Shown here one piece after another: positions 1-64,000 of a stretch of 64,000 nt of DNA. Below the pieces are notes generated by a model that was not told the DNA's origin, did no database searches, and worked only from the letters and a program-made list of their open reading frames with translations. Both the position numbers and the translations under genes were made by a program. Positions within the stretch are counted from its first letter, which is position 1. Each line of letters begins with the position of its first letter. The stretch spans positions 46,128,001 through 46,192,000 of the forward strand of contig CM060732.1 of NCBI GenBank assembly GCA_030704615.1, in the 5' to 3' direction. This DNA is from Takakia lepidozioides (lineage: Eukaryota; Plantae; Bryophyta).

Positions 1-683
1 CCCACACAGCCAGTCACAGCCCGACACAGCCAAACACAGCCAGTCACCGCTTGACACAGCTGTCACGATAATAGGGAACGAAGAGTAGGACAGGGAACGA
101 CTGTGGGGAACAACACCTGTGAAGGGAACATGTTAGTTCACATACGACGGTTAGAGAGGGAAACGGTTAGAACCGCGGATAGGAGGATAAAGGGAGAAAC
201 GGGGAATGAAGAAGGGATTATGATTCGGGGAGGAGGATTTCGGAGTGAGACGGGAGCGGAAGTCGGTGAGCACGATGAAGGAGGAAAGAGGATTAGTAGA
301 TGCTTGTTATATGCAAAGCTGTAGGGATATTGTAGAGGAGAATAGAGACACAATGGCTTCGGCCTGATACCTGATAAATCATAATCTGATACTTATACGA
401 TACAATCACACTGTGTAGAGAGATCTGAGTGAAGCTGTGGATTGAATGGAGGAGTGAAGGAAACCGATAAATTGATGAAGCAAACTGATACTTAATTATC
501 AATGGTAAGGTAGCTAAGATGAATGCGGAAAGGAAACAAATAGGAAACACCCCCATGATACACTAGCTGTAGGTCATGACTGATTGTTCTGCGCGGGCTG
601 AGTACTTAGAGATTTCCAACTCTTCTATCTTGGAGTTTCCGCCTCGGATAGCGAAGGGATGGGTGAGTAAAAGCCGCGCGACA
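1..683 (+). repeat. LTR (5'-truncated by window edge), probably the 3' LTR of a Gypsy copy inserted into the RNase H of the next copy
   Basis: Homologous to the LTRs at 7033-7973, 8080-9063, 18384-19328 and 30702-31735. Ends ...AAGCCGCGCGACA at 683 and is followed directly by RNase H codons (VLAHNVTGNIDSPVYYASR), not a PBS. Confidence 0.92.
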
Positions 684-2409
684 GTGTTAGCCCATAATGT
701 TACAGGAAATATAGATTCACCTGTGTACTATGCTAGCAGGTTGATGAACAATGCTGAAAGGAACTATAGCACAACGAAAAGAGAAGCATTGGCAATGATC
801 TATGCAGTGAAGAAATTCAGGCATTACCTGTTGGGCAAGAAGTTTATGTTCTATGTGGATCACCAGGCTCTGATACCTGGTAAACAAACCTCTGATAAGC
901 GGAAGAATAGCAAGATGGTGATAATCTTGCACGAGTTTGAGTTCGAGGTTGTTTACAAGCCTGGGAGACTGCATCTTGTGGCGGATCTCTTGTCACGGTT
1001 ATCAACAGGAAAACCAGCCACAGGAATAGATGATCAATTACCAGATGCGAGTCTATTTGCAGTGGAGGTGCAGGGAAGTGCAGATGACTGGTTAGATTGG
1101 CAGTGGCCAATCAGATACTACCTTGCTCATGGTTAGTGCCCACCTAGTTATGGTAAGGAGCAGAGGAAGAGAATCGCTATCAAAGCTTTACCTTATACTA
1201 TGGTAGGAAGCAGAATGTATAAGCTAGGACCTGATGGAGTACTAAAACGATGCTTGTACCACCATGAAGTAAATAAAGTTTTGGAGGAAGTTCATAAAGG
1301 AGTGGCTGGAGGTCATTTTGGAGAAGAGACTACCAGTAGGAAGATACTACTCGCAGGTTACTGGTGGCCTACTTTGTTCAAAGATGTACACGAGTATTGT
1401 CAGAGTTGTGATGAATGTCAGAGGCTAGGACCTTTGCAGAGATCTGGAAGGATGGCCTTGCATCCTACAATGCCTACGGAACCATTTCAGAAATGGGGAC
1501 TAGACTTTGTTGGACCGATTAACCCACCAGCCAAGAATACATGGAACAGGTACATAATTACAGCCACTGATTATACTACGAAGTGGGTGGAAGCTAAAGC
1601 TTTGAGGGACAACTCAGCCAAGTCCACAGCAAGGTTCCTGTATGAGAATATACTTACACGATTTGGCAGTCCCTTAGAATTTATCAGTGATCAGGGAAGT
1701 CACTTCATTAATGAGACCATTGAATTATTGACTAAAGAATTCATGATTGTGCATAGGAAAGAGTACAACATATTACCCACAGGGTAATGGGCAGGCAGAG
1801 GCTACCAACAAAATACTATGTACTATCTTGGCTAAGATAGTCAATGCAAACAGAACGGATTGGGATACAAAGCTGTTGACAGCTTTGTGGTCATACAAGA
1901 CTTCATATAAAGTCACCACTAAGTATACACCATTCCAATTAGTTTATGGTATGGAAGCCTTACTTCCAGTGGAATTCCTGTTACCTACCATGAGAACGGA
2001 GTGGGGAAAGAGAATGGAATTGCAAGATTCCATTAAGGTCAGGAAACATGAATTATACCATGTGGAAGAAGTACGTGCTGATGCAGCTGATAATATGACC
2101 AGAATTCAGATGAAGAGGAAGAAACAGTTTGACGAAAACAAGTTAAAAACTTTTAAGACGGGAGAGATTGGTTCTATGGTTGCAGAAGAAGGGAAATTAA
2201 AGCTTCTAAGCTTAAATCACCATGGAAAGGACCTTATGTCATACAAAAGATGTATGATGATAACAAACACCGCCATGTTACAAACCATTAACAAAGAGAT
2301 GCTGGGAAGAGTCAATGCCAATAAGTTGAGGGGTACAGTGGTATCCATGACAAACCATTGCAGCATGATTTGCATGTTGAAACGCAAGAGCAGACACGGG
2401 CTGCACTAG
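684..2409 (+). pseudogene. pol fragment (RNase H + integrase) with stops and frameshifts
   Basis: Motifs NYSTTKREALAMIYAVKKFRHYL; H..GGHFG...CQSCDECQR zinc finger; KWGLDFVGP; ISDQGSHF; YYPQGNGQAEATNK. Split over ORFs 576-1136, 1200-1787 and 1747-2409. Confidence 0.92.
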
Positions 2410-5400
2410 TGTTACCAACGGAGTATGGAGCACTTGTCGCTAGGCCAAGCATATATGACCAGGGCGGGCAGAGCAAGCGTGACACAGCCTATCACAACCT
2501 ATCAAGACGAAACACAGCCTATCACAGTCCATCACGACGTGACACAGCCTATCACAGCCCATCAAGGCAAAACACAGCCTATCACAGTCCATCACAACGT
2601 GACACAGCCTATCACAGCCCAGCACGGCGCAACACAGCCTATCACAACCTACCACCGCGTGTCACAGCCTATCATAGCTTACCACAGTGCATCACAGCCT
2701 ATCACAGCGTACCACAGTATGACACAGCCTGTCACAGCTCAACACAGCCTACTAGGATTACACGATCCAAAGAATCAGTGACAGGTGGACGCCCAATAAC
2801 TTCAGGAAAATGGCCGACGGAAGAAATGACGGAAAATAGTTTAAAAATGGACACGTGGAAGTCAGGGCGCAACACACAGCTGAGAAGGAAGTGCAAGAAC
2901 AGGTGTCATCAGGAAAGAGGACAAGAATGGCCGTCAAAATACCTAATCAGCGCGTCAAATTGGATGAAAGGCGGGCCCATTAATGAATACGGAAAAAGGG
3001 GAACGGAACAAACGACAAGTACAGAATAGCGAAATTCTTGTCACATATGTGATCCTAGTGGACTATCCAGCAGGGAAAGTCCACTAAAGAAAATGAAATC
3101 TAAAATCCAGTCACAGCGGTTACAGCCAATAGAAAGCCAGAGAAAGGATCAAGAAATTGGAGGGAAATTAAGCGTAAGAGGCGGCGTCGTTCTGAGGAAC
3201 GGGCGTCTCGACGGGACAGACCATCAATGCTATAGCTTGGAAACTATGGAGGAACTAACAGACTATACGCTTGCAATACTACTTACGCAGTGGCATAGGG
3301 ACGAAACAACAGAGCGGATCTTTTCTCTTGAGCGATGCTTGCAAGCCCCGCAGGCTTACAAGAAATTACCCATAGCTTTTTGTGGCAACCATACGTTTAT
3401 GCTTTGTGCACTATAGGCATTTCTGCAGTTGTTACAGCCAAAACATTTCTGTGGGTCTAGAATGAAGAGAGTGAGAGGAATGGAGGAAATCAGGGTGAAG
3501 AACACCACAATTCTGCAGAAACAAACGATTGCTACCCCACAGACGATACAGATACTGAAGGAGCTGAGATTGCAAGGATTGCAAAGCATAGATTGGACAT
3601 TGCACCATAGACAGTACATGTTACAATTCTTGCAGAACTTTGAGCCAAGGACAGGAACAACAACGGTGAAGGGAGTTGAATTAATAATTACTCCCCTATA
3701 CCTCCAGCAATTGTTTCGATTGCCAGCAGGTCAGGTGCATGTGGAGGAGCACAGGGCAAGACTGCAAATATGGGACTTATTCCAAGAAATGAGTTTCTTT
3801 AAAACTCAGGGTTATGCTTGTACCAAGGCCGTGTACCCAGGGCTAAAAGAGGTAGGCAAGGTATTGAATGTTCTGATTGCCATGAAACAGAACCAACAGT
3901 ATTTGAGCAGATCCTTCACGGAGGAAATACTCAAAGCCCTGAAAGGACAAGAGGTAGAATGGGCGGACATAATGTACAACGCACTGGTAGAGGAGATGAA
4001 AAGATTACAAGGTACTACCGCAAAGTCTCCTATCATAGTGTCTGGCCCAATCATTGCTCAAATAATTCTTGATTCTGGCATACTTGATGCGCAAGAAAGA
4101 AAGGAGATGGGAGTGTTTGAGCCAGAAACCACTGCAATGGAAGAGCAAGGCTCTTCACACAGTGAGGGTGGACTAGCAGGGCAACCTGAGACTAAGAGGC
4201 AGAGACGGGGAAAGACTGTAGTGGCGGATCCACTGGCTTCACGGATTCCGCATGATAATGTTTCCCAAGCTCATGTGCAGGAAGGGGCACAGCAGCACAG
4301 AGAACTGCTATTACTGGAAGCAGGACCTTCAGAGAGGGAAGAGGAAGTTACTTCAGTATCACAACCATCACAGCCAGCTGATCGGCTTGTCACAAGGTTA
4401 CAAGTTGTCCATGCAGCTCAACCAGAAATAATTGATTTGGAAAAAAGAAGGGTTAGATATTCCAACTACAGAACAGATAGTGGCAGAAATTGAGAAGGGG
4501 GACCTTCTCTATGAATATTCTGGTCTGGTCAAGGAGACAGAGATTCCAGAGGTGCAATAGTTGCCCAAGGGAAATCCTGAGGTGCATATAATACCCACAC
4601 CTGTGTCGGAGGTACCACAGGTAGAAGGTCATGACACTGCAGCACCGGTGATAGATGAAGTGGTTCAGGAAGAAAATCTGGTGGGACAATGGCTTGAGTG
4701 GTTCGTGAGACATCACACTGTTGAGGATCAGGGGGAACAGCAGCAACCTCACCATGATGACCCTCAACAGGCAATGCTGATGAGTTCCATAGGCAGGACA
4801 CTTAATTTGTTGGGGACTTATGTCAAATCCCATGTTCCAACTACCCAATTGACAGCCTTGAGAGAGGAACTCAGGAAGGATTTTGAGGCTCGACTAGCCA
4901 CTGAGTGTGCAAACAAGGTCGATGAGGAGGTCACTCTCAAGATGCAGCAGGACTTGGAAAATACAAAAGCGGCTTTGCAATTGGCCAAGGAACAATTGAT
5001 TGAGGCAGGCCTCGCGCAAGACCAGTTGCACGAAGCACATAAGCAACAGCTATACCAAATGCAGGTACAGCATGAATGCAAGTTGCAAGAAGTGAATGCA
5101 CTACATACGGAGTTGCAGACAGTGCATGACAGGATGGCGATACAATGTGCTACATTCACAACTATGCTTGACCAATCTACAAAAGAAATAAACAGTCAAG
5201 CGGAAAAAAATATGAAGGCAGAAGCAGAGAATGTTGAGCAAATGAAACTCATTGTCGACATGAAGAATACAATCTGTCGCAATGAGGATACTTTCAAGCA
5301 ATACAGGCAGATTGAAGCTGATCAAGAGAAGCACATCCTGGAGTTGCAACAAAGGATCATGGCCAATAGAAAGGAAATCACGGTCAATAACAAGGCTTGG

Positions 5401-6994
5401 AAGGAAGCCAATAATCTACTTGCTGCCTATGCGAATTTGGTTGAACCTCATGCGAAGCGCATGGAGGCTTTACAACAGCAGTTAGAAGTGTACAAACTAA
5501 GAGAGGAGCACACTCTCAGGGGAACCACAAGCAACTTGGTGGATAACAGCCTTATGCAGGTCTGGTTAGCACAAGGGCCAGTGGAGGGCAAAGCACCACG
5601 AAAGCTCACCCAAAGCGAGATGAATGAACATTGCCACAATCACTATAGACAATGTCTATAGTAGGATAGCAGAGTTACAGGAGGATGTAGATAGACTGCA
5701 GACTCAAGTGGAGGACCTCACTTCAAATATCGACAAAAGAGCCTATATCCCTCAGGAACAGCTAATGGCTTCTTATTTGAAAGCCAGAACTTTGGTTTTT
5801 CAGTCTTCATAGGAGGTGCAGGAGATGCCAATGATACAAGAGCCAGTACCACCAACACCACAACAAGTCATTGTACCAATAGCTGAACCTGTTGTTACTA
5901 CAACCACACCACAGCCACCACAGCCTGAGGTATGGGGCAATGCTGCTTTTAACCCACCTAAAACTCCAACTGCAAGGGAGTACAGTAGGGCTATGATTAT
6001 GCCCTTCAACCAAATTCCCATCATGTTGGATTTGGCTTGGAAAGAATTTAGTCCTCCGCAGTCATTCGCACATTACTACCAAATCATGCGTATTTGGCTG
6101 CCACTGGCAACTAGGACTAAAGTTCTTCCGAACAATCGACATATTGAAGATCATCACTTTGCACAATACTGGCATGAGGCAAGTACAATGTTGAAGGAAT
6201 TAATTGCCTTCCAAGTTGTACATGGATTCATTTATACCAAGACCAAGGAGGTAGCAAGTATTGTCATGGGATGCGGGTTATACTACGCTGCTTGTTTTCT
6301 GGTACGTTATCACATTGAGCAGCACAAGATGCAATCGCGCTTTCTGAGTTATTTTTTTGGGGATCATTGGGTCTTACCTTCAGTGCCACCTCATATGTAC
6401 CTATATGAGGCAAAAGTTATGATGCAAAAGGATTCTCAAATTCGTTCATGGTTTCAAGCGGCCTGGAACAATTTATCAACACAGAAATTTGGCATTGATG
6501 ATATTTTCTATAAGGGACATGTGGCATGGAAATACTCGCACGGTGCACAAGTAATTGGTACCCCACTCACCTGGACAGACAAGGAGCTTAGTGTCTTCAC
6601 CAATTTTGCTGTTCAGCGTTTACAGCAAGTTGTAAAATATAAACTTCCAGACATGGTAGGACAACATTGTATGCCCCAGAGGATTCCACAAAAAGTTCGA
6701 CAATTAAAACACCTGAGAGGCGATGAGGATTCTGATACAACTGTTTCTTCAGCGAATTCTTTTGACATGGGAGAAGACTATGCAATTCAGATGGCAGAGA
6801 AGAAGGGACGGGGGTCTCCTATGCCTGAAAGGTTACCTCGATATCAGCCTCCAGAGGGCCTCACTTATCCGGGTAGTGTTCAAACATCTCCGTCAACCAG
6901 TGACAGACCTCGGGCTCGTACACACAGTCCGCCACGAAACTCTCAACGTCAGAAAGGTGCTCACTCACAAAGGTTTGCTAATCGCAATCAGTAA
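2325..6994 (+). pseudogene. Extra 3' ORF of copy A (Athila ORF/env-position domain + coiled coil), disrupted
   Basis: ORFs 2358-3029, 3093-3416 and 3429-4493 share one frame, separated by point stops; then 4561-5661, 5624-5812 and 5816-6994. All match the 1363-aa ORF at 19484-23575. Confidence 0.88.
2478..2751 (+). repeat. Internal tandem array: 10-bp CACAGCC units in 30/60-bp higher-order repeats
   Basis: GACACAGCCTATCACAGCCCATCAAGGCAA-type units; reads as RDTAYHSPSR repeats in ORF 2358-3029. Confidence 0.95.
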
Positions 6995-7032
6995 ACCGTG
7001 AGGACACGGCTTTTTGAGAAGGGAAGGGGTAA

Positions 7033-7973
7033 TGTTAGAGGACTGTCTGGGACTTAGACACTTATACGGGATCTGTAGGGTACCCTTAATTTTTGCACAG
7101 ACTGAGACCAACAGGAGCCTTAGGGGTGACAACGGCGCACTGTAGAGGGGGGTTACACAGTCCGTCACAGTCCAACACAGCCCGTCACAGTCGTCACAGC
7201 CGACACAGCCACACAGCCAGTCACAGCTCATCACAGCCCGACACAGCCAAACACAGTCGCACAGCCAGTCACAGCCCGTCACAGTTTCACACAGCCAGTC
7301 ACAGCTTGACACAGCTGTCACGACCATAGGGAACGGAGAGCAGGACAGGGAACGACTGTGGGGAACAACACCTGCAAATGGAACATGTTAGTTCACGGAC
7401 GACGGTTAGTGAGGGAAACGGTTAGAGCCACGGGTAGGAAGATAAAGGGAGAAGCAAGGACTGAGAGGGGATTCTGGGAAGCATTCACGGGGGGCACTTC
7501 TTGGTCATGCATGAGAGGGGATCGGGCGGAGAGCAAGAATGGAAGCAAAGATGGAGAGCACGGTGAAGGAGGAGAGATGATTAGTAGATGCTTGTTATAT
7601 GCAAAGCTGTAGTGATATTGTAGAGCAGATTAGAGACACAATGGCTTCGGCCTGATACCTGATAAATCATAATCTGATACTTATACGATACAATCACACC
7701 GTGTAGAGAGATCTGAGTGAAGCTGTGGAATGAATGGATGAGTTGATGGAATCCGATAGATTGATGAAGCAAACTGATACTTAATGATCAATGGTAAGGT
7801 AGCTAATATGAATGCGAAAAGGGAAACAAATAGGAAACACCCCCATGATACACTAGCTGTAGGTCATGACTGATTGTTCTGAGCGGGCTGAGTACTTAGA
7901 GATTTCCAACTCTTCTATCTTGGAGTTTCCGCCTCGGATAGCGAAGGGATGGGTGAGTAAAAGCCGCGCGACA
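7033..7973 (+). repeat. 3' LTR of copy A (941 bp)
   Basis: TGTTAGAGG...GCGCGACA, preceded by a PPT; U3 carries a CACAGC repeat tract. Confidence 0.95.
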
Positions 7974-9063
7974 TCCTTCACGAGACTCTCACCGTCGGAA
8001 GGGTGCTCGCTCACAAAGGTTTGCTAATCCCAAACAGTAAACCGTGAGGACACGACTTTTTGAGAGGGGGAGGGGTAAATGTTAGAGGGTTGCTTGGGAC
8101 TTAGACGCTTTTACGGGTTCTGTGGGGTACTCTTAATTTTTGCAAAGACTGAGAAGAACAGGAGCCTTAGGGGTGGCAGCAGCAGGCTTTAGGGGGGTTA
8201 CACAGCCCGACACAGCTTTACACAGCCCGTCACAGCCAGTCACAGCCGCCACAGCCCGACACAGCCCGACACAGCCCGCCACAGCCCGCCACAGCTTCGC
8301 ACAGCCAACACAGCCAGTCACAGCCCGCCACAGCTTCGCACAGCCCGACACAGCCGACACAGCCAGTCACAGCCCGATACAGCCTTACACAGCCAGTCAC
8401 AGCTTGGCACAGCTTGACACAGCCTGTCACAGTACATGGGGAACAGTTATCATTGGCAGGGAACAACTATGAGGGAACGACATCTGCAGAAGGAACGTGT
8501 TACTACAAGGATGACGGTTAATTAGTTAGGTGGTTAGAACAGCTTGCGGGCAGATAAGGGGAGCGGCAACGGAAAGAGGGGACACTTCACGGGGAGCGTT
8601 TCTTGGTCATGTAAGAGAGGAGATCAGGCGGAGAGCAAAAACGAGAGCACGGAGAAAGAGGAGAGATGAACAGTAGTTGCATGTTACATGCAAAGCTATA
8701 GTGAAACTGTAGGGCAGATTAGAGTCATCATGGCATTGGCCTGATACCTGATAAATCATAATCTGATACATATTCGATACAAGCACACTGTGTAGAGAGA
8801 CATGAGTGAAGCTGTGAAATGATTGCATGATTAATTGGAATTAAGTAGATACTGAAGCAATCTGATGCTTCAGTATCAGATAAGGTGAATTGATAACATG
8901 AAGGCAAGAAGGAATACAAATGGGAAGCACAACCATGATTCACTAGCTGTAGGTCATGACTGATTGTACTGAGCGGGCTGAGTGCTTAGAAATATCCAAC
9001 TCTTCTATCTTGGAGTTTCCACCTCGGATAGCGAAGGGATGGGTGAGTAAAAGCCGTTCGACA
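7974..9063 (+). mobile_element. Older related Gypsy copy B: end of extra ORF, PPT and 3' LTR (8080-9063)
   Basis: 7974-8040 repeats the extra-ORF C-terminus (..GARSQRFANPKQ*). PPT GAGAGGGGGAGGGG; diverged LTR TGTTAGAGGG...GCCGTTCGACA. Confidence 0.9.
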
Positions 9064-9430
9064 CTCCCCCAATATTAAGAATCAGGTGAATGCATTGACA
9101 GTGGCCGGTGGAAACAAAGGGTTCATGGACAACATTCTGGAGCTTAAACAACAAAGTTGATATGATTTTATCCAATCTAGCGTCTTCATGGGTCAGGGGT
9201 CATCAAAGGTTTACTTATTCAAGATGTCTACGGTGGGCGAGGGTAGTGACGTTAGCCTGGTGAGACGTTTGCAACTAGGGGGGGCCCTGGAGAAAGCCAG
9301 GATGATGTTTGATCATTGCAAATGAGTGAAGGGCTGGACAACCATGGCTTGCCATGTTTACGATCCCATTTATCAAAGAGTAATGTCAATTACCATATGT
9401 GACATGCAATCTGAAGATACTGAGTCCTAG

Positions 9431-9934
9431 ATGATAATGTGGAATTGTTTGCTTTCTGTCATGGAGTCCAATGGAGATACAGGCATAAATTTCAACGGGT
9501 TCATGGTGGATAGTGCACAGGCTAACTTCAACACTGTGCGCCGAGTTTTTGGATCGGGTGATCCAAAGATCCCCATGCCTAATAGGGAGCGCACTTGTCT
9601 ATTCCACTGGACTCAGTCTCTGGAGAAGCACACGAAGAGGTGCATCAGAAGAGATCTCCAGGCGGAGCACATGAGGCTCTGTTTCATGTACAAGAATGCG
9701 ACTACAATCAAAGAGGCTGATACCAGGTACCAGACAATAAGAGCATGGTGGTTCTCGTCGGGGGCTACTGATAAGGACGGTCTCAAAGAATTGGAAGACT
9801 GGTTGGTCTTCTGGCACTTCAGATACTGGCAATGGGGGGCTTTCATGACTACTATAAGCTGCCTATCACCTCTGCAATCCCTTGTATGTGCCCAGTTTCC
9901 TTCCTTCTTCCCGGAACTGCCCGTGCTTGCATGA
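9431..9934 (+). pseudogene. MULE transposase core fragment
   Basis: Catalytic D (FMVD) and CLFH motif; upstream codons 9064-9430 contain stops. Confidence 0.75.
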
Positions 9935-10441
9935 ATGACGCTCTTTCATTTTCCTTTGGCAAGACATGTCCCTTGAGGACATTGCGGACATGCCGTCCTG
10001 CAACCTGGCAGAAGCGTTCACAACGTCTGGAGGCAACAATCTGGCAAAGCAGGAAGAGATCTGTACATTGCTATGACAGATGATATGATACGAGCTCAAA
10101 ATATCGTGATTTCCTCAGGGGGCGATGTGGGGGCAGGGGACCACTCCAATCAAGGGAGCCCCATCTGGAAGGAGAGGAAAGGTTCGGGACTTGCAAACGC
10201 AAGGTAAATACACCTCCAAGATCAGATGGGGATTCACATCGCCATGATAGAGACAACTTTTCTGTACCCAAGATGTCTCCATTACAACCTATGGCATCCA
10301 GTAGCAAAGATGATGTTGGTGCATCCTCTTGATTGGAGAGGCGAGCCCCCTGTGCACATGTTCACTGCCTTCACCATCTTCGCTGGATCCCCAGACCTTG
10401 TTGCAGCCCTTAGCATCAACTCTGCTGTACCAGCCACATGC

Positions 10442-11467
10442 GTGCACAGGAGGGGGTATTTTTAACCCCCCCATGTACAACATTATACATACATAGGGGG
10501 GTAAACAATACGTTAAATATAAGTCTACAACAAACAATTATCTTGATTAAGAGGGTAGTGTAGTGGTAAGGATTAGCATTGTCATGATACCCATTGTGGG
10601 TTCAAATTACCATGAAATCTCGAGTTTTTCGAAAACTTCAAAAATACATGCTTTTCATTGCACAAATTTGAACTCAAGACCACTTGCACACCACGAGTAC
10701 CTCCATACCACTAGGCTACTCCACAACTCTTGATAAAAATGTAATGATTAACAGTAATATAGAAGAAAGACAGTTTGTTGTGTTTTGTGTCATCGTTGAG
10801 ATCTCCCAAACTGCGGGGCCCCAGCCTTGGTGTTTGGTACCATTGGAAAGCCCTCAATGAGGAGGGGTGCACCGGCTTGGTCTCATAATTTTGGGACTTG
10901 CGGTGTGGAAGATATGAATTTTCAAATACTTTTGGTCGTTGGAAACTCGCGAAAAATAGCAAAGTGGGCTTTCTTGCAACAATGACTGGCTCTTCATTTG
11001 TCATTTGTGCACGGGGACATAAATGTAAATTGGGTTTTTTTTTCAAATATGACATTAACACAATATTGTTTGTAGGATCCTTGAGATCTTCCCAACTGCG
11101 GGGCTTCTAGCCACGATTTTGGTACCGTTGGAAAGCCCTCAATGAGTAGGGATGCAGCAACTTGGTTTCATAAAATTTGGACCTACCGACCGAGGTCTGT
11201 TTTTAAATGAATATATTTGATATAATATAAAGATATATATTATATACATATTTGAGGGTATTTTTTAATGATTGAAAAGGGGAATATACATACAGAAGGG
11301 GGGTGTTTTTTAAAAATTACAAATTTTTGTATATTTACAGAAGAGGGTTTTATAATCTTCAAAAAGTATGTACAGAGGGGGTCTAAATTATCCCAGAACC
11401 CATATACAGGGGTTTTTTTAATTAACCGGCGAACGCACGTGATACACACATTTTATAAAGAGTGCAC
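10442..11467. mobile_element. 1-kb non-autonomous element bounded by GTGCAC, inserted in the MULE gene
   Basis: GTGCAC at 10442-10447 and 11462-11467; removing the element joins ..PATC-VH-PPGS.. in one frame. The right ~260 bp is an inverted homolog of 14083-14348. Confidence 0.85.
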
Positions 11468-12538
11468 CCCCCAGGTTCCACCCAGCCCTGTCCTCTGGCT
11501 TCAACCCCTGGAATTGCGGATTGTCAGCAGGACCGCAGGGGGGCAGTGCAGAAGTCACCTTGTGCGGATTCCGAATGGCACATCGAGCGGACTACTCCAG
11601 GGTCTAGAGTTGGGTGGGCGGCAGTGAGGGCCATTAGTTATGAAAAGTGTAAGTCCAAGATAGCCAAAGGCCTAGCGGGTACTCCAGCTCTGACGTTCAC
11701 AGGTTTGATTCGGCTGTATATGTCGAAGGAGTCCAAGACGCACAAATTTTGGTTTTGCTCGGTCGATATGGCTCACTGTGTGAATGGTACCATCCGCGAC
11801 TCCTGCATTGCTAAGCCTCCCCCACCCACCATTTGGCCAGTGCGGGTAAGAACCTCCCTAACAACATTGGAGATTGGTAAGTTGGAGGACGTCGGCTTTC
11901 GTCTTCACCGATCTGTAGCGGCGACTGTTGGTGGCCCTGCTGCTATAGTGCCTCCACCAGACGATACTTCGCATCCCACAAAAAGAAATGGAAAAACAGT
12001 GCGTCATGTGGCTTCGGGGCCTGATCATGGTGCGAAGGTGGAATCTGCCAGAGTACTGCAGGTTCGGGTAACAAGAACTATGGAAATACCTTCACTTGGG
12101 TATGGATGGGTGTATACTTTGGTCACATCTGGGTTTGTTTTGCATGAGAAGGCCTATCAAGTGACGGTGGGAAATTTTCCAAGGTGTACCTGTCCCGACT
12201 TTGTGTGCATGCGTGAGGCAGCTCTCGGGAAGAAAGGAAAATGGGTTCCATGCAAGTATCTTTACTACATCTTTTTGCGCAGGATGTATTGTGATCCCAG
12301 AAGAGACCAAATCATTCACCAGGCGACACTTGGTCCTGGCGAGGTACGGACACTTTTGCAGGAGACATTGGCAATAGTGAGTAGTGTTGCATATGTTGTG
12401 ATTTGTCGCCATGTCCACAAGGGTTGCATTGTTTGTAGAACATCCTCTGGTTGTGCTGCCAGTGACATTGCGTCCTATACATTCACATTCATCGTAACTG
12501 AATGTATACACGGTTCTTCAATAACGAGAACCTGGTGA
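11462..12538 (+). pseudogene. C-terminal, SWIM zinc finger-containing part of the MULE gene
   Basis: YQVTVGNFPRCTCPDF...WVPCKYLYYIF (SWIM, with H>Y). Confidence 0.7.
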
Positions 12539-12714
12539 AGGCTCACAACAAAAGGTCGATTTTTTTCTCATTGGGTTGGTTTACGAGCCTCTAAAACTGT
12601 GTGCGTCAACGCACACCACTTCTGCCCCCACCACACACCCCCCCCCAAAAAAAACAAAAATGAAAAAAAAATGGAGGTTTTTTGTTCGCGAGGCTGCCAA
12701 ACCTGGACAACTCT

Positions 12715-13670
12715 CACTCATTTTTTTTTCCACCTCTTCTTCAGAAGCAAAGCGTAAATGAGCTACATAATGACCATCTGATTGTTTTTTCACCTCTGCT
12801 TCTATAACAGAAACCTGAACAAGTTTCACAATGAGAACTCATTTTTATTTCACCTCTTCTTCAGAAGCAAAGCCTAAATAAGCATTCATGATGACCATCT
12901 GATTTTTTTTCACCTCTTCTTCAATAACAGAAACCTGAACAAGTTTCACAATGAGCGCTCATTTGTTTTTCACCTCTTCTTCAGAAACCAAGCCTAAATA
13001 AGCATTCATGATGACCATCTGATTTTTTTTCACCTGTTCTTCAATAACAGAAACTTGAACAAGTTTCACTGAGAGCTCATTTTTTTTTTCACCTCTTCTT
13101 CAGAAACAAAGCCTAAATAAGCATTCATGATGACCATCTGATTTTTTCACCTCTTCTTCAATAACGGAAACCTTAACAAGTTTCACAATGAGAGCTCATT
13201 TTTTTTTCACCTCTTCTACACAAACAAAGCCTAAATAAGCATTCATGATGACAATCTGATTTTTTTTCACCTCTTCTTCAATAACAGAAACCTTAACAAG
13301 TTTCACAATGAGAGCTCATTTTTTTTTCACCTCTTCTTCAATAACCTAAACCTTTGCCTGTTTCACAACGAGAGCTCATTTTTTTGGACCTCTTCTTGAG
13401 GCACAAACCCTACATAAGCTTCAAGTTGACCTTCCGCATTGTTTTTAACCTCTCTCTTCAATTTTCATCCATCCATCATCCATGGATGGAATATTGCAGA
13501 TGTCAGTAAGCTTCACAATGAGCATCCAAATTTTTCTTACCTCTTGTTCATGCAAGAAACCCTAAATAAGATTCATGATGACTCACCTAGCCTTTTTTTT
13601 TCCACCTCTTCTTCAATAACAAAACGTCAGTAAGCTTCACAATGACCATCCATTTTTCCTACACCTCTTT
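12715..13670. repeat. Subterminal tandem array, ~59-bp units alternating A/B (~118-bp dimer)
   Basis: Core TTTTTTTTCACCTCTTCTTCA followed alternately by GAAGCAAAGCCTAAATAAGCATTCATGATGACCATCTGA or ATAACAGAAACCTGAACAAGTTTCACAATGAGAGCTCA; decays after ~13380. Confidence 0.93.
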
Positions 13671-13866
13671 TTTTAGGCGCTACAACTGCTTCCACGATAA
13701 TAGGACCCATTCTAAACAGAGGACTCGGGTATGGGCCTTGTTTCTCCCTCCTCTAAACCTTGGGCTCACGCTTAGCAAGCGTGAGCCTAGGCTCACGGTT
13801 AGAGGGCAAAGCATGAGCCGAGCTCCTGGGCTCACGCGGCTAGGCTCACACTGTAGCTTCGTCCTA

Positions 13867-14082
13867 CAAGAAGGTTGACAGGGAAAACATGGCGAATTAC
13901 CGTCCAATCACACTGCTGAACTCCAAGTACAAGATAATCGCCAAGGCTCTGGCCTTGAGACTACAACCCCTGGCCGAGTTTCGTCGCACAGTTGCCCAAG
14001 ATCATAAGGAAAGAGCAAACTGGTTTCCTAAAAGACCACATGATCCTTGACAATATTTTGCTGGCCCATGAGGCCCTAGGAG
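13867..14082 (+). mobile_element. LINE reverse transcriptase fragment
   Basis: KKVDRENMANYRPITLLNSKYKIIAKALALRLQP...KEQTGF...ILDNILLAHEAL. Confidence 0.85.
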
Positions 14083-17000
14083 GTGCACTCTTTATAAACT
14101 GTGCGTATCACGTGCGTTCGTCGCCTAATAAAAAAACCCCCTGTATACGGGTCCTTGGATAATTTATACCCCCTCTGTACATACTTTTTGAAGATTATAA
14201 AACCCCCTCTTGTAAATATACAAAAATTTACAATTTTTAAAAAGTACCCCCTTCTGTATGTATGTTCTCATTTTCCATCATTAAAAATAACCCTCCAATA
14301 TGTATATGTATGTTTTTATATTATATCGAATTTATTCATTTAAAACATAGAAAAATCTAACAAATTAATTTTAAAAAAAAAATTGCCTTTGATAAAGTTG
14401 TCAAAGACTTTTCGGTCATTTGCATCAAGTACATATGTGTTTGACTTGACATTGTACTTTAAACATGCTAACGCGATAATGGAATCCAAATCAACCATCA
14501 TGTTATCCGTCAAATCGTACGTATAGACCCCTCCTCGAATTTTTTGGTACCATGCTAACCCAATCTCCATATGAGAATGACGCTCCAATAAATCAACAGA
14601 ATCCCTACATTCTACAAACCGCTTATTGATTTTCTTCCGGATTCTTTGAACCCTGCCCAAATACCAAGTGCCTTTGGTTGCTCCTCTGCAGGTTTTCCCT
14701 GGTCTGCCTTTCCTGTTTGTAGTTTGGATCGCAGTCTCCTCATCAACAAAAAATACAGCACAATCCAAACCCAATCCCAAGCTCGTGGCTTTGTTGTTGG
14801 TAGTTGGTTTGTTTTCTCGGCAAAACAACATCGATGCACTTCTTACTTTTGTCAATCTATCCTTGGATAGAGTAGGGTTGCCATTGAGTTGGCTAACCAA
14901 AGTGCTTTTGAATATGGTCTTCCCGTCTACTTTGACAAATGGAACCACCGCCTTCGATCCATCTTTCTCTTGTTCAAACTCATCAATGACAGCATCCAGA
15001 GTATGTCTCAATTCACTTTGAATAAGTACCTCTTCCGCATGATCATCCAAAGGTTGGCTCAAAACATCCTCCATTGAATTCGAAGGCCCGCACACCAATT
15101 CATCTTCCACGACCTCATTTTGAATATGTGTGTCTGCATTAAGAGGACAAATAGAATCTATGGCATCGACATCATCACCCTCCTCTTCCATGCTTTTGAG
15201 TAGCTCGGCCTCCATTTGTCTCTCAATTGTCCATGGCTCATTCCACCGATCCAAGTTTGTCGCTTTGTTTGGTTTCATCCCAAGTTTATGGCATAAAAGT
15301 TGCGCTTCTAGAAATCCAGTTTTCAAAGCCTCCACAATGCAATCATCCGATTGGACAGTAGAAAAGTCGGACAAATCAGCAAGGGGGATACCTGGCTTCT
15401 TCTCCAAAGAAAACCAAATGTGTTCTTGTTTCTTGTGAGCTCTTGAGAACTTGGGTCCTTTTGGATTCACCTCGAACTCGGATATGCGTGTTATTGCTCC
15501 CGCACTCTCAATCAAATCACACCCGTCATATGTCCTCTCATTCCGTAACATACCTCCCACTTTGCTGAAGAATATTTCACACACATCTGAACCAACAAGG
15601 CTCAAAGGAACTTGCACATGATTAAACTTATCCTTGAACAATTTGAAAAGTAGAACCACGTAGTGGCATGAAATTTGTAAATCCAAGTATGCTTCCCTGC
15701 TAATGAAGAAGGATTTCAGATTATACACCTCGTGGTGGAATAACCACAACTTCCACAATCTGAAAAAAAACAATACCTTCGCAGCAGATTGTATCCTCTC
15801 ACACAATGACATGTGAGGAGACAAAAAAATGTCGATGTAGCATGAAATGATGTATAGGTAAAATTCAGTACCTCTGGTCCTCTCCCTTCGATGATTCACA
15901 GTTGATTGTAACTCCCTCAAACAAGCTTGCACCTTCCGAGATGCCAGTCGTTGAGCTGCTGCCCAATTCTGTCGATTTTCTCTTTTGATATCACATTCCC
16001 GAAGTCCATGCTTGTCCACTGAAAATGAATGGTAGACCAATAACACATGATTCAATGTAGCAACCTCATCACCCAACACCAAAGTCCGTGATGCACTGTC
16101 CAAGGGATTTACCAATTTTTTCCCATTGTGGATGAAGTCCTGATCATGGAGTCCGTATATATCTCCCCCGTTGCACACTCGACCTGTAAACAACCATCCT
16201 TCCCAAGGGATGCAAAATCTACTTCCAGTCCCATTGGCATAATCTTCTAACATCACTTTTCTCCTCCTACTATCTCCGTCTGAAGCATGCCCAATTATAG
16301 CCCAACCACGTCCCTCACATATTTGTCCCACAACTGTCTCACCACTTCCCATTGTGATCTCACAAAATTGTTGTCGAATCTATTGCAAGTGAGCTGGATT
16401 ACCAATACCAATCGAGGTAATCGTACATGTAGAGGATTTGCTATCAACACTCTGGCGTAATGGGCAACCACATTGTTTTTGAATGCCTCCACAATATGTT
16501 CGTACCCTGATTCCCCTTCTCCCACTTGCACCACAAAATTTGAAATACATACATGGTTGTCTTGAAGCCCACAGAACTCGAGAAGGGTGTCATCCCTAGC
16601 AATCCAACGTACCAATCGCTTCACAACAGTTTCATCTTCGGCCACCATCACTGGGATGCTTCCCATTGGAATATTTGCATCTTCCATCACATCTCTGTAA
16701 ATTCCAGCCACATGCTGAAATATATCATCCCTTTCTCCCGCTCTATACTTCAAACCTTTCCTCAAAGACCGTCTTGTAGTATCAATAGAAGGACCCCCCA
16801 CATTTGAAGCCAAAAAATGATGCAATCTCGGACCCCCCCAAAGCTGCACAGTCTCAAACATTGTTTTTGTGCTAGTACCATACCTCTTCCCTTGTGGAGA
16901 CCTGTCAATATTCTTGCCCATATCAACAAGAAAATCCCACAAACTTTCTTTTCCTTCAAAATCCCCCCTCCTATGTGCATCAACAATATCACGACAAAAT

Positions 17001-18383
17001 TTGAGAACATCTCCTCTTTCAATTGCCTCAATCCCAGACTCCTTCAAACTCTTACATCGCACAGACAAGGATGCCACTTTGGTCCTGGCCTCCCACAATT
17101 TGAACCTCAACTGCCTCAACTCCTGTCTGTTTTTGTAAACTTGTTTGACAATCTCGACATTTCCAAGATATGACAACCTTCTTCCCTTGCCAGTATCTCT
17201 CTCCCCTCTATATTCCATGGCACCTCTCTCTCTATATACCCTCATTCTGAAGTCATTTTCCAAGGGAATGGAAGAACATGCTGAACACCTCAAGTTGGAA
17301 ATGGCTCCCCATCCAATGACACTCTAAAACAATCCGCGTGCCGAAACGTACCAACAACATATGCTCTTGATTGTTTAGAGTGATGGTTGCATGTGTCAAC
17401 GGCTCGACATACCACTTCTTTCCTCCCTTGCTATCTTGAAGGAATGGTTTCAGACTTATTCTCTTGTGGTTGTACTCCCACCATTCATCCCATAGGCCCC
17501 AACACAAACTGTCTCTTCCTTTGTTGCATTGGGACCTTCGCTATAATTGTCAATCCTCAATCAGATCTGCCCGTTGGGCAGCGTCAACACAAGTGTATGG
17601 AGTTTGTGACGAGGATGCTCCCATTGTTGATGCCACAATTGGATTGTCAAGTGGTGGGGGACGGCAACACAGGTTGACTGACCAAGAAAGAGCTTAGATC
17701 CCGTTGCTTTACATCTTTGGCAATCATAGGCTTTGGAGGCCTTCCTCTCTTTTTGCACAGTCCTTCACTACTTTCAACCTTCTGGCAAATCTCTGCATCG
17801 ACATAAGTTTTCCCTTCACATGCTCTGTCAAAGAAGATTGCAAAGAACCTGTCCTTGGAAACAAGAGTAGCCACTTCGAATCAAGTGCGCACTTAATCCT
17901 TATGGAACCCAACTGCGAATAGTCTCATCTGTTTCCAGGATTGTCCTCACAAAACCGAGCGACTTCCTCTAATGCCTCCTTCACCATGTTCTTCTTTGCA
18001 TCTAATGCTTCATCTGCATTTACAGGGCTGATGACACATTGTGATGAACCCTTCCCATGACGCCTCTCATAGGCTATGCGATGCCCCTCACTCCTCAAAT
18101 GAGATCTCATAAAGTTTGCACTTGCATCATATGGTTTGTTTATCCTAGACCGTGCATGAACATCCTCACACTCAACACACCATATGTGGAACATTGCTTG
18201 TCCTTGTTGATCCTTTGTCATGAGCTCAAATTTGTCACATCGTCCTTCTGCAGAGATTTTCCTTTCAACGGCTCTAATCTCTTTCTGCCATTTTTGAATA
18301 TCGCTGGATGTAGCCAATGTGCTGCACAATCTACCATATCTCTGTTGAAGTGCATGCTCATGTGCATGGTCTTCATTTCCACC
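14083..18383 (-). mobile_element. DNA transposon with P-superfamily-like DDE transposase, cut at 18383 by the Gypsy LTR
   Basis: Terminus GTGCACTCTTTATAAA.. is shared with 10442-11467; the transposase ORF ends at 14340, directly inside this terminal segment. Confidence 0.75.
14340..18383 (-). pseudogene. P-like transposase (>1,300 codons, frameshifted) with N-terminal Zn fingers and AT-hook
   Basis: EDETVVK, GHASDGD, QDFIH (DxxH), NRQNWAAAQRL and SDVCEIFFS in ORFs 16295-17293 and 14340-16352. Upstream CVEC...HLRSEGH and KRGRP. Confidence 0.7.
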
Positions 18384-19328
18384 TGTCGCGCGGCTTTTAC
18401 TCACCCATCCCTTCGCTATCCGAGGCGGAAACTCCAAGATAGAAGAGTTGGAAATCTCTAAGTACTCAGCCCGCGCAGAACAATCAGTCATGACCTACAG
18501 CTAGTGTATCATGGGGGTGTTTCCTATTTGTTTCCCTTTCCGCATTCATCTTAGCTACCTTACCATTGATAATTAAGTATCAGTTTGCTTCATCAATCTA
18601 TCGGTTTCCTTCACTCATCCATTCAATCCACAGCTTCTCTCAGATCTCTCTACACAGTGTGATTGTATCTTATAAGTATCAGATTATGATTTATCAGGTA
18701 TCAGGCCGAAGCCATTATGTCTCTAATCTGCTCTCCAATATCACTACAGCTTTGCATATAACAAACATCTACTAATCCTCTTTTCTCCTTCATCGTGCTC
18801 TCCATCTCTTGCCTCCGATCTCCGCTCCAGCCTGACTCAGAAGTTCTCCCCGAATAATGATCCCCCTCCTTCATTCCCCGTTTCTCCCTTTATCCTCCTA
18901 TCCGCGGTTCTAACCGTTTCCCTCTCTAACCGTCGTCTGTGAACTAACATGTTCCCTTCACAGGTGTTGTTCCCCACAGTCGTTCTCTGTCCTACTCTTC
19001 GTTCCCTATTATCGTGACAGCTGTGTCAAGCGGTGACTGGCTGTGTTTTGGCTGTGTCGGCTGTGACTGGCTGTGTTTGGCTGTGTCTGCTGTGACGACT
19101 GTGACGGGCTGTGTTGGCTGTGTGGGCTGTGACGACTGTGACGGGCTGTGTGGGCTGTGTGGGCTGTGACGACTGTGACGGGCTGTGACGGGCTGTGACA
19201 ACTGTGTAACCCCCCTCTACAGTGCGCTGCTGTCACCCCTAAGGCTCCTGTTGGTCTCAGTCTGTGCAAAATTAAGGGTACCCTACAGATCCCGTATAAG
19301 TGTCTAAGTCCCCTACAGTCCTCTAACA
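18384..19328 (-). repeat. 3' LTR (945 bp)
   Basis: TG..CA ends; PPT at 19332-19344. Confidence 0.96.
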
Positions 19329-19331
19329 TTA

Positions 19332-19344
19332 CCCCTTCCCCCTC
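19332..19344 (-). promoter_or_regulatory. Polypurine tract
   Basis: GAGGGGGAAGGGG, 3 nt before the 3' LTR. Confidence 0.9.
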
Positions 19345-19483
19345 AAAAAGCCGTGTCCTCACGGTTTACTGTTTTCGAGTAGCAAACCTTTGTGAGTGAG
19401 CACCTTGTTGACGTTGATAGTTTCGTGGTGGGCTGTGTGTACGAGCCCGAGGTCTGTCTCTGGTTGATGGAGATGGTTGATCA

Positions 19484-22400
19484 CTACCTGATAAGTGAGG
19501 CCTTCTGGAGGCTGATATCGAGGTAATCTTTCCGGCATAGGAGATCCCTTTGTTTCTTCTCTTCCATCTGAATTGCATAGTCTTCTCCCATGTCAAAAGA
19601 ATTCTGTGAAGAAACAGTTGTATCAGAATCCTCATCGCCTCTCAGGTGTTTTAATTTTCGAACTTTTTGTGGAATCATCTGGGGCATACAATGCTCTCCT
19701 ACCATGTCTGGAAGTTTGTATTTTACAACTTGGTGTAACCGCTGAACAGCAAAATTGGTGTAGGCACTGAGCTCCTTGTCTGTCCAGATGAGTGGGGTAC
19801 CAATTACTGGTGCAGCGTGCAAGTACTTCCATGCCACATGTCCCTTATAGAAAATGTCATCAAGTCCGAATTTCTGTGTTGACAAATGGTTGCAGGCTGC
19901 TTGAAACCATGAACGAATTTGAGAATCCTTCTGCATCATAACTTTTGGGTCATATAGGTACATATGAGGTGGCACCGAAGGTAATACCCAATGATCTCCA
20001 CTGGAGTAACTTTGAAAGCGTGTTTGCATCTTTTGTTGCTCAATGTGGTAACGTACCAGAAAACAAGCAGCGTAGTATAGCCCGCACCCCATGACAATAC
20101 TTGCTATCTCCTTGGTCTTGGTATAAATGAGTCCATGTACAACCTGGAAAGCAACCAATTCCCTCAACATGGTACCTGCCTCGTGCCAGTATTGTGCAAA
20201 GTGATGATCTTCAATATGTCGATTGTTTGGAAGAACTTTAGTCCTAGTTGCCACTGGCAGCCAAATACGCATGATTTGGTAGTAATGTGCGAATGACTGC
20301 GGAGGACTAAATTCTTTCCAAGCCAAATCCAACATGATGGGAATTTGGTTGAAGGGCATAAGCATAGCCCTGCTGTACTCCCTTGCAGCTGGAGTTTTAG
20401 GTGGGTTAAAAGCGGCATTGCCCCATACCTCCGGCTGTGGTGGCTGTGGTGTGGTTGTAGTAACCACAGGTTCAGCTACTGGTACACTGACCTGTTGTGG
20501 TGGTGGTACTGGCTCCTGTATCATTGGCATCTCCTGCACCTCCTGTGAAGACTGAAAAGCCAGAGTTCTGGCTTGCAAATAAGAAGCCATTAGCTGTTCC
20601 TGAGGGATATAGACTCTTTGGTCGATGTTTGAAGTGAGGTCTTCCACTTGAGTCTGGAGTCCGTCTACATCCTCTTGTAACTCTGCTATCCTACTATAGA
20701 CATTGTCTATAGTAGTTGTGGCAATGTTCTGCACCTGCAGTCTGAGCTCATTCATCTCGCTTTGGGTGAGCTTCCGTGGGCTTTTGCCCTCTACTGGCCC
20801 TTGTGCTAACCAGACCTGCATAAGGCTGTTATCCACCAAGCTGCTTGTGGTTCCCCTGAGAGTTTGCTCCTCTCTTAGCTTGTACAATTCCAACTGCTGT
20901 TGTAAAGCCTCCATGCGCTTCGCCTGTGGCTCAACCAATTGCGCATAGGCAGCAAGTAGATTATTGGCTTCCTTCGAAGCCTTGTTACTGACCGCGATTT
21001 CATTTCTATTGGCCACGATGGTTTGTTGCAACTCCACGATGTGTTTCTCTTGATCAGCTTCCCTCTGCCTGTATTGCTTGAAAGTATCTTCATGGCGACA
21101 GATTGTATTCTTCATATCGACAATGAGCTTCATTTGCTCAACATTCTCTTCTTCTGCCTTCGTACATTTTTCCGCTTGACTGTTTATTTCTTTTGTTGAT
21201 TGGTCAAGCATAGTTGTAAATGTAGCACATTGTATCGCCATCCTGTTATGCACTGTCTGCAACTCCGTATGTAGTGCATTCAGTTCTTGCAACTTGCTTT
21301 CATGCTGCACCTGCATTTGGTATAGCTGTTGCTTATGTGCTTCGTGCAACTGGTCTTGCGCGAGGCCTGCCTCAATCAATTGTTGCTTGGCCAACTGCAA
21401 AGCCATTTCTGTATTGCCCAAGTCCTGCTTCATCTTGAGAGTGACCTCTTCATCGACCTTGTTTGCACACTCAGTGGCAAGTCGAGCCTCAAACTCCTTC
21501 CTGAGTTCCTCTTTCAAGGCTGTCAATTGGGTAATTGGAACATGGGATTTGACATAAGTCCCCAACAAATTAAGTGTCCTGCCTATGGAACTCATCAGCA
21601 TTGCCTGTTGAGGGTCATCATGGTGAGGTTGCTGCTGTTCCTCCTGATCTTCAACAGTATGATGTCTCACTAACCATTCAGGCCATTGTCCCACCGGATT
21701 TTCTTCCTGAACTACTTCATCTATGACTGGTGTTACAGTGTCATGACCTTCCGCCTGTGGTACCTCCGACACAGGTGTGTGCATTATATGCACCTCAGGA
21801 TTTCCCTTGGGCAACTGTTGCACCTCTGGGATTTCTGTCTCCTTGACCAGACCAGAATATTCATAGAGAAGGTCCCCTTTCTCTATTTCTGCCACTATCT
21901 GTTCTGTAGTTGGAATATCTATCCCTTCACTTTCCAAATCAATTATTTCGGGTTGAGCTGCATGGATAACTTGTGACCTTGTGACAAGTCGTTCAAGTGG
22001 CTGTGTTGGCTGTGATGCAGAAGTAACTTCCTCCTCCCTCTCTGAAGGTCCTGCTTCCAGTAATAACATTCTTTTGTGCTGCTGTGCCCCTTCCTGGTCA
22101 TGAGCTTGGGAAACATTATCATGCGGAATCCGTGAAGCCAGTGGATCCGCCACTACAGTCTTTCCCCTTCTCTGCCTCTTAGTCTCGGGTTGTGCTGCTA
22201 GTCCACCCTCACTGTGTGAAGAGCCTTGCTCTTCCATTGCAGTTGTTTCTGGCTCAAACACTCCCATTTCCTTCCTTTCTTGTGCATTAAGTATGCCAGA
22301 ATTAAGGATTATTTGAGCAATGATTGGGCCAGACACTATGATAGGAGACTTTGCGGTAGTACCTTGTAATCTTTTCATCTCCTCTACTAGTGCGTTGTAC

Positions 22401-23575
22401 ATTATGTCCGCCCATTGTACCTCTTGTCCCTTCAGGCCTTTGAGTATTTCCTCTGTGAAGGATCTGCTCAAATATTGTTGGTTCTGTTTCAGGGCAAACA
22501 GAACGTTCAATACCTGGCCTATCTCTTTTAACCCTGGGTACACAGCTTTGGTACAAGCATAACCCTGAGTTTTAAAGAAACTCCCTTCTTGGAATAAGTC
22601 CCCTATTTGCAGTCTTGCCCTGTGTTCCCCCACATGCACCTGACCTGCTGGCAATCGAAACAATTGCTGGAGGTATAGGGGAGTAATCATTAATTCAACT
22701 CCCTTCACCGTTGTTGTTCCTGTCCTTGGCTCAAAGTTCTGCAAAAATTGTAACATGTACTGTCTATGGTGTAGTGTCCAATCTAGGCTTTGCAATCCTT
22801 CCAATCTCAGCTCCTCCAGTATCTTTATCGCCTGTGGGGTAGCCATCGTTTGTTTCTGCAGAATTGTGGTGCTCTTCACCCTGATTTCCTCCATTCCTCT
22901 CACTCTCTTCATCTTAGACTCACAGAACTGCTTTGGCTGTAACAACTGCAGGAATGCCTGTAGTGCACAAAGCAGAAACGTATGGTTGCCGCAGAAAGCT
23001 ATGGGTAATCTCTTGTAAGCCTGCGGGGCTTGCAAGCATTGCTCAAGAGAAAAGCTCTGCTCTGTCGTTTCGTGTCTATGCCACTGCGTAAGTAATATTG
23101 CGAGCGTATAGTCTGTTAGTTCCTCCATAGTTTCCAAGTTATAGCATTTATGGCCTGTCCTGTCGAGACGCCCGTTACTCAGAACGACGCCGCCTCTTGC
23201 GCTCAATTTCCCTCCATTTTCTTGATCATTTCTCTGGTTTTCTATTGGCTGTATCTGCTGTGACTGGATTTTAACTTTTATCTTCTTTAGTGGACTTTCC
23301 CTGTTGGATAGTCCACTAGGATCACACATGCGACATGAATTCGGTTTTTCTGTACTTGCCGTTCGTTCCGTTTCCCTTTTTCCGTATTCATTAATGGGCC
23401 CGCCTTTCATCCCATTTGACGGCCGTTCTTGTCCTCTTTCTTTTTGACACCTGTCCTTGCACTTCATTCTCTGCTGTGTGTCGCACCCTGACCTCCACGT
23501 GTCTATTTTTAAAGTTAATTTCCGTTTCTCTTCCTTCAGCCATTTTCCTGAAGTTTTTATGTGTCCACTTGTCAC
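19484..23575 (-). CDS. Extra 3' ORF of the retrotransposon (1363 aa open; consensus probably ~24104-19366)
   Basis: Long ORF. MLQFLQNF...TVKGVELMITPLYLQQLFRLP resembles the Athila ORF/plant transposon protein domain; long coiled coil; Pro-rich linker; aromatic C-terminal domain. Conserved in copy A; frameshift near 19547. Confidence 0.85.
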   Translation of the reverse strand: MTSGHIKTSGKWLKEEKRKLTLKIDTWRSGCDTQQRMKCKDRCQKERGQERPSNGMKGGPINEYGKRETERTASTEKPNSCRMCDPSGLSNRESPLKKIKVKIQSQQIQPIENQRNDQENGGKLSARGGVVLSNGRLDRTGHKCYNLETMEELTDYTLAILLTQWHRHETTEQSFSLEQCLQAPQAYKRLPIAFCGNHTFLLCALQAFLQLLQPKQFCESKMKRVRGMEEIRVKSTTILQKQTMATPQAIKILEELRLEGLQSLDWTLHHRQYMLQFLQNFEPRTGTTTVKGVELMITPLYLQQLFRLPAGQVHVGEHRARLQIGDLFQEGSFFKTQGYACTKAVYPGLKEIGQVLNVLFALKQNQQYLSRSFTEEILKGLKGQEVQWADIMYNALVEEMKRLQGTTAKSPIIVSGPIIAQIILNSGILNAQERKEMGVFEPETTAMEEQGSSHSEGGLAAQPETKRQRRGKTVVADPLASRIPHDNVSQAHDQEGAQQHKRMLLLEAGPSEREEEVTSASQPTQPLERLVTRSQVIHAAQPEIIDLESEGIDIPTTEQIVAEIEKGDLLYEYSGLVKETEIPEVQQLPKGNPEVHIMHTPVSEVPQAEGHDTVTPVIDEVVQEENPVGQWPEWLVRHHTVEDQEEQQQPHHDDPQQAMLMSSIGRTLNLLGTYVKSHVPITQLTALKEELRKEFEARLATECANKVDEEVTLKMKQDLGNTEMALQLAKQQLIEAGLAQDQLHEAHKQQLYQMQVQHESKLQELNALHTELQTVHNRMAIQCATFTTMLDQSTKEINSQAEKCTKAEEENVEQMKLIVDMKNTICRHEDTFKQYRQREADQEKHIVELQQTIVANRNEIAVSNKASKEANNLLAAYAQLVEPQAKRMEALQQQLELYKLREEQTLRGTTSSLVDNSLMQVWLAQGPVEGKSPRKLTQSEMNELRLQVQNIATTTIDNVYSRIAELQEDVDGLQTQVEDLTSNIDQRVYIPQEQLMASYLQARTLAFQSSQEVQEMPMIQEPVPPPQQVSVPVAEPVVTTTTPQPPQPEVWGNAAFNPPKTPAAREYSRAMLMPFNQIPIMLDLAWKEFSPPQSFAHYYQIMRIWLPVATRTKVLPNNRHIEDHHFAQYWHEAGTMLRELVAFQVVHGLIYTKTKEIASIVMGCGLYYAACFLVRYHIEQQKMQTRFQSYSSGDHWVLPSVPPHMYLYDPKVMMQKDSQIRSWFQAACNHLSTQKFGLDDIFYKGHVAWKYLHAAPVIGTPLIWTDKELSAYTNFAVQRLHQVVKYKLPDMVGEHCMPQMIPQKVRKLKHLRGDEDSDTTVSSQNSFDMGEDYAIQMEEKKQRDLLCRKDYLDISLQKASLIR

Positions 23576-23601
23576 TGATTCTATGGATCGTGTAACTTTA
23601 G

Positions 23602-23955
23602 TAGGCTGTGTTGAGCTGTGACAGGCTGTGTCATACTGTGTTTCGCTGTGATAGGCTGTGATGCCTGTGGTAAGCTGTGATAGGCTGTGATGCGCTGTGT
23701 TGAGCTGTGACAGGCTGTGTCATACTGTGTTACCCTGTGATAGGCTGTGATGCACTGTGGTAAGCTGTGATAGGCTGTGACACGCTGTGGTTATAGGCTG
23801 TGTGTGCGCCTTGCTGGGCTGTGGTTGGCTGTGTCACGTCGTGACGGGCTGTGGTTGGCTGTGTCACGTCGTGATGGGCTGTGGTTGGCTGTGTCACGTC
23901 GTGATGGGCTGTGATAGGCTGTGTTGCGCCTTGGGGGCTGTGATAGGCTGTGTCC
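23602..23955 (-). repeat. Internal CACAGCC tandem array
   Basis: Same 10/30-bp units as 2478-2751, with different copy number and small indels. Confidence 0.95.
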
Positions 23956-24099
23956 CGTTTGTTTTGCCCACCCTGGTCGTATATGCTGGGCCCAGCAACA
24001 AGTGTTCCATACTCCGTTCGTAACACTGGTGCAGCCCGTGACTGTTCTTGCGGTTCTATATGCAAATCATGCTGCAGGGGTTTGTCATTGATACCACTG

Positions 24100-27000
24100 T
24101 ACCCTTCAACTTATTTGCATTGACTCTTCCCAGCATTTCTTTGTTAATGGTTTGTAACATAGCGGTGTTGTTATCATACATCTTTTGTATGACATAAGGT
24201 CATTTCCACGGTGATTTAAGCTTAGAAGCTTGAATCTTTCCTTTCTTCTGCAACCATAGAACCAAATCCCCCGTCTTAAAAGTCTTTAACTTGCCTTCAT
24301 CAAACTGTTCCTTTCGCTTCATCTGAATTCTGGTCATATTATCAGCTGCATCAGCACGTACTTCTTCCACATGGTATAATTCATGTTTCCTGACCTTGAT
24401 GGAGTCTTGCAATTCCATTCTTTTTCCCCACTCCGTTCTCATGGTAGGTAACAGGAATTCCACTGGAAGTAAGGCTTCCATACCATAAACTAATTGGAAT
24501 GGTGTATAATTAGTGGTGACTTTATATGAAGTCCTGTATGACCATAAAGCTGTCAGCAGCTTTGTATCCCAATCCGTTCTGTTTGCATTGACTATCTTAG
24601 CCAAGATAGTACATAGTATTTTGTTGGTAGCCTCTGCCTGCCCATTACCCTGTGGGTAATATGTTGTACTCTTTCTATGCACAATCATAAACTCTTTAGT
24701 CAACAACTCAATGGTTTCATGAAGTGACTTCCTTGATCACTGATAAATTCTAAGGGACAGCCAAATCGTGTAAGTATGTTCTCGTACAGGAACCTTGCTG
24801 TGGACTTGGCTGTGTTGTCCCTCAAAGCTTTAGCTTCCACCCACTTTGTAGTATAATCAGTGGCTGTAATTATGTACCTGTTTCGTGTATTCTTGGATGG
24901 TGGATTAATTGGTCCAACAAAGTCTAGTCCCCATTTCTGAAATGGTTCCGTAGGCATTGTAGGATGCAAGGCCATCCTTCCAGATCTCTGCAAAGGTCCT
25001 AGCCTCTGACATTCATCACACTTCTGACAATACTCATGTACATCTTTGAACAAAGTAGGCCACCAGTATCCTGCGAGTAGTATCTTTCTACTGGTAGTCT
25101 CTTCTCCAAAATGACCTCCAGCCACTCCTTTATGAACTTCCTCCAAGACTTTATTTACTTCATGGTGGTACAAGCATCGTTTTAGTACTCCATCAGGTCC
25201 TAACTTATACATTCTGCTTCCTACCATAGTATAAGGTAAAGCTTTGATAGCAATTCTCTTCCTCTGCTCCTTACCATAACTAGGTGGGCACTGACCATGA
25301 GCAAGGTAGTATCTGATTGGCCACTGCCAATCTAACCATTCATCTGCACTTCCTTGCACCTCCATTACAAATAAACTCGCATCAGGTAACTGATCGTCCA
25401 CTCCTGTGGCGGCCTCTCCTGTTGTTAGTCGTGACAAATGATCTGCCACAAGATGCAAACGGCCAGGCTTGTAAATAACCTCGAACTCAAACTCATGCAA
25501 GATTATTAACCACCTCGCTATCCTTCCACTTATCAAAGGTTTGTTCACCAGATATATCAGAGCCTGGTGATCCACATAAAACATAAACTTTCTTCCCAAT
25601 AGGTAATGCCTGAATTTCTTGACTGCATAAATCATTGCCAATGCTTCTCTTTCCGTTGTGCTATAGTTCCTCTCAGCACTGTTCATCAACCGGCTAGCAT
25701 AGTACACAGGTGAATCTATATTCCCTGTAACATTCTGGGCTAACACCGCACCCAACGCTTCTCCTGATGCATCGCAGTGAACATGAAATACTACATGCCA
25801 GTGAGGGTTAATCAGCACAGGTGTAGTTGTTACTGACAGTGTAAGTTCCTCAAACGCCTGTTGACATTCAGCTGTCCAGGCAAACACTGCATCTTTCTTC
25901 AGAAGCTTGCTCAATGGTGCTGCTATTTGTGCATACCTTTTGACAAATCTTCTGTAATAACTGGTTTGCCCAAGGAATCTTCGTAGACTTTTAACATTCA
26001 CTGGTGGTGGAGAGACTTTAATGGACTCTGTCTTCCTGGGATCCACAAGAAGTCCCTTCTTACACACAATGTGTCCCAGAAGCACCCCTGAGTTCACACA
26101 GAAAGTACACTTCTCTGGATTCAAGCCCAGACCTCTCATCCTGCATCTGGCCAGGCATAACTCCAATTTATGCAAGTGCTCATTCTTAGAGCTGTACACA
26201 CTGAAATCATCCAAAAACACCTGCATGAAATCATCCAGATACTCATGAAAAGATTCACTTATCACTCTCTGAAAGGTCGCTGGTGCATTACAAAGTCCAA
26301 AGGGCATGACTTTGTATGCATAAGCCCCCCAGTCTGTGATGAAAGCTGTTTTCCCTTGGTCTTCTTCTGCCACTTGCACTTGATTATAACCACTGAAGCC
26401 ATCCATGAATGAGTACATCTCATGGCCTGCCACAGTGTCTAATACTGCTTCTGTGAATGGCAAAGGGAAAGGATCTTTCTTCGTACAAGCATTCAGCTTC
26501 TTATAGTTCACACATACTCTTAGTTTGCCATTCTTCTTTGGAACTATAACAATGGGTGACAACCAAGTTGTATACTCTATTGGGTATATAAACTTAGCCT
26601 CAGCCAACTTCTTTATCTCTTCTCCAACCTTCTGTGCGTAGTTGGGATTCATTCTATACCTCGCCTGCTTGATTGGTACTGACCCTGGTTCCAGTTCAAT
26701 CTTATGCTGACAGACTTCAGGTGGTATCCCTTTTAGATCCTCATAGCTCCAAGCAAATACATCTCTGTATTTGATGAACAAGCTTTTAGCTTCTTCGAAG
26801 AATTCCGGCTCCAAATCAGCTCCTACTTTCACCATCCTCGGTTCCTCCTGAGTTCCCACATTTACTTCTCTCACCTGCTCATCAGCTGTGATTGTCCAAC
26901 CAGTCACCACTTCATCCTTTAAGCTCACAGTGGCTGGTTCTTCTAGGATTTCTATCTCTCCCTCCTTTTCTTCATAGAAATGTGGTGGGTAACTGCTGGT

Positions 27001-27768
27001 TTCCTCTTCAATTGGTGTTGCCGACACTACACCACAGCAGATACCTCTTAAACAACTTAGGCTTTCCAGCCGCATCTCCGCAACCTGCTCCCATTCTGGG
27101 TGTGCAGCAAATAGGGTAGCTTCCTGCTCCTCATCCAGTCCTCCTCTCCAGTCATACTCTCTGACTCCTCGAGGTCTTCTTGTAGCAGGTAATCTACTAG
27201 ATTTCTTTGTGGTAATTTGTATCTCGTGCATCCCATTATGCACAGTTAGTAACTGAGAATTCCAGTCATGGAATACCCTGGCCTGTTTCAGCCACGGACG
27301 TCCCAATAATAAGGAGTAAGCCTCCATGACTTCATCCATTTTTAATACAGTTACTGTGATCATAAAGATCATTTTCTGTATCTGTATCTTAACTCCTCTT
27401 ATTAATCCCAATGGCTGCACACTTCTTTGATCTGCCATTGTTACTGTAAATGGGGCTGGTTTCATGTTACTTAGACCAAGCTTCTTCCTTAATTGGTCTG
27501 TCATGATATTTACTCCAGAACCACCATCTATCAGTACATCAGTTAGTTCTGTGCTTCCAATTCTCAATTGGATTACTGGCATAGAATCATCAAAGTCCAT
27601 GACTGGTTCTCGCCCTTCCGGCTTCACATTATAACTGGTCACCTTGCTGTTCAGGTCTGTGTTTCCTGTCTCTTGGGCAATTCGATTGATTGCATGATAC
27701 AGCCTGTGCCTACAATAAGGTGCCACAGCTAATAGCTGTCCAATGGTAATTTTGCTTTGGTCTGACAT
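24100..27768 (-). pseudogene. pol (protease, RT, RNase H, integrase), disabled
   Basis: LIDGGSGVN; MPFGLCNAPATFQR..VFLDD; CDASG; HHCC; DDE. 4-bp deletion near 24718 and GGA>TGA in the GPY motif at 24200-24202 relative to copy A. Confidence 0.95.
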
Positions 27769-30092
27769 ATTACTGCAGCCAAAGTCTCTTCATTACTTTG
27801 CATGTCTGCATTTTTTTTTTTCCTTTCTTCCTCACTCCCTTCTTTTTCTCCATCCGAATCAGAGGAATCTGCCACAGGAATATCAGTACTCTTTTGCATT
27901 TCCCTTATAGTATCTGCCACTTCCTTGTGCAGTTCCTTCTCATCTTTCCAAGTCTCTTCATCTTCAGGCATATCATTGCCACTTCCATTCTCATCTTCTT
28001 CCTCTTCTACTGGAGGTATTAGTTTGGCTTTACTTCTTGTTACTATCATTGTACTTACTTCTGGTACAACACATGGCCTAACCATGTGAGCTGCCACCAC
28101 TGGGCCCTCATTCACAGGAGCTCTCATCTCATTCTGGTGTCTTATCCAGAATGAACAGGCTGCCTTGCGATGTCCTGGCTGATTACAATAGTAACATAGC
28201 TCTTCACCATTGGGTCCTCGCCCTTGGTCTGTTCTTGGATTATTTCTATAATCCTGATTCCCGGGCTGGTAATTCCCCCTTGGATTACCCTGATAGTTGC
28301 CTCTGGAATTTCCTTGGTAATTCCCCCTTGAATTACCTCTCCCTTCCATGCCATTGTTATAACCACCAGACCTACCATAGTGGTCCTGATCATTGTTTCT
28401 TCTTGGCTGGGGCTGCACCTGATGCACCCTTACTTGCCTAGGTTCTCTTGCAGCTGTCCTTCTGTTGTAGTAACAATTCTCAGTAGAATGGTTATCCATT
28501 TTACAGATAGTACAGTGTTTCTCCTTCATGTGGCATTCTGTGGTGGTATGGCCTTCATTCTGGCACTTTGCACACCATACACCCTTCCTCCAATGTGTTG
28601 CAGCCTCTGTGGCATACTTCTTCAAGATTTCTTCCAATTTTTTTTCATAGTTATCCCTCTTCAACTTTTCCTTTCTCTTACTCTTTCTTTTTAGTTCTTG
28701 CTCTTCTTCTTCATCTGACTCATCCTCAGAGTCCTCATCTTCTTTTTTCTCTCTCCTGAGCATTCCCAATTGCTCAATTCTGTTCGCAGTTTCAAATGCC
28801 TCCTCCACTGTGTTATGGGGTAACATATCCACTTTCTTTTGCAACTCTGGTCTTAATCCACTCACAAACCAAGTCTTCTGTAAACCGGGCGCTGGTACTG
28901 CAGCCAGCTTTTTCATCATCAATTCCATCTTCTCCATATACTCTTCAACAGTTTCATGCTTCTTCTGCTTCAGCTGTTGTAAACTTCCATACACTTCATC
29001 CTCAGTTTTACTTGTCCTGAACCTATTTCGAAATGCTGTATTCAAGCCATTCCAGGTTAGGAAATGATTATCAGGGAATCTTGCATACCATTCACTTGCT
29101 TTCTTGATAAGTGAACAAGGAAACAGTCTCATCTTGGCATCATCGCCATTCTCATTGTTCACTATACACATGTGCTCAAATTGGCTAATGTGTACATCGG
29201 GATCCCCTTTTCCTGAATATATTGGAAAGGGTGGTTTTGCCCGTGTTGGTTGTAACGCCATCTGTGGCCCTACCTTCTGCCCACTGACAGGTGCTGGCAC
29301 CCTTGCTGGTGCTGGTCCTTCTGGACCTGTTGTTTTTGTGGTGGATCTTCCACCAAGTGGTGGCCCTTGAGCACTCCTTGCTTCTGGTCCCACGATATTC
29401 ACAGTATTCCCAGCTTCAGTTGCACTACTTCCCACACTCCCTGTCCCCCCAGAGCCAGATCCAGGCAGCCCGCCTGATCCCCCTGAGCCGACACCTTCGT
29501 TGGCCTGTGATCCAAGTGCTCCACTTGATCCAGGTCCAACGGGTTGGGATGTCCTGGTTGTAGTCTCAACCTCAGCTGTTGGGTCTACTTCTTCATATTC
29601 TTCCTCTTCTAATTTCTTCTCTCTGTTTTCATCCTCCAAGTTCTGCCCTTGGGTTTCTTCTTTACTCATGTAACTCAACTGTAATGGTGTTGGAGAGTCT
29701 GAACTCTCCGTTGGCTCTGCCACATCCTCTTCTCCTTCTTCATCTTCTGCTTCAGAAACTGGAGTTCCTGCTTTTGGTGTTCCATGCCAACTCTTATCAA
29801 AGATTTCTGTCAAGTCTTTTATCCAAGGATGTACCTCAGATCTTTCACCTCGTGATTGATCTTCTTCTTGTACCAATTCCCTTAATCTTTCTTGCAAAGA
29901 AACAGAAGGAGTGGCATCCAACTCTAGTTCTTCCGGTATAGGTGATGCACTTTTTGATCTTGATGGTGTGAGAGGTCCAGATGATTCCCCTATGTCTATT
30001 CCTCTCTCCCAAAGATATGGATAATTAGCTTTCAGATAGCTTTCTCTTTTTGATGAATATCTCTGTCGTCTAGCTTCTCTTTCATCACTCAT
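27729..30092 (-). CDS. gag: gag (capsid domain + three CCHC knuckles)
   Basis: DPDVHISQF..LFPCSL..ASEWY..LKQKKHETVEEY; CAKCQNEGHTTTEC, CTICKMDNHSTENC, CYYCNQPGHRKAAC. Confidence 0.93.
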   Translation of the reverse strand: MSDEREARRQRYSSKRESYLKANYPYLWERGIDIGESSGPLTPSRSKSASPIPEELELDATPSVSLQERLRELVQEEDQSRGERSEVHPWIKDLTEIFDKSWHGTPKAGTPVSEAEDEEGEEDVAEPTESSDSPTPLQLSYMSKEETQGQNLEDENREKKLEEEEYEEVDPTAEVETTTRTSQPVGPGSSGALGSQANEGVGSGGSGGLPGSGSGGTGSVGSSATEAGNTVNIVGPEARSAQGPPLGGRSTTKTTGPEGPAPARVPAPVSGQKVGPQMALQPTRAKPPFPIYSGKGDPDVHISQFEHMCIVNNENGDDAKMRLFPCSLIKKASEWYARFPDNHFLTWNGLNTAFRNRFRTSKTEDEVYGSLQQLKQKKHETVEEYMEKMELMMKKLAAVPAPGLQKTWFVSGLRPELQKKVDMLPHNTVEEAFETANRIEQLGMLRREKKEDEDSEDESDEEEEQELKRKSKRKEKLKRDNYEKKLEEILKKYATEAATHWRKGVWCAKCQNEGHTTTECHMKEKHCTICKMDNHSTENCYYNRRTAAREPRQVRVHQVQPQPRRNNDQDHYGRSGGYNNGMEGRGNSRGNYQGNSRGNYQGNPRGNYQPGNQDYRNNPRTDQGRGPNGEELCYYCNQPGHRKAACSFWIRHQNEMRAPVNEGPVVAAHMVRPCVVPEVSTMIVTRSKAKLIPPVEEEEDENGSGNDMPEDEETWKDEKELHKEVADTIREMQKSTDIPVADSSDSDGEKEGSEEERKKKNADMQSNEETLAAVICQTKAKLPLDSY

Positions 30093-30113
30093 GTCCCATG
30101 TCTTTCATTTCTT

Positions 30114-30809
30114 TTAATGTGGCAATAACCAAAACTCTCTTCTGTAATATCTCTCGTATATGCCTGGGTTTCTTTCAAGCTTCAATGCACCCTTGGCTAT
30201 ACTTGAAGTCTCCGTTACCATATAACCATATGGCAAACAAGTCTGAAAAGCTGTTCTTGGTGTGAGTTTGATCCACAAAATATCCTTTGGAATCCAATTC
30301 TTTACCAGTACAAGCTCTTCATGCATATGAGTATAAACATTCACCTTTCTTTCTTCCCAGCCTTCAAACTCTATTCGTTTAATGGATAGCAATGCTATCA
30401 CATAAACCAATGTTGGTAACCAACGTGCTCTTCCTCTACAGGCTACCTGATAAATCTTTATCACTCCTTTCTCCAGACCCCATTCTGGATCAGCATCATG
30501 CACTCGTTTAAGAATATTTTCTTTACAACCGTCTGGCAATTCCAAGAACCTTTGAAAGAATCGTTTGGACAATCTTTCTTCCTTCGTTCCACAGGGAATT
30601 TGATTCACTTCAAATTCTTTAATGGTCCAACCACCATGATCCCACCAGATGCCTGTCACATCTGGTTGTTCATGTCCCAGGTCCCCAGTATGGTCGCCAA
30701 ATGTCGCGCGGCTTTTACTCACCCATCCCTTCGCTATCCGAGGCGGAAACTCCAAGATAGAAGAGTTGGAAATCTCTAAGTACTCAGCCCGCGCAGAACA
30801 ATCAGTCAT
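30114..30809 (-). CDS. 5' extra ORF (231 aa), starting in the LTR and reading through the PBS; function unknown
   Basis: Open frame from the LTR ATG at 30809 to 30114, ending 21 nt before the gag ATG; single copy in the window. Confidence 0.6.
   Translation of the reverse strand: MTDCSARAEYLEISNSSILEFPPRIAKGWVSKSRATFGDHTGDLGHEQPDVTGIWWDHGGWTIKEFEVNQIPCGTKEERLSKRFFQRFLELPDGCKENILKRVHDADPEWGLEKGVIKIYQVACRGRARWLPTLVYVIALLSIKRIEFEGWEERKVNVYTHMHEELVLVKNWIPKDILWIKLTPRTAFQTCLPYGYMVTETSSIAKGALKLERNPGIYERYYRREFWLLPH
30682..30699 (-). promoter_or_regulatory. Primer binding site, probably tRNA-Arg
   Basis: TGGCGACCATACTGGGGA, 2 nt from the 5' LTR; its complement ..TCCCCAGTATGGTCGCCA resembles plant tRNA-Arg 3' ends. 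Confidence 0.85.
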
Positions 30810-31735
30810 GACCTACAGCTAGTGTATCATGGGGGTGTTTCCTATTTGTTTCCCTTTTCGCATTCATCTTAGCTACCTTACCATTGATAATTAAGTATTA
30901 GTTTGCTTCATCAATCTATCGGTTTTCTTCACTCATCCATTCAATCCACAGCTTCACTCAGATCTCTCTACACAGTGTGATTGTATCGTGTAAGTATCAG
31001 ATTATGATTTATCAGGTATCAGGCCGAAGCCATTATGTCTCTAATCTGCTCTCCAATATCACTACAGCTTTGCATATAACAAGCATCTACTAATCCTCTT
31101 TTCTCCTTCACCGTGCTCTCCATCTCTTGCCTCCGATCTCCGCTCCAGCCTGACTCAGAAGTCCTCCCCCGAATAATGATCATCCTCTTCATTCCCCGTT
31201 TCTCCCTTTTTCCTCCTATCCGCGGTTCTAACCGTTTTCCTCTCTAACCGTCGTCTGTGAACTAACATGTTCCCTTCACAGGTGTTGTTCCCCACAGTCG
31301 TTCCCTATTATCGTGACAGCTGTGTCAAGCGGTGACTGGCTGTGTTTGGCTGTGTCGGGCTGTGACTGGCTGTGTGGCTGTGCCGGGCTGTGACTGGCTG
31401 TGTGGGCTGTGTCTGCTGTGACGACTGTGACGGGCTGTGTGGGCTGTGTCTGCTGTGACGACTGTGTGGGCTGTGTGGGCTGTGACGACTGTGACGGGCT
31501 GTGTGGGCTGTGTCTGCTGTGACGACTGTGTGGGCTGTGTGGGCTGTGACGACTGTGACGGGCTGTGTTGGCTGTGTGGGCTGTGACGACTGTGACGGGC
31601 TGTGTTGGCTGTGTAACCCCCTCTACAGTGCGCTGCTGTCACCCCTAAGGCTCCTGTTGGTCTCAGTCTGTGCAAAAATTAAGGGTACCCTACATATCCC
31701 GTATAAGTGTCTAAGTCCCCTACAGTCCTCTAACA
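30702..31735 (-). repeat. 5' LTR (1034 bp)
   Basis: TG..CA ends; longer CACAGC tract and a ~20-bp deletion relative to the 3' LTR. Confidence 0.96.
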
Positions 31736-32094
31736 ACGACAGGAGTAAAACCAGGACGTATTGAAAAGCACGCCAATGTCTTGCAAAGAAGTACCTCCTC
31801 CTGCGGTGGTGCATCATGATGCTATCACACCATGAAACAAATTTGTACTGATATTAGAACAGACCCCTCCCATAATGAAGGTCATGGACAGAAAAGCAAT
31901 CCAAACAGGCACATTACAATGCATGAAAACAAAACCCATGCAAAACAATCTGTTCAAATTCAAATGCATATAAGACAATGGTGCTGCAGATTCCGAGTTG
32001 TAAATAACAATATTCTCACACCAATGTGCATGGTGAAGAGAACGCCACGGGCTTCAGCTACATGCGTATACATGTGCCTCCAAGAGGAAGAACC

Positions 32095-33790
32095 TTACAA
32101 TATAGATGCTGGAATACAAATGCAGGAGAACATGACCATTCCACGACTTAAATGCGTGCTCATAGATGGAAAAACATATATGACAGAAAAAAGAGGGCGG
32201 TCAGTGCAGGAGAGGATTAGAAGAGGTATTACCATGCATCGGATGAACCATTGACCATACGCTTTACCCATCATACTATTAGCAAATTCCGCGCTCTGTG
32301 CAGCAAAACTTTCTAAAAAGCAGGGATTGTCAGGTGAAGGGAACCCATCAGGCAACAAATTGTAGTCCATGAGGTAGCTGAGACCTGGGCGTGCAACAGG
32401 TGCAGGTTTGGGGGGCACGACAATGTCAGATTTCAGTATCAGAGAAGCTGCCACAAAGGCTTGTTTGGCCTCTTCTTTAGTCGTGGATTGAAGCAAAGCA
32501 GACTTGATCAACTGATCCAGAGTTGGTGCCTCTGTATGTGTCCTCGTTGGTGGGTCTGGCAGCATGGTAGTTTCCTCGTCCATTGCCAAGTCCCCCGCCT
32601 GAAGAGGTACATGGGAGTCCTTAGCTGGTAGCCGCAAATGCCTCCTCCGCTCATTTCTGGCTGAAATTCGTCTTCACCCCCACTGTCCTCCCAGCCCACC
32701 TTCGCCCGCGAGTTTTTGCGCTGCAGATGCCCATGGTCCTTCAGAACAGTCTCCATCAACGCCCTCTGACCGGCTTCAAACACAGGGTACATTTTTAGTT
32801 TAGCCCCACCCTTCCCAACAGTAGCACACCCATTTATCCTGTGAACGTTTGATTTTTTTTTGTCTTTATACACTTGTTTACAGTAGATACTGAACAGCTT
32901 CCTGTTATTATCCCCGGGTTCATTAAGCCTTGCCCTCGTGTGAGCCTCGCAAATCAGTGCTTCCCACTCATCAGTATTCCTCATGGTATACCTGACGCGC
33001 TTCGAGCATGGTGGATTTTTTCACCATTTCGGAAGTACAGGTAGACAGCGTAGACCACTCCTGCCCTGAAGAAGTTGACGTTCATGTTAAGGCACAAACT
33101 GAGAGTGCGAATGGGTACTAACATGGGCCCTCACAACAAAGTATAAGCCATTTCCATTCTGGTCGCCACCATCTCGTATAACCAAAAGAAGCCATGCATT
33201 TGGCACACGAAGAATGCATTGGAGGGAAGAGCAAGACATTGGCAACACGATGCCTATGGGAACACAATGCGACGATGTAAAAAAAATCCACAAAACTCAC
33301 ATTAATCTCTGAACCCTAAAGACAGACTTATGGAGGCCTTCTAGCTTCACCTGCAACACGAGAATGATATAGGTAGATCAACAGAAGCTCCCGAGCATGA
33401 GAAAATGAAAAGGAAGGCGTTTCGGTATACGTACACTTCCTTCCGAATCGTATTGCACAAGATCCAAGCGCTACTTACATGAAAAAAACGGGCGAAGGGT
33501 GTGTAACCAAAGCAAATGAGAAACATGAAACAGGAAAGACCGACGCTGCTGAGAACCTCCTCAAAGCGCTTTCTTGTGGGGCATATCTTTCACTGAACTT
33601 GCCACAACGTCTGCACATGATGTTTCCAGAACACGCACTACGACATCGATAGAGACGGTGGCACGGTTCAAGCGACGTGGTTAAGGAGAGATGTTCCCTT
33701 GCATACGAAGCGTCGCCTTCAGCGTGTCTGTAAGCAGTTGCCAATCACTTCCGCAAAGCACGATCACGTCCTAATCTGTATGCAATTATG
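32095..33790 (-). other. Possible multi-exon gene of unknown function, likely TE-borne
   Basis: Overlapping ORFs 32508-32984 and 32095-32637, plus short exon-like blocks upstream; no recognised domain. Confidence 0.3.
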
Positions 33791-34242
33791 AACAATGCAT
33801 GTATGAGCATGTATGAGCATACATGCGGGACGACACATGCATGTATGACAACCTTCACATATGGATGCATGCATCGTGGTAATACAGTTGAAGTAAAACC
33901 GTTTCATGTATTACGTGGGTGACGGCCTCATAGGGGACGGAGGCCGGGCGGGGGAGACAGGAAGCCCAAACGCGGCGACTGCGGGCCGCGGCGTTGCCGC
34001 CAAGGGGGGTGGGGGGAAGGGGAGGGCCACGTAGGCAGCCCCGCTGATGGCGCATTAAACTCCAGGGCCTCTTCTATTACTTGCCGACAAATTGTGCTGC
34101 ACATGGGGCACCCCACTTAGGTTCATTTGTCAAAATTTAGATTTAATCTGAACCGCTGCTGTTGAAATCTGACATTTTTCCCGGTTTTTGTGGAGGTTAT
34201 AAATAAGAGAACTCAACCAAAGTTAGTTCCTACAAATGTGTA

Positions 34243-34355
34243 GGATAAAGCACCCCTACTTGGTGCCTCACCTGTTCTTGCATTCACCACTTGGGCTAAC
34301 GCCCTCGTGGCAAAATGCTCAAACAGGTGAAGCACCTTGTAGGGGCGCTTTACCC
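34243..34355. repeat. ~34-bp imperfect inverted repeat
   Basis: GGATAAAGCACCCCTACTTGGTGCCTCACCTGTT pairs with AACAGGTGAAGCACCTTGTAGGGGCGCTTTACCC. Confidence 0.8.
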
Positions 34356-35248
34356 GGCATAAAGGAAATTTTAGAAAATTTCCGTTCCCCCTTTGCCATG
34401 TGGCAAGTTTTTTGTTGGCCAGGTCCTTTTTGGGCTGTCTTTGGGGTGCTCTTCGCATCATTGCAGTCCCCGTTTTCTTGTGCTTGTTTCCAGACAGATA
34501 AAGAAACTCTTCTAAACGAAAAAGAAAACACATGTGGAGTGCTGATACAAAATATAACCCACTGTCAGGGTGCGTTACGGTCTGTAACGCAGAATATGGT
34601 TCACACTCAAAATACAAAGGAATTTTTCTGAAAATTCCACGGTATGGTGACAGCATGACATCCTGCCCATGATCCCCATGTTGGGTGAAAGGGGCGGTTA
34701 AGGGCCCTGATACATAACCCCCTTCCTTCAATTAAAAAGGTAATTGAGAAAGGTGAAAGCCAGGCAAGGGAGATTTGCCAATGCAATTCCCCGCAGTCTT
34801 CAGAAATCTCACTACAAATTTCTTTGCTCTATTTGGAATGTTTTCAGAGTTTCCATAGTACCTCCATGGTTCCTTGTTTGTGAAAAGGTGAGATGAAACA
34901 GAATTGTGATTTTCTTTATATTGTTTCAAGTTTAACATGTCAGGTGTCCAGGTGACAGTTTTGAGACATCATTGTGCTGTACAGCTTGATGATTACCATG
35001 CAAGTGACAAATGGCAGGTCTTCCAATTGGAAATTGAACTCGCTCTCCAGACCAAGTGTTTTAGTGTGCGACTTGCTGCTCTGCCATGGGCCTACACCGT
35101 GACCAGAAATTTTGGGAGGGTCCACAACAAGGGTTCACCACTGGTGAATCTGGGTGATCTCCAGCCACCTACTTCCATTTTATAAGACCCATGTGCAGAA
35201 ATCAGTAATAACACACATGGGTAAAATCGAGAAAGTATTTTTGACAAC

Positions 35249-38200
35249 TCATTTCGTTGTTTCATCCTCTCCAGTATCTCTCAATCTCTGTGGGCTCACT
35301 GCTGCTGGGGCTTCAAGAGCTTGGAAGCGAGCCTTGTTCCTTTTCAGAAGGAAAAAAGTGAGCCAATACCAAAACAAGGCAATACGGCCCTCATTTGCCA
35401 ATGCCCCAGCTACTGACCTTTCCCCAAATGATAGCCTCTCCAACACCTGTGTAAGACGACCATTCATTTTCCTCAGATAGCAGCAACAATCAAATTCAGT
35501 TACAAGAGAGTCCTTGCCCATTGATTTCCACAAGTGACTTCCGAGGCCTGACCTCACGAGACCATGTGTGCGTTGGGGCATTCATGGGAGAGCTAACAAT
35601 TGTCAAAAAAACAAAAAACTTGAAAATTTGATTATGGACAGGATGGTAAGGATGTTCCTCTGTCCTCCATGCAGTCAATTGGAACTCATGAGAAACTAAC
35701 AGATTAAAATGTTTACTTTATGGATTTTGAAAGGTCACAGCAGGGCTCTAACGGCTCTAACGACGGTTGCACTTGAGTGAATGGCCTTAACATTGTACTC
35801 ATAAGACGTTGTTTGCCGTAGCCTTGTGGCCATTGACCCCGCGCCCAGTTTGAGCGGAAACAAAAGGGACAGAACCTACCTCTGTCAGGGGCTGACGTTG
35901 GTAGTAAGACTTACCTTCATATATAGAATTAATCCGGGTTTTCCAGATATCCTCTAGAAATCCCTTAACACAAGCATCAATCTGCTGTGTGTGATTTGCC
36001 CAAAAACTAGGCCTCAGGAGGGCCTGGGCTTTTGGCTCAGCCTCGAGAATTTCAAAGTTGGTAAACAGAGGTACAGGCACAATTCCCTTGATAGATTTGA
36101 AGAGAGCGTCTCTTTGGTGAGAGAACCCTGGACAGTGTATCAGAAAATGAATACTGTCTTCAGGTTGCCCACACAACGGGCAATTGCACTCTCCCTTTCC
36201 TCTCTGCTTCTGTTTGCTGTTCAAAGGTCGGCTTCCTGCCCTGAGTTTAAATTTCAGTCTAGTGCCGAGAGTGGGTAGACCCTTGAGGTCATCCAAGATG
36301 TCCTCCCCCATGTCACTGACTGGAAACAAGTTCAGGGAAGTTTTCTGCCTAACTTCATTTTCATCAGACAATCTCATGGCAACAGACATGGCTTTGGACA
36401 CTACAGCCTCTAAGTCAGATTTATCCAGCAGGGTCAAGACTTGCGGTTCCAGGTCTAGGTCCTTGAGAATCTCTTCTACTCTCTTCTGCCAGGACTTAGC
36501 CTGTTTGACAGGGCGATCCTGTTTCCAAGATATAGAGCGATTAACTTAGGATATCTGGTGTTGGACACATGTTGCAGCTGACCCCACCATCTGACCTTGA
36601 ATTCATCTCGTCGGGAGCTTAAGGACGGAATGCCAAACTCACCCCGAACAGCCACATTGGCTGTTTTGGAGCATGCTGACATACACTCCTTAAGCACCCC
36701 CACTTGAATCGATTCTAGAGACTTAGCCTGGTTGGAGTTATCAACCCATATTGCAGATCCGTACTCCAAGGCAGGTCTAATAACGCGACAAAGCATGGTT
36801 TTCTTAACCTCAGAGTTGACCCCTCTGCAGTGGAAAAATTTAGTGAGCCCCAGAGCTTTGCCCTTGCCAGTTTGAACAACTTTCCGGATATGTGCATCCC
36901 AATTACAATTGGAGGAAAATTCAACGCCCAGGTAAGTGTAGGAAGGGAGGACCGGGATCTCTTGGCTACCCCACTGCCACTTAAGATCACTTCCTCCCTC
37001 TCCTCTGTCGTTGAATGCTACCACTGCACATTTGCTGACATTAGCCTCTAGCCCCCAAAGATCAAAGTATCTCTTTGCGCAATCAATCAACTCCTGGAGA
37101 TTGGTTGGAGTCTCCCCTATGCCTGCGAAGTCATCTGCAAACATAAGGGCTGGTATGGTGGTATCACCCACCCTTAACCCAAATCCCTCACTTTCCACAT
37201 CCTCGAGGAGTTGATTGATGAAAACATTGAAGAGCAGAGGGGAGAGAGTACATCCTCGGGGAGCTACACCTCGGTCTATGTCAAAGAAGTTGGACTTCTG
37301 TCCGTTAACAGTGACACAGCTTTTGGTGTGAGCATACAAGTTGTGGACAACTCTCCACATCTTTCCCTTGATCCCACAAGACCAGAGGTGGAACCATAGG
37401 CCATCTCTCCACAGTGTCTCATAAGCCTTTTTGACATCCAGGAAAAAAACATAAGTGGGTTTCCCTTCTTTTTTCCTTCCCTGGATAATCTGGCTCAGAG
37501 TGAAGATATGATCCACACAGCCCCTGTTTCGCCGAAAGCCAGCTTGGCCTTCGTGGAAACAACCTCTAGACTCCAGATCAACCTCGAGACGAGTACTTAT
37601 AACTCTGCAGAATGTCTTGCCAACAGCATTGAGGAGCGTGATGCCACGGTAGTTCCCCGGTTCTTCTCTGTCACCCTTCTTGTATAGATTGACAATGACC
37701 CCCTGTCGCCAGCGAAAGGGGATCATTTCAGTCTTCCAGATAAGGTTAAAGAGGAGAACTAGGGCCTCTATCATGGGATCGCCACCGTGCTTGATAAGCT
37801 CGTTGACAATACCATCAGGTCCACCAGCTTTATATCCATTTAAATGTTCAATTGCTTCCACAATCTCAGAAGAACTAATGGGAGCGTTATAAGCCATTGA
37901 AATATACTCCAGTTCATCAGGGCTGTTTTGAATCATAGGAACAGTTTTTCCCTCCATTCAGCAGAAGACCCCTCACTGTTAGACCTAGAAGTTCTGCCAA
38001 GGATACTGTAGTGAGTTTCAAAGGTTTTGACAATGTCAACCGATGAAGTCACCACTGCACCTTTAGTCAAAGTTACCAAATGGTGAAGGGCAACAGCTCA
38101 GACCTGCATCCATTCAAGGCTGGCACGGCTGAAAAACAAATATGCTTCCAGGTCATCATAAGACCCTCCATAGATTTGTGACCCCTTGAAAAAATGGTTG

Positions 38201-41200
38201 TTTGGCTCCACAAATAGAATGGGTACTCCCCAAGCGCTTGTACTTGCTGACCGTTTTTCGGCTTGTATAAACGTTGAAGGGCCAACCAGAATTTCTTGTC
38301 ATTACCACCATGGTGGTTTGAGTTTATTTCACTGTATAACTTCTCCCAGTATAATTTCTTCTGAGACCTAACAAGCTGATTGATATCTTTACGGAGCTGG
38401 TAGTACCTCGCCCACAATTCTCTGTTGGTTTTCAAATTGCAGCACTCTTTATAGAGGGCTCGTCTCTCAGCTATCTTGAGTTTAATCTCATTGGTCCACC
38501 AATTAACAGCTCTACCGCAGACAATTAGTTTCCTCCCAATGAATGGCCTTAACAGAAAGAGGACAAGTAGGGTTGCATGTTTCTTCGGCGACCACTAGAT
38601 AGTTACGGGCTCCGAATGCATAGCACCTTTAGTCCACTGTGTATCCAGATCCTACTGTCTTCTACAAATTCTTGTTGGCTCAAATGGGTGAACATACCTG
38701 TTTAATAGGTGGCCGTTTATTCACCTGGGGTAACTGGGCACCCCCTGCTTTGGCTGCTTAAACTATCCTTCAATGTAAACCTAACCTAACCACCTGGCTG
38801 TTGGACGCTGTAATGGCTAATCCAAACCAGGCATCTTTCAAGAACTCTCAATCTGAGGCACCAGATGTTAACCAAGTTATATTCTTGCCCATGTGGGTCC
38901 TCGCATTTGACCCCAAGTGAAAGAGTACGACTCTTGGTCGAGACATTACTTACAAAAACTTGCCCCACCTTGATCAACCTAAAGTCTGTTTATCACACAA
39001 CTCTAGTGTGAACTCCAAAATGCAGAAAAAGAACTGACCTGCTCGCCTGTTGTCAGATCAGTGGCATTTTTGGCTTCGAATTTGAGCCCCTTAAATTCGT
39101 TGATGGAAAGAGCTTGAAAGGCCCTGGCAGCATCATCAGAAAAGGCCATCCCATGAGTAGCATAAATCACAAAATAGGCAGATTCTCTCTCTCTAGAATC
39201 CATTCAAGTGGGGGTGTGTAAGGAGTGCATGTCAGCATGCTCCAAAACAGCCAATGTGGCTGTTCTGCGTGAGTTTGGCATCCCTCCCTTAAGCTCCCGA
39301 CGAGATGAATTCAAGGTCAGATGGTGGGGTCAGCTGCAACATATGTCCAACATCAATACCCTAAGTTAAGATATATCTTGGAAGCAGGATCGCCCTGTCA
39401 AACAGGCAAAGTCCTGGCGGAAGAGAGTAGAAGAGATTCTCAAGGATCTGAATCTTAGCCCGCAAGTCTTGACCCTGCTGGATAAATCTGACTTAGAGGC
39501 TGTAGTCTCCAAAGCCACATCTGTTGCCAGGAAAACTTGTTTCCAGCCTGTGACATGGGAGAGGACATCATGGGTGACCTTAAGGGTCTACCCACTCTCG
39601 GCACTAGACTGAAATTTCAACTCAGGGCGGGAAGCCTACCTTTGAACAGCAAACAGAGGCAGAGAGGAAAGGGAGAGTGCAATTGCCCGTTGTGTGGGCA
39701 ACCTGAAGACAATATTCATTTCCTGATTCATTGTCCGGGGTTCTCTCACCAGAAAGACGCTCTCTTCAAGGAATTATGCCTGTAACTCTGTTTACCAACT
39801 TTGAAAGTCTTGAGGCTGAGCCAAAAGCCCAGGGCCTTTTTGGGCCTAGTTATTGGGCAAACAACACACAGCAGGTTGATGCTTGTGTAAAGGGATTTCT
39901 AGAGGATATCTGGAAAACCAATATCAATTGTTTATTCCAAGGTAAGTCTTACTGTCAGCGTCAGCCCCTGACAAAGGTAGGTTCCGTCCCTTTGTGTTCC
40001 GCTCAAACTGGGCGTGGGGTCAATGGCCAGAAGGCTACGGCAAACAACGTCTTACAAGTACATTCTATTCCTTCTGTTTTCCATCCGAACTGGGCGCGGG
40101 GTCCATAGGTCACAAGGCTACGGCAAACTATGTCTCATGAGCACATTCCCTCTCTGTGCATGGAGCACTTTGTCTCCAAGTGATGCTCACAGCATTTTGA
40201 TGTGCTTTTCTTGTGGTTCTACTTTGTCACATATGCCCTCGCCTGTGGACATTATGAAGTTCTTTCATTTCCTCTTTTCCTCTATTGTGATTTAAGTTCT
40301 TAGTAAAAGAAAAGGGGAGAACGATACAGATCAGACCTTTTCAATCAAAAAGCTAAATAAAAAACATGACCCCAGATTCTTCTCCATGCATCGGAATCTG
40401 TGGATGTTTATGTCAGTATGGTTTCTCTTTGCTCCTATGACCCATCATTACGGCTCCCAGTGGACATTATAAATACTTCCTCTCACAATGACACATAAGA
40501 GCTTACCATCGGATAAGGGAGACTTCAGGAATCCATCGAAAGATTGCAGGAGTATTTTCAGAGTTGACATAGTAGCCCCCGAAGACAATGATTACTGTCA
40601 TAAGTGAGGGTCCCAGCGCCAAAGCAGCCTCAGTGGTGGGCACCATAGCGCCCACAGTCAACCCCATGGCAGATGCAGCAAATGCTTCAACTGTAACTAC
40701 TCCAGAGAATGCGCAAAACCTGGTCCATCCACAAGCCACAGAACAATTATAGAGAATTATAAATTTTTTGCTCTACCTAGGCATTGTGAAATGGCTGGAA
40801 AGACTTAAGTTGATCCCCTGGTACCAATAGTCATAAAATTTGAGCCCCTCATGTTGGGTGGCAGTTAGAATTCGCACTGATTGCAGATTATCAGTGACTG
40901 CTACGTGAGTCTAATACATTGGAGAATGGCTTGAAGGGCCTTCTGTGCTCTGGGTGACAAGGAGGTGTGTTCAGATGTACATTGCAGCAAGACTTTTTTT
41001 TATTGCAAATTGAAGGAGGTCAAACTACTCTTGACCATTAAGTTCAAGGACACAGATACAGTGGGGAAGATGTACTCAATAACCTCTGCTTCCCCTAAAC
41101 AGACAAAGCTTTAGATTGTACTCATAAGACGTTTGCCATAGCCCTGTGGCTTTAGAGACTGTCCAAGAGAGAAAAAGAACAGATTATTACATCCCAGAGC

Positions 41201-44200
41201 CCCAGAGATATCATCCCTAAGAAAAGCTCTGCTTGTCAGATGGGCCTACTGCAAAAGGCATTAAAATGAAGAAAAACAAACCTTTGAAGACTGGGATGAA
41301 GCCGTGTCATCGGGTACAGGATACAGCCAAACAGAAGAGGAAAAGCGGCACTGACAGGTGCCTCAGCCACTAACTTGGCCAGCAGATATGGGGACAAGCC
41401 ATAGCTGCCCTTGGCGCGCTCTCTCTGCACAATTGCTCTCTCTTTCGGAAAGACATTTACTGTCTTGGTGAGCGCTGCCATGGCTGTGTTTATGGCCGCC
41501 ACCTGCAATATCCACTTGAGCCTTAATGGAATGATTGGTCTTTTGATGCTAATCACTGGAAACAGAGCCTACGTGCAGCCATCCACATGTTAAGGTGCAA
41601 ACATGGGATGGAAATACCACTCAAACATTTGACTGACATGTATGCAGAGTACCCAGCATGAATCAAGTACTTCCTTTGATTCAAGAAACTATTCCAAACA
41701 GCAGCCAGTGCACTACCAAGCTTAATGATCGAATTTGTGCGCATCATGAGAAAAATACCGTGAATGAGCAACCAGAAATGACATGAGAAAAGTCCACCAG
41801 TTTCCAGGACATTCCCCTAAAAAATGTGAGCTCATAGGCTAGTTTCTACTAGGTGAAACGAAGAACACACCTGCAGAAGGCCCATCCGATCTTGGATAGA
41901 AGTCTGGGACCATCCCATCCGCCAGAATATGGAGCCAAATATGATGGCCGATGCAACTGACATACTGCCCCTTACTTTGTTGGTTGCTCGGTCTCTGGTA
42001 GTCTGGCAGGGCATCCATCTATGTTAGAATCATCTTGCAATTTATGCTTGCCACCAACACATGCTCTGCACAAGAGAGATCTAATCCACCTGTGAATTTT
42101 AGATATGACCTCTGTGTGGACGCTACCCCCACCAGAGCACTGGAGTTTCCACTGACCAGTGTTCAAACCCAGACTGAAATTGCCAGCACTCACCCACAAG
42201 AAACCAGAATAGGGTTGCCTAGGATTTAGGGATTGGCATTCATATCGAAAGCATGGTGGATTCCAGCTATGCACTTCCCTTCACAAGTTATGACAGGCAC
42301 ATACAGCTGTAACTGTACTGCAGACACAGGCATAGGCAGATGTACTCATTAGAACTTGCTTGCCATACCCTTCCTTGTGGCCGTATACCTCATGCCCTGG
42401 TTGGATGGAGCAGAAGGGGATGGGAGGAGAGCAGAATGGAGCACCAGAAAATTCTTGGAAGGCTCCCTGCAGTCATTTGACTGAGATACTTTGATCTGCA
42501 ATCTTGTCCCACTGCCATTTTCACAAATGCAACCAAAAAGAGAGACCAAGGAAGAGACCTAGGACTCAGGCTGTGTAGTTTCACAGATACTTGAGTTTCA
42601 ACACCCCTCACTCATATTACTAAATAGCTGAGAGAATTGACTTGCACTGTGCATTGAGGGTATGTACCTGCATCCATGCCCGCCGCAACAACAAACCGAA
42701 TTGCTGCCACCAGCCCCCTCTTTGAATAGAAACTCTCCCAGAAGGACATTTTCCAGTTACAGCCTCATCCTTTGCTTCGTCAGAGGAAGTGAGAGAGTAC
42801 TGATCCACAGAGATTATTTTCCCACCTTTGGCAGCGAACGAATCAACCAGGCTAGCCACTTTCTTGCAGGTGGCGGCTTCACTCTCAGAGGAGCTGTAGT
42901 CAATGGAGATAAGGTCCGCAAAGTACTCCGCAGGGTTCACATGCTCAGGGCAATTGTACCTACACATATGAGAAGTTCAATCATGTTTATTTCTACAACA
43001 TCCCCAAGTACTTGGAAGGGTTCATGTGCGTAAATTGATAACTGCCCACAATGCTTGTAACTACTCAATTTACTCCAAATGCTGTGAATTCTAAAGGGTA
43101 AACTAACCCAAGTTCAGCAAAGTAGGAGAGAGCCTGGTCATGGGCAGGGCCGGCGTAGACGATTGACCCAGCAGAGAGAAGAACAAGGTTGTCAAATTTG
43201 GAATAAATGGATCCACGTGGTTGGTGAATGGAGCAGACAACTGTATGGCCCTCTTGGGCCAGCTTCCGTAAAGTCTCCATCACCTTTTCTGCCTGAAATG
43301 CATCCAAACCTGCAATTCAGGGGCTCCTCCGTCAATGTGAGAATCAAATATGTAAATAAGGGCTCATCACATGCTCCACAGGTGGGTGCTACAAGCGCTA
43401 CAAATGTCAACTTTTCAGTCAAGTGACTGCTTCAGACAAACATCCAAGATTAATTAACGATGCAGTCAGCTACGAAGATCTTTGTGGTCTCTCAAACAAG
43501 AACCCTTCTGATCCCAAAAGCAAAGAGCACGACTGCAACTATGAGCTGAGTAGTGGATGTCACAACCTGTTGTGGGTTCATCTGCAAATATAACAGAAGG
43601 GCTGGCAATGAGTTCACAGGCTATGGAGAGCCGCTTTTTCTCCCCCCCGCTGATGCCACGGACCTTTGCATCACCCACGATTGTATCTGCACAGCTTACC
43701 TGTTCATAAGAGGCAAAATCTCAGACATCAAAGGCTAGAGCATTCATGTTAACAACGTCCAAGAGTTTAAGCTCTGTTAAGCTGCCGCATGTGAGGCTTT
43801 TAATTGGGTCTACACCTGCTACCCAAGAGACATCACACTGAGACTGTGTTGCATCAATTCCTGGTGGATTAGTGACTTCACCGTGTCACATATATCAAGC
43901 ATACAACCTTGGACCTCCATCAAACAATGTGACTTAATGCAGGTGGACACCTACCAAGCCAAGGCGATAGAGCAACTCCTCCACATATCGATCTCTAATC
44001 AATGCTTTCCAGGTCTTTGGCAACTGAAGCTCTGCTGCAAGTGACAGTGTCTCTCTTACTGTGAGTTGAGAAAAGAAAAGGTCCTCTTGTCTCACGTATG
44101 CCAGCCTGCAGGCAACACTCCCACCACTTATACCATCATCCTGCATCAGATTAGAAAGCTCTATAATCTACAGTGTTCCAATTCAGCTTTCACACAGATA

Positions 44201-47200
44201 TAAATGAATATGGAGTCTAGAGACATGAAATTATCGATTAAGAACGCCAAATGAAAAACTACGAGCTACAGTTGGCAATACACAGAGTGTCAAATGAGCA
44301 ATTTACAACAAGGTTTGAGAAGAGAAAACTATGATTCATGTCAGACCTGTGCTTGGAGGCTGAGGATGATGAGTTGAGGTACCCAGTCAGCTGAAGGTGA
44401 GGCGATGCCGAGAGCTGACCTGCTAGCACATTCAGAAGAGTTGTCTTGCCTGAACCTGATGGCCCCATGATAGCAAGTAATTTTCCTGCCTTTGCCTCCC
44501 CACTGACATTTCGTAGCAAAGTCTTCGTCTGCACACACAACTTTCAGCAATGAGTCAAACAGTACCCTTCCTACTATCATGACTCCTGCTCTTTCAAGAG
44601 TGCACCTCTGATCCTATTACCAAAGTGTGTGGTAATGACGAACAAGCAAAATGCCACCATTCACAACCATATGGTGCATATTGTAGCATCTTATCCCTTC
44701 TCATCCAACTCAATGTCCTCGCAAGGACAAACATCCCATTAGCTCATTACATTGGTAGATTGCAACCATTTTGCTATAAAGTCTATTGTGTCAAGCTGCT
44801 CTAGCTACCCTGCCTAGAGCCTTGACTATTATTGAAGGCTTTGTTGTAAGAGTAGCTTAAGGCAGTCCTGCCTTTCAATATGCTTCCCGGATTTTCAATC
44901 TAGTTCTTATATTAGCACAGGGTTAAACCTCTAGGGCTTGTGGAGGACCCCATAAACATACTAGGTATTAACTTGTTGGTGTTTTGTTCTTGCAAATTTT
45001 GACTGGGAATTATCATACTCTCCCTCTCCAAACTTTTGGGAGAAAAATAGGTCTTGGGAGAGGCAATCTCTACAATTTCTATTGAACGCCGCTGTCAGAC
45101 ACAAATTTGTCAACACACTCGTCAAAGGCAGAAACAGAGGTGTTCTCTTTATAGAATGTACTCGTAAGACATTTTCCGTAGCCTTGTGGCCATTGACCCC
45201 GCGCCCAGTTTGAGTGGAACACAAAGGGACAGAAACTACCTTGTCAGGGCTGACGCCAGTAGTATGACTTACCTTGGAACAGACAATTGATCCGAGTTTT
45301 CCAGATATCCTCTAGAAATCCCTTTGCACAAGCATCAATCTGCTGTGTGTGATTTGCCCAATAACTAGGCCCCAAAAGGGCCTGGGCTTTTGGCTCTGCC
45401 TCAAGACTTTCAAAGTTGGTAAAACAGAGGTACAGGAACAAATCCCTTATTGGATTTGAAGAGGGAGTCTGTCTGGTGAGATTACCCAGGACAATGAATC
45501 AGACGTGGATATTGTCTGCCCACACAACAGGCATTTGCAAATCCCTTTCCTCTCTGCATCTGTTTGCTGTTCAAAGGTAAGCTTCCTGCCCTGAGTTTAA
45601 AGTCTAGTGCCGAGTGGGTAAGCCCTGGAGGTCATCCATGATGGCCTCCCCCATGTCACAGACTGGAAACAAGTTCAGGGATATTTTCTGCCTAACTTCA
45701 GTTTCATCGACAATTTTCTGGCAACACACATAGCTTTGGACACATCAGCCTCTAAGTCAGATTTATCCAGCAGGGTGAAGACTTGCGGACTTAGATTCAG
45801 ATCCTTGAATATCTCTTCTATCCTCTTCTGCCAGGACTTGGCCTGTTCGACAGGGCGATCCTGCTTCCAAGATATAGTGTCGATTAACTTAGCATATCTG
45901 ATATGAGTGATACATTGCAGCTGACCCCACCATCTGACCTTGAATTATCTCGTTGGGAGCTTAAGGGAGGTATGCCAAACTCACCCCGAACAGCCACGTT
46001 AGCTATTTTGGAGCATGCTGACATGCACGCCTTGAGCACCCCTACTTGAATGGATTCTAGAGACTTCGCCTGGTTGGAGTTATCAACCCACACAGCAAAT
46101 GCACACTCCAAGGCAGGCCTAATAAGGCGGCAAAGCATGGTTTTTTTTACTTCAGACTTGATCCCTCTGCAGTGGAAAAATTTAGTGAGACCCAACGCTT
46201 TGCGCTTGCCAGATTGAACAACATTTTGAATATGTGCATCCCAGTAACAGTTGGAAGAAATCTCAACGCCAAGGTATGTGTAGGAAGGGAGGACGGAATC
46301 TCTTGGCTTCCCCTCTGCCACTTGAGGTCGCCTCCTCCCTCCCCTTGGTCATTGAATGCCGCCACTGCGCATTTACTGACGTTAGCCTCTAGGTCAAAGT
46401 ATCTCTTCGTGCAATCAATCAACTCCTGAAGATTGGATGCAGTCTCCCCTATCCCTGCTTAAGTCATCTGCAAACATAAGGGCTGGTATGGTGGCATCAC
46501 CCACCCTTAACCCACTTTCCACATCCTCAAGAAGTTGATTGATGAAAACATTGAAGAGCAAGGGGAGAGGGTACATCCTTGACACCTTGGTCAGTGTCAA
46601 AGAAGTTAGACTTCTGTCCATTAACAGTGACACAGCTTTTGGTGTGAGCATACAAGTTATGGACCACTCTCCACATCTTTCCCTGGATCCCAGATGACTA
46701 CAGTCAGAGCCATAGACCATCTCTCCACACTGTGTCCTAAGCCTTTTTGACATCCAAGAAAAAGACAAACGTGGGTTTCCCTTCCTTTTTCGTTCCCTGG
46801 ATAATCTGGCTTACGGTGAAGGTATGATCCACGAAGCCCCTGTTTCTCCGAAAGCCAGCTTGGCCTTCATGGAAACAACCTCTAGACTCCAGATCAACCT
46901 CGAGACGAGTACTTATAACTCCGCAAAATATCTTGCCAACTGCATTAAGAAGCGTGATGCCTCAATAGTTTCCTGGCTCTTCTCTGTCACCCTTTCTTGT
47001 GTAGATTGACACTGACCTCCTGTCGCCAGCGAAAGGGGATCAGTTTAGGTCCTCCAGATAAGATTAAAGAGAAGTACAAGGGCCTCTATCATGGGGTCGC
47101 CACCGGGCTTGATAAGCTCATTGACTATGCCATCAGGTCCACCAGCTTTATATCCATTTAAATGCTCAATTGCTTCTACAATCTCAGAAGAACTAATGGG

Positions 47201-48448
47201 AGCGTTGTAACCCTTTGAAATATACTCCAGTTCATCAGGGCTGTCTTGAATCATAGGAACAGTTTTTCAACTTTCTCCTTCCATTCTTCAGAAGACCCTC
47301 ACTGTTAGACCTAGAATTTCTGCCAAGGATACTGTAGTGATTCCAAGGTTTTGACAATGTCAACCGTTGTCACTGCACCCATAGTAGTCCTCAGCGCTTG
47401 TACTTGCTGACAATTTTTCGGCTTGTATAGATGTTGAAGGGCCAACCAGAATTTCTTGTCATTACCACCATGGTGATTTGAGTTTATTTTACTGTATAAC
47501 TTGTCCCAATATAATTTCTTTGGAGACCTTACAAGCTGATTAATATCTTTGTGGCCCACAATTCTTTGTTGACTTTCATAATTCAGCACTCTTTGTAGAG
47601 GACTCATCTGATCTTGTCAGCCACAGAGGAGACTAAACTGTCCCAAGAATCCGCAGCTCATTTGACTTCCATTTCTTGCATTTCCAGAGCGAGACAGAAG
47701 ATCTTAGAGCGAATGGACAAAGTTTTCGTTATAGAGACAGTAGGCTAAGAATTACAACTGAATCTCAAACATCTCTCTCTCTGAGAATCCACTTAATGGT
47801 TGTGGTTTGACTGAGAGAAACCATACAGAGAGCCTGACTTCCATCACAAAAGCCATGTGCAGGAAGATATAGGATGGGCTTTTGCCATGTCCGCAGTACA
47901 ATCACCACATTTCCACTTTTAGAACACGACAAGCTCTTCATACTAGAAATCTTTGGTAATTCAACCGCAACGTTGAAGAGTAAGGAAGGAATCCACACCT
48001 GTGAGAATCGCTCATATTGGAACGGTCATTACGTCTGTTCTTACTGGTGGGTTTGTATACTCTTTGACTGTTAAAGCTTGGAGTGTGAAAGGGTAGACAG
48101 TCATTTCTTCAATTTCTTTAAGTCCTACTCCCGCTGCTAGGATAAAATCGTTTGTCCCCAGTAATTATTGCAGCAATTAGCAACCTCACTCTTTCTGTTC
48201 CTCTCCAGGCCACACAGCTTGGTGAGAGCACTTACTACATTGCCTGCCTTATCGAGCACAACACAGGTCACATTATCCCATGCCAGGTTGACAGACTTCA
48301 CGCCTGTGCTGCTAGCCTCTTCAGGATCACCAATTTCTGCCTGCTCATTCCCCTCGGAATAATCCTTGGGCCTGTTCCGAGTCGACAGGAACCGGACCAA
48401 CAGAGTTGCAGCAGCAGCTGCAAGCATGGCAGCCAGATTCGGCGCCAT
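35249..48448 (-). CDS. ABCG7: ABC transporter G family member 7 (WBC7-type half transporter), 11 exons, 673 aa
   Basis: Exons 48448-48236, 44528-44347, 44105-43955, 43699-43567, 43309-43108, 42959-42668, 42002-41871, 41502-41282, 40719-40507, 39123-39039, 35446-35249. All introns GT-AG with consistent phase. [55 protein letters not shown] as in plant ABCG7. Confidence 0.95.
35793..38539 (-). mobile_element. 5'-truncated LINE (non-L1-like RT + C-terminal CCHC) in ABCG7 intron 10
   Basis: [36 protein letters not shown]; CPLC..HFLIHC. 15-bp TSD TGAATGGCCTTAACA at 35778-35792 and 38540-38554. Confidence 0.95.
39196..40147 (+). mobile_element. 3' fragment of the same LINE in intron 9, with doubled 3' end
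   Basis: Homologous to 35793-36715; the last ~55 nt recur at 40089-40147. Confidence 0.9.
41116..41148 (-). mobile_element. 33-bp extreme 5'-truncated LINE copy in intron 8
   Basis: TTGTACTCATAAGACGTTTGCCATAGCCCTGTG matches the LINE 3' end; flanked by GCTTTAGA at 41108-41115 and 41149-41156. Confidence 0.8.
45152..47608 (-). mobile_element. Degenerate 5'-truncated LINE of the same family in intron 1
   Basis: Colinear with 35793-38460 with many frameshifts; no clear TSD. Confidence 0.92.
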
Positions 48449-48856
48449 GGCCTTATTCCCCTACACACAGCGGATACCAGACTACCGTTGTCCCGCCTCT
48501 CAATCAACTCCTCGAGATTTGCCTTCTCCCTCTCTCTTGCATTCTCCGTTCATAGACCCCTTGCATTTACGTCTGCACTATCTGCATCTGCATCAGCAGA
48601 TGTTTGTCACGAGTGTCTCCCACGCCACATGTATCTTGAGCACTTTGAGTGACTAGCATGTGGGTGTTGCAAGCAGTCTGTTTAGTGGGTGGTAGACTTT
48701 AGCTTCAGATTGTTGTTCTACTTTTTTTTCCTCTCTTTATCTTCTGAATTGGAAGAGAAGGAAACCCTGTATAATAGGTAACATTGTGAGGGCCTTGAAG
48801 GCAGTACAAAGGAGGGTACCTATTGTTCAGTGTTGTGCGCGTAGTGCCTTTTTAAG

Positions 48857-49669
48857 GAACCCGCCAGGTTCGGGTTTTTTTCTAGAGCCAAGTCCGGGTC
48901 GGGATCCGGATTTTTGAAATTGGGAGAAAGAAAATGAAGAAAAGAAAATCCGGGTTTGGGTATTTGAACAATCCGGGTCAGTGTCCTGGTAGTTGCTGGA
49001 AGTCGGTACAGGGTCCTGATTAATTGATTGAATAAATTAGAAAAAATGAAAACAATAGCTATTTGATTGAAAAAAAAACTAAATCCTAATGGCAAATTTT
49101 ATCTTAAGAGATATTCTTTCAAGATGTACCATACATATAGCTTCTCATAGTTTGATAATTGCGATTTGAATGTGGGCACGTGTGGTTGTGGCAGGGCCCG
49201 CTGGTGGCACGTATGCTCGGGTGAGCCGCCCAAGGGCCAAGGAAGCGAGAGGGGACGAGTCTGTTGGGCCCACAAAACACCTCATAGATAAATAATTAAT
49301 TATTTTGCAAAAAGCAACGGCTAGTGTGGTGGTAAAGAGCAACATCTGGTGAACATGAGGTCTGTTGTTCAAATCCTGGTAGGTGATATTATGGTGGTAG
49401 TGTGTATAAATATATATTTTGTTTGAGGAGGGTATGAAGGTTGGAGTTAGGCGCTCAGAGTTTGCTCACCAGTCAGTCCGCTCGTCAATCGCCCAGTCTG
49501 CTGGTGAGTCCCCTCGCCAATCCGCCGGTTAGTCCGCTCGTCAATCCGCTGGCCAGTTGGAGTCAGTCTGTTGAGGGTCTGGCCAATCCGTTAGAAGGTC
49601 AGCTGCCGTTAAAGAACTAGGACATAGAAAAAATTCAAAATCTAGACCCGGTGAAAGGGGGGTGGGTTC
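48857..49669. mobile_element. Possible MITE with GAACCC(G/A)CC ends, containing a tRNA-like segment and a degenerate ~11-bp repeat
   Basis: GAACCCGCC at 48857 and GGTGGGTTC ending 49669; CCGGGT motifs; A/B boxes at ~49320-49378; CAGTCCGCTGG-like repeats at 49465-49600. No TSD found. Confidence 0.35.
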
Positions 49670-50109
49670 ATGAGCTCACCCCATGGGGCCCATATGTGCA
49701 TTCAAGTCGCAATTATTAAAAAATGAGAAGCATACATATATATGGCTCCTTCACAAATTATATACCCTAGACAAAGATCTTTGTCCACCTCGCTTCCTAT
49801 GACAACCATTTCTTTCACTAAGGTTGTTGAACGATCTCCATCTGCAACTTCATTAGTGTGAAATTCTCTCCATTGAATTTTACCACACTCGCCATATCAT
49901 TGGCGTCCATCGTTCCTCAAGATAAAACTGATTCTCTCTAAACACAAAACTCTCCCTATCGCATGTGTGGGCCCATAACATGTTGATACACACTAATAAA
50001 TGAAGTAATGTTTTGTAACATTTGAATCACCTCTACAAGCATGCGACTGCCGCCATAAACAATGACATGCTCTAGAAAACTAAAGAGGCCAAATCAAGAA
50101 CAGAACGAG

Positions 50110-50560
50110 CACTAACTGGAAGTACTTGTTCAGTTCCTCGGGGCTTCCACTGCATCCCTTACTTAGATGATTTTCTCTTTATCTTCTAGTCAATTCCCAT
50201 TTTTTATTCTACTCGATATCATGTTTTTTTGGATCTCCAATTAGCTGATTTTTTAGATAAAGGCCAATTAAGATATTTTCACCAAACAACCTTTTTGGTT
50301 TTTATTCCAGACAATTCAGTCCCATTTGGTCGTTTTTCGATTACAAAAACTCATCGAGATAAATTAATCAATGTTATTGAAAAATGTCTTAAATTTTCTA
50401 AATGCACATCTAGACTTTTGGCTTCCATCCTAAGCATTCAATGGCGTTAGTTTTAGGACCCCTTTGTCGACTATTGACTTTTCACCTTCATAAAGTTTTG
50501 TTGGCCAGATCAGCTTGGAAGGGTTTCATTATTTTATCACAGTTGGCTCAGACGAAGCTA
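50110..50560 (+). pseudogene. DIRS-type retrotransposon RT C-terminal fragment
   Basis: YLDDFLF at 50160; RLLASIL..MALVLGPLCRLLTFHL..SAWKGFIILS is typical of DIRS pol. Confidence 0.7.
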
Positions 50561-52959
50561 ACTGAAGCAAAGAGGCGTGATAATGCACAAGATGAACGTT
50601 GCATGGTATTTGAAAAGGATGCAAGTTTGGCTATCAAGATAAGATTACGGATAGCACTAGAGACAACACATGTGCAATTGATCACTGATCTTGGAAGGGG
50701 ACCGGCGGTGGGCTCTCGTTGGAAAGATTTTATCAACACCATCACCCCAGCTGAGGTGGTCGGTCTTTTTGGGAAGGTTTCCAAGAGAATGCTCGACCTG
50801 ATGGCATCAGGCAAGAGAAAGCTGAATCAAGCTGCGTATGAGGCTTATCGACCTGATGTAGCATTGACAGTTACTAGTGCCCAAGAAAATAGTGAAACTT
50901 GAAGGAAAGAAATTTTCAAATATGCTTACAACAAAGATGCGAAAGAGATGGTGTTTGAAGCTCATTGAATGTTGCCATGGTACGAGGCCCCAGGCTGGCA
51001 TGCAGAGATAGCCATTTGAAAGACGGGTTGGGAAATCTTTTCGACGTCATAACAGGGAATGGCAGCAAGAAAAATCTCACGTGTTTCATTTGTTGGATCA
51101 GACTAGTAGATCATAGCTTAGATCCTTTCCGACGCTGGAGGATATGTAATTTTCTTTTTTGATTCGAACTTGTACTACTTGGTTCATGTTTCGAAAGATA
51201 GGCCTTCGGCAGACTGAGTCTGGATGTTGTATTCATATTTTGATTAAGGTGCATGAGTTCGTACTTTAACGATCTGCTTCTATCGGGCTCTTTCTATCAT
51301 TAGACCAGAAAAGTAATTGCGGATCTTTGCTGTTTTTTTACACTTGATTCATATCTGATGTTGCATTCTGCTCTTTATTCTGACTTGTGCTGATCCTCGG
51401 AATTAGTATGGTACTTTTTGTTTAGACTACATTGGAAAATATGCATATTTGTTGATAAATCCAAACATGCTTCATTGTACAGTTCTGAGTTCCAACTGAT
51501 TCGTGGAGAATCTGGGATTCTGATGTGAATTCACGGATGAAGCCTCATGTTGCTATTTTATCTGTTGAGAAGGATGCACAGGTTTTCAGCCATTAAACAT
51601 GAAGTTCTGTTTACTGCATGAGACGGAATGATGTCATTTTTATCTGTGACCACAAATAACAATTGGATAGATCTTGCTACTCTTTTCATTTCTTTTGTCG
51701 ATTCTCTTTCGTGTCTATACCTTTGCCGAATGCTACTGATATGATGCATGGTTTCACTTTCAATTGTGAATATGCGATATTTATGTCTTTCAGACATGTC
51801 CAAGTTTTCAGCTTTTTGACTTTTGGGGAAAGCCCAGTCGAAGCTATGCACACTGCTAAAAAGGGTGGACCTAGAATTACACGTCCGTAGAACAGCATTA
51901 CTTAATCCCATTCACTATATCTTAGTGCACCAAATGTACGAAGTTAGTTTTGTAAATTGAGGTGCAATCCTATGAACTATGAACTGAAACGGGTGTTTTT
52001 TTTTTTTTTTTCTTGTGCACATGGCTTTCGTGTATCCTGCGTAGACTCCCGGTGGCGGTTTTGGATGTTTAGGTTCCGGATGTTATTATTCAGGCGAGGC
52101 CGAGGAGGTCGTCGAGGATGTCGCAGACGTTGATCCTGACTCATACATTACCCGTGGGGAGGTCGATCGGCTTGTACGAAGTTTCACGTCCAGGCAGGAG
52201 GAGAACCAAAAGAAGATAGAGGCTCTCGAGATTCAACTCCGAGTAGATGAAAACAAGTTCGATGCGCTCACGGTTCAAGTTACTGAAGATATTTCCGCTT
52301 TTGCTGTCCCCTACATCAATGTTCTCGCAGGTGTGCTTCTTGCTTTCTTAACTCATCACTGGGGTTTCGATTTTAGGATTTTTCTTAGGGTTTATCCATG
52401 ATTACGGTTTTTCTTATATTTCGTTAGGAACGTGAGTGCAGATGATAACGTGAGTGTGTTGGTTGAGTTGTTTTATGTGGAATTGTCGGTTAAGTATTTT
52501 GACAACCAGGTGGCAGGAAGTACGACACTATGGTATGGCCATAGCCGAAAGCCTGAACATATGCCTCGTCCTCCTTCAAAAGGATTGAGTCCGTTACAAA
52601 AATACACACTAAAATGAAAGAATGATTCGAGCCATATGAGGATGTGAAGGAACCACTTTATTTACTCGTGTTTGGGCACAAATTACGTGTGAGGATGAGA
52701 GTTGAAGAAGGGAACAACTGAGTACAACCAACATGCCCAAACTCCGTGTACACACCGAAGATCATGCAGCCCAAAGATTTTTCTGCAGCTACAGCTTATT
52801 TTGGATTGAAACGATACCTTCTCTGATCCAATAATCTGTAGGACAATCTTATAGTCATTGTTCTAGGGATCACATCATTGTATGCACGTGTAAGGATTTC
52901 ATATCCGTTAATGAATTGTTTCACTTGTTGCTATCAAGTCCTATTGCAGTGGTCTCCAA

Positions 52960-53615
52960 CGCTATGGGATGGAGGTGGAAACAATAATAGTTTGTATGGC
53001 TCAAGTCATGCGTAAAAGCATCTGGATTTATGTCACTGCCTTTAACCCAATGGCAAGAAGTGAAATTAGGAAGCTGAACATTTAAGGGGTTGACAAATCT
53101 ATCTACGTGATGGGGACCCCATCTAGATTCGATCAAAGCACACTTTCGGAAGAGAGTGATCAAAGTCTTTATTTTTGAAAGGTAATCAGCCCATTTATTT
53201 TCAGATCTAAGAATCCATTGGGGTTCTAGCCTAATAGAGCGTTGGAAACAAGAAAGAAACATGTTAAAAATATAAATTATACAAATGTAAATGGTGAGAA
53301 CCTCCCGAGAAGTACTGTCAAAAGCATTTAATGAGTCTTCCTTAGCAACTACAGTAGATTGTGAACGGATGTGACCTAAGCATATAAAAAGGAGCAAAGT
53401 GCAAATAATTTTCGCCGAGTGGATGAGGTTGAAGCATGATTTAGTTCAAAACTAAAAGACCAAGGAAATGAAGTGGTTTAGAAAATAAGTAGGTTTTGAA
53501 ACCAACCCCCCCCCCCCCCCCCACCGGTGACGTTTGCATCATAGAATAATATTATTTTGTGCACACTAAAATGCCAAATTGTAATTGAGTTTAATTTGTC
53601 AAAGAGATAAACCCA
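52960..53615 (-). pseudogene. DIRS-type RNase H + methyltransferase-like domain fragment
   Basis: FYDANVTG; EPQWILRSENKWADYLSK; WGPHHVDRF..NVQLPNFTS.HW..DAF. Confidence 0.78.
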
Positions 53616-56075
53616 ATTCTTTAACTCTTAGACACACTTCCCACTTTCTTTATCTTGCTAAAATAATAAAATCTTCGAATACACCTGCTCCAATACTCCT
53701 TGCTTCTTCTTTATTTTTTCATTTAGGATAATATCACTGGTTTATCTTCTCCTATAAACCACCCGTTGGTTAATATTGCAAAGAAAGTGGCAATAATAAA
53801 AACAAACCCACCATGCCCTCAATGATGCATTCCATCATTCAAAAGCTGACCCCATCCAATTGTATTCGCTTAAATCTTATGAAAGTGGTATCTATAACCC
53901 TATGTTTTACTAGTTTTTTTAGTGGAAGTGAAGTCTGTCATCTTATGTGGCATGAAATATTACTTTTTCTTTCACATATATAGTTTTTTTATTCAAAAGT
54001 CCAAGACTCATCAATATCTAGAGCAGGTACTTCGGTAGATGATGCGTGTACTTCCATAGCCTTAGATATCCCAAAAAAGTGGCAGCAATTTAGAAAATCA
54101 AATACCTCCACACTAGTGTCTACAAAAAAAATCATTTTGAATGTCTCGTGATTCAAGCCGTCCAGTATCTTTGATGCTATTTTGATGATAATTGGCTCAA
54201 TGTGCTCTGCATACTTCAGACTTTCAATGCTGAAACGAAATCATGAGCGTAGTGCATCGCCAAAGAATCTACACTTTTCAAATAACACTTAGTATATGGA
54301 GCTGTTAGTGGCATATTCTATAAACATACAGTATGTGCATCTAATGTACGAGTAACTAGGAAAACAAACGTTGCTCTTTTACCTGTCAAAGCGTTTGCAT
54401 CTTCCACAAATATATGACCAGGTATCATCCGAGAAACTGCATAGGACATGTGCCTCATTCCAAATTCATCCAAGTATTGCTTTCTGTGCCTCTTTTTTAT
54501 TGAGTCTCATCTGACACTCGCAACACATTTAACATGCTCCAATGTATTGTATGATGCATAACCACTACCCCCCCCCCCCCCCAATGTTTGATCAAATTCA
54601 TTGGCTGGAGTTTTACCACATACATGGGCCACAACTGCCTGTATAGCTAGCATCGACACTCGGACGCCATAAATAGCTAACAAAAACATCAAATGCCCGA
54701 AAAAATTTGCTTACAATATAGTCAAACATAGTGGACATATGAGCTAAATGTGTGACATTCAATGTTAGAATTACATTCACAAAGACAGGGTAAAACAATT
54801 AGTATACATATTATAAAATTGTTAATCACCTGAAACGATCTTCTGTGCTCCAACACTCGACATGTTGTGGGTTTGAGGTCAATGATAGTGGCGTCTGCTC
54901 CCATTTGAAATATACCCCATACATCTGCACAACTTAGTTATTAGTTTAGACTTCAAGAGACACTTCCTAATAGTAGTTATATCCTCATGGCTAATTAAGT
55001 ACAAATTAGTGATGTCGACAAGGAAAACATTTTTAGGGTCAAAATGATCTACCCCCATGTCATTGAAGAATTGTCTCCAAGCTGAACTCAATGCAGATAT
55101 TGTTGGATCACCTTGGTCTACATGACAGAATCCACCATCTCATGCCCACCTACAAGATTATACTTTGGGATAATTTGCAAAGGCAGATATACAAAATTGT
55201 CCGTTTTGCCCCACATGAAGTGGTTGCGAAAGTCTTTTATTTCATCCCCTTGTTCCCCCTCAACCATTTGACATAAGATATAACTCAGTCACAAAGAGAG
55301 AGACGTTCAGAAAGAAAAAACATTTAAGGATTGCAAGTGACATCATCTCTATGAGCTTTTGCCCTTGGGAATGAATGACTTTTTGGACACTTGCAAATAT
55401 GGCCACAAGGCTACGACAAACAAAGTCTTATGAATACATATTTTCTCCCTCTTTTCCCAACTTGCAAACACATCCAATTCTGTGATTACTTCGTTCCAAT
55501 AGAATGCTATAATAACAATCATGATATCTAACAACATGACAATGCCCTCTTAGTCAAGATGTAATTCATTGAACCTTTAATTATAGTAAGAAGTTATAAA
55601 ACCATGGATGGTTCTCAAGATGGCTTCTTGCTACGAAGAATCACTGTTAATAATCGCAGGGTATATGCGCATACGATGGGGTGACATTTCTTATTCAATT
55701 GTTCGGAACTGATTCAAGTTTTGCTTTGTTATCACAGGCAAAGAACCACGAATGCACTCATCCCAGGCGTGTTGGTGGTACTTACCGAGTTGCAAATTCT
55801 GAAGTCCCTAACATACTTTTCAAAAGTCAAGGGAAATTATAACTAACAAAAGATTCATGCGTCACTACTGATTTGGATCACAAATTATCTGACACTTAAA
55901 AACTGGGTCTAGGGCCAAATGACGACATTGATGAGCTTCAACGGTAGGAAGTGCAAAGTGGGTTGCGCTAATTGCAACGGAAGATGAAAAGTTCAAAAAC
56001 ATGAAATTTTTTCTTACTAAAAAGAACTGTTAATATTTGTGAACGATCTGCCTTTTCTATCAATCAAGTTGTATG

Positions 56076-57081
56076 TAGGGTAGCTAGGTCATGAGCCCAG
56101 TCTCATGAGCTTGGGAGCTGGGCTCACATTATGTCCACTAAGCGTAAGTCTATGCTAATGTTTGCTAAGTGTGTGCGCATGGCTTAAAGGAGGGAGAAGC
56201 AGGCCTTATAGCCGAGGACATGACGAGGAGGGTCTATTACCGTGGAAGTAGTTACACATGGGCAAGAAGAAAGTGACAGGGTTTACCGACCAACTGTATG
56301 AGGTTTGGCTGCACAACACAACATGATGGAGTCGGGTATTTGGGTACATGTCGTGATGAACGTCGACGATCATCACTTTTGCTTTGATTTCTGAATGTTT
56401 ATTTATTTATTTATTATTTATTTGCATTTGGTCTAGGGGTAGATATGACGATCATCAACGATGGAGTTAGATATTTGGGTTCTGCGCTGATCTCTGAGGG
56501 TTTGTTTGTTTGTTTGTTTGTTTTTTTTTGTTTTTTTTTTCGTGCATTCGGTATATAGGTAGATGTGATTTGTGAGGGGTTTTTTTATTAATATTATTTT
56601 GCATTTGGCATTTGGGTTTATGTGATGACGATCATCAATTCTGCTCTGATTTCTGAGGGGTTTTTTTATTTTTATTTTTTCGCATTTGGCATTTGGGTAG
56701 ATGTGATGATCATTGACGATCAACACTTCTACTTTGATTTTTGAAGGGTTTTTTTTTTTGGCATTTGACATCTGGGTAGATGTGATCGTCGTCGACGATC
56801 ATCATTTCTACTCTGATTTCTGAGTTTTTTTTTTTTTTTTTTTTTCCGCATTTGATATTTGGGTAGATGTCGTGATTATCGTTGACGATCATCACTTCTG
56901 CTTGGATTTCTGAGTGAAATGATTGAAAAGGTAAATTCATTCCGTGAAAATAGGCGCTTCCCGCGAAAATACATCATGTATGTTCAAAATTTACACATGA
57001 CGTGGTGTGAGCCTTGCTGGGCTCATAGTCTCGGCAGGGTCACAGGCTCACGTCTCCAGGCTCGTAATGTAGCATTCCCTA
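56076..57081. mobile_element. MITE (1006 bp) with TAGGG..CCCTA ends and an 8-bp TSD
   Basis: TSD GTTGTATG at 56068-56075 and 57082-57089; TGAGCC/GGCTCA subterminal motifs; internal ~80-90-bp array at 56345-56915. Confidence 0.88.
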
Positions 57082-57699
57082 GTTGTATGAATGTTTTATA
57101 TTTACATAAGTCAAATTATCTACTACGAAATGAAAATTGTAACGATATTAATAATTAATCATCTAAATTTGTAGTAAATAATGAATGATCACTTGCAAAA
57201 TTTCTAGTCAATAGTCAATGCCAATTATCATCGACCATGTAGTGGGAAAATGTGAAGGTGGGAAAGTGGGATATAATTACATGGATATGATTATAAAGCT
57301 TAATTGGAGTTAGATCAACACTTAGAAATAGAGAGGTGGAATCCGACGATTCTCCTCCCCCTACATCTAGTCACTTCCAGAAAGAAGCAGAGACCATCGC
57401 TGCGTGGGCCAAAGTTTTTCGGTGCCTTTAGCGATAAGATTGTCAAGTTGTAGGATTGTTTGAATAAGGATTATTTGTTGGAGTTGAAGCATTATGCTCG
57501 GGTGACATGGCTGTCATTGCATGTGCCTTCTTATTTCCGCTACCTTTGGTGTCGCCAAACAGCCGAGATTCTTGGTTGGGTTCAAAGGAAAGATGAAAGA
57601 GATCATATAGGGTTTTCTACCATCTCCTTTGCTTATCTGTGTGGCTTGGCTTTCAACCTAGCTCTTCTAGGCACAATGAGGTTGAATAGCCTTGCAAGG

Positions 57700-58500
57700 T
57701 TGCGACCTCACTCATGGCTCTGGATACTCTATGGTATCTAAGTTGTTGCATGGATTAGTAGGTAAGGGTCATATTGTCACTATGGACAACTTCATTTCCA
57801 GTCATATTAATTTGCTTTATGATTTGGCAACCAAATGGGATTTACGCCACTAACACTGTGAAAACATTGCACATAGGGTTCCTTCAGCCTTGGATTTGGG
57901 GAAGAAATGGGAGAGATGCCGAATGGAATACCGGATAATGTACATTAGCATTAATAAAATGTGTGCAGTGTCTTGGTTTGATGCTAAGTGTGTGAATTTG
58001 CTAAGTAATGTTATTCCCCTATGACATCCAACTGTCTCATAGAGAGATGTCATAGATGAGTTCGTCGTCATATGCCTACCTCCAGCCCTTGTTGTGAAAC
58101 ATTACCAATAAATGATGAGAGGGATGGACGTGCAACATCAGTTGAGGGATTATTATTCGCTTCAGACCTATGACCTTAAATGGTGGCATAGTCTTTATTT
58201 CATAGTGTGGATACATCATTGATGAATTCACATCTATTATACGTCGTCTTCATGATTTTCGGTCTCATATGCTATTCAACAGTGAGGTTGCCAAATGTCT
58301 AATGGAAAGGTGGACTGGTCGTAGGAGAACATTGATGTCCGAGGCGGATGTACCAAACTCGGGAGCTCTTCATTACTCCATGAAGGGCTCGCAAAGAAAG
58401 AAATGTGTTGAGTATGGGTAGAGACAAAGATACTATTGTGGTGTAAAAAATCAAACTAACCTAAAATATCAAACTAATCCATTGGGCGTTTAGGGATTAA
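57700..58500 (+). mobile_element. piggyBac transposase remnant with probable right end
   Basis: GHIVTMDNF, VSWFDAKCVNLLS, MRGMDVQHQLRDYYS..KWWH, C-terminal Cys remnant; ..TAGGGA then TTAA at 58497-58500. Confidence 0.8.
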
Positions 58501-59769
58501 GTTTTTTTTTTTTTTTTTTTTTTTCCCTGTGTCTTTTAAGTTTCTCCTTTGTGGTATTCATGCCTAGTCATCTATGTTATTTAAATATGTTGAAGTAAAA
58601 ATTGGAATTCAATTTAACTCAATCAAGTTGTATGATTTTTATTTTATTTTTTGCTTCTAAAAAAAAAATCTATCCTTCTACAACAAGCTCCCCTCTACTT
58701 CATGCACCTTCTCGAGCTCTCCAGACGATTCTCCCTAGTTAATCAGTAGGCTAGCAATCACACTTCCTTGTCATTCGTTATTCATATAGAACGTATGGTT
58801 TTTAATTTTATTGCACAGCGCAATCATTGCAGGGATTGGAGGTCTGGCCGTCTATGAACGCCCACCTGACCCCTTAGGCCCTTACTTAGGCCTTGTCATT
58901 GCCGGCAATCTCTATTCTGATGATCTCGGGCCGTCCCGCATCCCATGGATGTGTATCATGCCTTATGGCATCATTGGGGTTATTTTTTCCCCTCAACAAA
59001 ATTTTAAACGGCCTATGCCTTTTCATTTTTAAAAAAAAAATGACGGAGGCCCTTAATATTTTATTAAGCAAGAAAAAGTAACCTTATGAAGGCCATGAAG
59101 GCTGATAAGGGGGACATTGCTCCATGACCAAGTTCAGAAAAAAGAATGGAGATAGTAGAAGACAGAAGCTGCCACTTTTGCACTTAGGAGGTTGGGTAGC
59201 ATGTGAGCATGCTCACACAAGCAAACTAGAATATTCTATAGATTCTAAAAATTTCCCATGAATAAGCTACAGTGAAAGGAAAATACGCTCCCGCTACTCA
59301 AATGCGAAACTACTGAAATTTTTGTGCTCATGTGAAACTATTTTTTAGTTTTTATTTTATTTATTAATAGCCTCTTTTGAAACTATTTCGCAAACAAAAC
59401 TGCTTGCTTGAGCACAGTCGTTTCGCTGGCGAAATATTCCTGTTTATAATTTTATAATATTAAATTCAGTGTTTCGCTATTAAAGATTATGTTTTACATA
59501 GGGTTCTAGTCTAAATATACTAATAGACCATGTAACTGACCCTATTGATGTAGCAATATTCTATGTCCGCGTATGACTTCTACCGTACTCGGCAAGCTGA
59601 TCCGGCAGTGAAGTGCCCAATATTTATTTTCTTTACAACAAAACACTCTGACACAACTTAAGGAAATTTCTAGATTTTACGGCAATGCCATGAGGAGATT
59701 TTAAGTAATTCGGCGGTGACATAGTGTCACGTCATCGTCATCGTCAATTTCTTTGGAATCTGCCCGGAC

Positions 59770-59812
59770 GGCCCGCGCGAAATAGGCCAATAGAAATCGC
59801 CGCGCCAACGTT
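59770..59812. promoter_or_regulatory. Putative E2F-type promoter element cluster
   Basis: GCGCGAAA at 59775-59782, CCAAT at 59787 and GCGCCAA at 59802, in a short CpG-rich patch. Confidence 0.45.
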
Positions 59813-60784
59813 TTTGGAACTGCCCGCAATGCCCGGATCTTGATCTTCTTGAACTGCAGGAGCTCTGCGTTTTCCGCCATCGTTCACCTTGCAAGCACAT
59901 GCATGGATAGCTGAAGGAGCAGGATCAAGTGTGGGTCCAGAATCATCCAAAAGGGCCGGATTTCAAGCTCTAGATAACCTATGATTCAAAAGGACAACAA
60001 ATGGGGAGGAGTTTCTTGCAGACGGAATCGGAAGCTTTCACTCGTGATTGGGTGTGAAAGAAGAAAAGTGCAGCTTAGATTACACATTACTTCCTTGTTT
60101 CAGACCCGCACAGTGAGTCTCCATGATTGATTTTCCATGAGCACGAAGGGTATGTCAGGTTGTGTTTGGTTGCAAAAGTCCCACATCTGCTTGAAGCTAA
60201 ACCCAAGTTTCAAACCTAATCTTACATTGACTAGATTGTAATTGCTGTCTGTCTGCCATAACCTCCCTATAACCAGTGTTCACTGGAAACAATAAATGCA
60301 AACTGTGAGACTGACATTCAAAGCTGAAGGTTGCTCTTTTTCCATGTTTCAGCCTTCTTGGCCATTATTTTTGTGACCATTGTTTTATCAAACGTAGTGA
60401 TAATGATGCAATTTGGATATAACCATATGTGTTATAGGAATCCATCTGTGTTAGTGTCCCTGAGATTTACTAGTTGATCGGGATCTGAAGGACCCTTTAA
60501 TCCATCATTCTGTAGTGAGGGAAGTGGTTAAAGTGAAGGGCCTTTATTCAGTAAAAAAACCGTTTAGACAGGTTGTCTAATTTACCTTGTCATGTTCTGA
60601 AGCTTGCATGGTTTGATTCCAGAACCATTCCTCCAAGAAGAAAAGATGACCTTTTGGTATACATCTGTGAACAGATTTGATTCCAGAGACAAAGGGTTAC
60701 AGGGGTTGGACTTTGTCTCAGATGTGAAAATTGCAGTCATTTGTAGCAATTTTGGATGCTGCTTGAATGCTAGTTATGGGACTG

Positions 60785-60877
60785 AAGCGCAAATTGTCGG
60801 ACATGCTTGGACCTCCCTGGAGCAAAGAGGACCTGGAGCTCATCTATCAAGCATTTCGGAAATATGGCAAAGACTGG
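60785..60877 (+). pseudogene. ALY: Isolated ALWAYS EARLY (LIN9-like) SANT/Myb exon fragment
   Basis: [31 protein letters not shown] closely matches plant ALY N-termini; no further ALY exons seen. Confidence 0.75.
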
Positions 60878-61216
60878 ACGCCCTCAAAGGTGTCGGGTTC
60901 CTTAGGCTTCACCTTTGCCTTAGTGGAAGTGGCATTAGCCGCCTTCAAAAATGTATCTTATGACTACAATTGACTTGTTGAGATTGTTTTCTGGTTGTAC
61001 CAAAATCTCTTGTCATCTTGACTGCTTTTTGCAGCAACAAATGAAGCGAGCAGCAAATTGTTTCTGTAGGTCCATCTATATCAGGTTGACACTGGAATTT
61101 CAATGCATGTTGTTTGTGAGGCACAAACAATTGTCCTATTTGTTGATCCATCCCGCTGTGTGATTTCACGCTGCAGAGAATGTCTCTCAGAACAGGGGGC
61201 TGCAGTAGACACTCTA

Positions 61217-62213
61217 CGAGATTTGGTGTCGTGGAGAGAGATGATTGTAGGGTATGCACATCAAGGGCGCGGGATGGAGGCTTTGGAGACCTATGAGCAA
61301 ATGATGGGGGAAGGGGTGAAGCCCGACCACATCACGTTTGTTTCCGTTTGCAAAGCCTGTGCAAGCCTGGCAGTCCTAGAAAAGGGAAAAGAGGTCCATG
61401 GTGACATTGTCAAAGCTGGAATTGTACATTGCCCTAGTGGACATGTATGCCAAATGTGGGTGCATTGAGGATGCGAAGGGAGTGTTCGACAATATGGCTG
61501 AACGAAATGTGGTGTCGTGGAACGCGATGTTCGCAGGATATGCCCAACATGGTGTCATAGGGAGGTCCTGCAACTATTTGAGGGAATGTAAAAGAATGGT
61601 TTGAAGCCGGACAGTATCACCTTTATATGTGATCGCTCTGCATGCAGCCACTCTGGCCTACTGAATGAAGGAAATCAAGATCATGGTGTCACTCCGACAG
61701 TAAAGCACTTTGGCTGTATGGTGGACCTTCTTGGATGTGCGGGACAACTGGATGAGGTAGTGGATCTGATTAATAAGATGCCAATCAATCCAGACGTTGT
61801 GGTGTGGAAGGCCTTGCTTCATGCCTGCAGAATTCATGGCAATGTGGAGATGGCTGAACGTGCGGCAACATCTATCCTCAAATGGGATGAACGCTAGGAT
61901 GTTGCGACTTATGTCTTGCTATCAAACATCTATGCTGCAGCTGGTAGGTGGGATAATACTGCAAAGGTGAGAAGAATGATGAAGGTTAAAGGGGTTAGAA
62001 AGGAGCCAGGTCGCTGCTGCATTGAGGTTGGCAACAGGGTGCACACCTTCGCTGTAGATGACATCCCAGAATTAAGGAAATCGATGCTGAGCTGAGTCTG
62101 GGCAGATGAAAGGAGGTGGGGTATGTGCCTGACACGCGCTTTGTATTGCATGATGTGGGGGAGGAGGAAAAGGAATTTTCTGTTTGCCACCACAGTGAGA
62201 AGCTGGCCATTGA
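61217..62213 (+). pseudogene. PLS-class PPR pseudogene with E/E+ and truncated DYW domain
   Basis: [62 protein letters not shown]; stops and frameshifts. Confidence 0.88.
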
Positions 62214-62334
62214 TTTTGTGTCTGGAGACGAAGGTAGTGGATCTGCCAACATCCAGTCCAACAGGTGAAGACCTGGCAGAACGGGAGATTTCAAGTACCT
62301 GAATATTAGGCAAGAGGAACTGACCCTGCTAAGA

Positions 62335-62382
62335 TGAAGTTGACTTGGAAGTTGACTTGGAAGTTGACTTGGAAGCTGACGT
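62335..62382. repeat. 12-bp tandem repeat GAAGTTGACTTG x~4
   Basis: Directly visible in the spacer between the two PPR blocks. Confidence 0.85.
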
Positions 62383-62401
62383 GTCCAAGGCCATATTGGA
62401 A

Positions 62402-64000
62402 GGGTATGCACAGAAGAGAGGCTTTGGAGACCTATGAGCAAATGATGGGGGAAGGGGTGAATCCCAACCACATAACGTTCGTTTGCGTTTGCAATGCTTG
62501 TGCAAGCCTGGGAGCCCTGGAAAAGGGCAAAGAGGTCCATGGTGACATCATCAAAGTTGGAATTCTACCAGATGTCATTCTAAACACTGCCCTGGTGGAC
62601 ATGTATGCCAAATGTGGGTGCATTAAGGATGCAAAGGCAGTTTTGAAAGTTCAACAATATGTAGGCTGAACGACATGTGGTGTCATGGAGCGCGATGCTT
62701 GCAGGGTATGCACAGCAGGGATGTGGGGTGGAGGCTTTGGAGACCTATGAGCAAATGATGGGGGAAGGGGTGAAGCCCAACCACATCACGTTTGTGTGCG
62801 TTTGCAATGCATGCGCAAGCCTGGCAGCTCTGGAAAATGACAAAGAGGTCCATGGCGACATGGTCAGAGCTGCAGTTGTACCAAATGTCATTATGAACAA
62901 TACCCTCGTAGACACGTATGAAGGGAGTGTTCGAGAGTATGGCTGAACGAGATGTGGTGTCGTGGAGTGCGATGATTGCAGGATATGCACAGCAAAGGCG
63001 CGAGATGGAGGCTTTGGAGACCTATGAGCAAATGATGTGCGAAGGGGGTGAAGCCCAACCACATAACGTTTGTTTGCATTTGCAATGCGTGTGCAAGCCT
63101 GGCAGCCTTGGAAAAGTGCACAAAGGTCCATGGTGACATTATCAAATCTGGAATTGTACCCGATGTCATTCTGAACACTACGACATGTATGTCAAATGTG
63201 GGTGCATCGAGGATGCAAATGGAGTGTTTGACAGTATTGCTGAACGTGATGTGGTGTCGTGGAGTGTGATGATTGCAAGATATGCACAGCAAGGGTGCGG
63301 GATGGAGGCTTTGGAGACCTATGAGCAAATGATGTGCAAATGGGTGAAAACCAACCACATCACATTTGTGTGCGTTTGCAATGCGTGTGCAAGCCTGGGA
63401 GCCCAGGAAAAGGGGAAAGAGGTCCATGGTGACATCGTCAAAGCTGGAATTGTACCAGATGTCATCCTGAACAATCCCCTGGTGGACATGTATGCGAAAT
63501 GTGGGAGCATCGAGGATGTGAAGGGAGTTAATTTCAACACCATGGTTGAACGAGATGTGGTGTCGTGGAACGCCATGCTTGCAGGGGTATGCACAGCAGG
63601 GGCGTGGGATGGAGGCCTTGGAGACCTATGAGCAAATGATGGGGGAAGGGATGAAGCCCGACCACATCACGTTTGTGTGCGTTTGCAATGCGTGTGCAAG
63701 CCTGGTAGCCCTGGAAAAGGGCAAATAGGTGCATGGTTGCATCGCCAAAACTGGAACTGTACCAGGTGTGATCCTGAATACTGCCCTGGTGGACATGTAT
63801 GCCAAATGTGGGAGCATTGAGGATGCAGAGGGAGTGTTCAACAACAATATGGCTGAACAAGATTTGTTGTCGTGGAACGTGATGCTTGCAGGATATGCAC
63901 AGCAGGGCGTGGGATGGAGGACTTGGAGACCTATGAGCAAATGATGGGGGAAGGGATGAAGCCCGACCACATCACGTTTGTGTACGTTTGCAATGCGTGT
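62402..64000 (+). pseudogene. Tandem ~303-bp P-L-S PPR triplet array, frameshifted; continues beyond the window
   Basis: GAGGCTTTGGAGACCTATGAGCAAATGATG recurs at ~62418, 62732, 63008, 63305, 63612 and 63918. Confidence 0.9.

Follow-up and report, generated by a model that had tools for sequence, protein, structure and literature searches.

Two probable dead members of a distantly P-like DDE transposon family in the moss Takakia lepidozioides

The window that we analysed is a stretch of 64,000 nucleotides from contig CM060732.1 of the Takakia lepidozioides assembly. Two copies related to one transposon lie in it with their right ends facing each other: a small insert on the plus strand and a larger, transposase-bearing copy on the minus strand, the latter cut by a long terminal repeat (LTR) of a Gypsy element. 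The features are as follows, with TIR denoting a terminal inverted repeat, TSD a target-site duplication, P0001 an intact relative of the transposase and numbers of the form L001 other relatives.

10442-11475, plus strand: non-autonomous derivative of about 1,034 bp; right end complete, left end without the outer 8 nt of the TIR
10442-10500, plus strand: left end region of the small insert; GTGCAC(A), equal to TIR positions 9-15, then two family-specific CCCCNNNTGTA motifs
11461-11475, plus strand: right TIR of the small insert, AGTGCACCCCCCAGG (reverse complement CCTGGGGGGTGCACT), placed by TIR alignment
11476-11483, no strand: right flank of the small insert, TTCCACCC, the expected TSD copy, without a partner on the left
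14067-14074, no strand: right flank of the autonomous copy, CATGAGGC; the other end of this copy is lost
14075-18383, minus strand: P-like autonomous copy, 3' end kept
14075-14089, minus strand: right (3') TIR of the autonomous copy, CCTAGGAGGTGCACT on the plus strand, degenerate
14075-14345, minus strand: 3' terminal and subterminal region of the autonomous copy, 87% identical to 11201-11475, inverted
14340-16352, minus strand: C-terminal transposase ORF of 670 codons, 48% identical to P0001 residues 503-1099, with fold evidence
16289-17302, minus strand: middle piece of the transposase in another frame, 49% identical to P0001 residues 170-505 (tblastn)
17299-17903, minus strand: decayed N-terminal pieces of the transposase in two further frames (tblastn against P0001 residues 2-168; ORFs 17647-17874 and 17724-17912)
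17811-18377, minus strand: N-terminal zinc-finger module, WCxEC...H...H (tblastn against ORF1 of L003 and residues 128-342 of the L015 ORF)
18384-19328, minus strand: Gypsy 3' LTR; partner LTR at 30702-31735, the pair 85.5% identical, with TG..CA ends

The Gypsy LTR, with a polypurine tract adjoining position 19328 and no TSD at its flanks, removes roughly 1 kb from the start of the P-like element, namely the left TIR, the 5' region and some 127 codons; this missing length was estimated from L015. No match to the left end of the autonomous copy was found past the Gypsy element (31736 onwards) or elsewhere in the window.

What is left of the copy holds a large, frameshifted DDE transposase gene (14340-18377). 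This gene, of about 1,370 codons, lies in at least four frame pieces disrupted by frameshifts and stops, as judged by tblastn; the pieces were searched separately, and folding was carried out on intact natural relatives. ORF 14340-16352 carries the second catalytic Asp (SDGD), the DxxH motif, a helical insertion domain, the catalytic Glu (CEIFFS) and a BAH-like C-terminal module, and its stop codon (TAA at 14342-14340) adjoins the terminal segment of the element. The middle piece, interrupted by one internal stop relative to the L015 and L017 ORFs, encodes a Cys-rich module, a long helix, an HTH-like region and the first catalytic Asp (AEDET). In the decayed N-terminal pieces, the AT-hook KKRGRPPKP and what remains of a C..H..H finger can still be read. 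The zinc-finger module forms an ORF1 of its own in the window copy and the L001 family; in L015 and L017 it is part of the transposase ORF. An earlier, sequence-only reading of this DNA had listed the transposase motifs, and each of them is present: AEDET in ORF 16295-17293, and SDGD, DQDFIHNGKK, RQNWAAAQ and SDVCEIFFS in ORF 14340-16352. The zinc-finger-like motif and the AT-hook that it described are likewise there.

P0001 is 48% identical to the window transposase, and its AF2 model has a pLDDT of 79, rising above 95 in the core. Foldseek matched this model to the Drosophila P element transposase (6p5a/6pe2) with E values of 4e-10 to 7e-10 and TM scores of 0.67-0.69. In VIA-align the same match scored Z 27.5, with 405 of 442 residues aligned to residues 137-566 of the 6p5a chain; the next best were Transib (11.9), RAG1 (10.4) and Hermes (8.4, with an rmsd of 7.5-8). 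The proposal of a P-like transposase is therefore borne out, since the fold match is far above those to RAG1, Transib and Hermes. In the secondary structure of P0001, Asp389, Asp509/511 and Glu746 lie where an RNase H fold normally has them, separated by a helical insertion, and in the model this insertion (residues ~557-742), a region that the alignment covers, appears to be placed as is the insertion domain of P. The nearest ESM-Atlas clusters carry the TNP-like/THAP9 Pfam families PF21787, PF21788 and PF21789.

When every ORF of the window and 19 relatives were scanned against Pfam, no transposase domain emerged: there was no match to a P-element/THAP9 model and no hAT domain, dimerisation domain included, and the transposase had no Pfam hit of any kind. 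A sequence profile search of the PDB returned nothing. In the absence of a Pfam P-element match, kinship to P is drawn from structure and language-model features, both of which are predictions. The lack of a THAP domain, claimed earlier, holds for Pfam in the window pieces and in the intact relatives of 1,122-1,514 aa. The conserved Cys pattern, C-x(11-14)-C-x2-C, is unlike the C2CH of THAP, and when the model of the N-terminal Cys-rich module (P0001 residues 90-300) was compared with the PDB, nothing scored above Z 5.3. A profile search for the family yielded 5,758 clusters at 50% identity, with named matches from Riccia (liverworts), Adiantum (fern) and a coral.

We turn to the ends of the elements. 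The terminal segment beside the stop codon does recur inverted at 11201-11475, as had been noticed, and the two window termini align inward from 11475 and 14075 over 271-275 nt. In the region 14075-14345, a CACGTGCGTTC box occupies +33 to +43, and CCCCNNNTGTA occurs three times. The scattered subterminal motifs reported earlier are real: CCCCNNNTGTA occurs seven times in the 64-kb window, always in these termini, against 1.3 occurrences expected, and none of 100 shuffles reached seven. GTGCAC stands at 10442, 11462 and 14083, as stated, and is not a rare word, with 17 copies in the window against about 12 expected from base composition. The sequence-only reading placed the element boundaries at GTGCAC, but the similarity between the copies continues for 8 nt more, to 11475 and 14075 (CCTGGGGG and CCTAGGAG, identical at six of eight positions; estimated chance ~0.004). 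Compared with the small insert, the TIR at 14075-14089 carries two G>A changes; its alignment with that insert's terminus, and with the TIRs at 20 ends of relatives, starts at its first base. Since the TIR of this moss family is CCTGGGGGGTGCACT, GTGCAC corresponds to TIR positions 9-14 and is inherited element sequence, neither target nor junction; the junction at 14083, which had been counted as independent, is the same inherited sequence.

The 22 aligned termini of the family share a 15-nt TIR, CYCGGGG-N(2-5)-CACT, which reaches up to 26 nt, and, some 33 nt inside it, a conserved CA[CT]GTGCG box in the subterminal sequence. In each of the five relatives that retain both ends (L015, L017, L002, L006 and L007), the same 15-26-nt TIR stands at either end. 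Three of these complete elements combine both TIRs with perfect 8-bp TSDs that are all different and none of which is TTAA: L015 (26-bp perfect TIR, GTTTTCAT on both sides) and two from the Riccia sorocarpa chromosome assembly, L002 (CTCGGGGATGTCACT, with GATGTCTT on both sides) and L007 (TGAGAAAC on both sides). L006 and L017, also complete, possess both TIRs and no matching TSD. At the TIR positions of GTGCAC the relatives have GAGCAC, GGTCAC, CTCCAC or TGTCAC, so that only CAC is conserved. In the relatives, subterminal elements are spaced differently at the left end than at the right. The flanks of the insertions are unrelated across termini, and the window insert has no tRNA or Rfam match at its site.

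The window terminus is homologous to that of L001/L005, and the ends coincide. Six copies of the L001 family share ...AGTGGAGTCCCCRGG and diverge beyond it. L003, L008 and L009 run into 73-bp tandem repeats, where their contigs stop, leaving the left end of this family unreached. Position 719 of L001 was considered as a left end and rejected as a mere truncation, since L003, L008 and L009 continue past it; the L012, L013 and L014 contigs offered no usable ends. The link between terminus and transposase ORF holds beyond the window, in the L001 family, L015, L017 and L002, in keeping with the earlier view.

These relatives contradict the more unusual parts of that view. The supposed lack of a real TIR is contradicted by the 15-nt TIR, conserved across the family, within which GTGCAC lies. 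A fixed GTGCAC target is at odds with the TIRs and variable, perfect 8-bp TSDs of three complete relatives, and the same TSDs tell against CAC..GTG ends that insert with no TSD; they are an outcome that the sequence-only reading had itself named as contrary to its model. Because no available copy of the window's own family has both ends, we infer its TIR symmetry and 8-bp TSD from the sequences of relatives whose transposases are 39-48% identical.

The idea that the ~1-kb insert is a non-autonomous relative is supported. Its terminal 45 nt are 78-79% identical to the right terminus of L001/L005, with coinciding ends, and its left end has CCCCNNNTGTA motifs at 10467 (plus) and 10490 (minus). 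It would be a relative with an internal deletion, in which the 3' terminal region survives entire as far as the transposase stop, together with part of the 5' end. To the left of 10442, TTCCACCC has no 8-bp counterpart. Since the TSD and the outer 8 nt of the left TIR are missing, the insert is probably truncated; a later deletion at the left junction, with loss of mobility, is most likely. We leave to chance or microhomology the occurrence of GTGCAC exactly at this junction and the frame-restoring length of 1,020 nt. Removal of those 1,020 nt (10448-11467) does place the flanking ORFs, 10226-10465 and 11462-12538, in the same frame, as had been pointed out, but the match is uninformative because the host is a decayed MULE transposase whose homology begins only at 11648, and one in three such matches would arise by chance. 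An empty site was sought via host homologues; the sole match, P0150, aligns from 11648, far from the junction. A candidate left TIR further upstream (10133-10145) was rejected as having no link to the element, and the tRNA-like appearance of 10545-10720 was unsupported by ARAGORN or Rfam.

Comparison with characterized systems places the family nearest to the Drosophila P element and human THAP9. As in these, there is an RNase H DDE core with an upstream helical region, both of which superpose on 6p5a, and a large helical insertion that appears to do so too. Further features in common with P are DxxH after the second Asp, TIRs with internal subterminal repeats, variable 8-bp TSDs and a long helix after the N-terminal zinc module that is comparable to the leucine zipper of P. 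In contrast, identity to P is only ~14%, and where P has THAP, this family has a finger module resembling BED/C2H2, an AT-hook and a conserved beta module (C...CxxC) that nothing in the PDB matches. The present family has in addition a C-terminal BAH-like module, a protein length of ~1,100-1,500 aa compared with 751 aa in P, and a TIR of 15-26 nt starting CYCGGGG rather than CATGATG. Some lower-plant MITE families have been classed in the P superfamily by TIR and TSD features in the P-MITE database (PMC3964958), so P-like elements in non-seed plants are not unheard of, although neither a transposase nor an autonomous partner is described there. Our literature search for any P-like family named from plants turned up nothing but this remark.

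Other superfamilies share some of these characters. With hAT elements (Hermes, Ac) the family has in common the length of the TSD (8 bp), short TIRs, a zinc finger of BED-like type at the N terminus and an insertion domain within the RNase H fold; it departs from them in having DxxH in place of CxxH, and its fold agrees far less well with Hermes (Z 8.4) than with P. Kolobok is regarded as a relative of P with DxxH and duplicates TTAA targets, unlike the TSDs GTTTTCAT, GATGTCTT and TGAGAAAC found here; we know of no solved Kolobok structure for comparison. Dada elements are without TIRs and have 6-7-bp TSDs in U6, U1 and tRNA genes, CCCC/CCHC fingers and D-68-D-176-E spacing (PMC3706591). The present family resembles Dada in its large DDE transposase, DxxH, zinc fingers and lack of Pfam coverage, and differs in having TIRs, no fixed target, a spacing of ~D-120-D-235-E and other finger patterns. 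The fixed-target, TIR-less behaviour once suggested for this locus is similar to that of Dada. Novosib, described from green algae, has an 8-bp TSD and no Pfam domain. Our family is like it on both counts, Novosib being compared by description only.

We consider it likely that the window holds two dead members of one cut-and-paste family, with a transposase that is distantly P/THAP9-like by structure and with ordinary TIR and TSD ends. By analogy with P elements, the subterminal boxes and repeats are probably binding sites of the transposase, which would then pair the two ends, excise the element and insert it with an 8-bp stagger, and insertion would duplicate 8 bp of variable target sequence. 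That there is no TIR, and that a fixed GTGCAC is duplicated or CAC...GTG ends enter GTG|CAC without a TSD, we regard as very improbable. The three occurrences of GTGCAC, the single copy and in-frame ORFs left by removal of 10448-11467 and the left end of the small insert without a G-run TIR would all suit such a model; against it, the 8 nt of similarity beyond GTGCAC in both copies are the conserved start of the family TIR, relatives keep only CAC at these positions, three of them show variable 8-bp TSDs and the word is not rare in the window. The small insert might instead be intact, in a family with asymmetric ends whose left end begins at about GTGCAC (or CACAGGAGG), the full G-run TIR being confined to the right. 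This is unlikely given that five of five both-ended relatives carry the same TIR at each end and that TTCCACCC is not repeated left of 10442, even though family-specific subterminal motifs directly follow the left GTGCAC, subterminal spacing differs between left and right in relatives and the left end of the closest relatives, the L001 family, has never been seen. The 275-bp inverted arms, which a repeat search reports as an inverted pair 2.6 kb apart, could also be taken for the TIRs of one foldback-type element (11201-14345) that landed beside the transposase stop by chance, a reading that strikes us as extremely improbable. The family TIR, outermost and TSD-adjoining in relatives, lies at the inner arm edges (11475 and 14075), so that the arms are two element ends facing each other; moreover, the arm's outer edge at 14345 falls at the stop codon of the transposase, the homologous segment in the L001 family is the right end, downstream of the transposase, and there is no TSD at 11201 or 14345.

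Membership of another superfamily, be it Novosib, hAT, Kolobok or Dada, seems to us unlikely. In its favour, no member matches a P or THAP9 model in Pfam or has a THAP domain, an 8-bp TSD is typical of hAT too and is reported for Novosib, and the RNase H or catalytic domain of Novosib is poorly defined and considered uncertain (PMC5751038). However, the structural score is Z 27.5 to P and 8.4 to the hAT transposase Hermes, the variable TSDs of the relatives are not the TTAA targets of Kolobok, and Dada is TIR-less with other TSDs, fingers and DDE spacing (PMC3706591).

The TIR-less DDE transposon with a fixed palindromic target, the most striking element of the earlier reading, is not real, and no new transposition mechanism is indicated. 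More tentatively, and with rather less than even confidence, we suggest that the window copy belongs to a very large, unnamed and Pfam-invisible deep P-like branch in which other zinc modules replaced THAP, a BAH-like chromatin reader was gained at the C terminus and the ends are its own. If so, the CYCGGGG..CACT TIR and the CA[CT]GTGCG box would be the end architecture of this branch, and P-type transposition would extend firmly into land plants; should no Repbase superfamily cover the branch, it would deserve family or superfamily status.

Land-plant genomes, including that of the window, liverworts and ferns, carry a P-like family that is missed by domain libraries and Pfam-based TE pipelines. 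It can be recognized by the 15-nt TIR consensus, the subterminal box, the 8-bp TSD and a transposase of ~1,100-1,500 aa with the motifs AEDET / SDGDSRRR / DQDxIHNxKK / DRQNW / CExFFS. The possible BAH-like C-terminal module may provide a lead on how such elements choose chromatin.

The window is transposon-rich plant DNA, in which tblastn searches with intact relatives located a long transposase gene lying in pieces on the minus strand from 14340 to about 18377. A Gypsy retrotransposon LTR cuts this autonomous copy off at 18384.

16298-14391, minus strand, transposase piece aligning with residues 503-1099 of P0001 (an intact relative, 48% identical), no stops
17302-16289, minus strand, transposase piece in another frame, one stop
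17358-17293, minus strand, transposase piece in a third frame
17903-17355 and 18377-17811, minus strand, N-terminal zinc-finger parts
18384-19328 and 30702-31735, minus strand, Gypsy LTRs, 85.5% identical, with TG..CA ends

All of the transposase motifs listed in the sequence-only reading are present in these ORFs. Comparison with the two-ended relative L015 puts the loss at about 127 codons together with the entire 5' end, and no match to the lost 5' part was found elsewhere in the 64-kb window. The Gypsy element (18384-31735, minus strand) is large, with a polypurine tract adjoining 19328; its flanks, CCACC and ACGAC, form no target-site duplication (TSD), which suggests recombination between copies. 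This LTR also occurs at 4-684, 6960-7973 and 8006-9063.

The assignment to a P-like group draws support from predicted structure and not from sequence profiles. No Pfam family matched the window pieces or the intact relatives of 1,122-1,514 residues, and a profile search of PDB sequences found none. The evidence on the fold comes from natural intact relatives, the window pieces being searched as they stand. P0001 was modelled with AlphaFold2 using 81 relatives, giving a pLDDT of 79 (above 95 in the core); the model matches the Drosophila P element transposase with a Foldseek E value of 4e-10 and TM scores of 0.67-0.69. VIA-align places model residues 288-781 on chain residues 137-566 with Z 27.5 and an rmsd of 4.1 for 405 of 442 residues; the next-best Z scores are those of Transib (11.9), RAG1 (10.4), ISCth4 (8.9) and Hermes (8.4). 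In the model the conserved acidic residues occur in AEDET on beta-1 and in SDGD after beta-4, with CExFFS on the helix that follows a helical insertion of about 190 residues. The ESM-Atlas neighbours of the core carry TNP-like/THAP9 Pfam families, and the catalytic fold is predicted to be of P type. The reported absence of a THAP domain is borne out: the N-terminus carries a finger of C2H2/BED-like type, an AT-hook and, followed by a long helix, a conserved C...CxxC beta module. Modelled separately (pLDDT 90), this module matched no PDB fold above Z 5.3.

The C-terminal 120 or so residues (P0001 residues 970-1092; about 14391-14760 of the window, minus strand) are predicted to be BAH-like, with matches to EBS (Z 7.8), AIPP3 (7.3) and DNMT1, ORC1 and MTA1 (6.7-6.8). 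We regard this likeness to chromatin-reader domains as a lead only. One relative, P0080, has a PTM/DIR17-like Tudor domain at its C-terminus instead, and SAP or C1 domains occur in others. In two relatives the zinc-finger 'ORF1' is fused to the transposase in a single uninterrupted ORF of about 1,500 codons.

L015:860-5356, fused ORF, 1,498 codons
L017:1190-5734, fused ORF, 1,514 codons

A stop (or short intron) separates the two parts in the window and in the L001 family, the closest relatives.

The terminal segment of the autonomous copy (14075-14345) and the right end of a small non-autonomous insert (11201-11475) are inverted copies with 87% identity. The inner edge of the autonomous copy's segment coincides with the transposase stop codon (TAA, 14342-14340); therefore the insert, which begins at 10442, retains all of the 3' untranslated and terminal sequence. 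In 64 kb there are seven copies of the motif CCCCNNNTGTA against 1.3 expected, and none of 100 shuffles reached seven. All seven copies fall within the shared termini and the left 60 nt of the insert, so that the left part of the insert belongs to the family too. The sequence-only reading had placed the element ends at GTGCAC (11462-11467 and 14083-14088), but the alignment of the two copies extends 8 nt beyond (CCTGGGGGGTGCACT... versus CCTAGGAGGTGCACT...). Relatives were fetched to assign these 8 nt to element or flank. In the closest family, six copies (L001, L003, L004, L005, L008 and L009; plant contigs in ENA assemblies, with 48% protein identity to the window copy) share the end ...AGTGGAGTCCCCRGG and diverge completely beyond it; over its last 45 nt the window insert is 78-79% identical to this terminus, with the ends coinciding. 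Alignment of 22 termini from the window, metagenome plant contigs and a Riccia sorocarpa chromosome assembly (L001-L021, L037, L002, L006, L007) gives a 15-nt terminal inverted repeat (TIR) consensus, CYCGGGG-N(2-5)-CACT. The window TIR is CCTGGGGGGTGCACT, so GTGCAC represents TIR positions 9-14, at which relatives carry GAGCAC, GGGCAC, GGTCAC, CTCCAC or TGTCAC. The GTGCAC at 14083, taken for an independent junction, is thus inherited element sequence; the boundaries were off by 8 nt and the observation is otherwise largely real.

Among complete relatives, L015 (6.1 kb) carries the perfect 26-bp TIR CTCGGGGGGGTCACTCCTCATAAAAA, with GTTTTCAT on either side. In R. sorocarpa, the two ends of L002 (9.2 kb) are both CTCGGGGATGTCACT, with GATGTCTT flanking, and L007 (12.2 kb) has ends CTCAGGGATGTCACT and CTCATGGATGTCACT flanked by TGAGAAAC. 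The chance of each perfect 8-bp match is estimated at about 1.5e-5. In L017 and L006, which have TIRs at both ends, the flanks do not match; rearrangement or a chimeric assembly may account for this. TIRs in this family are thus ordinary and its 8-bp TSDs variable, an outcome that the sequence-only reading had itself set as refuting its proposed mechanism of a fixed GTGCAC target without TIRs; the link between terminus and transposase ORF, a further check which that reading had asked for, holds in several families. At L021:2702 a family terminus in opposite orientation, which shares 95% identity with the right end of L018 across 284 nt, overlaps where another transposase match (1029-2747) ends; one family member may have inserted into or next to another here. 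The left end of the L001 family was not reached because assemblies break in its 5' repeats, a TAACACA microsatellite and tandem repeats of about 73 bp (L009:600-930, L008:1-410, L003:1-190, L011:1-290).

At the left junction of the insert, GTGCAC at 10442 is preceded by ...CCACATGC, not CCTGGGGG, and on that side there is no TSD copy to pair with the right flank, TTCCACCC. Each of the five two-ended relatives has symmetric TIRs, so a later deletion that took away 8 nt of TIR, the TSD and perhaps some host DNA is the simplest explanation. A word search for host homologues found P0150 alone (aligning 11648-12241) and gave no empty site. Excision does leave the host in frame, as had been noted, which is weak evidence given a one-in-three chance and a decayed host. 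That host is a Mutator-like (MULE) transposase (9431-12538, plus strand), with a GFMVDSAQANFN...CLFHW core piece and, in the ORF at 11462-12538, a SWIM-like CxC...C motif (CTCPDF...CKY). Within the insert lies a direct duplication of about 115 bp (10784-10897 and 11069-11182; 285 bp apart, 80-85% identical), and tRNA-like stretches at 10545-10720 were recognised by neither ARAGORN nor Rfam. Between the two facing transposon ends, 12665-13670 is a tandem array of a repeat of about 60 bp (units 60-120 nt apart, 61-97% identical). Both copies in the window are dead, having between them frameshifts and stops, a degenerate TIR, the cut by the LTR and a left end that is truncated.

Past the spacer, nearly every one of the 22 ends carries a conserved CA[CT]GTGCG(TT/AA) box at about +33 to +42. 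As it is common to the window family and those of the liverwort Riccia, it is a candidate transposase binding site; together with the CCCCNNNTGTA repeats it would provide putative contacts for a transposase acting, by analogy with P elements, through cut-and-paste transposition.

A profile of 16 full-length members matched 5,758 clusters at 50% identity, 977 of them at E<=1e-30. Named matches of the family are from Riccia, Adiantum (a fern) and a coral; a metagenome scan gave 74 loci. The literature search found no paper naming this P-like family. Novosib is algal, with an 8-bp TSD and without Pfam representation. P-type MITEs occur in lower plants according to the P-MITE database paper (PMC3964958). 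Dada elements differ from the present family in their lack of TIRs, their RNA-gene targets and their finger patterns (PMC3706591). Overall, the P-like assignment has support, and the mechanism without TIRs and with a GTGCAC target is refuted.
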